Source of the DNA: Chlorokybus atmophyticus
Taxonomy: Eukaryota > Plantae > Mesostigma and Chlorokybus algae
Assembly: GCA_009103225.1 (NCBI GenBank)
Contig: RHPI01002161.1
Span: forward strand, 1-58,971
DNA: 58,971 bases
Direction: 5' to 3'
A model generated the notes under the pieces. The model was not told where the DNA came from. It saw nothing but the letters and a program-made list of their open reading frames with translations, and searched no databases. Positions 1 through 58,971 of this stretch are shown here, piece by piece. Both the position numbers and the translations under genes were made by a program. How positions within the stretch are numbered: the first letter of the stretch is position 1; each line of letters starts with the position of its first letter.

Positions 1-74
1 CAGTACCTAATGCAGTATCGATGCAGTATCTATTCTGAGGCCAGCATAGTAAGTAATGCTCTTGGTCGGAGCAG

Positions 75-2434
75 GTATGGCTCGCACGGTTGTATGGCAA
101 TCCACATGCCGCCAATGGCTTCAATCTCCAGTGCACTGGTGACGAGCACAGCTTTGGCCATCCTTCCACGGGCGATTGGTGGAAGGATGTGGAGGTGGAT
201 TTGAGGAGAGAGGTGGGGGAAGCGTCCTACTTGGCGCCTGCCATTCTGTACAGTGACAAGACCACGCTGGACAGCGCGGGCAAGCGCTCTGGCTACCCTC
301 TGATGGCATCGCTTGCCAACTACAGTTGGGACATGTATGCTAGCAACATGGGGGTTGTTATGATAGCGCTTCTGCCGGTGGTTCACGCAGTGGCCGGGCA
401 TCCCACCTGGGCGCAGGGCAAGGAATCGTNACGTGAGATTTTTTATGACGCTGTGAATGTAGTGTTAGGGGATGTGAAGCGGGCGAGTTGGGAAGGTCTG
501 CAGCTCATCGACCCGAATGGCATCGAGCGTCGTGTGTTTCCCGCGCTTGCCAACTACATCAGCGATTTGCAGGTAGTGGGCATGAATGGTTGTAACCGGA
601 TGCAGCCTGCCAGCAAACAGTGCATGGAGGATGTTGTCAGTAGAACATCTGAGTTTGTCGTGTTGTAGGAGACTGCCACACTCGCACGCACTGTGTCGGG
701 CAACCAAACACGACATCCTTGCGATGTTTGTCTCGTCACCAAGTCAAATCTATTGGAGATGGATGAGGACCGGAAATTGAGAACCGAGGCCTTCTACACT
801 CCAGCAATACGTCAGCTGCGGGCGGACCTGCATAGCGGTGTTAGGAATGCACGCCAGACAGCCAAGGCTTTCAAAGAGCAGCACTCCATGCATGTCGAGG
901 AGGTAATGGTCAAATTACCGGCATTCGTGAGGATGAATGGCTTTCCGTGAAACCAGGTAATGTGGTTTGGCAACAGAATGCACTGTGGGGTTGGCGACAG
1001 TCGCGGGTGCCGGGAGCTGACTGCTACTCTCGTCTTGCCCCTGACGCAATGCATGTGATGGGAGGCATTATTGACCACCTGCTTGCTGCTGTGTACGACG
1101 CCGTGAAGGAACGAAGGCGTCCGTCCACGAGACAGATTCTGCAGGCCAGGCACGTTTTTGGTGTTGCTTTTGTGTTGAACACAAAAGCCAACAACACGTG
1201 CTCACGAGCAGATGTGCACAGGCTGAATGCATGCAAGGCGACTCTGCGGGTTTTGCACTTCAAGGCACCCACAAGCACTGTAGATTTCTTCCTGTCCGAC
1301 CACTCCTTTCAGGTGGTGGAGAAAGTGGCGGTGCTGCAGCTGCTGCTGGTCCTCGCAGACGGTTTGCTGCTCGACAGTGAGGGCAACGATTTCTTCACCA
1401 TTGCTGCCGCATCGCTTGCCCAGTGGAACAAGAAGTTGCTCAAGGCGCATGAACACACAAGAGAGACCCTGACCACAGCCGACAACGAGCTGGCTGCCTT
1501 CAAAGCTGCAGTGTTGCATCCGCTACTGTCGTCATATTCTGCACAGAAGTCAGGTTGGAAGATCGAGAAGATGCATCAGCTCACTCATTTTGGGCCGGCA
1601 ATTGTCAGCAGTGGACACCCAGATTGGTTCAGCGCCAACCGCATGGAGCAGACGCACGCCCAAAATATCAAACGGTGGGCGCGTGGTGGCAACAACCGGG
1701 ACTACCAGGCACGTATCCTGAAGGCATGGAGCTGTGCGGAATATGTGAGAGAGGATGGCATGGTCGTGGATCCCGAGATGCGCTCGGTCATGGCGCAGGC
1801 GCGGCAGCAGTGCTGTAATGTCATGGAGAAGACGGACAAGTTGCTACGGATGGATGTGCTGACAAGGAGGGAGTCCAGCCCGTACTGGAGCGGATCTGCG
1901 CGTAGCCGCCAAGTCGCCTTGAAGACTCCATTTGCCGACAAGCTGCCTGCCACCCTGGACAGCTGGTTGAAGAGGGAACAATTGGAGTTGGCCGACGGGT
2001 GGCGTGCTGTTCGCGTGGTGAACGGAGGCGCAGCGGTGTACATGACAATAGGAGTCAGCATGGCGCGCGCAACTGGGATGTTCCATGGGCGGCCTTGGTT
2101 CTCTACACTTGAGTTGGAAGGTGATGAGGACGGTGTGAACGTGACGTGGTGGGCTCAGGCACTCCTTTTTCTGCGCGTGGTGGTGTGGGGTGGTAGCGGC
2201 GAGCGCGTGTGGAAGGAGGTCGTGTTTGTCCGCTGGTACACGAAGCTGGATGTGACGAGCGACACAAAGTGCATCGCTCTGGAATGGGAAAAGCGTCGAG
2301 GCGGTCCACATCTCGATGTCGTGACTCTGGAGCAAGTAAAAGGCATTGTCCAGCTGCTCCCCATGTTTGACAAGGACAGCGCCCGTGTACAAGAGGGCAA
2401 GTATTGGGTGAACGTTCACTGCACTTCCACGTGA
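75..2434 (+). CDS. Plavaka-family transposase (spliced; 5' part probably upstream of window)
   Basis: Motifs HPSTGDWW, PAILYSDKT, GYPLMASLAN, ISDLQE...CDVC, PDAMHVMGG, KMHQLTHF...FSANRMEQTH, and a C-terminal BAH-like region (FHGRPWFS...VFVRWY...VQLLP). In-phase GT-AG introns 573-668 and 903-976 join ORFs 90-668, 693-950 and 947-2434; a probable in-frame GC-AG intron lies at 1150-1221. One N at 430. Confidence 0.85.
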
Positions 2435-2637
2435 CACATGTACTTGTCTCACTACTCTGAGTTTGGAGCATATCAGTCAGTTAGGCATTGCTAATCGTAT
2501 GCTAAGACTTTTGCATGTGGACGTGTACAATACCGGGCAGCTGTCACTGCACAACTGTCACCACAATCGAATGATCCATGCAACATTCAACAATCAGTCC
2601 GCCGTGTGGCATTAAGCATCAATACGGTGCACCACAC

Positions 2638-4366
2638 TCAAGCCTCATAGTTCCATGACACAGGAGGGTAGTTACAGCGCATATCCATTGTTTCAAGCAT
2701 GAGACGCCCTATGCACTCCGCCATTGCGGGAGGAACTGCATTCGCTATGGAAACGGCCGAGGTCATCCATGGCACTCCCAGCGCTGTTTGCCACGCAGCA
2801 ATGCCGCCCCTGGTGCTTGGAAGGCCATAGACCGGGTACATCTGCTGTGGCGCGTTTGATGTCACGATTGTCTTCTTCGCGCTAGCGGACAGGTGCGGCG
2901 ATAGCAGTCCAACTGCCTTGCCCGCGTGCGAGCAGCGTGCTGGTGGGGTAGCTACCACTGGCTGTGTCTCAAACAGACGGTGTCGGAAAGTTGATAGGCC
3001 AAACATCGTGCCACAAAGGGACAGATTGGGTCTGAATGAGGAAGCTGCTCCTGGCACATTCTCAATCACAAACTTGACCTGGCTTGCAAGCAGCAGACGT
3101 CGGACGAGCGGTATCATATCCTGGTGTCTCCAGGATGTGCCATGTGCCGCCCGTTGAGGTGCCGGGATAGCACCTGAATAGGCCTGGCATGGTGGACTGG
3201 CCCAGATGAGCTCGTACTCGCTCAGCTCTCCTGCACTCAGGGTGCATACATCGCGGTGTATGAAGGGCAGCGGGTACTCAGAGGAAGGACTTATGTCTAT
3301 CCCGGTCACGTCAAAGCCTGCGTGGTATAGACCGACACTGGCACCGCCACCGCCGCAGAATAGGTCGAGTGCCCTTGGTCTGCGTGTGCGTCCCAGCTTG
3401 TTGTCAAATGGCGTGTATGTGGTCAAGGCTGGCCGTGGTGCTGGCCAGGGACTAACAATGATGCCGTCCGGGCTTACTTTGCGACTGACGTTCTCCCCTC
3501 CGGCGCGCAGAACATGGCGTGCCCCGTCAACTGATGTGTACGCGAATACGTTGTGCCCTTTGAAGTTGATGGTTTGTGGTCGATCACCGTCATCGAATAC
3601 TATACGGTGCTGCCCTGCAAAGACATTTTCCATTGCACCATGCATATATGATGCGTCCTCAATCTCGCACGCCACGAAGCGATGCTGACCTGACGCTTGC
3701 TTGAATGATTCCACAACGCCCGCATACCATTCCCCATCCAGCGGCCAATGCACCATGACACTCACACCGATCAGCTGCTCGCATCCCAACTTAACTGCGT
3801 TCCGCAGCCGATGCAGTGCGCTGTCCAACGGTCGATGGTCTGCCTCCTCTACAGCGGCCAGGGGATGGAACTGCCCACGCCCACACCGTGCAAGACTGCT
3901 CTGAATGCGACAACAGCTTCAACATGCATGAAATAAGCATACGCCCAACATAACATGCAGTGATACGTCGCGGTCCACTCTTGTGGATTACCTCCACAGC
4001 ATCCACCACCTGTCCACTAACCACATGTCCCGGTGTTGTCCATGTGAAGAAGCGCATGGGTTCCCCTCGCCACTCGAAGCATGAGCGCGAGCACGATTCG
4101 CACACGCACTGCACGCAATGGAAAAACTCGGGTTCCTTGCACAGCACTTGGCCGAGGCGGCAGCCAAACACGTCGACATTGTGTGTGGTGTGATGCCAGC
4201 AAGCAGCACTAAAACCGTGGCACACTGTCTGCACTCGCTGGCATTCGGTCAAGTGTGCTCGCATTTGCTGCCTACGGCCATTGGCACATACGTACGCATT
4301 GCATTGTGGGCACACCAAGCATGGTCTCCTAGGTGAGGGTGATTCAACTGCTGCCGCCGACATCAT
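2638..4366 (-). CDS. Cys-rich domain + Tudor domain + C5 cytosine DNA methyltransferase fusion (3 exons, ~520 aa)
   Basis: MTase motifs I (LDLFCGGGG), IV (WASPPCQ), VI (IENVPG), VIII-like (FRHRLF) and X (ANAVPPAMAECIG) are intact. Tudor-like segment LIGVSVMVHWPLDGEWYAGVVESF...GQHRIVFDDGD is restored by removing intron 3615-3689. Phase-0 intron 3901-3991 (GAG|GTAATC...TTCAG) joins the Cys/His-rich ORF 3791-4366 in frame. Confidence 0.85.
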
Positions 4367-4427
4367 GCAAAATAGGAATCGGCACGGCTGCCCACAAACT
4401 GAGCGAGACTTTAGGGTATGGGCATCA

Positions 4428-4458
4428 ATTTAGGGTTGCCAGCTTACGAACCCTAAAT
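4428..4458. promoter_or_regulatory. Inverted pair of telo-box-like motifs upstream of the MTase gene
   Basis: ATTTAGGGTT (4428-4437) and AACCCTAAAT (4449-4458) form a perfect 10-bp inverted repeat; a third TTTAGGG lies at ~4410. The pair is 60-90 bp 5' of the start at 4366. Confidence 0.4.
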
Positions 4459-4501
4459 GGGTCAAACTTCAAGTGAAGCACGACTGTACCTTATACGCTA
4501 T

Positions 4502-4541
4502 TGCAGTACCATGCATGGTACTGCAGTACCATGCATGGTAC
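4502..4541. repeat. Tandem palindromic repeat
   Basis: TGCAGTACCATGCATGGTAC x2; 4502-4525 is a perfect 24-bp palindrome. Confidence 0.9.
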
Positions 4542-4866
4542 ATCAACATGAATGGTACTCCATCTGTTAATGGTACTACAGTACAAGGATACTCGCATAC
4601 TACCACGATCGTAGAGTAATACTGTGCTGTCATGCCATGGAACCCAGAGCGCTGTCCGAGTTTGTTGCTGTCAACCACGCTCTAAACCAGCGAGGTATGC
4701 AAGCCATGCACTGACTCATGCGCCGGGCAGTCATCATACACATGTACAGCCAATGCTTCTAACAACAGCAGATCTCTGGTGCACCATGCACCATGCTGCA
4801 ACTATACATGTACCCACATGGTTCACAGGAAGCCAACACAAAACTACAATACATGCACAATTGGCA

Positions 4867-6082
4867 TCAAGGCGGGGGCCAAATCACCGCCGACACGTTG
4901 GCGTCTTGCATCAGGCGTGGCGACCAAAACGGGTGAGGTTGCTTGCAGAATGGACACGCTTGTAGATTCTTTGATTTATTTGCCACAGTCTTCTGATGTG
5001 CTATGATGCAGACATGGCACATCGCTTTCTTGCAACAGGGCGTCTCCCCATCCGCTGGGGGGGGTGGCTCTTCAATGCGACAAATCAGCACACATGGTGC
5101 ACGCGGGTGTGCAAGCTGCCTCTGCCACCAAACTCTGTTATCGCGTCGCAGGCGTAGCGACTCCCATCTGAATGGCGCAGCATAACGCTCCACTGCCTGC
5201 TCGATCACCTGACGCCCATCTGCCGCCATACACCACCTGCTGGTCTTGGTGGTCTCGTCCAGCATGCGTTCATCCAGGCCCTCGACATGGCTGTCGTCAC
5301 TCGTGTACTCCCCCGCATCGTCATTTTCTTCGAGCTTCCACAGAATCAGCTCGACGTGCCGTATGACATACAGCCACTGCCAGCCAAAGCATGCCAAGTA
5401 CAGCTCGAATGGTTTTACTTGCCACCCAGTATGTTTGCTCAGGTAGTGGCACACATCTCGACCCGCATTAGTCAACATCGACAGGTACATCTGCTGCAGC
5501 AGGTCGAAGTTCTGCTCCGCAGATAGCTCTTGCACATTGCCGGGGTGCTGCGGCAGCAACAACACCATCATATCGAGGACGGCGAGGGGCAACAACGTAC
5601 TACGGATGGCCATATCGTGTATGGGTTCCAACCACGGCCAATCCCCATAGGTCTGTTTAAACCGCATTCTCCGCGTTTGCTCCCACTTATTGCAAACTTT
5701 CGTCACCCACCTCGAGGCATGCCGCATGCGGTGATGCAGCGCGTCTTGGGCGTACTGTAGGGTGATCAACTCCTTTGCACTACGAGTCAGCCCCCCAAAG
5801 CGTCTGCGCGTCGGTGCTTTGAGCTTAGGCAGCTCGTGCCGCACCGGCTGTCTCTCTGGACGATGCTGAGCAGCCACTTGACGCTGTAAACCCGCCTGTG
5901 CCTACTCAGGACACACAGTCAGCCCCAGTGAGGCTTCAAGGCGCTGTGCTTCTTCTAATGTTGTGACGATGCCTCACCTTTCCTTTTTTGGTCCCGTCAG
6001 CGTCCTTTGTTCCAACAACCTTCTTCTTTTTTTTTTCACCCTGCACATCCTGGCAGGCGCTTTCCGTGGCACTGTCACTCAT
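4867..6082 (-). CDS. Protein with C-terminal RING-like zinc finger (2 exons; either its own gene or the 3' part of the OTU gene)
   Basis: C-terminal CVLIC-x14-CCKKAMCHVC-x18-CPFC. Phase-0 intron 5902-5977 links ORF 4867-5877 to an upstream Lys-rich exon starting with ATG at 6082 (MSDSATESACQDVQGEKKKKK). Confidence 0.6.
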
Positions 6083-6088
6083 AGGAGG

Positions 6089-8930
6089 TCAGGCGTTATC
6101 TTCTTGCTCCACAGCCTTGCGCTTGTTGGTTGCCTCCCATTCCTCCACGACCTTATGTTGCTTCATGGGGTCGAGCATGAAGCCTTTGTCTTTCAGCGCA
6201 GCTTTCAGGATACCTCGATCAATCTCTTTACCAACAAGACAGGCTGGGATCAATGTGGCAAGCTCAGAGGGAGAGGGCGAGCTACAGCTGCTTCTTGATG
6301 GAGATGCCTCCGGATGGTCAGAGTGCGGTGGCAAGTGAGTCTCCGCGGCAGGAAGGGAGGGTGCTGAATTGGGATTGCGAGCATGTGGCTGTGGTTGAGG
6401 GGAGGCAGGATGTGCAGAACACTCGGCTACTTCTTGCCTAGCACACGAAGGCGAGGCCTGAGGCGTTGGCGCAGCACTCTGGGTCACAGCCGGTGGTAGC
6501 GGGGAATTGGCAACGCCATTCCGCCACTCTCCGATCAGGTGTGTTACCTCCGGTGGCACTTCATGCATAGGCCACGACCACTGTTCGGTGCTTGCAGGCT
6601 TGAGGAGCCAAAAGTGTGCTTCTGGCTCATCAGGAGCAGTGTTGCCCACCACCAGGACTGAGTTGGGGGCTTCTTTATTTCCAACCCAAACTGCGCTGCC
6701 GGGCCGTGGCACCCACTCCCCATGCTCGCGATGAACGGTCACGCAGCCAATCAACAAGCCCAGCTTGTTGGCAAACATGGTCATCTGCAGGTGCTCGACG
6801 TACATATCTTTTCTCCGCACGATCTGTCGCACCTTGACCATGGCTAGGTCAATGTTGCAGTTGATATCAGCCAACATGGTCGCAGGAAGTTTGTCGTAAA
6901 ACTGCGCCATCTCTCCCGCGGCACCAGTGGCTCTGCAGAAGTCTAGGATTCTGCTCGCCACGCCTGCATCGACAGCCTTGGCGGTGATTTTGCGGAGAGT
7001 GTGCCCCCTGCCGTCGTCGTCCATGGTGTCCAGCATGGCCCAAAATCTGCTCGAGCTGGGGCACTTGTGATCATCCAGGACACTTTGCGCTATGGATGGC
7101 CTGGCGCGAAATACACAATGGTAGAAGCAATTACCATCCGTTGGCGCATTGAAGTGGTCCCATGAGGCGAGCTGGCCACCTAGCATGACTGATGGCCGTA
7201 TGCGGGTTGCGGCCAGCTCCTCTGATGACTCGCTGGCAGGTGGTGACCCCTGCTGCATGCGCATACAGCACTCACATGGTGTGTCCAACTGTGGACGGCA
7301 AGAGTCACAGTGACTGATAAAGTACCTGAGTTTGGGGCAGACTGCCGGCTTCAACTTGCAGCGGGTGGGGTAAGGTAGGTGCAGAAGCCACATCGGTTGT
7401 TGCATTGTGCTGTGGTCTCGCCGGTGGCGGCAAGAAGGATTGTTGCCCCGCAATCACCGGTGCTGCTCGTGGAGGAGATGGCAGTGCATGAAGGACTGGT
7501 GCCGCGGAAGGTGGTTGCGCTCTGGCTGGGAGGGGAGCAGAAGCTGCAGGTGAGACCACTTGTGCATGCAGCAAGGGGGGCTGTATACAGGACCCAGGAT
7601 AAGATGGCTCACAATGTTGCAAAGGACGAATATAAGCTTATGCAGTGCCTGACGCATTGTTACCAAGGCACGAGCATAAAAGACAGCGACTTACCTCAAT
7701 GGCCCGTGGGCTGCAATTAGCAGGGGAAGCCATGGGGGCTGACAAGATGGTATTGGCTGCACTCTCCCCGCCACCCTCAATGGCAGACTCGTCACGGAGC
7801 TCTTGAGCCATGGGCACATCATGCGCCACTGCCCCAATGGACATGTTGGGATTCAACAGGCCAACATGCATGTTAAACTGATGCCGCATTGCCGCCGCGC
7901 CCATCAGCAAGTGGGATTGAAGGACCAGTTGATGGGATTGAATCCAGGCTTGCATAGAAGCTCCAACAGGACTTAGTGCACTGTGGTGCTGTCAACCAAT
8001 ATCATGTGGGTTAGCTGCATGCTTGCGACACTGCAATTGCAATAGTCAACTGCGTCGCACCGTCATCAGTTGGTTGCTTCGAACAGTCACCTGCGGCATT
8101 GCTGGTTGATGCACTAATGATTGCATAGACTGCGTCATTGCTGGTTGATGCACTATTGGTTGAATGCCGGACGAATGGCCACGCGCTCCTGTGCTCAAAC
8201 CCAGCCTACTTCGTTCGGCACGCGCGCGCGACTTCGCACGCTCACGCACATCCTAGCATGGAAAGGTAGGCATGCATTGGAGCCGACATTGCAGTCAACA
8301 TGCACAGCGAGATTGGCAACAACATACCGCCGCCCAGCTTTGTCTATCTGCTTGCTTCCGCAATGTCGGCTTGACTGTAGGGTGTGTATGGGTGAATAGT
8401 GGAGGTCTGCAGCCACGCTACATATATCACATGGACTGCGCTAAAAAACAAATTGCTCTTGCAAGGAAATGCATGTGACTGTTGAGCGTACCTCTGCATT
8501 CCTTTGTGCTCGTTCCCACAGCCGCAATTGGTCCCGCATGGTTCTGACAAGGGGCTCCAAGAACTGCAGCTCCTGATCCACTCCCTGTTGCAGAAAGCGA
8601 GCCACCAAGCAGCTCTCTGTGAAGATGGTCTTTAATGGCTTGCCTGCTAATTTGTCAAATGTTGGTGATGCATGTCGGACAGCCCCATTGCTGACGCCTG
8701 CCATGATCCATGACGTGGCGACCGGTAGTAGCTGGCTTCGCTGCTTGAACTCTTACGACCACAACTTCTCGCAAGATGTGCCACGCCGCCGCCGCCGCCG
8801 CCGCCTCCTCCGACTCCTGGTCCTCCGCCTCATAGTCGAACCCAGGCCCATCAAGCCTGACATTCGACCCGTCATCGACCTGGTGCCCCTACGTGCCATC
8901 ATCCGGCCATCAATGAAGCGTGTTTGGGTG
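6089..8930 (-). CDS. OTU-like cysteine protease (deubiquitinase) domain protein, multi-exon; N-terminal exons uncertain
   Basis: APTDGNCFYHCV (OTU Cys box) and downstream EAHFWLL (His box). In-phase introns 7253-7325 and 7581-7694. Further exon-like ORFs at 8046-8249, 8441-8704 and ~8730-8930 were not fully joined. Confidence 0.65.
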
Positions 8931-8963
8931 AGTGCATGCTAACTCCCATTTGGGCTGATCGAG

Positions 8964-9088
8964 CAATGGCTCTGTCGTACCATGGATGGTACGACAGAGC
9001 CATTGTACGGCAATCGCTGGGGTTGGACGAGAGATGCCTCTGTCGTACCATAAATGTTACGATACAACCATTGGTAACAATGGTTGTA
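8964..9088. repeat. Perfect hairpin cluster
   Basis: CAATGGCTCTGTCGTACCAT-GG-ATGGTACGACAGAGCCATTG (20-bp stem, 8964-9005) and TACAACCATTG-GTAA-CAATGGTTGTA (~9063-9088), with recurring TCGTACCAT motifs. Confidence 0.9.
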
Positions 9089-9307
9089 CGAAGCATGCAT
9101 GGCACGAATGCATAAATCGTACCATCAACCATAGGAGCAAGGACGCACTACAAGTGCGACTCTAGTGCGGGACTCTAGACGTTCAAAACCGCCTCATTTT
9201 CGTTTTCGCGCCTCATACATTCGGGCGGGCCAACCGGCGGCGGCAGCGTTGGAGGCGGCAGCGCCACTTACAGCTAAACAGGCGGCACCCGACTATCAGT
9301 TGGAGAG

Positions 9308-11135
9308 ATGCCTCGTGGTCCATCCGTAAGTGCACCTCGTCGTGGAGGTCGGCGCCAGTTGTCCACATTGCCCCCAGTGTTCAACCAGGCAACCGTCGCC
9401 AACCAATCGCAGCAAGACCCCGCGCTAACGCCCAGCACATCACAACAACTCCACATAACACCGCAGTCGCAAGGGCAAGCTAGACTGCATGCGTTCTTGA
9501 TGCACTGTGCACGTTGCTTCTTGCTCAACTTCTAACTTGGATGCTTGCTTCTATCATGACTAGCACAGTGACTCACTGCATGCGTTCTGGATACACTGTG
9601 CACGTTGTTCTTCTTTTGCAACTGTGAGGGTTGCATCTTTCATGGCTGGCAGCATGACTCATGTGGTTGTGCTTGCAGAGGGTCGATTGGAACCCCCAAC
9701 CCAAACGCATTTGGCCGTGACGTGGCAACCTCGGCCGTCAGCAACCCTTCCCCAAGCAAGTGGAAGATTGGCAACGAGGTAAGCACTGTGTGACACTGTG
9801 ACACTGTGTGTATGTGTGTAACGGATTGTTCTTCTGTGGACAGCATTTGCGAGATGCCGTCGTTGAAATCATAAACGGCCACTGGGTAGAGAGCCACGTT
9901 TATCCCAAGGAGGACACTATTCGTAACGTCATGTGTCAGGTGCTGTGAATGCTTCATGACCGCACTGCACCGTGACACTGACCAACCTGCCCGTGACAGG
10001 TAGTTGGCTTCGACCATGACGACGAGGCCGATGCGGCCAAGTTCTATGAGGTGTACTGGACTCCCAAGGAGTGCCCCTTCCACTGGAGTGTCGCCCTGAA
10101 GAAAGCTACGCAGGTCCGGTCTGAGAACGTCACCAAGATCAAGCATGTCCTTGAGAAGGAGTACAAGTGGACACTGTTTAACAGCAACAAGCGCAAGTGA
10201 GTTGGGTCCCTCACCACCATGTCTGCTATGCAACACTGCCTTCTTACTCAGCCTCCATACACACGTACTCATCTCGCCTATTGTAACCGATTCAATCAGG
10301 CACATCGACGCCCTAATGGACCCCGAGACCCAAAAAGCCCAGATGCGCAACGCGCTCCAAAGTAAGTCACAGGCACTATTCTAGCCTGGTGCAGGCTCAA
10401 CTTGAACTATCTATTTCGTGACTAATGCCTTGTCGGTATGACTGTCGCAGACAAGTCATGGCGGAGATTTGAGGTGACCGACACTGCAGACCCGGAGCGG
10501 AGGAGATACATCCATGAATGGGGCAATCCCATAATCTGGCAAATGATCGTGCAATGCTGGTCTTACGCCGTCACTACACCTGGTCGCCGGCAGCTGACAG
10601 TCAACCACCTCGCATACCTGTTGCTTACGGTGAGCACTCTGAACTCCATCATTAGCAATTCAGGAATGCTGTAGCCCCAAACTACAGGCTTGCAGACGCG
10701 TTGCAGTGAATAGTGGCTTTCGATGCCACTAAGACATGCCTGTAAACTACGCAGGTGGAGCGCATCCTAAAGGGCAAGGATGGAGACCCTCTCCTAGCTG
10801 CCAGCATAGACACACATGAAGAGTACCTCAGCGAAATCAACACCATGATCATGTCAATGAAGCGGGAGATGAGGCAACGGTACGCAGCCCTCCAGCCATT
10901 CACCCTTGTGAAACGCCGCACTGCATCTTGTGTCGAATACCTGAAAGATCCCAATCGGCGCCGGCCGCAAGAGACAGCAGCTCGTGACCCGCTCGCTGAG
11001 GCAGAAGCGGCATTTGATTGGCTGGCACAACCGTTTGAGGAGGAAGAGCAAGCTCCGGCGTCTCCTCCACAGGCCCCAGCGCGTGGTGCTTTGTTCCGTA
11101 ATGACGAGACCAGCGATGATGGAGAGGAGCTGTAG
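9308..11135 (+). CDS. Intact 7-exon orphan gene inside the transposon (393 aa)
   Basis: Exons 9308-9474, 9679-9778, 9844-9939, 10000-10196, 10300-10361, 10451-10629 and 10755-11135 join with matching phases into an open 1182-nt CDS; the first intron is GC-AG. No domain recognised. Confidence 0.7.
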
Positions 11136-11534
11136 CGCAGTTGGTAGTCCGTTTAGCTGGTAGTGTACATAGCTACAAGGCTCTTGTGATTGAGTGTTGT
11201 GCATCTTAAACCAGCTCAGCCAATCGTCATTATGCTCATGCACATCAATACTTGCATCCTAATGATATACAACAGAACTGCATTCGAGTCACATAATCGA
11301 ACTACAAGCCTTGGCAGGTGACTGAGAGACACTGTACACATTTCAGGTACATGTACACAGCACAGGCACATAACAATGCTGGAAGTCAGTGACAGTCGCG
11401 TGTAGTCAAGCTATGCAAATACATATGACGACAGTTAGGCATTGGTCACCTTCAGTTGTTAAAGAATGCCTTATTTTGTCGATAATTACCTAGTTGGTGC
11501 TTGTGAATTAGGCTTAGTCGCCTGCGCTGGACTG

Positions 11535-11860
11535 GTGTGTAACCTGCAGGTGCCTGTCACATAGGCTGAGTTACCTAAGTAAAACTGATGTGTAACTTAC
11601 AGGTGCCCGTTGATTAGTTGTAGTCACCTGTTAAGGCCTGATGTGTAACTAACAGGTGCCTGTAAATTATATATACTAACCCTAACCCTAACCCTAAATT
11701 ATATAATGTCACCTGTTAAGGCTTGATATGTAACTATTAGGCGCCTGTTAGTTAGGCATAGTCAACTGTTAAAGACTAAATTGTAATAAAAAGGGCCTGA
11801 CAGTAACGAAAGTTACTATTAGGTCCCTGTATCAAGATTACAGGTGGCCTGAGCCACGAC
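11535..11860. repeat. Degenerate ~53-nt tandem array (subterminal repeats)
   Basis: 4-5 units with core GATGTGTAACT-n-CAGGTGCCTGT...GTCACCTGTTAAGGC starting near 11535, 11586, 11639 and 11724. Confidence 0.8.
11676..11695. repeat. Interstitial telomere-type (CTAACC)3 repeat
   Basis: CTAACCCTAACCCTAACCCT flanked by a direct repeat TAAATTATATA (11663-11673 and 11695-11705). Confidence 0.85.
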
Positions 11861-11959
11861 AGTCTAAATTAGTGTCCTCAGGTGCACGGCCGTTGCCAAA
11901 ATTTGGTCGGCCGGCAGGGAAAACATATTGCGACGGTGGCAGGCTAACTGTCTGCCTGG

Positions 11960-12252
11960 CAGAGTGCAACAAAGCGGAAGACGAGGTAAGCATGTGTATG
12001 CTGATGGGCTAGTCCTCTGGCAGCACGCCACTCTTACAGCATAACCAAATGCAGGTGGTCACTCTCAAAGCGACCATCAAGCGCATGCGCGTGCACGGCG
12101 AGGTGCTGACATTCAAGCTGAAGGACGAAGTAGCCGATGTATTGTCAGCGAGTGAGGCAGAAGATGACTCCAATGTTGAAGCAGAAGACTTGTCGGAGGA
12201 GGAACAGGAGGAGGGGGTTGAGGAGTTCAGAGGCAAGCACCAATGCGCATGA
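11960..12252 (+). pseudogene. Spliced acidic gene fragment within a segment rich in AACGGC repeats
   Basis: GACGAG|GTAAGC donor at ~11985, ATGCAG| acceptor at ~12054 and a D/E-rich ORF to 12252; no start or domain recognised. Confidence 0.3.
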
Positions 12253-13781
12253 GTACGACAGCTAGACTCAATGTTGTAGGTAGTTTCATGTGCAAGTCGG
12301 CTGCTCAGTTGCCAGTGGACATACTCTCACCACGACTGGGACATTGTATATATTGTGGGCTTATAGATGCAAGACCAAACAATCAGTCCAAGGTTTGTAC
12401 AAGCTGCATGGCATGTTAGTGTTGGCTTACGGCAAGAATTGCCAACTTTTGTCAAACGGCAAGGGTCACATATTAACAGCAGTGTAACGGCAAAGAAACT
12501 GACGGCTACTGCTGTCAGCTGTCCGTAACTACCGGCTAACGGCCGTCTGTGCACATCGACAAAAGGGTAACTGGTTGACAACTCTCGGCCGGTTAGTGCC
12601 ACTGACAACCATTTTCGGCCCGCGGCCGTTTGCGTCAGTCCAATCAAGCCAACGGCAAACCCAACAGTCCAAAAATAACATTTCAGGCAGCGGCAAGCAG
12701 GCTCAGGCAGGCTCAGGCACCAGTCAGTCCCTTAGTCCTTAGGCAGTCACTTAGTCCTTAGTCAGTCAGTCACTGTGTAAAATTTGCAACAAATAAATAA
12801 AGCGTGACGAGCGTGATGAACATGGCGTCACGGATTCAATGCATAACGTAATCATGTTGAGCGTGATGAACGTGATAGGTAGAGCGTGATGCGCAAGGCG
12901 TGGTGGGTAGGAGATGCTCGTTCGTAGCATAAATATTCTCTTGATGTTTAAAAGTACATAATATGCTCTTAAACACGCAGAGAATAACGTCGTTGGTAAT
13001 ATACTATAGCTCAAGATAAATGATGCTTTTAGCGAGGATAGATTGTATAATCTCAAACCGCAAATGCGGCGATTGAAGCTAACACGGTCGGTTGAATGTT
13101 ATAATTAAGTTATCAACAAGATTGTCAGCTTACTATTTATTAACATGTATAGAGCTGTTCGATTGAAAGCTTATAAAGTTCGCTGATGAGTTCGAGACCG
13201 TTTCTCCACGTCGTAGTGCTGCCTAACAATAACACTACAGTTCAACCCTTTCTTGATGTCCCACTCGCTGACATGGTCAGAAGTGCGTTTAACTCAAGCG
13301 CTATTTGATAAAACTGCACACAAGTCGTGACTGAAAACACCGAGAAAAAGTTGATTGATGAATGACAGCACGTCAAAGGTATGGGCAGGCAGGCGAAATT
13401 GGAGCAGGAGCAAGCTCGTAAATGTATTGTGAGCATAATGCCGAGTTGAAATGACCACGGCTCTATTGAAGGCTTCTGTCTCCACACAAGTAACTGAATA
13501 ACAAAGAGGAGTACACCCCTCTTTTGTGCAGATAGCAGTGGCCGTGACACGTACGGGTCGCCCTTCTTCGAGCTCAAGGGCAAGCGCACTGGGTCTCCTT
13601 CACGGCGTTGAGTGTGTGCCCGATTACAACCACACCACACACACAGCTCCCGTGCGTACATTTGTGTTGACGGGTTTGCATAACCACTGATGCTGTATGC
13701 AACACGTCAGGCCGAGGCAAGGAAAGGTTTGGGCGTTACGCGGTCTGCAACGCATGTTTGTGATATCTCAATGGGGATTCG

Positions 13782-15899
13782 GTGTTTAATGGGCGCGCCT
13801 CTCGTCCGTTCATGGCGGAGAGAGGCATCCACTTGTATACGACAAAGGCCGAGAGCGGGCGCGTGTCCATCATCAAAATCGTTCCCCCTCCCGGCACCAC
13901 CAGCTTCAAGGGCAAGCGACAGCATGGACTGCGTGGTGGAGCAGATCCTCCTCCCGCAGTGCGTCAGCGACTACTACGCTCCCAACACCAACTTTGCCGC
14001 CGCTTATTCACGTCCTGGGTGGGAAGATTCTTGGCGCATGGCCCTCCGCTAGGCGCAGGTCAACAACCTCGGCATAGTGGTCACCGCGGGGACGCTCCTT
14101 CGCGTGCGGCCCGTCACGATCCGCGTCGACGGGTTCAACCATGCGCAGTTCACCATCACGTATGGTCTCAGCTACATGGCCATCACCCTTGCGGGCGTGA
14201 CGGGCTTCCGGGACGAAGCTCGAGGTCACCCCGGACGGCAGCGGCAACACGTGGAGCGTCATTGACCAAAGCGTGTGGGGGAAGGATTGGGGACTTCTGG
14301 CAGGCAGACTACAACGCGCCCTCGTCCACACTGGTGTGACATGGGAGATCACCTTCTCTGTGAACTTGGAGGCGGCCCGCGACACACGCGCCACGCGCAC
14401 CTACCGATTCCAGCTCGCGGGTCTGTCGCGGACCTCTTCGGCATGACCACCTGGAACGGCAACCCACTCCTCTGACCTACATTGGCGTACGTGGGCGGCC
14501 CGATCTCGGCCACGACGAAAGCGCGTGCAGTCCGCTTCGCCCCCGCCACACCCCGTCCTAACAGACGTCACCGTCGTTAGTGGCCCCCTCACCGTGACCG
14601 GCCTCGTCATCGGACAGGACGTGAGTGCGTGTGTGTGTGCGTTTGTCAGCATGTTCAGGCGCATGTGGACAGACTCTCTGTCCAAGTGAAAGACGGTCCC
14701 TCACTTGTGCCCATGTAGCAGACTTCAAGTAGTGGAGGAGTGTAGACGGTCAAGGTGGCGGCGGGGCAGTCCGTGGTGATATCCGCTCCGGTAATGTTCA
14801 CTTACAGAGGGGCCATACCATGCAACTTCACGGGTATCACCTGCTGCGATGCAAATCTTGCCCTGAAAAGACATCAACAACGCTTTCTGCTCACACTGCT
14901 GGCATTTTTGTTGTACAAACACGTGCAGGCTGGTCCAACATTGGCGCGCGAACGCAGACGATCAAGGTTGACGCAAGGTCAATCAACACGTTCATCGCGT
15001 ACTACACGATCGCCACCCCCAGCGGCAGCCAATAGGGTTAGCACACGCGCTGGAACGTTTCCTCCTCATGATTCTTACTCTCTACTATTGTACATAACAA
15101 TCCAATATGCGGGCGTGTAGGGGCATTGCCATTGAACCTTTCGGTGGCGGACGTTGGTGTTGCGACGTACCCCAACATGCTGCCCAGTGGTGCGTTTGTG
15201 GACTAGAGGACGAACTTCTTCTTTATGGCGGGCGGCATGGGCGTCTCCGGCACGGTGGATCAGCACGCGTTTGTCTACAAGAACGTGAGTGCGCATGCGC
15301 ATGCAGTGTATGCTGTGCACGCGTAACGCTGTTGCGAGTGAGTGGGACTGAACAGTGACGTGATGTGTTGTGTGGCAGTTGCGGGACGTGACTGGGTTTG
15401 AGGCGGTGGTGAAGGTGTCCGCGGTGCAGTACAGCATATACAGCGCGCAGTTTGGTCTTGCGGTGAGGCAGTCTCTGTCTCCGCGCTCGGCCATCACGCA
15501 CTGGGTCATCACACCCAAACGCTACCTCACATACCAGTACCGCACAGCCTATGCAGAGCGTGCCAACATCAACTACATCACCAACAGTATGTCACTGTCG
15601 TTGTTGCTGTTGTTGCAATTGTTGATGTTGCTGTTATCAAGTGTCATCACCAGTGTCGTGTTGCAGATGATACGGCTGTGCCCAACTGGCCGGTATGGTT
15701 GAAGATGATTCACTCCAACAGCGAGGGTGTACAGCTTCAGATTAGCTGGGACGGGTCCAGCTGGCGCACGGTGCGCAGCAGTCCCGTGCCGTTTCAGCTC
15801 ACGGGCACCGTGTTCGTCGGGGTCTTCGGCTCCGTGGGCACGCCACAGAGGATGACCATGCTCAGCGCCAGCGACCTCTCCATCCAAGCGTACTCGTGA
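13782..15899 (+). pseudogene. Multi-exon pseudogene with C-terminal ConA-like (DUF1349 / beta-xylosidase C-terminal-like) domain
   Basis: Spliced C-terminus FFMAGGMGVSGTVDQHAFVYKN|LRDVTGFEAVVKVSAVQ...QFGLAVRQSL...QYR...|WPVWLKM...QISWDGSSWRTV...VFVGVF matches the bacterial DUF1349-type pattern. In-frame TAG stops (14050, 15204) and frameshifts upstream. Confidence 0.6.
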
Positions 15900-16974
15900 G
15901 GGTGAACAGAGAGCTGGCACGCATGACAATGCAGGTGTTGGAAACCAACCAACCGACCATAGAGAGAGGGCCTCGAGGGCAATTGAGACACACACATACA
16001 CGCTCACACACGCGCGCCAAGAGTGGTATCAGAAGGAATGGTGGATGTATCGCTCATGAACCCTCCCTCCCCTCTACCCTTCATTCTTTGTAGCTAGTAA
16101 GTTGTGGGTTCCCCATTCAACAGATTAGACATGACACGTTTGTACACTCTCACAATTGTCAGCGATTGATACTATGGTCACTGCCTCACCCAGGAGGCCC
16201 TGTCACTCCACACATCGTCCTGGCAACAGGTGTATCCACTGTATGCATGCAATTGGCTCATAGCAGGACCCAATGCTGCTGTTGCATTACACATCTGTAT
16301 AGCCCAAGACGCATGCCCACAGTCATCCAACCCCCTTTAATAGCGCCGTCCAAGCCTGTTAGGGTATGGGAAACAACGCCGTTGTTTCCCATACCTGCGT
16401 TTGATACGGTATCAAACGCACCACACGGGAGCGACTGCAGAGTGATGGTGTAGTGTGGTAGTTGCAGGCATCAGTGTCTCCATCAGCGAGTTAGTGTGCG
16501 CACCTGTTGAGGTAGAACGTGTGAAGGTGAGCTCCCGCTTGACCCGCTGAGGTTTGTTGATGCGGCATGCGTTTTATAGAGGACTGTGATGTTGCTATGT
16601 CGGAAGGCATGTGTCATTTTTGCTGAAAATCTGGTAAATGCCTTATCAGTGATGTGGTGTATGGCCAACAGAGATGAGGCAGGTACTTAGTGCAGGCATA
16701 AGGATGCACGCCTTAGGTTGCCTGCAGTCTTTATCGTGATCAAAAATGATGTTGAGTATCAACCAAGCACAGACGATCATGACTAAATGCATGCAATCAC
16801 GCACCAGCAGCATGCTCCGCACGTTTGTGTACCATGGCATGCATACACAGTGAGCCGTAAGTACAAGGCAGGTCATTTACCATAGTGCAAGGTAGACAAG
16901 ATGATTCTCATATGTCTCCAGTGGAATTGTCACATTGATGAGTGGCATACACAATTAGTGGATGCGGCTGATTG

Positions 16975-16977
<3 letters not shown>

Positions 16978-17068
<91 letters not shown>

Positions 17069-17090
17069 CACACACACGCGCACACACACA
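16978..17090. repeat. (CA)n / (CACG)n compound microsatellite
   Basis: Directly visible. Confidence 0.95.
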
Positions 17091-20000
17091 ATCCTCACAT
17101 GGTGACGCCTCCCCAGTTGCGCAATGCCGTCACAGCACGGCGGGCATGAAGGCCATCACGGTGACGGTGCAGCAGCTGGGCGTCACCATCACGCGGCAGT
17201 ACCCGCCCTTCAACATGGCCGCTTTTAGACCCGTCTGCCCACCATCGTAAGTGAAACAAGCCAGAACAGCGGCGCGTCCGCTGTGTGCTGTGTCACCTGT
17301 GCCTGTCTGCTTACCAATGTTGTGTGTGCTCTTTCTCTCTGCCTCTCTCTCCCTCAGTGCAGGCAGGGTCCTTGGGCACCAGTCGTATGCATCGAGCGTA
17401 TGGGGTGGGGGCAACTACGCGTGCAACTACCCGCCGGGCCTCAAACCCTCAACCACATTGGCCAGCGCATTCGCAAGCCGAGCGCCGGAGGACGCGAGTC
17501 GTACAGCGCTACTACCAGGGTCTCAGAACGCAGCCTAGCAATCTCATGGACTCTCTGGCCGAAGAGGCTGCGGCTGCGCTGCTCAACGCCAGTCGTTACT
17601 ACTTTTCTCTGTGCCCTCCGCGAGTTAAGCTCACCTTCCGCCACGCGCTGTGTCACGTGCCAAACTCAGCTGAGGGTAAGTGTCCACTCTGTTATAGATG
17701 CAAGCAATTTCATGTGATGTGTGTTCTGATGCACAATCTGTCGGCAGTGGTGGCCGCACGCAGCCTATTCCTTAAGGGAAACACGCGAGACTCCTGCCCT
17801 TTCCATCCATGTCGGCGCTGAACATTACGAGAAGCGGCGTTGCCTGGCACCACGTGATAGCAGCTCTTGTGAACTCGATTTGCTTGGCAAGCAATACTAA
17901 CGATAAAACCACCTGCCTCGCGTACCAAGGTTTGAAGAATATTGACAAAGGTGTTATGTGCTTCAGAGCTGGACAAGGGCATTCTTAGGATGTGTACATA
18001 TCCATTCAGAAGGTAGTGCACGCGTGAGCTATCAGCTCTGAACTGTGATGTTTAATGCTGGAAGGCTCCATGGCTTGCAAAGTATCATATGCGTAATCAA
18101 TGTGTAGCCGCATCAGCAACTGTCTCTCTGATCGGCTGCCGCGAGTCGCATCCTCTCACCTGTTCCTCCCCTCGCTGTGGTTCTGTGCTCACCGCTGTGG
18201 TAGAGCTCAACAGAGGCATGCAAGCTCTACAAAGGAGGGAATATCAGCCGTGCATGGCTGTCTGTGGCTGGGTATGCGACGACTCTTGTTTCCAACAGCA
18301 CTCCATGCCATAAGCACTTTGCCCATGGTTGTAGTGAGGCGATGCAGCTGCTGTGATCAGCAGAGTTAGCTTAGTGTCAGCTACCTACTAGTGATAAACG
18401 TGATGGTCCTGCTTCTGCCGCCGTGGCAATGGTTGACGTTATGGTCAGCAGTTCAGCATCATGAAGTCTCACCACGTGCTTCGTCAGCACTGGTGTACAC
18501 CAGGCAGGGTGCAGCAACATCTGTATACATGTCAGCCAGATGCCCCTTATGCGCCGGCCAATGCATCAATGTGTACCAGCACAGATGGGCAACACACACG
18601 GTAGTACTGGACACTGGACAACTGTATGTGCAAGGCAGCGTGCTGCAACATGAGCTATGTAGAGTTGGGTGTCAGAGTTGCTGTATGCACACAATGCTAC
18701 CGTGTGTGACCAGCACAAGCTTATGATACAAGTACACACAGCATGGTGTACCAAACGATGGTGCAATGGCTTCAACCACAAGCATATGCTCGCATATGCT
18801 GTGCATCCAGTTGATGCCAAATCTGATCTGCGGCTAGCAAGGGCGCGGCAGCATGGTAACGTCCAACATCAGAGTCTTCGCTTGCTATTGCTACCAACTT
18901 TGCTCAATGGAGCTGGTCACGACAACCTTTTTGGCCCCATCGTTGATGGCAGTCACCATGCGCTCACTTTGCAGCTGCTGAGAGACGCTCATGCGCGCAA
19001 CAGTAGATGACCTGCCAGCACCTGTGGATGCGCATGTTTGCGTAGGTGTACGCATGTGTGGGTTTGCCTTCGTGTGTGTGTGCGGGTGGGATCATGCGTG
19101 CAGGCTTGTGTGTCTGTGTTGGTGCTTACCTGCTTACCGACAAAATTGTGCGCATGGCATGAATCATTGCGAACGTGAACAAGCGCTTCTGAAAGCTCCT
19201 AGCAGTCTTCACCCTTTTGTGCCATGGGAAACATGCATGACTCACTTGCAACACGGAGTGCCAGGTCATAGGTTGGACAGGCCCACTGCCTCGCAATGAT
19301 CAGTAGCACCCTTCGCTGCTTATTGTTGTTGCTAGCACATGGTGCAATTACAACCATTTTTGTCACGTAGTATGTCGCTGCAGTGCACACGATCTTATAA
19401 ATGCAGCCAATCAACATACCATGGCTGTCTTGGCTTCCCAATGCAAGGTGCCGCTCCAGCTTGGATACAACAGCAAGCCCCAGCCTTGTCTCTGCCAATG
19501 GACGCTCTCAAGCGCCCCACATGCCTTTGTCGACGCTGCAGCAGGCAAGAACATGAGTAGTCAGATGCATAAATAGCAAAACAGAGAGGTGTGTAGCATG
19601 ATAGCATATACACACCGTCAATGGATATATGACACAAACATCATTGTAGTACAGAATCTAATATACCTGTACAACAAAAGTATAATGTACCATGGCTGCT
19701 CTGTTGGTTTGTGGCTTGAATATGAACAAACACGTCGTCACGCGCAACTCCAAGCGCATAATGCGTGCAAGTAGTAGCACGCCCGGCGTTTTCGACATCT
19801 GTGTTGTGCTTCAGGTTTGCGCTCTCTAACCCCACAGAGCAGGTTCTGTCGCATAGGTTTACGTTCCAAGCATGCAGAACAGGATGGTACCACCGTGCAC
19901 TGTATCAGTACATGCAGCCATTGAGGCGAAATAACCATGTGCTATGCTGACACCCTTGTCGGTGAAAACTGAAGCACACATCTGCCGTGGGTCTGTCATG

Positions 20001-20732
20001 CTTGACAGCCTGAGAAGCCCAGTCTCACATGCAGCAATCCACATCATGAGGAGGGCCTAAACGGATCGCATCACTGTTTCTTTTCCCATACAGTCGACAT
20101 GAAATGACACTTACCCACCTGCGCAGAAGCAAAGACCAACCGATGCATGCGACACACCAGAGAGTGTGCGTTCCGTCTCTGTCTTTTCAGCAACGCATAA
20201 GCAGCAACGCAGTAAGAGCTCGGAATAAGGTTTGCAGCGCGAGCGATCTCTACACGACAACACACGCAAACACGCTGTACAGCGCAGCAACAGCAGACGC
20301 CTCCAAACCCTCGGCCTGCCCCGCGCGCCCCTACTCCGCACACCTACACCCTCGCCGCCTTCAAGACGTAGTCTGCAGATTGATGTGTACTAACGATTGC
20401 TGCCGGCATTAGCCCACACGCACGTACACGACCCCTGATTTTTATCAACGATGGTACCAAGGCAAAGACAACACCTGAGCTACCACCAGACCAATCAGTC
20501 CGTTGTATACATAAATCATGCTGCCAGCTTCGCGGTGGACTCCAACGCAGTACACCATGGTGTCGTAGTACGTATTTGTAAGTAAAGTAAGCACTTGTGT
20601 CCGTGTCAATCTGACCGCTATTGTGTACATGATATGTGAAATGCTGTATGCATGTGGAATTGATGGGCAATGCAATGGAGGGTTGGGCCATGCATGACAC
20701 ATGCAACCAAGACAATCACAAAAACTTAGTCA

Positions 20733-22838
20733 TTAACAACACCACCAGTGTGTGTACATGTGTGCCAAGAACGGCACAAGCAAAGTAAATACACTATCCG
20801 CATTAGTTAATACGGGGTGACCAATGAAACTGCCTAGCATGAAGAAGTTGGTATCGGTGACGCACATGCGAGTTGCAAGCATTGGAGTGCTGCTAACATG
20901 ACTTGTCCGGGCCGCCACCGCCGCCAAGTACATTGAGCAGTAGCTCAAAGTGACGACTCCAGTTGCCATCTGATAGGTTGGAGATGTCTGACATGATCTG
21001 CTGCAGAAACAGCAAGCATTGCATGAGCATCACAGCCATCTATGTAGATCGTTGTCATTACGCAAGCTCAACAAGACTCATTGCAGCGGGAACCATTTTT
21101 CTTACCTCTTGCAATGGGCCCTCCCCACCGCAACGCACGCATGCGCGCTGCTGAGCCAGTGCACTTGGCACACTATGTGGAACTTACAACTTGCCATGGG
21201 ACCAACAATGAATGCTGACGACTTAATCAAGTCTGGGGTTAGAGTTAGGGTTAGGGTTAGGGTCCTGCATGCAACAGCCACAATGCGCCAATGGCATGAT
21301 AACGCAACCCACTTGGTTGTTGTTAAAGAAACAACAACTGCAGTCGAATGCATACCTGGGCAGTTGGCTCCTCAGTAATGCCACGAGGTTCAACCTCTGT
21401 CACCGTCGCTAATGGTTGGGGGATGTGCGCATGGTGGCTGGTTGCACCTGTGCTGAACTCTATGACCACATCCAAACTGCCACCCAACAAAGACCGTCTA
21501 GCAGTAGTAGATGTGAGAAGGACACAACCTACGCACTTGTCTTGCATCAACGCGCTCAGCGCCATCGACCCCTGATACCTGTGCATTGCGCAGCTCAGTT
21601 ACAGGTCACTGTTGGGACGCTTGCATGGCAGCCATGCAGACACGCACAGCAGAGCCAGCCTGTGTGCTCACCTGCACGCCGTGCCATCAGGCAGCGTGAC
21701 GACCAGCCGAGCCACGAGGTGGCTGCGCGTCCACGCCTGCCGTATGTGGTGATCAGACCACAGCACGGCCATCTCAAACTGCTCATTGTACTGGATGGTC
21801 AAGTCATGGCCAACTCGCTGACGAGGCAGCGACAGCGAATGCTCCGGGCAGAAGCTTCTCGTGCCGGAAGAAGCCTTTGGAGCGATGGGCAACTTGATTG
21901 CTAAGGCGCAATCGGCGTCTTGAAGCTTCGGATCTGTAAGCAGCAGCTTGCCAATGCAAATGCTTGCTATTCTCTCCTCGTGCATTGCACCTGAAGGCAT
22001 GCAACCCTCGTCCACTGCTCTGCTGCTGGTTTCTGCACAAGCAAGCTGATTGACACAATCCAGCACGTGTTTGTGGTAAAGGTCACACATGTTGTGGCCA
22101 ACCATGTGAGGCTTCTGTTGTTCGAGTGCGTGGTGTTGGTGAGAACGCACGAGACGTGCCACGGTGTACGACCTCATCCGACTCAAAGAACAGCTCCTCA
22201 AGAAGTGCATCTTCCGCGTATGCACGGGGATCGTCGTCCCCGTCGTCCAAGAAGCCGTCAACTTCTAGTGAGTAATCGCCCCTTTCAGAGCTTGAGTACA
22301 GACCATGAGGCAAGATGGCATCATCCAGTTCACCATCATCGTCATCTGACAGCCTGCCTCACAAACCATACCATCAGGCACAGGCACAGTTAACCTAACA
22401 ACAGGAGAACCAGTCACCTCCACTCACGCACCTGAACGCGGCCTCCAGCAGTGTCTCATCCTGGTGGCGTAAGGGCTGTGCACCGCCGTTACTCAGCCCA
22501 GGAGTGATGTCCTCCATCTCAGCCTGACTGGTCATTGCCTTTGCCATTGCTTCCCGAAGACGGATGCCACGGGCAATCAGGTCGGACAGCAGCTGGTCGT
22601 AACGGCTGACATTGTGACCAGCTTCATCTGAGCAGCCGATCACTTCCGTGCGCAGCGTGTGTGCAGGCCGATCACGCACCTCTGCTGCTTCAGGGTTGTT
22701 TGCTCGTTCAGGGGCTTGCGTCGCACGCTGACTAACATCTGATCGGCCTGCAGGGTCGTTGCGAAGCATGTTTTCAATTTCGACAAATGATAGCTTGTGG
22801 TTAGCGATTGCCTCCGCCATTGCGAATGAAGCCTCCAT
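20733..22838 (-). pseudogene. Exon-like ORF fragments of an unknown multi-exon gene, possibly decayed
   Basis: Protein-like ORFs 22395-22847, 22083-22313, 21668-22261, 21323-21586 and 20733-20969 with splice-site-like boundaries; the frame could not be fully reconstructed and no domain was recognised. Confidence 0.35.
21236..21262. repeat. Interstitial (TTAGGG)n repeat
   Basis: GGGTTAGAGTTAGGGTTAGGGTTAGGG. Confidence 0.85.
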
Positions 22839-23623
22839 ACTTATCAATCACAAAGTGCTCCTCCTCTCACTCCAGTTGTTAGGACCCTCCGTATTTACTC
22901 CTTTTCTGTCTGCTAGAGTTTACGTAACTTCGGAAGCTACACAAGTTGATCACAAACTAAAGTCAGTCAGTTGCAGCGTTGCGCTGCAGTGATCGCATCA
23001 CACATGACGTGTTGAAAGCAGTAGCATGCATTGCTGATCATCGCCAAGCTATGCTACAGGCATGCTACTGTGTATGTGTCATCTCATACACGCACACACA
23101 TGACATGACATATACACAGTAACATGTTGTTGCTAACAACCTGACGATGAGGCGACAGCGATGACAATCTACGTGTGCATGGCACTAACGCGCATGACGC
23201 AATAAATGCCGCTAATGCCGCTACCGCTCGCCAATGATGGATGACCATGAAGGCAGCTCCGCGCCACCAAGCCCGCTGTCTTGCTGCACTAACATTTCCC
23301 CACCCCTCCGTGGACCACCGCCACTGCCACCAGCCCTGCCGCCGCCGCTTGCCGCCACCTCGCCACGTGGCAAGCTAGGGTTTGCTACCTCACGGCAAAC
23401 TCCGTTTGTTTAAGGTTGCAACCAAAAATCGAACGCGAGGACACTAACTGCGAACCGCAGAGATTCACATTTGTTTCGGCTATTTCCGGGGTTCAAGCTG
23501 AGACTTTGACCACGTGATCAGCGTGGTCCGTGAAAGGTGAGGGCGGCGGCGGCGGCGGTGGCGGCGGCGACGATCTAGGTAGATCTGGGGATGGCTGTGG
23601 GAGGACTCGCTCAGCTTTGAGCC

Positions 23624-26600
23624 ATGGCGGGCGGAGGCGGAGGTGGCGGCGAGGGTGGTGGCCGGCACACCTCAGCCGCTGCGGATCCGCGCAGCAGCGT
23701 GGCGGCGGCGGCGGCGGCCGCAGCGCTGCCCGTGTCGAAGGCCGCCTCTGCATCTACCTCCACCACGCCTACATCATCCAAACCATCCACCCCGCGCTCC
23801 CCCAGGTACACACTCTTGACCGCCTGCCTTGCATGCACACCCAATCAGTCGGCTTCTGGGTGGCCGGCTGGCACGTTACAACACGTTAGCAGATGATATG
23901 GACACCTACATTGATATTGCTTGCTGGTGATGAGTTTACACAATAGTCATGTTATTGAAGTAAGACCAACTGCCGTCATCGAGTATGAAGATAGATTCAG
24001 GCAGCATTGTCGCCATGTGCATTTATGTGGACTACACTACACTTGTACTGCAGCACTTGTGTCACACGAGTCGTGTGCGGTAGTGGGGGATATGTATGCT
24101 TTATCCTCATTGCGTGTGCTATGTTAGGAACAATGGTGAGGTCCGGCCACAGCAGCCTCAGCATCAGCAACAGAGGAAGCCTAGCCGATATGCTCCTGGG
24201 CCGGCGGGTGGCTCGGTGGGTGTGCCGTACGTGCAGGACATGGTGTCTGAGATGGGCGACATCGACCACATGATGGACGATGACGACGACGAAGGCCGCT
24301 TCACCATCGACGGAGAAGTGGACAGGCGACCCTGGGACATCAACACCATGATGGTCACCGGCGGCAGCGCCGGACGCCTACGCGCACGGGTGAGTGAGAC
24401 AGGTGGAACGTTGTAGGATGACAAGCGCACACGCATTTGTATGCACACGCATATGCGCACAGACAGATAGGCGTGAGTGGTAACCCTCCTTCCTGCTTTC
24501 CATCACACAGGCAGGTGATTATGCGCCATCGAGTGCGGGGTCGTACTCGGACAAGGCGTTGGACGCTAGCCCTGTGGTTTGCGGCGTGTGCGCTGAGGCG
24601 ATCCCCGAGCCCGACGCCCACGCGTTCTACCCGTGCGAGTGCGCCTTCCGCATCTGCCGCGACTGCCAAGACGGCCGCAAGACCAACGCTGTCACCAACA
24701 CCAACACTACCAACAACAAGGACAAGGACGGCGTCCTGCGCCACTGCCCCGGTTGCGGGCAGCCGTACGCTGAGCAGATTGCGAGGCGTGAGCGCGCAAG
24801 AGAGGACGACTACGTGGCTCACGGCACACCGCGCTCGTTCACAACAAACACATACTACGCGCCTTCTTCCACAGGCGCGCACTCGGACGCCGAGCACGTG
24901 CGCCGCTACGTGCGCGGGGGACTCCTGGGCCACGACAACAACACCAACACCACCAACAATAAGGATATGTCTCCCGCGCTGGCGGCGGAGGACACGAGCG
25001 GGTCGCTGGTGTCGGTGGCGTCGTACGGCTACGGGAGCGTGTACGAGGTGCCTGGAGAGGGTAAAGACGGCGTGAAGCAACCCGTGCTTGCCCCGACACC
25101 ACTCTACCGCAAGATCGCCATGCCATCACGCTACATTCAACCATACCGCGCGCTGTGTCTGTTCCGTCTGGCGGCCACGGCGGCGTTTATCAGCTGGCGC
25201 GTGCGCAACCCCAACCCCAACGCGTACGGCTTGTGGCTCGCCAGCGTCTTCTGCGAGGTGTGGTTCGCACTGTCGTGGGTGCTCGACCAGGTCCCCAAGC
25301 TTCGCCCCGTCAAGCGAGAGACCTACCTCGCACGCCTCGGTGCTCGCTACACCGACTCCGACACCGATGAGACCGACAAGGACCATCTCCCCAGCGTGGA
25401 CGCGTTCATCACCACGGCGGATGCATCACGCGAACCACCATTGATCACGGCCAACACTATTCTCTCAATCCTAGCAATGGACTATCCGGCGAGTAAATTG
25501 ACGATCTACCTCTCTGATGACGGTGCGTCCAAGTTCATGTTTGACGTGATGGCCGAGACGGCGTTGTTCGCGCGCCTGTGGGTGCCATTCTGCAAGCGCT
25601 TTGGTGACGTGGAGCCGCGCCAACCCGAGGTGTACTTTGCGCGTCCCATCGACTACGCTGTCACGCGCGACAACCCCGACTTCGTCAAGGCACGCTTGCG
25701 CATGAAGCGCGCGTACGACGAGTTCAAGCTGCGTGTGGCCCACCTCGCCCAACTCACAAAGAACCCACCACCCGACGGGTGGAAGATGCACGATGGACGT
25801 GCGTGGCCGGGCAACAAGAGGTCAGACCACGAGGCTATCATCCAGGTGTTTCTACCCACACGGCCCCAAGTCACGGCGTCTAACCCAACACCCGACCCGG
25901 GTGTGACCGACGTGGACGGCAACCCGCTCCCCGCCCTCATCTACATGTCTCGCGAGAAGCGTCCCGGCCACTACCACAACAAGAAGGCCGGCGCGATGAA
26001 CGCGCTCGTGCGCTGCAGCGCGCTCATCACCAACGGGCAGTTCATCTTCAACGTCGACTGCGACCACTACATCAACAACTCGCGCGTCGTCCGCGAGGCG
26101 CTCTGCTTCTTTCTGGACCCGCTCAAGGGCCACAGGGTGGGCTACGTGCAGTTCCCGCAGAAGTTCGACGGCATCGACAAGTCCGATCGCTATGCCAACA
26201 ACAACGTCGTGTTCTTTGACGCTAACATGCGCGGCCTCGATGGCTGCCAGGGACCGCTCTACGTTGGCACGGGCTGCTTCTTCCGCCGACAGGCACTCTA
26301 TGATCGCAAGCCACCACCCGACCCACTCGCACTCGAGCGTGTTCGCGAGCGCGACCGCAGCTGCTGGGCCAAACTATGCTGTTGTTGTATCGGTGATACA
26401 CGCCGTCGGCGCTCCTCGCGCGAGCACGATTACGAGGCCAACAACAACCTGTCTATGTCGAGGTCCGCGTCCAAGATGCAGCTGATGGCTGTGGACGAGG
26501 CGTTGACGGGTATGCAGACACGCATGACCATGGACCCCATCTTGGATGATCGTGTGGTGATGGACGGGTCCGCCAAGTTGTTGATCGCCAACCCGCTCAT

Positions 26601-27627
26601 GCGCAAGTTGGGCATGTCCTCGCACTTTGTGGCGTCCACTTTGGCGGTGGATGCGTTGCCCGCGCAGCGCCTGGCCCCGCGCGACCTTCTTGCCGAGGTG
26701 GTGCTGGCCATCAGTGCTGATTATGAGGACTCGAGCGAGTGGGGTAAGCGCGTCGGGTGGGTGTACGGCACGGTCACTGAGGACGTGCTCACGGGCTTCT
26801 TCCTGCACGCCAACGGGTGGCGCAGCGTGTACCACACGCCGGAGCTGCCCGCGTTCAAGGGCACCGCACCCACCAACCTCACCGACCGCCTCGAGCAGGT
26901 GTTGCGTTGGGCCACGGGAAGCATTGAGATCTTTTTTTCGGGCAACAACCCGTGGGTGGCACGCTACGGCAGCGGGCTGAAGCCCGCGCAGCGTATTGCG
27001 TACATGGCCACCATGTTTTACCCCTTCACGTCGCTCGCGCTGGTCATGTACTGCGTGCTTCCCGCTGTATCACTCTTCATCAACCAGTTCATCGTGCCGG
27101 ACATCGGCATAGAGGCCGTGGTGTACTACGCGTGCCTGTTCCTCAGCATCATCGGGACCTCGCTGATGGAGATCAAGTGGTCTGGCGTCACCTTCGATGA
27201 CTTCTGGCGCAACGAGCAGTTTTGGGTGATATCCGGCACGTCCGCTCACTTTGCGGCCGTGTATCAGGGTCTTCTTAAGAACACGCTCGGCGTGGATATC
27301 GCCTTCTCAATCACGCAGAAGGCCGACGACGCCGAGGAGGAGTTCTACCTCGTCAAGTGGTCGTGGCTGCTGTTTGTGCCGCTCACCATCGCCATCATCA
27401 ACGTGCTCGCGCTCATCGCGGGCATTGCCGCCGAGGTCAACAAGCAGGGCAACCCACAGTGGGGGGAGCTGTTTGGTAAGGTTATCTTCAGTCTGTGGGT
27501 GCTTGTTCACTACTACCCATTCCTCAAGGGACTCATGGGACGACGCTCGAGGCCACCCACTATGGTTATCGTGTGGGCCGTCCTGCTTGTCCTTGTCTTC
27601 TCCGTCTTCTGGTCCCGCGCGCTCTGA
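23624..27627 (+). CDS. CSLD: Cellulose synthase-like protein, CslD/CesA-like (GT2; 3 exons, 1186 aa)
   Basis: Exons 23624-23805, 24128-24389 and 24511-27627 are in phase. RING-type Zn finger CGVC...PCECAFRICRDC...CPGC; TADA, SDDG, NVDCDHYINNS, TED and QVLRW catalytic motifs; plant-conserved region; Cys-rich class-specific region; C-terminal TM helices. PCECxFxIC and the NTMMVTGG segment resemble CslD. Confidence 0.9.
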
Positions 27628-28797
27628 GAGGACGTGTACTCGTAGAATGCACGCATGCACACGCGCACGTACACATTGTGTACCCGTTGTACACACGCTG
27701 TTGTTGCTGCTAGTGACCCCAGCTCTATCTATTGTTAGCGTAGTCTTGACAATGCTCGCACATTTGCGCTGGTAATAATACATTGCCTGGTTGACACTGG
27801 CTGATTTTCTACCGTACGCACAGTTTGCACAGTCGTCACACTGTATGTACTCCCGCGTTGCACGTGCGGTTGAGAAAATGTTGGTGCCGCTCGTATTTCA
27901 GATGTGTTTCTTCTTGAAAGCTGGTGTGCAACCGGCAACAATCAGAAACATGAGAGGTAGACAGTTGAGTTTACATATCTGCGGAGGCCTACCGCATGTC
28001 TGCAGATAACTTCACCATGCAGGTCACATTCATGTTTCCCAACCGCAGGCCAGAGTTGCACCACTCCAGTGCCTGGCGGACACATCTTGCCACGCACAAC
28101 ACCGCTAGCTCATGCCGCTACTGCTGCATGGCATGTAAGGGCCCAAGGCTTCTAGCTCACGCGTAGCCGTACACAATCTTGAATCACGACGCGCTATACA
28201 GCAAGCAGGACGCATGCAATAAAAGTTGGTCGGTAATCAACCTATTGATGATTCAAGCATGTTGGCTTTAGTTGAAAGGGGTTGGGGTGGGGAGCGGTGG
28301 ATGCGGTGCAGCGCACTGCTGTGTGATGCAAAGCTATATATAGTCCACTCTTTACTTTGTTACTTCAACGCACAGCACATCCCTACAGTGCAGTACTCTT
28401 TCAAACCCGCCTCGGCCCTTGTTGCCATCACCAGAGTTGATACCACGGACGGCCATGCCATGCATGTGTGGTTCACCATGGATGACGGTGACTGTTGGCA
28501 TTACACATAGCACAGCACAGCACACTTTGGGGCTTGGGCCAGCCCTATTGCTTGTTGCATGCATTGCATTGCACTAGCATTGGCACTTCCTTGCGATTTT
28601 ATGTGGTCAGCATACACGCGCACTTGAATGAAGCTCAGTTTTGATGCAGTTTTCAGTGAAGTACGCAGATCTGCAACGCATACACAATCACAATCATTGT
28701 GTATGCGCGTGTGTGCATAAAGTATACATCTTATATGACACATAATGTAAGCATATGTCACGTACTCAACACTCAATACGCACCAGGATTAGCTCGC

Positions 28798-28829
<32 letters not shown>

Positions 28830-29747
28830 CTGTAGTCAAAGCAGTTAGGAACAGCTTCCACTACGTCCAAGGCCCCTTCCATACACAACACACACCCATC
28901 TGAATGTGTTATAAGGAATTCCCTATACCTACTTCTCTTTACTGTGTTTGCATGGTGCCCATCCGTTTAACACACCCCCGTTTCATGATGGGTGGGTCCA
29001 ACTTTCTTGCCGCATCGGAGGTTGATCATCTTACAGTGTAGGGTATACTCCCCAAAGTTGGGGATGTTTGGGGTTTTAAGGGTGGCGTGCGCGTCATTGA
29101 TTATTTGGCGGACATGTATATATATTATGTGTAGCTTAGGATTGTTTGCCACACAGTCATAATTATTTTATATTTTTTGGCCACCTATAACGCGAGTTAC
29201 AGCGCGCCAAAGTTGAGGTGTGACGGGTGTCAGCCCGCCAATCAGCGAGCCCGAACTTGGGGACTCGAGACAGCTGCCAAAGGCTGTCAGCCTCTGCCAA
29301 CTCTTGCTGAGGGCTATCACTTTGCTGCCCGCAGCCATTCTGGAGTGGCTGCGGGCTGCTTGAGCAGGCTGGGGGGGGGGCAGGCGCATCATGGTGGTGA
29401 TGGCTGTGATGTGCAGGCATTTCCACTGCAGGCATTCTTTGCCGCCAAGACCACGCTTTGGCGGCAAAAAATGCTGGCATTGTGCAAGGTTTCAATCAAG
29501 CAGGCGGCGACGTGAGCGTCTAGGGCGGCATGCAGGTCCAAGGCGGCATGCATTAGGTCACAGCTTATGTGTGTGTGTGGTTTCTTGTATGTACAGAGCA
29601 TGCAGGTAAAGAGGTCTATGTAAAACTAATCTTAGGTTATAAGGGGGTTGGACTGCGCTTGTGTCTTGCATGTGTGGGGTTCTGTCGCCAGCGGGAGCCC
29701 GCCTCCTTGGCGAGGTTGTTGGTTGGGGGATCAACACGGAGGTGGCG

Positions 29748-31995
29748 CTAGGCGAAGTCCTCCGCATAGTCCCACAAGGGGTCCCCCAGTTGGTTCTCGC
29801 ATATCATAGGGTTCCATTCATACCTCAACAGTAGCTCGTTTGCCTCTCTTGCTGTGCGTTCCCTCTGCTCTTTCTTTGCCTGTTGCTCAGCCTGTGCCTC
29901 AGCCTTCTGTTGTCTTCTCTTCTCCTTCTCCCATTCAGCAAGCATCTTCTTCAAGGCTGTTTCCTTCTTCTTTGTTGTCAGCTTCTCTGCTTTCTGCACT
30001 GCTTCTTGTGCTGCTTGCTGTTTGCGTTGCTGTGTTGCTTCCTTGTGGGCTTGCTTGGCTGCCTCTTTTGCTTCTTTCTCTGCATCAAGCTTTTCCAGCT
30101 CTGCTGCTATCTCATCTGATATCAACAGGTGTGCAGTTGTGAATCCTCTCCTCTTCTTCACCGGCGCCTTTGTGTTGGGTGCTGCCTCCTCCATGTTGTT
30201 GTTGTTGTTGTCTCCATCTCCCACCACAATAGCGTCCAGTAAAGCAGACAGTCCTAGTGGTGGTGGGGTTGTCTCCTGCTCCGTAAAGTACTTGTCCAAT
30301 GCGTGTATGTTGAGAGGCCATAACCCACAGGCACGAAACCCACAATTGATGTTGGCAGGGGAAAGTCCTACGTAGAAAGGGGTGATGAGCAACTTGAAGA
30401 GCTCTTTCCTGCTGAGCTCCCAGTTGTGCCCGCTCTCTTGCCGCTGCCTGTACTCTTTCCTGTATTGCTCCTTAAACAGATGAAAACAGGACACATCCAG
30501 TAGTTGCAGCCGATGAGTTGTGTGGGGTGGCAAGACCAGAATGTGCAAGCTGTGGTCTTGTGCAAAGCGTATCATGGTGGGGTTGTACCTGCTCACATGG
30601 CCGTCCACAACTAGCAGTGCAGGGTTGGAAGGGCTGCAACCTCCTGGCATCCACTTCGCCAGCTCCTCAATCCACTGCTCAAAGATTTGGGTTGCCATCC
30701 AAGCGTTTTCCTGGGCAGCAAACCGGGCTCCTGGCACGCTGAAGTCCCTGTTGTCTACGGTCAATCTTTGCCCCTTGACGATCACCAGTGGAGGGACAGC
30801 CAAGCCACCACCAGTTCCAGCACACATCAAGGTGATGTATTCTCTGCTCCCAGTAGTTGCAGATTGAGCCCACTTTGCACCACTGCATTACACAGGTGCA
30901 TAAGATGACTTTCGCACGATGACTTTCGCATTACATCATACATGCATGCAAGGTGTGCAACATAGCAACACTGACTGCTCACCTCTCCACAATGACCCTT
31001 TGGTATTTTGCACAGCTGTATCTGGTTCAATGCCCACCTCAGCGGCCGATATAATCCTATCAGGCCCAACCCCCAGCTTAGCAACAGTATCTGCAAGCAG
31101 CTGAAAATAGTGGTAGACAACATCCTTGCGCAGGGAAACCCTCTTCGATTTGTCAAGGGCTTCGGCTTTCCTGCTCACCAAGCGCTTCCTCTTCTAGAAA
31201 AGCCTGAACCACATGTAACCAGGTACTCCTTGCTTCAGCTGGTCTGCTCTTGCATCACCCACAAGTCTTTTGCCTGCTTCCACACATACTTCGGTCCATG
31301 TCACTGCATGGCCCCATTTGTTGCGTTGTATCACCCACTGAGCCAGGTCATGCTCCTCCTCTGCTGTGAAGATGGTAGGAGCACCAGTCCCCCTATGTGG
31401 CATGCATATGTTGGCAATTGTGCATGCATATGTTGGCAACTAACACTTGGTCAATGCTACATGTTGTGACGGCGGTATACTTACTTGTACTCGGAGAGGT
31501 CAAGCTGGGCCAGGAAGCGCCTCATGGTGGTGTCCGGGATGCCCAACTCCTTGACTGCATCGCTCACAAACATGCAGCCCTTCTGAATGGAAGACACAGC
31601 CCTCTGTATGTCTTCCAGTTTGTCTTCGTACGTGGTATAGCTTCGCTTGCCCTTCTCAGAAGCTGGGGTCTTGGCCTTCACACGCTTGCTCTGCAGACAT
31701 GGAGCATCAGCATATGGATGCAAGGCTAGCTATCATAACGTACTGCATAGCAGCGTGATGACAGGATGGTCTGAGTGGCGAAGGCCACGATGATGATCAG
31801 CATGCTCAAGCATGCATAACACCCACCTTGCCTGAGCTGCGTTGCACCATAGGTAGCTAGGTGTAGAGGTGTAGAGGTGTAGAGGTGTAGAGGTGTAGAA
31901 GGTGTAGAAGTGTAGGTGTTGATGTCTTCAAACACTTGGCAATGCCAGCCTTTCCCCGCTACATACCTGGTCACCTTACCCTTGCTTGCTCTCAC
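29748..31995 (-). pseudogene. Inactivated pogo-type DDE transposase (psq HTH + CENP-B HTH + DDE_1 + Lys-rich tail)
   Basis: DAVKELGIPDTTMRR (psq HTH), TIFTAEEEHDLAQWV...WFRLF (CENP-B HTH), LLVVDGHVSR, HTTHRLQLLDVSCF. In-frame TAG at ~31194; the first catalytic motif reads SAAEVG instead of N-x-DETG. Confidence 0.85.
31860..31915. repeat. (GGTGTAGA)n octamer tandem repeat inside the pogo element
   Basis: About 5-6 units directly visible. Confidence 0.9.
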
Positions 31996-34900
31996 TATGC
32001 ATCTCTATGACACCTCAGCATGTGCCTCACCACACCACTTAGCTAGTGAGTGTTTGTGGCACAACGGAATGCTATATAACAACCTCCACAGCAACCCACC
32101 AACTTTGGGTGCATACAACAGCTGCAATCACAACTTGGCTTGTGGGGGGGAATGCGTTACGCGTTACCCCAAAAATGAACCACATAACTTTTGCAATATC
32201 GCCTCAAATGCCTTACAAGTTGATAAATAAGCTCTTATTAGCAGTAGAAACACACCAAAAAACAATCACTCAAATCGACATTCACATCATCAAGTTGTGT
32301 TATATCAAAGTTTGGGGCAGTCCAACCCCATTTAAAACACCAAAATAGATTATTTTGAAAATTTGAAACTGGCGCCCTACTAGGCCGTTGCGCGATGTGT
32401 CAGGCTCGAGAGGTAGGTAATGACGAGGCCTACCTACCCTAGTATGGCCGGCAAAGGCTAAAAGGTCCGAAAGCTACAAGCCAAAAATGGCCTAATCCCC
32501 AAGTTAGGGGAGTTTACCCTAGGCATTGCCTACTCGGCAGGGCCTGAAACTGACAGTGCTGAGCTAGTACTGCAGTGCTATTTCACCGCCAACAATACTC
32601 CCGGGTAACGTGGGGAGCTCAATGCCTTCGTTGCACGTGCTTAGCCAATCGCGAATGATAGCTTTGCACGTGCTGATTGGCTGCTACGAGGCTAATGCCA
32701 AGATGTCGCCCGGTGTCACCAGCGCGTCTAGCAGCACGAAGTTCTTGCTGCTTTCTGCCGCTGCCACACGTCCGCAGAGCGTTGTGGCGGTGGTTTTTGC
32801 GCCATGACATGATGAGTGCTTACCAGCAGGCAGGAACATACACCTCGGATCCCTTTGGGCATCAATTTAGCGTCTGCTTGAACCACATTGAGAGGGTTAT
32901 AACTATGGTGGGAGGGGAGGAGTTGGTGTTGGAGTGTAAAGCGCATGAGGTTTGTATATAGAGCTCGAAATGTGGCAGCGCAGCAGCCATTGGCTGACAC
33001 AAGTTTAGTTAATTGTCATAACATGCGAAAGGTTAATAAATCATCATGTGCAATTGCTGCGAGTACCATCATGATAGATGTGATGCATAGTATCATATGA
33101 CATTATGATAGCTATGGCAAGCTAGCTGTAAAATATGCATGCCGACTTTTCATATGACACGTCTTACATGTCGTGTGTGCAAAGATGTTATGCTTCTATG
33201 GTCGTTGAGAGCGCCTAACGGTATTGCCTATTGTCCGTTTACACAAGCAGAGCCTGCAGCCACTTGCGACGCAGCTGTGGGTCTTATAACGGCCGGCACA
33301 GACTTGCAAGACATTGGCAGCCGCCATAATGGCGGTTATGATAATCGCCATTGCCACGAGCACACGGCACCGCACAGCATGACACCCCGCGCCCTCCGCT
33401 GGCTTTACCTTGCTTGCATGCATCCAAGTGCGGGAGGACCCAATCTAATCCGGGGCGTTGTTGCAGCAGGTCTGCTTGCTTGTCCATGATGTGCTCGCTT
33501 GCCTTCCCGCCTCCTCTTCGCCACCATGCATGCACTTAGGCCGTGCACATGAATAGTTTTTCTTGCCCCTACCCCGTTTTCAATAAAAGTTGTGCCTCGC
33601 GCTTGTGCTGCTAGTTGCGTGTGTGCTTGCCAAGGCACACATGATGTGTGTTTTATTTAATGTGCCCAATTGCTTGCATCAAAACCATTGAAAAGCCTAT
33701 ATACCTTGCTGTTTATACAAAGGTGGTGGAAAGATTGCATGCACCATGCCATGCGTTTATGACAAAGCACATACAACATGCCATGCGTAATACTCATCCA
33801 CGATTGAGAAAGTAAGACGTGCACAGTTGGCATGCCATGATAAGTCATGTCAACGGTTAGCAGTGGTTAGAGTTGAACGCATGTTGCCGCACGCAACACC
33901 GCTAGCTCATGCCAAAATGTCATGTAAGGCCCAAATGCTCAGGTAGAAGGCTTCCAGCTTGTTTACAATCTAAAGTCGCGATGTGCTGTACAAATGGAAT
34001 TGCAAGCGGGAGGCAGGTAATGAAGTTGCAATTGGTTGGCAATAAACCTACCGAGTTCAAGCACATTAGCTGCAGTTGAGGAGGTTGGGGTGGCGAGCGG
34101 TGGATGTGATGCAGCACAATGCCGTGCAATGCGAAGCTATCTCACTTTTTTAAATTCATTACTTTATCGCACAGCACGGCACTTCACAGCGCAGTATTAC
34201 AGTGCATTGATCTCTCAACCCCGACCTAACCCCGCGTCGCCGCCACTAGCGTTGGTACCACGGACGGCCATGCCATGCACGTGGTTGGCTTACACGTGCA
34301 TTTGAATGAAGTTCGATTTTAATGCACTTTTTAGTGAAAAGTGCATTTTTTCAACGCATGCACAATTATATCATTGTGTATGCACGCGTGTGCGTAGGAT
34401 ATTCATCTCACACATAATGTAAGCATATGTTAGCACGCATTCAACACGCACCATAGTTGGAGCAGTCAGGAACAGCTTCAACTACGCCTTGGGCCCATTC
34501 CATACACACACTGACAGGAACGTGATCATGGAATTCTTCACCTACTGTTCTCTCCTTTGTTTGCATGGTGCCTATCCCTTATTCACCATGTGTGGGTGCA
34601 ATTTTCTTACCGCACTGGAGGATGTTGATTATCGTACAGTGTAGGCATTGCCTACTAAGCAGAGCCAAAAGCCAGCAATGCAGATTGTCCTGCTGTACTA
34701 TTTCAGCGGCAGCACGCAGCGCAGCTGGTTGTCCGCGAGACCACCATCGAGACTCCTGGGTGACGTGGGGAGTTGGAAGCCATCAAGTCTGAGATGAGCC
34801 AATCATGTAATAGCGTCACATGTGCCAATCGGCTGCTATGCGCTTGACGCACAGATTTAGCGCCTTGTGTCACCAGCGGGTTTAGTAGCACGAAATTCTG

Positions 34901-37549
34901 GCTGCCTTCTGCCACGCGTCCGCAGCGTCGTGAAGTATGATGTAGATGATGAATAAATGAAGCTGCTTCATCATGGCGAGAGGGTTGCCATGGTGGGAGG
35001 GGAGGCGTTGGTGTTGGAATGCATAGCGCATGTGTTGTGAATTATCATCTTGGAATGGTGCAATAGTGCAGCCATTGGATGACATGTGTAGAAGTACTTG
35101 TTACGACATAACTCGCATAAGAGCTGTTTAAACAAGCACGCTCAAGCTGATAAGGGGCCAGCGATGCACACGCACACACACACAAGGCACATACGGAGGA
35201 GACGAAGCACATGTTGGATTGGACGGGAGCTAAGATAGAGCTACTAACACTTTGGATAAATTATTCCAACTAGACTCTAGACTCTTAAGGATGTGGGAGT
35301 AGGCAGCAAGCTTGGCAAAACGTAGCAACCTGCAAAGCGCATGAAGAGGGAGATGAGCTTTTGGTTACATCGAGCGCCAGGGAGGGAGCAGCATGCACGA
35401 CGACAATGACGATGCTGGTATAACAATAACAACTGCTTGGCCCCCACTCTAGAATGCTCGTCGCAACAGCCTTTGCTCTCAGCCTTTGGTCCTACCATAT
35501 TGCACCTCTTGCAGCCGCTATAAGATCGCTCATGAGCATGTTGGCAAACAACCGCAGGACAAATGAGTTTGGCATTGCGCATCACTTATTATCGCGTCAA
35601 GGCCACATAAAGCACACACATAGGTCACACAACACCCACAAAAACCATATTACCCTCAGTCATGCATGCTATAGTGTCAATCAGCACACAAGTAACAGCT
35701 TCTGACATATAAACATATATTCGAATAGTAACTTATTATGAGGATTTGCTGCAAGTGTTATTATAACAACTATGATGACATTCTGATAACCTATAGCACG
35801 TAAGTTTTCATATACGCAGGCCGGCTTGCACATGACACACCAAAGGGGGGCCACTTCGAATATGAAGGTGGCGCAATGCATGTATGCATCGTGCCATGCA
35901 TGTTGTGACAAGGCATGTACAACATGCCATGCGTGGTATTTACTCATTTTGATTACATAAAGGAATTGCATGCTTTGCATGGCATGGCATGCCATGTTAA
36001 GCTGAACATAATACCTCACATTATTATATAGAGTCAATGCTAAGACTTGGCTGTTATTACTTTTAAACAAAACAATGTTAACTTACACAATGGCGCTGTG
36101 GTGTTAGACTTACTTAAATAGCATCTCCCGAGTGGGGCAAATTCTGTAATACGTTATGTAATGCACCCTTTAAAATAACATAATTTGCCTGTCAAAATAT
36201 GAGTAACACTATCCACTGACCTTTTTGCATAATGTGTACAGTAAATAGCAATATGTATACAGTTATTGTGTATGGGTGATCCATAGATGTTTTTGTTCTT
36301 GCCATTTTGAAAGCTTTCATCATGTTCAGCTGCAATTGACTAAAAACAGCAACTTTTTAATTTGAGTCATATGATGTCTGTGCATAGCTCAATCACGGTG
36401 CAAGACTGCGTTTGGGTTATGTTGCATATTATGTTATAATGTAATGTCATGATGCACGCATTTACATCGTATCATGTTGTAGTACACAAGGCAAAGCACA
36501 GCACGCAATATCATGGCCAACCCTTGATGAAATTTGAACATCACAACGCAACTATCATCACAACAGCTATTATGCGGACTCGGTCCTGCATACGCTAAAA
36601 TTAAAGGATAAATTTTTACAAAACTTATTGTCTGCATTCTGCCACACAAGGTGAAGCTTGTATCGTCACTGTTGGCTTTAAGGTCATTATGTGGTGGTCA
36701 CAATCGGTATGAACCCATGGCTTATTTGATGTAAGGACAAGTGCATTCACCAAGATGGAAAGCACACCAGGGGCCAAAAGCCGCACACACAACGCAAACA
36801 GTACGATCCTTACAACGCGGGCGCACCCTCGTTGTACTGTACTGCGTCATCCGCGTGACGCGAACCGTCATGGCGTAACCCAGCAGTTCCATCAGCCGTC
36901 CCATCACGTGACCCGCGTGCTTGTGTCCCCTCAGCGGGCGGCGCACAAACCGCTGCGGTGCAGGTGCTGCCCGCTGGCGATCCCGCAGCGCAAGAAGACA
37001 ACAGCGCACAGCCAGGACTAGCACAAGGACCCGGTGCGCAACGACAACGCCGGCGCGCAGGTGATTGCCAAACCCCACGTCCCATGACGGAAAATGCCAT
37101 CCTGCATGAATCCCTTCTCGGCGGCTGTGTTGTCTTGCGGTGTTTGTCCTTGTGTCCACAGCGAATGGACGCTCTACCAATACTCGCCCCAACCCCACGC
37201 ATGTGCTTAGGGAGGGTGTCACATCATGCATGTCTCGGAACTGTGACGTGACACGTTTGCCATGCATGGACCGCTCCTCCTCCTGCTCATTGTCAAAGCC
37301 AGCGCAGTGCTTCACAGGGTAGTTGCATCTCGGCCATCGGTCAGCGTTATTAACCGGAGGCCAGCTCAGCTCCCTTTCGCGGACAGACAGTCGAACAGCT
37401 TCTTGGCATTGTTCTACTATCGCCTTGCACAGTCTGGTTGATGCTTGTGATGATGGTAATCAAGCGGTTTCAGTAGCGAGTTGTTGTCATTGTCCACTTC
37501 ACTGCGATTGTTGTTGTTGTGGTGGTGGACGCCAACAACACCCGTGACC

Positions 37550-40500
37550 ATGATCCGGCAGAAGTCCAAGTCTCACGACTTGGGCGACAAGTTCTACCCC
37601 TCCTATATGCCCGAGGTGCTTTCTTCCACTCCCGAGGCATCATCAACATCCTCCACGCCATATGCATCCCCACTCCTGTCTTCAGTCAGCGCCCAACAAC
37701 ATCTTGCACAAGGCAGGAGCTTTCTCTCCCGCAGCGACAGCAGCCTGGCTGCAAGAGACGCCGACGCCAGCTCCTATCCCAAGGGGGTGAGCCTGAGTGG
37801 GAGCTACTTGCCTCTGTCATTTCACAGCCTCGGTATCCACAACAACAACAACAACCACCTCGATGGAGGGGCAGGCCTATCGCCCTCTATCCAGCGGGTG
37901 TCCAGCATGCCTCAGGTGGCCCAAAACAACCCCTTCTTCCACGAGGGAAACAGTGGCAGCGAGAAGAAGAAGTACCAGCGGAGAACGCAACAGCATGGTG
38001 CTGGTGGGGGTCTCATCCTTGGCAACCTGTCAAGACTGCGCTCCGTGTCGTCCATTGGACGCCGCAGTCGCAATGCTGCTACATCAGCCAAAAGCAGATC
38101 AAGGTACTATGAGCGCGTATGTACGAGTAGAATAGTCATTGTCAATAGCAGTGTTCACGGGAGTCAGTGAGCGTGGTTGTGTCGAAGGTGTCTTGTTGTT
38201 GCATAGTAACAGCTTCATATCATCTGCAGGCCTGTGGGTTGGAGCGTGTTGTACGCGGTGCTTCTGTCGCTGCTGGTGGTCGTGGTTGGCGCCAAGCTGT
38301 GGCCTCAGGTGCTGTGGGGCGTCACCTCCGCCGGCGACACGACCAACGCCGTGGTCTTCAAGTACATCCCAACCATGCGAAGCCTCATCGAGTCCTTCCA
38401 AGACAGAACACATGTACACTGCCCATCAGTGTAGACTGCCCTTGGTTCAATATCGCTGTTGTCATCAGTGTTGGTATCAACCGTGTCATTGTCACGCAGA
38501 CTCCTGTGGCCAAGAGGGTGTGCATCTTGTCCGGTGACTCCTACGGCGAGAAGGGCATGGCAGGGACAGCCACAGCATACTGGCTTCTAGCCACCACTCT
38601 CGCGGCCGCCCCTGGCCACCCGCACAACGTGACATGGATCTCCGCCCCTCTCATCCAGAACCTCAACTCCACCGCCTGCGATCGCCTGCACCTCCTCTAC
38701 GCCTCCCACAACATCACCCATGTGTGCCTCAACCACACCCGCCCCAACGACTGGTCCACCAACCCGTACCGACGCCTCGGGGTCATCGCGCTGGACTACC
38801 TCACCTCTCTCCCCGATACAGACAAGTGCGATGTGCTTCATGTGCACGAGTGGGGAGGGATAGCTGCGGAGTTTCTCAGCATGAGGAGGGCGGCGGGGGT
38901 GCTGAAGGATACGTATGTGACTGTGGTACCGCATGGGGGGCATATGTGGGCACGCGCTGCATCGGAGGACCCGAGACCGTCGGACCTGTTCTCTGTTGAG
39001 ACGGACTTTGGGGAACGGATGACACTGGAGAGCGCAGATGCGGTAAATATGCACTGTGTGGGAACATGGGCGGATTGTTTGAAGTACACTCACCTGCACA
39101 TACCAACAGTACGCGCGTACGCATTCGCAGGTTGTGAGTCCATCGCGTCACATGCTGCATTTCCTTCATCAGCGCGGCTGGGCTGTCGCCAACGGGCAGG
39201 TTACTAACTACTCTAGTGTTGCTGTTTTGTGCGTATGCATATGTTCGTGCATGTGTGGGCGTGTGTGTACCTCATCATCCATTCCTGCTTCCCAATGCGA
39301 TGTGGTGTTCGGCATCAGTTGCAGCGCATGTATCGCCAACATCCGTGTGCACAGGTGATACCGAACATCATCGACAAGATGCCAGGGGGCGACAACGCAA
39401 CCGACGACCACTCCCGTGATGTGTGGCGCGTCTCCTTCTTCGGCCGCCTCGAGGAGCGCAAGGGACTAAAGCTCTTCGTGGAGGCAATGAACAGGGTAAG
39501 GGGGAGCAGCAACATAGACCTCTCATCAGCGCCGACATCAAGTGCAGTGAAGAGGCTGATGTTATGTTCTGATGCGCAGCTGAACTGGACTGATCCTCGC
39601 TTTGAGGTCTACTTCGTTGGGCCCCTTTCTGATCCCCTCTCAGCCGGCTACATCGCGCAAGCGAGGGCGCGGTGGCCCTTCCCAAGCCAAGTAAGAGGGA
39701 TTGTGTCCTCTGCTGCTAGTGTCGTTGGTTGTTTGCTTCTCTGCTGCTGCTTGTCGCTCATGCTGATGAGTGCGCAGATCCTTTCTGGTCTGAACCGTGA
39801 TCAAGCCCTCGCTCATCTCTCTCAGCCCGGCATGCTCGCGGCGCTGCCCTCGCTGCACGAGAACGCGCCGTACACCATGGCCGAATGCGCCGCATACAAC
39901 GTGCGTCATATTTACACTAGCGCTGCAGTTGTGTCTGTGTTGCAATCTTGCATACAGTGGATCGCGATGTGCATGTGAAATGGTCTGTGTTGTGGTTTAC
40001 AACAGATTCCGACCCTGGTGGCGAACAGCGGGGGAGTGGAGGAGATGCTGCAGAAGGAGTTCTCCGCCAACATCCTCGTGGAGCCCACCATCGACTCTCT
40101 CTCCGCCGGACTGCAACGCGTAAGCAACAACACACATACATAAGACACTGTTTGCAAGTGTCTGAACGTGTACCTTGTCGCAGGTGTTGAGGGCTGGCAA
40201 GGCGTACGTGCCAGTGCTTTCCGCCCGCGTGACGGGTGCGGCCGTGCTGTGGCTCGACTGGCACAAGAACCTGCCACCGCCGCCCTACTGGCGACAGATC
40301 GACATCGAGGAGGGAAGAGACGCCACCGTCGACCCCGTCAAGGACACCCTCGTGAAGGTGGTACCGTCGAACCCGGAGGGAGTGGCCGCTGTCGGCCTAT
40401 GGAAAGAAGTCTGTGCACAGGTGAGTCAAGCGTTTCACACACACACCCGCGCACTTGTGCACGCACATATGCACAGGCGCGTCTTGCACCAAATTTGGCA

Positions 40501-42258
40501 ACAACCAGGGCCAGCTTGACTTGTGTGTGACATCATGCTGCTGTCGACTCACACTGAGTGTGTGAGCAGGCTGGTGAGTCGGGCCAGCAGCAAACGTTGC
40601 TTCTCCTTCCTGACGACTACAGCGTGAGCGACCTGGCTCTTTGCCGCATGCACTCTGCTTTATGGCGCGGTTGGCGCAGCGCTCTCCACGAGGAGGAGGA
40701 GGACGACCCCATCACGCACGCGGTGGTTGCCGGCGTGGAGGTGGCATCATCCGAAACAGCTATCCCACAAGGCCCGTTGTGGCTCCCTCGCGTTGGCGAC
40801 GGCGCATCGTGTCTCTCTCACTACCCGATACTCACCAAAAGAGACTCCTTCTGCTCCTACTTCTCCGCTGAGGCTCGCACGTTCAGCCACTACCACGCCT
40901 GGTTGTTGGCCTTGCTTCTGGAGCAGGCGGACCATGCATCACTTGTCACGCTTCCGCAACCGCTGTTTAGGTTGAATCAGAGCAGTGGTAATGGTACAGG
41001 GCCTGTGCTTGAGGTGTGCAAGGACAGGGACCACCCCATCCTGCGCAGGGCCAAGAAGAACTTGGTGTTGAACCTGGCCACGAGCGAGTCGTTGTTCAAC
41101 ATACGCGCAGAGAAGACAACCGTGCGCACGCCGTTCTCAGACTCCAACAGAGACATGGACAGGTTCCAGGGAGACCTCGGCTGGTTTTACGGACACTTCC
41201 CTATTGTTGACAACCATGTGCATGACGCCCTAGTGAGTGAAGAGTTCCAGGCGATGGAGTGGAATGATGGTGTCAAGCTGCCCTTCTTTCAGAATGCAAA
41301 GGACCTCGGGGGTGGGTGGGGTTGCCCGCCACTGACGTTTCCAGCCATCTCACCCCACTTCATACACCCGTGCTCGGGCAACTGCTGCGGGGGTGCACGC
41401 AAGAGCGGAGCCGTACTGCGCTACACCTCATACGTGCACGTCCAGGTGGGTGTGATCCCCCATTGTTGTCTTGTGCTACTTGTGAGAGGGACTGACTCAC
41501 ACTTTGTGTTGTGCAGGGTGCGGAGGTCCAGGTCAAGCTTGGGTATGGTGGCGCGTGCGGTGATGGCGTCGATGTCGTCGTGCTCGTGAGGAACAAGCAT
41601 GAGGTGGAAGAGGAGGAGGAACAGGGTGGTGCCAAGGTAGTGGCCCCTGCTGGCAGAGCTCTCCTTGCTGTGGAGGCCCTTAGCTTGGCGCTGAATGAGA
41701 CCATCCTGCGCAATGTCACCATCTCGAGCAATGCCACGACACTGCCATCTGTGCTTGGGATTGAGGCGATGCGACGTCAAGTAGAACAAGGACAAGGAGG
41801 AGGTAAAGTTGCCGAGGAGGACGTGCCGAGGAGAGAGGAGTGGACGCACACGGTGCTGCGCAATGCCACTTTGACACCGGATGGAGCGGTGGGTTGGGAG
41901 GCTGTGATGTTGTCGGCTTGTTGAGAACCCATCACAATGGCATGTCACAAACGCAGTCACTTGTGTACTTGCAGAAGGGTGAGCAGTTCTGGGTGGACAT
42001 GATTGACCTGAGGGTTGGCGACATGGTGGAAGTGCGCGTGGGTCCACGCGAGTCCATGGTCAGTCCTATACATTCAGCCCCATTATCTCATACCTGCATG
42101 CGACATGAGCATACTTTGCCTGGATGGTTGACTGCAATGTGGTGCAGGACTGCGATGGTATGGAGATCCGCGTGCAGATGTTTCCCCCATTGGAAGCGCA
42201 CCAGATCAGGAAGATGAAGTTGAAGAAGAAGCTGATGCTCAGGAAGCTGAAGCTTTAG
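37550..42258 (+). CDS. Type II membrane GT-B (GT4-like) glycosyltransferase with C-terminal GT-A-like and beta-sandwich-like modules, multi-exon
   Basis: Single TM (VLYAVLLSLLVVVVG); GMAGTATAYWLLA, DVLHVHEWGG, VPHGGHMW, SPSRHML, FFGRLEERKGL, LPSLHENAPYTMAE, NSGGVEE. Later FQGDLGWFYG...HP...CGDGVDVV module. GT-AG junctions were traced approximately; the last exons (41960-42258) are less certain. Confidence 0.75.
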
Positions 42259-42299
42259 AAGTGAGTAACAAGAGTAACATGCCTTGGTGCAAGAACTGG

Positions 42300-44900
42300 C
42301 CACCACACAATAACGCGATACATTGGGCGCTGAACGCAAGAGATGTGTTGTGATTGGGTATGTTTTAACTGTTCGCTGGAAGCAAGAAGTGAGAACTCGT
42401 GGTATTCGCATCCTTCGTGCATTAGCGTCCTTGATCAGTTGGTGTTGCAGTTGACAAGTCTGTTGACACGAGTCTATGTATAGAAAGCTGGCAGATAGGA
42501 GTTGCACAACTTGACAATAATCATGTTGTACATATGATATTTCTGGGTATAGTATGTATGTACTGGCATGCACAGCCGTGGTGATTGCTGCCAGTGTGCA
42601 GTAATGCGCAAGCTGGAGACAGTGTTGCTCCTCTTTACTGTTACCGGTTGTGAACTGTAACAGAGTACATGTTGTGCACCGATATTCAACTCTTGGATGA
42701 TCTTGAGGTGAAAGGTAGAGTAATAGTAGGCAAGTGACGATCTATTCAGTTTGAAGCGCATATATAAGAGTATGCAAGCGGGATAGGCATCACAGCAAGT
42801 ACATTGGTCTGCACAAGGGCGCAAGTAGCTGCTATTCATGTGCATCAACAATTGATACACTTGTAACATGTTATTCAATCAACTAAGTTGATTGGACAAG
42901 TAGCCAGCTGTTGCCTCTTGCTCAAGGGGCAGTGCCTGCACATGTGTGTACGCACAAATCAGCAACATGCCTTGCTGCATTGGCATATATGTATACACAA
43001 CTGCCTTGATATATAACAACCATTGCCATACAGGTGTTGTCATAGCTAGTGTATGTGTAGTTTGGACCACAAGCTATCATAAATCTTTCGCGGTGTAAAA
43101 CATCCTTTGACACGACTAACATTTGGTAGTAATGCTAGTTGATAATGTCCAAGACATGGCCTTTTTGCTGGCTCAATAACAGAGTTGACAATAAATCTGT
43201 ACATTTGTACGACAATGCAACCAATAACCATTAACACAAGTGAGTATAATCTTATATCTTAAATCTCGGTGTAGCACACCCTTTGACGCATCCAAGGTTA
43301 AACAATAATGCTAGTTGATAATCTCCAAGACGTCTTGTACAAGGCCTTGTTGCTGCATGCAACTAATTGTTGAGGCAAACTGCAGTGGATGATGGCAGCT
43401 GTGCCTTTAGCAAAGACACAGCTGACAATATACTTTGTACACACATGTGCAGTTATGAAAATCAATAAGAATTAACGCAAGTGAGCATGAAGTAATCAAT
43501 GTCTATATTGTTAATATATGTTTACACAAATATACAAGAGGCTTCAACGGGCTATTGTAAGCTATGTTTAATGCACATTGTCAATGAATAACAAGAGACC
43601 TTACGATTGCTTAGTGACATCAATATCTCATGCTCGTAATTACGAGTTGCGTCTGGTTATATAAATGTTTGTAACGGAAGCACCTATTAACTAGTAGTTG
43701 CATTCATGTTATATATACATAAAAGTGAACTCACAGTAATTTAACATGATGGTCTATTTATACATTAATGTATAAAATGTTTTACTGAAATCTGGTTCAG
43801 CAATAAGTGCTCCCACTTAATCTGGTACGCAATTAGCGGTTAAAATTATATATCGTCATATATAAAAAGGGATAATGGAATGCATATTAACAAGATAAAG
43901 TGACCCGCATAACAGGTTTGACTTATATGCAGCGGATAGCGGCTATCGCATATGAAGAAATAATAATTTTACATATTGAAGAATTCACTTTCATGGTATG
44001 CATGATTGGTTGAGCACATATGCATGATTGAGAATACCTGATGAACTTTGTGCATAATCGCATAAGTTAAGGCATTTCCCTAAATAATAAAGCAAACTTG
44101 CTTAGTCAATCATGTATGCCTCTTGGAGGGCGTTATTGAAACATGTCAATCACATAATAACAACTTTTTTATCCTAAATAACATTACATGTCATATATCA
44201 ATGAGTCCACATCATGAACATCATTATAAATGGTTAATTTTTTGTATAATGCCAACCTTCATAGCATTGCGCAAACCTTGTACAAGTCTAATGCTTAATA
44301 ATCAAAGTACGGGGTTGAATTGGATGACATAATTGTTGGTGGACGGATCCATAGGCAAGAGGATATTGCATCTGTGTATTCTTATTATATATGTGTTAAC
44401 GGAATAACGGAGTTATAATCCATCATAAAGTCTGTGACCTTTCCATTGTTATTTGATTTATCAATGTTGACCATACGCGCATCTGTATATCAAACTATTA
44501 TTATAATAAATTAGATGCCTATCAGTACAAATTTAAGTGACCAACTTGTCGCCATAAGCAAGAGGGTCATCGCAAATGCTTATGATATTACAATTATGTA
44601 ATGAGCATACCATTTACAAGTTACTAATCAATGACAAGAGGTGCTTAGGTTAAACCATTTATGTCCATCACATGCGTAAAACCACAAATTACAAATATGT
44701 TGTATATGTTTGATTAAAAAACATGTGCAAAATAACATACACCATTATACACCAAAGCGCCTTGCAGAACATGTCACCTATGCATAACCTAACTAAATCT
44801 GCAAACTTATATTCAAGCATACCGGTGTACACATATGGACAAGTATACAATAACGGAAGTATTGCATGATGAAAATCTGTGGTTTTGTCCATTGACAAGT
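42300..44900. other. AT-rich decayed sequence with ~176-bp tandem duplication; probable old TE remnant
   Basis: TAATGCTAGTTGATAAT at 43130 and 43306 with similar flanks; no long ORF. Confidence 0.4.
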
Positions 44901-45012
44901 GCAGATTCACATCACAACTTGAGTGGTGGACCTCAATTCTCGATCCCACTGCTCCATTGACCGCTTATTGGCGGGCGCACAGGCCTCCACGACAGCGGTC
45001 ACGCCGGGGCAC

Positions 45013-45031
45013 TCAACCCTAACCCTAACCC
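45013..45031 (+). promoter_or_regulatory. Telo-box-like AACCCTAACCCTAACCC just upstream of the ATG at 45049
   Basis: Motif visible; regulatory function inferred from plant telo-boxes. Confidence 0.35.
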
Positions 45032-45048
45032 GTCCGCCCACCCTAGCC

Positions 45049-46030
45049 ATGTCCTCAGCCATGGCGGCGACAACGACCATGACCACCGCGGCCAGCGGTC
45101 TGCAGGCACAGGCCGCCCTCAGCAGCGCCCGCCGTCCCGCCCCTCAGCTGGTCGCACGCCCAAGGCTGCCCTCCGTGGTCAGGTCGCACAGGCGCTTCGC
45201 AGTGGTGGCCGCCGCCGAGACAGAAAAGGTAAGAACAGCCACCTATCTATGGGCCATTGCGTGTATGTGATGCAGCATCTTGTCTCAGTCACACACCCTT
45301 CTTCCAAGGCTACAATTGTGGGAAGCACTCGCACAGTGCTTCAACACATTGTGTGTGGTTGCAGCAGCAGGAGGAGGACGACAACTTCATCCAGAAGCGG
45401 TCGGACTTCGCCAACACAGGCTTCGTCAGCACAGACACCGGCGGCAAGTCCAACGTCTTCGCCGTAGAGGTGCGCGTGTTGGTTATGACAGGCCCCTAGC
45501 ACACACACGCGCACACTTGGGCACGCAACTGCATGCATGCTCAAGCGTACAACAACCACATATACACAATCGATTGTGTGCACATGTGGCAGCCTACGGT
45601 TGTTGTGGAGGGCAGCTCCGACGACAGGACTCAGAGCAGCGGCTCGGCCGCATTGGTAGCCGGCAGCCTGGCCATTGCGGGAGTGGCCGCGGGACTGTGG
45701 CTGCTCAAGTCGCAGGGCTCCGTCACCCAGACCACCGCCTCATTGCCCGCAGACATTCTGGCAGACGCAGGAGATGTTCCTAGCAAACCCCTCTCGGTGA
45801 GCAGCGAGCGCGTGTGCATGTGTGCAATGAGATTGGCAAACACACGCATGTGGCTCACACATGAATACACGCACGGGCATGTGCGTGTCCAACTCTTCTA
45901 AGTGTGCTTGCGCGCATTGTCTGGTGTATGTGTTAGTGACAGTGTGGAGTGTTAACGCTGCTGTGCTGAGCAGAGGTATTTGAAGTTGTGGAAGGATGTA
46001 GACGCCCCCGCAGTCAGCAATGCCCAGTAA
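45049..46030 (+). CDS. MPH1: Chloroplast-targeted single-TM thylakoid protein, MPH1-like (4 exons, 181 aa)
   Basis: Exons 45049-45228, 45365-45469, 45593-45796 and 45974-46030, all phase 0. Ala/Ser/Arg-rich transit peptide; TGFVSTDTGGKSNVFAVEPTVVVE resembles the MPH1 TGYVEKDTAGQTNIYSVEPAVYV motif (recalled); TM AALVAGSLAIAGVAAGLWLL; PLSRY tail. Confidence 0.65.
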
Positions 46031-47571
46031 GCGGAGAGCACTGTTATGTAGCTTATTTTTGTTGAGCAAACTGTCAGATATAGCGGTATAGGTCGTTGCG
46101 TGCGCACGGGTACAGGTGAATGCACCCTCACCAGTTCTGTCTTTCTTGATTGTGCTGTTACTACTTTTTTCCTTTCTTTCTTTTCCAGATTGCATGGCAG
46201 GTGTATGGTTTGTCGTGCGGCATTGCCTTTTGTGGTTTGTGGTTTGAGATGTGTTGCTTGTGTCGGCTGCGCTGCCGTGAGCCAGCGACACCCTCCTGTG
46301 GTATGTTGCATCCAAAAGTGGGACTACAATGACTCATGTGTCATGCATGGGCGGAGGTTAGAGTACACGATCGTCAGGCCGCCAGTGCTCTTCGTGTCTA
46401 AGCATTTATAAATGAATGGTTGTGGTCGAGGTTACAAATATGATCTGATGTCAGCTCTGTGCTGAGCACGCAGAATGATGGGGTAGCTAGTTTAGTTGCT
46501 GGCAGGGCTTGTGCTGCACCTGCCTTTTTGCATCTGTGGCATGAGCTGCGTCAAATGGTACAGGGTGTCATTCTGCATCATGTCACTACGACTGCGTTGC
46601 CACTGTTTGCGGGGTTATCAGTCAAACATATCTGGCGGAGGTGGAAGACGTTTGCGATTACTGCTCAGCTTTGTATACTACGGCTCGCTGTTCAGAGTTT
46701 ACATTCTTATAGAATGTATGTAGGCATAAATATATCAATCCGGGACAATACTATGGCAGTGTCTTGTGAGGCGTACAATGACTCTTCAGATGTGACAGTT
46801 TCCTGGCACATCTGAAGAGTCATTGTACGCATAAATTAGAGTTCACAGCTGCAGCTGTAAGTTGGACAACCTTACAACCTGCTCTTCCCTACGCACAGTC
46901 CATCAAACAGGGTGAAGGCCATTACACCAGAATGCCCATGATGCTTGCAGAACAAGCACAAGGACAGTGCGAGCATGTGGGTTATGACACAGGCTCATGG
47001 CTGCAATGGCTGCACATTATGCTGATGTTGAGTATGTATACTGGTGCAGAGAGACTCAGTAGAGTTGATCGCGGTCAATTTTGGGTTGGCAGCGCGGTTG
47101 CCAGCGGCATCACATACAGGCAACATGATGCTCTGGCAGAGCTTTGCCACCTCGCTTTACTGTATGCCTGTTGGCAACTCGTCAGCACAGTAGCAACCTA
47201 GTTCTTGGCTGCTACCCCCTGCAACACAAGGCTACAAACACACGCTGCACTTTGTGCAGGTAATTGCATGTGCATGTCTAGCGGGGTTGGGCAGTAGTGA
47301 AGGTAGGTAGATAGACAGTGATTGAGTGTATATAGCTTGGTGGTGGTGGTTGACTGTGATTGTGACTGTCACGTATGCATATGTCGTGCATGTTACATAC
47401 CCGCATTGCATACTCTGTACACCCACATGTGTCAAGCATGGCAGGTCCTGCGCACATCACCCGAACACACATGCACCGCTTTACTTTAGCGACGTACGCG
47501 TGTATCATGCCTGAGTATCGTCTGTAAGCGGGAGGAGGGAGGAGAACGCACGCACACACGCACACATCTCA

Positions 47572-49617
47572 TCACTGAGCGGCGTGTCCTCCTCTCCCCG
47601 TAGCTGGCGCGGTGGACGGCGCCGCCCTCCTCGCTCGCCGTATCTCCTTCTTCCTTCGCACGATCTCACTATACAGCTTGTTGCGGTACTCCTGCACGCT
47701 GTACTTGGTGTTATCATCGATGGGGAGCGTGATGGCGTGGTGCATGTTGTTGTTGTTCCCGTTCCCGTTGGCATGGTGGAAGATAGGCTCGTCGGCGTCG
47801 CTGTGGAACGCAGCCACATACTCGTGTCTCAACGCCTCCTCGGCGGTGATGCGCTTGGCGGGGTTGAACACGAGTAGGCGGCGAAGCAAGTCTTCTGCTG
47901 CGGGGGATGCGTTGAGGAAGAGTTCCCGCATGGACTTGCGCGCGGTCTTGGAGGTGTTGTTGGCTGTCAAGGATTCCAACATGGTGCCTGCGAAGGGGCT
48001 CTTGATGGCGTCCACGTCCTCGCGGGAAGGAACGCCGGTCACTTGGAGGATGCGCTCGAGCTGGTTCATCGTCGACGTGCCTGCGTGGACACGCTGTTGA
48101 GTGTGTTGTATGCGCGGGGAGACGTACAGGTGCACACGATCATTATGGTGTACCTGGGAAGATGGGTCGACCGCAGAGCATCTCTCCCAAGATGCAACCC
48201 GACGACCACATGTCCACGCCATACGTGTACCTGGGACCACGCCACGCACACAAGTGACTACTGTGACCTCTGGTGATACCAATGTGTAGTATACTGCCTT
48301 GATACATATGCAATACACACGCGCAAGCACACGCTCAAGCTTACTTGGTGGAGCCGAGTAGGATCTCAGGCGCGCGATACCAGCGCGTGGCCACGTAGTC
48401 CGTTAGCACGGGCGAGGGCCCCGTCTCATTGTTCAGTTGCGAAACCTGCCAATGGGTGGCAGAAGCATACGTTGTGTCACTGACACACGAAGCACACACG
48501 CGCGCATGGGAGGTACTTCTCCCCCTCACCACTCACCGAGCGCGCGAGGCCAAAGTCCGCGACCTTGACTTGGCAGTCCGAATTAAGCAGCAAGTTGGAC
48601 GGCTGCAATGGTGGTGCATGTATGTTGGGTTGTGTTGCTATTGATGGTGATGTGGATCACAGAGTAAGTCAACAAACAAAAGCAGCGCACCTTGATGTCG
48701 CGGTGTAGGAGTTCTGCGGAGTGCATGTATTTGAGGCAGCGGAAGAGCTGGTACATCGTGTACTGCTTGTGAATGTCCTCCAGAATGTTGGCGCGGATCA
48801 CCGCGTGCAGGTCCGTTTCTGCACGGCGGCGAAGGACACGAGTGACATGCGCAGCGGTTGATTCGATCATATGCCTTGCAGCTGTACAGCAAACATCATG
48901 CAGATGTGCACGCCAATGCACACATGCTCACCCATGTGCTCGAAGACGAGGTAGATGTCGCGATCATTATCTGCCTTCAACACGTTCAACAGCCTGGCGA
49001 CCAAAAGGAATATACATGAGTGTCAAGAAGGTGGGCTGCCATGACACTGCACGCAATGGCGGCACGTACTTGATGATGTTCTCATGGTCTCCCATCTCTT
49101 GCAGAAACATTATCTCCCTGAATGTTCGCTGTTCGCGGCAGTACAAGGTTAGACCAACCAGGGTGAATAAAACAACAACGACAACGACAACCACAATAGC
49201 TACAGCAACCTCGGACCTGTGCGTCGGTGGCGTGTTGGAAGGCATCGAAGATCTTCTTGAGCGCCACCGTCTCACCAGTCTTGCGGTCAACCGCTCGCCA
49301 CACAATGCCATATGCCTGATGTCAACCACATTCCCATTTCTCACATGTCAACACGTTTGCAACTACAGCGGGCAGACAGTGTAGTAAGTACAGTTGGAAC
49401 AGTATGGTTACCACCTCTGGCGAGTGAATTATGCCTGTCTGGTCTGTGTGTGAAACTTGACGACATTGTTTGTTATAAAAGTAGATTACTAGCAGTCTCG
49501 TACGATAGAACAATAGCAGCGTACCCCTTTCCCGAGTTTCTGCTGGGCGTCGTACTTGCGGAGTATGTGCTTGTCGATCTCGTCCGTCCCGCCGCTCCCG
49601 CCGCCTCCATGGCTCAT
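47572..49617 (-). CDS. MAPK15: ERK7/MAPK15-type MAP kinase (9 exons), TDY activation loop
   Basis: [11 protein letters not shown]...LGKG|AYGIVWRA...[14 protein letters not shown]|RTFREIMFL...|[13 protein letters not shown]|[20 protein letters not shown]...HRDIK|PSNLLLN...DFGLARS|...[14 protein letters not shown]...|[17 protein letters not shown]...FPG|[10 protein letters not shown]. All junctions GT-AG. Confidence 0.92.
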
Positions 49618-52600
49618 CTCACCTATCCCCTCTCAACAACACCTAAACAACTGTGCACACGCTCTCCAGCCTTCCCCAGCTACCTACGCCCGCAGCAAAT
49701 CTCCCCAGCGACCCATCGCCCCTAGCTGAAGCCTTACGTACTCTGCCTCTGTTCTTGTATGCACACAGTTCTTGTTGTCGTTGCCGTTGTGCAAGCGCCG
49801 CCGCACTACCCTACACGACGCCCGCAGGGGGTGCTTAACCTTCTTCCCCTATCGGTCGTACAACATGGAGTGGCGGAGTATGGTGGGCTGAGAGGGGAGC
49901 AGCAGCGTACTCTCCTCCTCCTCCTCCTCCTCCTCCTCGGCCGCCGCCGCCGTTGGTTGCCCCGTCCGTGCTCGTCCCGCCGTGGCCTCTGCCACGTGTC
50001 GCGTCGGGTTGGTTGTTGTACGGCTCATCACGTGACCGCCAGGCGCCCTACAAAACGCCAAACCCCGGGCCAAACCCCGGGCGGGATGGTACAGTTTCGT
50101 ATGATGATCACACCTACCATCACACTAGCATAAGATTTGCGCCCCATCAACTACAACCACTTTTTAACGACGTATACAAAAGAGGGTTGACCAGACGATG
50201 CGTACGAATGGTAACATGCCAGCAAATGCGCGAGAGATTGTAATGAGTCGTAATATATGCCGTTTCGTAATAGTGAATCACATGTTAACATGTATAAACT
50301 TCTACGACTCAACATGTATAGGGTTTTCAGTGGTTCAAATGCAAGCAATAAAGCACCAAGCAACGCACATAACAAACACACTCACAGCAAGCAGCAAGGC
50401 ACAAGATACAGCCTCAATTAAGTATATAGTCCATGTTCTTACCCCGGTCTTACGGGGTAAAGACATTGACTATTTATGTGCATTGCCTAATAGAATGCGA
50501 GGTGGCGTAGGGGAAGCGGGTAGGCAAGGTGCAACGCAGCATGGCCAAGCACGCAGCCTTGTGGCAACAACACCATGTATGCGTGCATAACACAATACAG
50601 CGCAGTGCTTCATGTATAGCAAATGTATCCAACATACATAGTACATGCACTTTTATAATAATGTGCATGTAAACCTTATTCTTGTATACATGTAAAGAAA
50701 GAAGATACCAACACTGCGCGGAGAGCGGTTTGACTTGTTGCATACCACGTGTTGATACATCATCAAATTTATGCATTGCATTAATCAATCTAAGTCAATC
50801 CATTAGCTTGTTGCACACCCAAATGATGTCGTGTTGGTACTGGAACAAATTTATGCATCGCATCAATCATTGCAAGCCAATGTGCAACATGTTTATCACA
50901 CACATATAACAATTTTAAGGAATAGTTTATATATATATTGTATGAAATGTTCTTACATTTGCAAGACATTGCTACAATTGTATTCCGTACAATCAACCTG
51001 TAGTATGTTGCGGGGGGTCACGTGTACACTCACTTCCGTAAGTTCTGCTGAAAAATCACCCCTTGGTTGAAAACTATAATTTACACAAAGTGTGAAGTAC
51101 GCGATGACTTTGATTTATGAGATCTACTGTGACAGGTTTCATTGCTGATGCATGTTTCATTGAAGGTGGGGGGGGGGGGGGGGNGCAACCAGGAGGCCGA
51201 CATTGTTGCGCTGGCATGCAGGTGTTGTGCCGCATCACAAACGCGCAATGACTCACGGCAGTGTATTGATATGAGAATGTGTGCGACATGTTCACACGTT
51301 CACACTCGCACGCAGACTGCTGGCAAGCCTCGCGCTGCTGCAACCAGGCCGAGAGGCCGTCTTCAACTATGACGGAGGCGTACCAAAAGTCAACGAGAAA
51401 CTCCTGGACAAACACCCTCAGGTCCGAATTCAGATGCACGCACGCCCCCCCCCCACCCCCACCCCACCCCAAAAAAAGGGTCTGACACATTGCAACCAGA
51501 CTAACAACCAACACTTACGCGCTTTGCTCATTGATGCATCATACTCAAGATGTAATGTTTACAATAATAATAAAGTAACTTGAGGTCACCCCTCCTTATT
51601 AAAATGCATCTACAAGCAACATCAATGTAGCAAACTTGCATACATGCGGTACCCGTACTCACTACCCGTATTGAATGGCTCCGTAGCACTCTTAAGCACA
51701 CATAATAATGCCATTATCACATTGTAATACATATTGGAAAGCATGTGCGCAGCTTGGCTTTCGCTTGTCACGCATTACTGTGCAGTGTGCATTTGTCACT
51801 AAGCTCTTCAACATGCAGGATTTTTAACTTGCAAGTGATACGGAAAAGATTTCGCACTATGTAGTGACTCATCCTATGTAGTCGGACTATATAGGATACA
51901 CACAAAGGTGATGACTATACCGTTGATGCTGATGAATGAAATCAATGCTCGTTGCTATATACAACAACGCTAAAAGGCATTGGATACATGTGTCGCATTA
52001 CGACACATGTGTACAATGCCTGTCAGGCATGCAGACGCCAATGCAAAAGGCCTACCTGCAAGATATCGCTTTGCACTATGTTTTTGCAAAATTGAAGATG
52101 TTATCAAGAACTACAATTGCTAATAACAAATCAAGCACTTGTAACTTGTAACTTAACTTGAGTTCGCAAGTAATATGCTTTATCATTTGGTCACATCAAG
52201 AGATGTGTATACTAGTAACGGAAGCGTTTGAAAAGACCTGTCATGCAGTCATTGACATAACATAATGTGCAAGCGTGGGCTTGCACATTACTATTTGCAG
52301 TTCATAATGATAGCGATGTTTGTTCACCGTGATAAACATTGAGCTTGCACTACATAAACATATCCATTACAGCAGTGCGATACACTGTAATTCGAGGCCA
52401 GGAATCTCTCCGAGGAACCCGCTCCCTCGGGAACGGCCGTTTGGGAGACCTGGACTGCCGTTAGTGCGTTTTGGATGAGCCTGCGTGAACTTCCCTTCGC
52501 CTGTGGACGCATTGGCCAAAGTGCAGGCGGCGGCGGCGGCGGCCTGTGGCCTTGGGAGGGTTCTTATCGCTGGCGTCCTGTGTTTATCCTGCCTGTCTGA

Positions 52601-53161
52601 CTCCGTTGTGTTCATGGCTTCATGCTAAGAGCTCGCCAGATATTTGACACAGTGAGTGACACAGTGAGTGCCGTTAGCCACGGGACACAGCAAGCACTGC
52701 CCCCCGTCATTGCTCAGTGTGGAACTCAGGAGACAAAGGAGAGAGCATTGGTGTTTGGACATGACTGTGTGCGTTTGTTGTCGCTCGTGCAGCGGCTCCG
52801 CTACTACAAACTCATGCTCAGTTTAGTTGTGCTGCATGCCGCCTGCATGCTGCCTTGAGGTGCGGGCTGTCCATGATCACCAATCCCGATGCATGTTTGT
52901 CGCGTATTTCACACACTACCCAGCAGTAGCACTATGTACCAGCGCGTATAGCTGCACAGTCACTCGCACAGGAACAGGCCTTGCACAACCATTCTTGCAT
53001 GTGCAGTGCGTGCGCATCGCACCTTAGTGTTGATTGACCGGGTGTTGTGCACACCGCAGTAGCGCCGCAACTCGGTAAGCCAATACGCATGTAACAGCGA
53101 CGACAACGCACAACGCTGGTTGGTTGATGAAGGCGCAACCCCACCCAACCGCCCACTCTCC

Positions 53162-54489
53162 ATGCTTCTTCCCCACCGCACTCACCCTGCCCACCCTCCC
53201 CTCTGGCTCCTCCTCCTCCTCCTCCTCCTTGTCGTTGTCCTTCTCGCCGGCGTCCCCAACGCATACGCGGGCCGCCTACCGAGGAGGCCGCAGCTGCTGG
53301 CAGAGAGTGGTGATGGCGATGGTGATGATGCGGGTGAGCAGGTGTTGAGCAGGACTGCGGGGGGCGTGTTGTGCTATGAAGGCCGCGCGGTGCCCAACCT
53401 CTTCCTCATAGGCGGGCAGAAGTGTGGGTCCACCACCCTCTGGGGCTATGTCGTCAGGTGTGTATGTGTGTATGTGCACTTGAAACTAGTATTGCTACTG
53501 GTTATATTGACACGCTTGTGCGTGTGCTTCCGCAGTTGGGAGTTTGGCAAGGGAGAGGTGAGCCCTGTTGCACAAGATTATGCGTAGCAAGACCCGAAAT
53601 TATGCATAACAAACCAAAGCCAGCACTGCTTTGTTGAGGGTGCAGGTGTGTCCCTGTATGCTGAATGTGTGTGCACTGCGGATCATGAAGCAGGTGTTCA
53701 AGTATACGAAAGAGATTCATTTTGCAGACCAGCCATTGCTGCCGCGCACCACGCCGGAGTGGTTAGCTGCATATTCAGAGCACTTCCCCGAGTGCTCGGA
53801 CCGCCGCCTCTCTGATGAGGTGAGAAATGACTTTCACTGATGAATGCCATTGCAATCACATTCTCAATTGCGACATTATGAAATCGCGTGCACACACGCA
53901 CGCAAGCACGCACGCGCCTGCCCGTGAGTGCCTGCCTGCATGTGCCCAGGCACGCACATACATGCAGCAAGCACGCGGTTACACACGGGCACGCCCGCAC
54001 GGACACGCTCGCGCCCACACACGTCTGCATGGCTGCACACACATGCATTCATGCGCATGCCCGCATGCAAGCACACGTCTGCATGGCTGCATACACACGG
54101 GCGCACACACACGCACCCATGTGCATGCTCTCACTTGCGCATGCGACTGACTGCACGCACAACATACCCATACCCACGCCCCTGCAGAGCGTGCGTTACG
54201 TGATGGACAGCACCCCTGCGTACGTGCGCACGCTGAGCGCGGCGCTTCAGATCGGTCGTCACTACGCCCGCCACGGGCTTACCGCAGGTCTCAAGTTCAT
54301 GGTCTCCCTGCGCGACCCCGTCGAACGCACACTCTCGTGGTTTGGACACATCGGCCGACTGCAGGAGAAGATACCGTGTGATGTCACGTTTGACATGTGG
54401 GCCCGAGAGGCCGTGGTGCAGGCGCGCAACTGCATGGACGCACACCAAAACCTCCCCAAAGCACGGGTATGCAACTCATGCCGTAACTC

Positions 54490-54526
<37 letters not shown>

Positions 54527-55081
54527 TGCGTGGGCAGGAAATCTTATGACTGTGTGCAGGTGTATGAGGAGTGTCGGCCATCTGCTCTGTTAGACTCATG
54601 GTACGCCATTCAGTTGGACCCGTGGTGGAGGCTCTTCCCACCTCAGAGGCAATTCCTCGTTGTGGACTTTAACAAGTTGGTGCACGAGCGCGACGCCACC
54701 ATCGTGCGCGTGCTCGACTTCCTCGGGATCGACTACAATCTCCCGCTCCCCGCCACTATTGTGCACAAGAAGCCCACATCCGAGCTCGGCATATGCGCAG
54801 AGCATCCCGCCCCAAGCATGTCCAACGATACACATGCCATGTTGGTGGAGTTCTTTCGACCGCTCAATGAGCAACTGAAGGTGTTGTTCGAGCGGTATGG
54901 CGTGAGAGAGTGGTTGCCGATGTTTGTGACGGGAGAGGGTGGAGGTGATGTGGAGGAGGAGGATGCGATGGATGCGAATGATGATGGCGAGTTGGAAGAT
55001 GATTGGGAGCTTGATGAGGAGGATGTTGATGACGTTGCTGGTAGGTATACGTATAAAGGTGATGAGGACTATGATAGGTAA
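53162..55081 (+). CDS. Secretory-pathway PAPS-dependent sulfotransferase (HS3ST/NDST-like Sulfotransfer_1 fold), 5 exons
   Basis: N-terminal hydrophobic signal/anchor; 5'-PSB loop PNLFLIGGQKCGSTTL, KEIHF, DSTPAY, 3'-PB SLRDPVERTLSWF, SWYAIQLDPW...F, RVLDFLG; acidic tail. ORF 53888-55081 includes intronic CA-rich sequence at its 5' end. Confidence 0.85.
54489..54525. repeat. (ACA)n microsatellite in sulfotransferase intron
   Basis: Directly visible. Confidence 0.9.
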
Positions 55082-55903
55082 CACGCATTCCAGTGTATTA
55101 ACCAATTGCAATACAAAGTGACGCTTGCACCATTGTTCAATGTACTAGCTTAATTTTTGTCATGCAAGTATGTGTAATGTGATAACTGTCATCACTTCAC
55201 GCATATGGTCTATAACATTGTATGACACCGTAGTGCAACTTTGTCAATGGGATCAATGGGATTTGGCCACAGGCATTGCAGCAAAAGCAGCTATCATGTG
55301 GCAACATTACCTACAGGTCCCATACAAGGTAAGTCATTGACAAACATGCATCGCATACACAAGTAGTGCAGATAGGACAAGACAAGCAGCACTAATATAG
55401 TACAGCCGTGGTAGTAGCTCGCAAGCAACCAACCAACTTGTAAACTATAATGCGCCAAGGTTAGCCCGAGGCTTCAAGCTATTTATACCATTTTTATAAG
55501 TTAAAACAATGGTATATACATTAGATGATGCATGTTAGCTACTCAACAAGCAATTAAGCACACAAGCATGGGTAGATGCCTTGACAAATGTGACCGGGGG
55601 GTATAGCTCTACACTTCATCCTTAACCACAACCCACTATCTTATGTGCATCCATGTGTGGCGCTCGTGTCACATGTGCGCAACTATGCCCTGCCCGGCGG
55701 CCTATAGTCGCCTAACCCATGCATGCCTCTGTACTGGTGTATACAGAACTCTGCAGCACGTTGCAGCATGTTGCAGCACCTTGTGTATATTGGGTAGGCA
55801 CCTACGTAAACAGAGTAGTTTGTGTGTGTAGGCAGAGAAGTTTGCGTGGCACTGGCAGCCCGCCACCAAGGGCCTCCTCCCTTAAGAGGGGAGGGGAGGG
55901 GGN

Positions 55904-56248
55904 CTTATGAATGTGGACGGGTTGACACGCGAGAATGTGGCAAGCCATCTTCAGAAGTATCGCTTGTACCTGAAACGAATGCAAGGTAAGCAGCACATGT
56001 ATGTCGTCGTATTTCTGTCGGGAGGGTTGTGCCATGCTATTATATCAGCATTGAAGTGCTCTTTGGCGGTCATTGTGTAGCAGTTAGCAGGCCAAGGTTT
56101 GCGTGCATTCCGCGATAACAGCAGCACTGACCTGTGGCTCTGTTCTGCAGACTCCGAGTCCATGCCAAGCAGTGCCAGTGCAAACCCTGTGCAAGATGGC
56201 CATGTGGTCGGTGGTTTCTCTAACCGGCAACATATAAGCGCGAATTAG
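55904..56248 (+). pseudogene. Fragment of a LUX/PCL1-like GARP (SHLQKY-class Myb) transcription factor; truncated or broken by an assembly gap
   Basis: [27 protein letters not shown] at 55904-55985, GTAAGC donor, in-phase second exon 56151-56248; begins immediately after the N at 55903. Confidence 0.6.
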
Positions 56249-57289
56249 TTGGTAGTAGGCTCTCGAGCACAATGCGTCTTTTGCACCTGTAGCCTGTGGG
56301 CAAGGCCAAACAGCGCGGTGTATCATATGCATGCTCTCTGGATGGCGGCATGCTTGCGAGACTGAAGGGGGGGGGCAAACGTAGCTCAATTGCAGTTGTT
56401 AGTGGCTTGGGTCAGCCCTGTTATGTTGCTGTTGTTGCTCTTTTACAATCTTCTTGTAACCACTTACATAATATTATGTCGATGTACTGTTGCTTCACAG
56501 AGCTTTACTATGTGCACATGTAAAAAGTAACCGTATGTAATCGTGAAGCACATTAACACTTATTAAGAAAAGTATTGGCCTGTTACTCGGTAGGCAGCTA
56601 CGCATGATAGCATATGAGCTATATTTGAGTGAAATTGGCTCACATTTATAGATATATACAGCGAAGGATGCCCTTGGATGAAATCTAAATGTTGATTGAT
56701 GCGTGGCCTGATCAACATGATATGCGCGCTAGGATCGGCAAAGCATACGATGCTCATGTGGACACAGTATGTTATCATGCTATAATAGTCAATGTGACGC
56801 TCGTAGTGTGGTTAGCAGCATTGCGGACGGTAATGTAAATGTCAAGGGCCGGAGGCAAACGTGCATTTGGGTGCGCAATTGCATCAAGCAAGCATTGCAA
56901 TTGTGAATGCTTTTCTTGCCAGGGGCTAGCGAGCGTAATTAGAGCACTTGAGCAACCAAGCTATCAGCCCCTGCTTTGCATTGCAAGGCGAATGGACAGC
57001 TCTAGCCGTGTGCTCCAATTGTTGCTTAATGCGCACATCATGCATGGCGATGCTTGTTGTTATAAATAGTATACGAGCCTTAACCATCAGCAAACTCATA
57101 TTTATAATACGTGTCACCATCATGAATGGCTATTGTGCCACACATTCAATTAAATTGAGTACTCAATCACTGAGTGCAAACGGATAGCAGCTATGCAAGT
57201 GCTGGTGCTGTGCATCATGTTGTAGCCTATGGTGTTGCTTACGCTGTGGCATCAACACTTATACACATGACAACTTAAGATATGTGGCA

Positions 57290-58950
57290 AAACAAGGCTG
57301 CTTGCGAGTGTAAGTATAAGCAGAGGTCGCCTTGAGCTTTATCGGCCGGTAAAGGCTTACCATGCGGTTGTAACGGGGGCCGTTTTTCTTGATTTGTTAA
57401 GTGCTTCACTCGGTGAATCCGACCGTAGTTGACTCACAAGGACTTAGCGTAATTGAATTCAAGCTAAGTGTTTACACTTGGCGATTCTCGGAATTGCGAC
57501 TTCGCGAAATCCGAGAATCGGCCAATACTTCACTGACCAATTTAACTTTGGTTTACGTAATTCACTTGGTGAACTATCACTCGAATTTTGCGAAGGGCTT
57601 ACGCCCTTAAAATTCCCAAGTGCGGGAGGGCGCTTTGCCACCTGAGAGTGTCGGCGGCAACGGAGATAAAGAACCCTACCCAAGTTCCAATTATCTCCCC
57701 AACCCCATTGAATTCGACTTATTGGGCGCGTATTCGCGTCTCCACAAGTTCGCATATGTTTTAAAAATGGCTAATTTCTACCGCGGGCATGGGAAGCTAG
57801 CTAAATTATCGCTAGCATGCGCCGATGAAATGCTAGCCAATGCCTTGAAGATTTTCGCGACAATCTGCTTAATGGGGAAATTTAAGATACCAGCGACTTC
57901 GCTAAATCCTCCCCGCCTAGAGTCTTACGGGTATCCCCCTCCGAATAGATCATGTGCTAGGGTCAATTCGGTTCCGACCTATGTGACTGTTGTAGCGCTA
58001 ACCTCATACCTCGGCTTCCCATCACCGCAAGATTCAAGTCCCTTAAGATCTCGGAACCCAAGTAGTAATTTCGTTTGACACTTATTACTACCATTCAAGT
58101 CCCAACTTAGGCCTTGGTCTAATCTGCCGTATCTTTGCGGACAGAGCATCTACCTCACCTCATCAATTTTCAAACGACATAATTGGCACGCAGAAGGTTG
58201 CTCTCAAGTGCAGATGCTACAGATCATCCACTCACGCAGAGAACCATCTATCCATGCCAAGTACTATTTTAGTACTGGCTAGCGTAAGGATTGGCTGCGT
58301 CTATAGAAGGTCTCCACTTTTAACTCTGTCCTGTACAAGCCGGTCCTTGCTCACCCTAATCTGTAGTACCGTACGTAAGGTGACCTTCTCAAGCAGCAGT
58401 CGTCATATCCGTGCGACTTCACGAGCCGACGAAAGCTTAATAGTAATTCAACTAAGGAGTTGATCCTCCAATCGTGGGTTTGCAAATGCAAGCTGCTGCT
58501 TCTCGCGACATCACGGCCAAGTTATTAAATGCCCACTGCAACACTCGAAGCATACTATGGCGTACAAACTACCAAGTAGTTTGTTCGAGCAATGAACTAC
58601 TATTGCGATGGTATTGTCTTGGGTTTATATTATTTGCGGTACATGAACCTTCGTAATTTTGTAATGAGACACGTCGGAGTAAGGCCCCACTTCTAATCCC
58701 AGCAGTAGTACTTGCTACGAGTAATTACCAAGTGTTCATCCATTCAAGTGCTTCTCTCACATTCATTACTTCGGTCTAACCGTCTTTCGTTTTTGGCTAA
58801 CTAGTCGAACTCAATGTGTTGGCTGCTTACAACAATGCTTGCTTAAACATTTATGTCGTATCATGGGTTAGTGGTAGCAGGGCGGACCCCGCTGTATAAG
58901 TTATTTATTCCTTAAACGGCTTCTGTCGTCATACGAGCTCGCGTGTGACG
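57290..58950. other. Compositionally distinct, hairpin-dense segment of unknown origin
   Basis: Lacks the CA/TGCA-rich texture of host introns, keeps CpG and has many short perfect stems; no intact recognisable ORF. Confidence 0.5.
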
Positions 58951-58971
58951 TTTTCGTTTGTGTGTGTGGGG

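Follow-up and report, generated by a model that had tools for sequence, protein, structure and literature searches.

The first 11,935 nucleotides of the window (the whole stretch of DNA that was analysed, 58,971 nt long) probably form the right part, ~12 kb long, of a multi-copy Plavaka-lineage DNA transposon, which carries a transposase, a Tudor-methylase gene, OTU-like and Cys-rich open reading frames (ORFs) and orphan genes. The left end of the element, with its TIR and TSD, lies beyond the window start. The following features were distinguished:

1-2434, plus strand: Plavaka-family (CMC/EnSpm-related) transposase gene, multi-exon, with one N at position 430; PF18759 match and motifs
2638-4366, minus strand: gene whose ~510-aa product combines Cys/His-rich, Tudor and compact C5 DNA methyltransferase domains; Pfam and PDB matches, motifs
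4506-4558: palindrome GTACCATNNATGGTAC, cluster 1, with two exact copies and one degenerate copy, 140-190 nt upstream of the methylase start codon
4867-6082, minus strand: ORF with a Cys/His-rich C-terminus ("RING-like", unproven), its ATG two codons past the TGA of the OTU-like ORF and in frame with it
6089-7453, minus strand: OTU-like cysteine-protease ORF, 454 aa, Pro-rich in its C-terminal half, with the stop codon TGA at 6091-6089
7454-8976, minus strand: several open frames, perhaps belonging to the OTU gene as 5' exons, perhaps to another gene; multi-copy in public contigs
8977-9105: palindrome cluster 2, with one exact copy, one with a single mismatch and one degenerate, between divergent minus- and plus-strand frames
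9300-11135, plus strand: putative orphan gene or genes; protein-like open frames
11496-11830: subterminal array of ~53-nt units with the inner inverted repeat CACCTGTTA...TAACAGGTG (4 matches against 0.6 expected)
11817-11935: terminal segment and right end ...AAAACATATTGCGACG, placed by contig breaks
11936-12790: right-end fragment of a different multi-copy repeat, outside the element; other copies end ...AAAATTTGCGACG, this one ...TTTGCAACA

Gene content of the element

Homology places the first gene in the Plavaka family. A Pfam search matched PF18759 to the plus-strand frame at 90-668 of the window (E 2e-21, 77 bits against a cut-off of 26.3), the match spanning profile positions 83-228 of 325, with the 5' part of the gene, and hence the N-terminal part of the protein, beyond the window start. 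Frame translations read by eye contain ILYSDKTTL, LIDPNG...ANYISDLQ/E, HPCDVC and PDAMH, and taking out a GT..AG intron of ~100 nt restores the ...SDLQ/E... motif, with a CxxC after it. The family match agrees with the original prediction of a spliced Plavaka-like transposase, and the motifs are candidates for its catalytic region. A search for homologues of the C-terminal 495-aa ORF (947-2434) detected none.

The predicted Tudor-fused C5 methyltransferase, convergent with the transposase, was also recovered. Both genes are arranged tail to tail with 203 nt between them, and no repeat boundary is visible there. The minus-strand ORF 2638-3828 matches PF00145 (Pfam, E 3.9e-6, 27 bits against a cut-off of 22), motifs I (FCGGGG), IV (PPCQ), VI (ENV) and X (NAVPP) are all present, and 3311 homologues were retrieved, the best at E 8e-62. 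Judged by these core motifs and by family-level homology, the predicted protein belongs to the C5 class. Its nearest relatives, with 38-48% identity, are located on phage and giant-virus-like contigs.

The Tudor domain depends on the gene model. When the raw, unspliced ORF was compared with Pfam, no Tudor match was obtained; without a 75-nt intron, the sequence matches PDB 7de9_A (E 8.7e-10, ~47% identity over 45 aa) and the 53BP1 Tudor (E 5e-4), and it matches the Pfam family PTM_DIR17_Tudor at E 1e-4 and 22.4 bits, under the cut-off of 27.2. The fact that the Tudor match is visible only after removal of an in-phase GT..AG intron argues for a spliced eukaryotic gene. Splice sites were deduced by combining GT..AG signals with the reading phase and with the appearance of the Tudor match, which gave exons at 4366-3992, 3870-3690 and 3614-2638, without internal stop codons, and introns at 3991-3871 (121 nt) and 3689-3615 (75 nt). 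The homology to the solved 53BP1/PDS5C-like domains hinges on this predicted splicing. The best explanation of the gene, which is apparently intact, is that a catalytic domain of phage/giant-virus ancestry has been joined to a Tudor domain of the plant PDS5C/RDM15-like type. The plant domain in PDB 7de9, of the PDS5C/RDM15 type, is a reader of H3K4me1 in RNA-directed DNA methylation.

The original prediction also included ubiquitin-related cargo, and this part fared less well. In the OTU-like ORF, the loop NAPTDGNCFYHC aligns weakly with the catalytic loops in two structures of viral OTU proteins (PDB, E 0.23), in which GDGDCFFHC stands opposite TDGNCFYHC; further along, ...EAHFW... is a possible His loop, and the ESM Atlas relates the ORF to a giant-virus OTU cluster (0.92, 176 shared features). 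Membership of the OTU family (PF02338) gained no support at the level of family homology or of fold: there was no Pfam match even at E 10, zero homologues were found among 1.84 billion representative proteins, and the single-sequence AlphaFold model was unusable (pLDDT 34), with no fold. The catalytic-loop motif, the Atlas neighbours and the two weak structural matches are what remains of the OTU assignment, and a confident deubiquitinase is not supported. The TGA between this ORF and the next one indicates that the gene may be broken in this copy.

The next ORF, with a predicted layout of exon 1 at 6082-5978, an intron at 5977-5902 and exon 2 at 5901-4867, had been proposed to encode a RING-like E3, and this proposal was not sustained. 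No Pfam family matched up to E 10, the spacing CxxxC...CC...CHxC...CxxC departs from a canonical C3HC4/C3H2C3 cross-brace, the fold prediction failed (pLDDT 39), and the Atlas values of 0.88-0.92, with low counts of 112-144 shared features, provide only a lead. A domain search of the minus-strand frames at 7454-8976 found none. On the plus strand, where an intact orphan gene of seven exons had been described, there are protein-like frames at about 9300-11135 (9997-10197, 10100-10381, 10426-10671 and 10746-11132). They end in an acidic C-terminus before a stop codon at 11133-11135, no homologues of them were found, and the seven-exon model was not confirmed.

Copy number, right end and nesting

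The comparison with public data, which consist of contigs, covered positions 7000-12999. Contigs with 90-100% identity to 7000-12750 numbered 400 in one set (X2) and 201 in another (X3). The contigs of X1, up to 1.6 kb in length and with ~1% divergence, cover 7004-11666 in the order of the window, with short gaps, the widest of ~200 nt. Among the matches listed, the longest contigs across 9660-11108 showed 0 differences, compared with ~1% in 7000-8800. In every run, the unique flank at 12800-12999 had zero coverage. From the 5' end of the OTU-like ORF through the subterminal array, the sequence is contiguous and multi-copy in public contigs, with many diverged copies. The claim of multi-copy cargo holds directly for 7000-11935, present in hundreds of variant contigs, and may extend to 1-7000, with the transposase, the methylase, the Cys-rich ORF and most of the OTU-like ORF, as a shared palindrome suggests. 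This 16-nt sequence, GTACCATNNATGGTAC, occurs with at most one mismatch four times in the 59-kb window, and all four copies are inside the element, in two intergenic regions. Such a distribution supports a tie between the region upstream of the methylase and the multi-copy part.

The anticipated subterminal array was found, with ~53-nt units that are clear at 11496-11760 and more degenerate up to 11830, interrupted by (CCCTAA)3 at 11678-11697. The number of units differs between copies, as seen from a contig joint (11616>11739). The position of the terminus itself had to be revised. The pentamer TAGTG at 11870-11874, read originally as a CACTA-type end, is present but internal, and it was ruled out as the end by contigs running through 11874, including one of 164 nt (11748-11911). 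One contig follows the element to 11935 and then continues into unrelated sequence, and others enter the terminal segment from unrelated sequence at 11817 and 11857. Contig breaks at 11935/11938 place the right end of the element at ...TTGCGACG, 61 nt to the right of the pentamer, terminating in ...GCGACG. In inverted orientation, the right-terminal sequence reads CGTCGCAA....

The repeat at 11936-12790 has no DNA or protein similarity to 1-11935, and the element appears to be inserted in it at 11935/11936. The 8-mer TTGCGACG was found at two independently located repeat ends, 11935 and ~12790. Published Plavaka termini are TGT..ACA or CATCA..TGATG, those of the clade are usually CA..TG, and the TSD is 2-3 bp (PMC12730594). 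The ...GCGACG of the right terminus agrees neither with these Plavaka termini nor with the CA..TG of the clade, and the termini of algal Plavaka elements may be different from fungal ones.

Alternative explanations and proposed mechanism

This unusual terminus is one of the observations that would favour a different origin of the cargo, in which the block of methylase, OTU-like, Cys-rich and orphan frames forms a mobile or duplicated cassette of its own, or else a non-autonomous element, beside or nested with the Plavaka transposase, the whole being a composite unit. A red-algal accessory cassette moves between TE families (10.1101/2025.02.11.637652), the right terminus is unlike the published Plavaka ones (PMC12730594), and nesting is demonstrable at 11935/11936. 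The gap of just 203 nt between the tail-to-tail transposase and methylase, without a visible repeat boundary, and the palindrome GTACCATNNATGGTAC common to the block speak against it, and we consider it unlikely.

The ancestry of the methylase could also indicate that the block is an endogenised fragment of a giant virus (Nucleocytoviricota) that lies beside a transposase by chance. The closest methylase relatives are on one phage contig and on giant-virus-like contigs that also carry topoisomerase II, kinases, SNF2-RING and a PLOD-like glycosyltransferase/2OG-oxygenase ORF. Viral clusters likewise predominate among the Atlas neighbours of the OTU-like and Cys-rich ORFs. However, the genes hold short in-phase spliceosomal-type introns, the Tudor domain is of the plant type, and the methylase identity to viral proteins is just 38-48%. 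The block has no further viral hallmark gene, the viral contigs that were fetched contain no similarity to the OTU-like or Cys-rich ORFs, and the block occurs in many copies and has a transposon-like subterminal array at its end, which makes a viral fragment very improbable. Open frames, the presence of introns and a host-like GC content would all suit ordinary single-copy host genes adjoining a transposon, but this account of the non-transposase genes is hardly credible: 7000-11935 recurs in the variant contigs from which the unique flank is absent, the OTU-like ORF has no homologues in the representative proteins, which one would not expect of a conserved host gene, and the CpG observed/expected ratio is 0.75, as in the other repeats of the window, against ~1.1 for the host CesA.

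If 1-11935 is part of a cargo-carrying Plavaka element, its transposase would cut and paste the whole unit. The Tudor domain would hold the methylase on chromatin marked by methyl-lysine, where the enzyme would write 5mC on the element or on DNA close by, and such methylation could tune expression of the element or aid its escape from host recognition. The originally proposed role of the cargo as a kit for controlling silencing is hypothetical. Provided that they are real enzymes, the OTU-like and Cys-rich proteins would target ubiquitin marks or protein stability, and the hairpin-like ~53-nt units are candidate binding sites for the transposase or an accessory protein. A more speculative proposal, which we hold to be possible but doubtful, is that of a portable cassette, in which a 5mC writer of giant-virus ancestry with a fused Tudor reader is accompanied by a ubiquitin protease/ligase pair. 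Unrelated cut-and-paste families (Plavaka, Academ) of a streptophyte alga would carry this cassette and write or edit their own epigenetic marks with it. If it were true, the cassette would be a 5mC-writing counterpart to the TET/JBP cargo of fungal Plavaka.

Comparison with known systems

The novelty originally claimed for the element was overstated. Red, brown and green algae have already yielded giant transposons of the Plavaka, EnSpm, KDZ and Sola groups whose accessory genes encode a DNA methylase, SET or a 2OG oxygenase (10.1101/2025.02.11.637652; PMC12477816); among these, red-algal giant Plavaka have three accessory genes along with inverted repeats in tandem arrays (10.1101/2025.02.11.637652), and giant EnSpm, KDZ and Sola elements bear methylase cargo in brown algae (PMC12477816). 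Plavaka was already known in streptophyte algae (PMC13519894). Because giant algal transposons with epigenetic accessory genes have been published, the element is an unusual variant of described cargo-carrying transposons.

The giant Plavaka elements of red algae with the accessory genes PAG1-3 (Bostrychia moritziana preprint, 10.1101/2025.02.11.637652) resemble it in their transposase, a size well above 10 kb, high copy number, several chromatin- or DNA-modifying accessory genes and inverted-repeat tandem arrays near one end, and movement of their cassette between TE families has been reported. They carry a DNA methylase of the N6/N4 type (PF01555) with SET, and a ParB-like protein with 2OG oxygenase, whereas the cargo here comprises a predicted Tudor-fused C5 methylase (PF00145) and the OTU-like and Cys-rich ORFs; SET, ParB and 2OG domains were sought in the element and no similarity was detected. 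The host here is streptophyte-like, with a plant-type CesA in the window. The giant EnSpm/KDZ/Sola-1 elements of Ectocarpus (PMC12477816) are likewise >10 kb, with accessory genes (transcribed in those elements), a methylase on the strand opposite to the transposase and frequent nesting. Their accessory gene encodes a ParB-N4/N6 DNA methylase, and methylase class, companion domains and host lineage differ.

TE-encoded C5 cytosine methyltransferases have been described in dinoflagellate and Klebsormidium retrotransposons, for which self-methylation was proposed (PMC5890265). Those elements are LINE, DIRS and Copia with a eukaryotic DNMT3-type domain within the polyprotein, whereas the methylase here has a gene of its own, of the phage/giant-virus type and fused to Tudor, in a probable cut-and-paste element. 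The phage and giant-virus C5 methyltransferases share the compact layout of the catalytic domain, but they are intronless and lack Tudor, some having an MBD; among the Pfam families recorded for called genes on the five contigs inspected, there was no transposase. The similarity to the plant PDS5C/RDM15 Tudor (PDB 7de9) includes the W-P..D..Y.G.V and YDDGD blocks, although that domain belongs to a cohesin-associated protein and the one here is joined to a DNA methylase. Finally, PMC12730594 (with Iyer et al., 2014, cited there) describes fungal Plavaka, KDZ and EnSpm elements with TET/JBP dioxygenases, that is, the same transposase lineage with cytosine-methylation enzymes as cargo. The fungal Plavaka elements differ in their termini, and the fungal cargo removes or oxidises 5mC, whereas the cargo predicted here would write it.

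Genes of the element

The first part of the window, 1-11935, probably belongs to a multi-copy, cargo-carrying element of the Plavaka type, whose middle and right-hand portions are visible. Its features, and the repeat that follows them, are:

90-668(+), ORF with the Plavaka transposase match
947-2434, C-terminal transposase ORF (495 aa)
2638-4366(-), Tudor-methylase gene
4506-4558, palindrome cluster upstream of the methylase start
4867-6082(-), cysteine-rich ORF
6089-7453(-), tentatively OTU-like ORF (454 aa)
7454-11135, protein-like open frames on both strands
8977-9105, palindrome cluster between divergent frames
11678-11697, (CCCTAA)3 insert within the subterminal array
11936-12790, neighbouring repeat (855 nt)

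The transposase gene is truncated by the window edge, as the window starts inside it. Pfam assigned its first ORF to the Plavaka family PF18759 (E 2e-21, profile positions 83-228 of 325), and the blocks ILYSDKTTL, LIDPNG...ANYISDLQ, HPCDVC (CxxC) and PDAMH are readable in the frame translations, in which excising a roughly 100-nt GT..AG intron reconnects ...SDLQ with E.... The Pfam match and these candidate catalytic-region blocks upheld the spliced Plavaka-like transposase of the original prediction. The final third of the PF18759 profile was left unmatched by Pfam in this gene, and a word-index homologue search detected no homologues of the C-terminal ORF.

Convergent with the transposase gene, at a spacing of 203 nt, lies the methylase gene. 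Its long ORF matches PF00145 in Pfam and preserves methyltransferase motifs I, IV, VI and X in full. A protein search including JGI data returned 3311 homologues, the best of them with E 8e-62 and identities of 38-48%, and none above 48%; all were compact (about 220-370 aa) and several carried a fused MBD domain. No Tudor match was found by Pfam on the raw, unspliced ORF at E up to 10. A 75-nt, in-phase GT..AG intron (3689-3615) can be read in the gene, and the spliced peptide matched PDB 7de9_A (E 8.7e-10, about 47% identity across 45 residues) as well as the Tudor domains of 53BP1, with the Pfam family PTM_DIR17_Tudor scoring just under the cut-off. Through another predicted intron (3991-3871), a Cys/His-rich first exon of 125 aa is joined in phase to the gene. 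With the predicted junctions 3992/3870 and 3690/3614, both deduced from the sequence, the product would be a stop-free protein of about 510 aa. Its Cys-rich N-terminus had no Pfam match at E up to 10, and the exon-1 ORF had no record in an exact-protein look-up. From the family match, the motifs and the 7de9_A match after intron removal, the predicted identity as a methylase-Tudor gene convergent with the transposase is firm.

The minus-strand ORF at 6089-7453, originally described as OTU-like, keeps that name tentatively, and its function is unproven. On the positive side, it contains NAPTDGNCFYHC, which could be aligned, at an E of only 0.23, to the catalytic loop in two OTU structures of viral L proteins; a downstream EAHFW could be a candidate His loop; and the ESM Atlas puts the ORF beside an OTU cluster from Nucleocytoviricota (0.92, 176 shared features). 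On the negative side, there was no Pfam match even at E 10, the word-index homologue search was empty, 1.84 billion representative proteins, searched exhaustively, gave a single Pro-rich low-complexity match, and a single-sequence AlphaFold model of the OTU region was unusable (pLDDT 34). Judging by the word-index and representative searches, the genome's own proteins seem to be absent from those collections.

The cysteine-rich ORF begins with an ATG two codons past the TGA (6091-6089) of the OTU-like ORF, in the same frame, and contains a plausible 76-nt intron with a predicted junction at 5978/5901. The TGA may be a mutation that has split a fusion protein in the window copy. Its description as RING-like found no support: the Cys/His spacing of the tail is non-canonical for RING, no Pfam family matched the tail at E up to 10, and its single-sequence AlphaFold model was unusable (pLDDT 39). 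A similar outcome applies to the proposed intact 7-exon orphan gene. The open frames beyond the OTU-like ORF are clearest on the plus strand, where an acidic tail ends at 11135. They showed no domain and no homologue, Pfam on eight frames giving nothing meaningful, so the 7-exon structure is unsupported. One contig of the sequencing run X2 joins 9530 to 11296, omitting 1765 nt (9531-11295), and may be a deletion derivative without the putative plus-strand orphan gene.

Copies and right end

The palindrome GTACCATNNATGGTAC is confined to the two clusters, with no further copy in the 59-kb window at up to one mismatch, which links the two regions as components of a single unit. The predicted subterminal array was also recovered, in units of about 53 nt with an internal inverted repeat in each. 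The telomere-like insert in the array (three CCCTAA units) is centred within a 24-nt inverted repeat.

Copy number was addressed by aligning Logan contigs from four public sequencing runs, none of them RNA, to 7000-12999, with the short internal repeats at 8777-8819 and 11667-11704 excluded. X2 and X3 yielded 400 and 201 contigs, with identities spread over 90-100%. The X1 contigs (977-1634 nt, about 1% divergence) tile 7004-11666 in window order with a widest gap of about 200 nt. The unique flank at 12800-12999 was covered in none of the four runs. These counts and the empty flank indicate that the region from the 5′ end of the OTU-like ORF to the array exists as many diverged copies, with which the flank does not travel. 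The contigs covered 7000-12999; for 1-7000, multi-copy status would follow from the shared palindrome. Compared with itself at the DNA and protein levels, the window yielded neither another copy of the element nor a fragment of one. In X5, a run labelled organism D, four low-depth contigs of the element (152-206 nt, 98-100% identity) were present, which could mean that the element is shared, that organism D is closely related or that the run is cross-contaminated.

The right end had been placed at a TAGTG (11870-11874), as in CACTA-type elements. This position was rejected, since a 164-nt contig spans 11874 and makes the TAGTG internal. One contig tracks the window up to 11935 and then diverges, and two enter at 11938 out of unrelated sequence. 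The boundary is thus ...ATATTGCGACG at 11935, 61 nt from the original terminus. Other contigs enter at 11817 and 11857, so the last 80-120 nt of the element occur in other contexts too. This right terminus is at odds with published fungal Plavaka termini (PMC12730594). A matching left terminus, if an inverted copy of the right end, would begin CGTCGCAA....

The sequence beyond the boundary is another repeat, without similarity to the element. Its other copies end ...AAAATTTGCGACG, followed by three different flanks; the window copy reads ...TTTGCAACA, which amounts to two CpG-to-CpA changes. The subterminal regions of the two repeats are not alignable and have in common the terminal 8-mer and CGGCCG-type motifs only. 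The presence of TTGCGACG at two independently located ends points to related termini and to nesting of one repeat in the other. The neighbouring repeat, a right-end fragment of a second multi-copy element, contains an acidic-tailed 3′ exon whose stop lies near 12250, subterminal motifs rich in CGGCCG, a 19-nt tandem repeat at 12721-12774 and a terminal 8-mer identical to that of the Plavaka element. Substitutions between the window copy and other copies are mostly transitions, and the element has a CpG observed/expected ratio of 0.75, against about 1.1 for the host cellulose synthase (CesA) gene; both would be compatible, as weak evidence, with methylated repeats.

That CesA gene (24559-27627(+)) is a single unbroken ORF of 1022 aa encoding a plant-type cellulose synthase (PF03552, E 2e-286). 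It carries the CesA-typical N-terminal RING-like zinc finger, which fits a streptophyte host, and its CpG ratio is unlike that of the surrounding repeats. An ORF at 29748-30830(-) has a DDE_1 (pogo/Tc1-like) transposase domain (E 4e-20), and the lowest CpG observed/expected of the window, 0.35, is at 30001-32000. The segments 28226-28964 and 34032-34577, 76-79% identical and in the same orientation, are apparently old copies of another repeat. A 397-aa ORF at 53888-55081(+) has weak sulfotransferase-domain matches (E 3e-6), and an AT-rich island at 43001-45000 (GC 0.35 versus 0.5-0.6 across the rest of the window) adjoins 45049-46030.

Viral relatives and known cargo-carrying elements

Of the five contigs examined for the genomic context of methylase relatives, one belongs to a phage and carries terminase and Mu-F genes. 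Two represent the same giant-virus-like stretch, which encodes topoisomerase II and kinases, and the other two, likewise giant-virus-like, have SNF2-RING genes as well as a PLOD-like glycosyltransferase/2OG-oxygenase gene. Among the Pfam families on record for their called genes, neither a transposase nor a Tudor domain occurs on any of the five. The closest giant-virus-like relatives are MBD-fused (contigs L001 8803-9858, L002 and L005 2028-3050), which pairs a reader with a writer much as the Tudor fusion in the window does. The window's methylase gene would be a concrete example of a transposon domesticating a gene from a giant virus or phage, which then gained introns and a eukaryotic reader domain.

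Transposons carrying enzymes that act on DNA methylation inform the co-evolution of mobile elements and host silencing. A C5 writer fused to a plant-type methyl-lysine reader on a cut-and-paste element would add a "reader-guided writer" to the known cases. The lineage concerned is, among algae, the one nearest to land plants, and both RNA-directed DNA methylation and Tudor proteins that read H3K4me1 are of relevance there. The small size of the proteins makes them suitable for direct biochemical assays.

Neither a Tudor-fused C5 methylase nor OTU-like cargo was found on any cut-and-paste element in the literature searched. Retrotransposons are known to contain C5 methylases, as DNMT3-type writers (PMC5890265), eukaryotes also have virus-derived "orphan" DNMTs without companion domains (PMC12344493), and fungal Plavaka elements carry TET/JBP, the 5mC erasers (PMC12730594). 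Plavaka elements have been reported in streptophyte algae without cargo (PMC13519894). In Ectocarpus, giant EnSpm, KDZ and Sola elements carry a ParB-N4/N6 methylase gene, and similar proteins are cited for green and red algae (PMC12477816). A third of one red-algal genome consists of giant Plavaka elements, 17-19 kb long, with three accessory genes: one encodes an N6 methylase with SET, another a ParB-like protein with a 2OG oxygenase and the third a product of unknown function. The cassette moves among TE families, and tandem inverted-repeat arrays occur with these genes (10.1101/2025.02.11.637652). The Chlorokybus element is a variant of these published giant cargo-carrying transposons.
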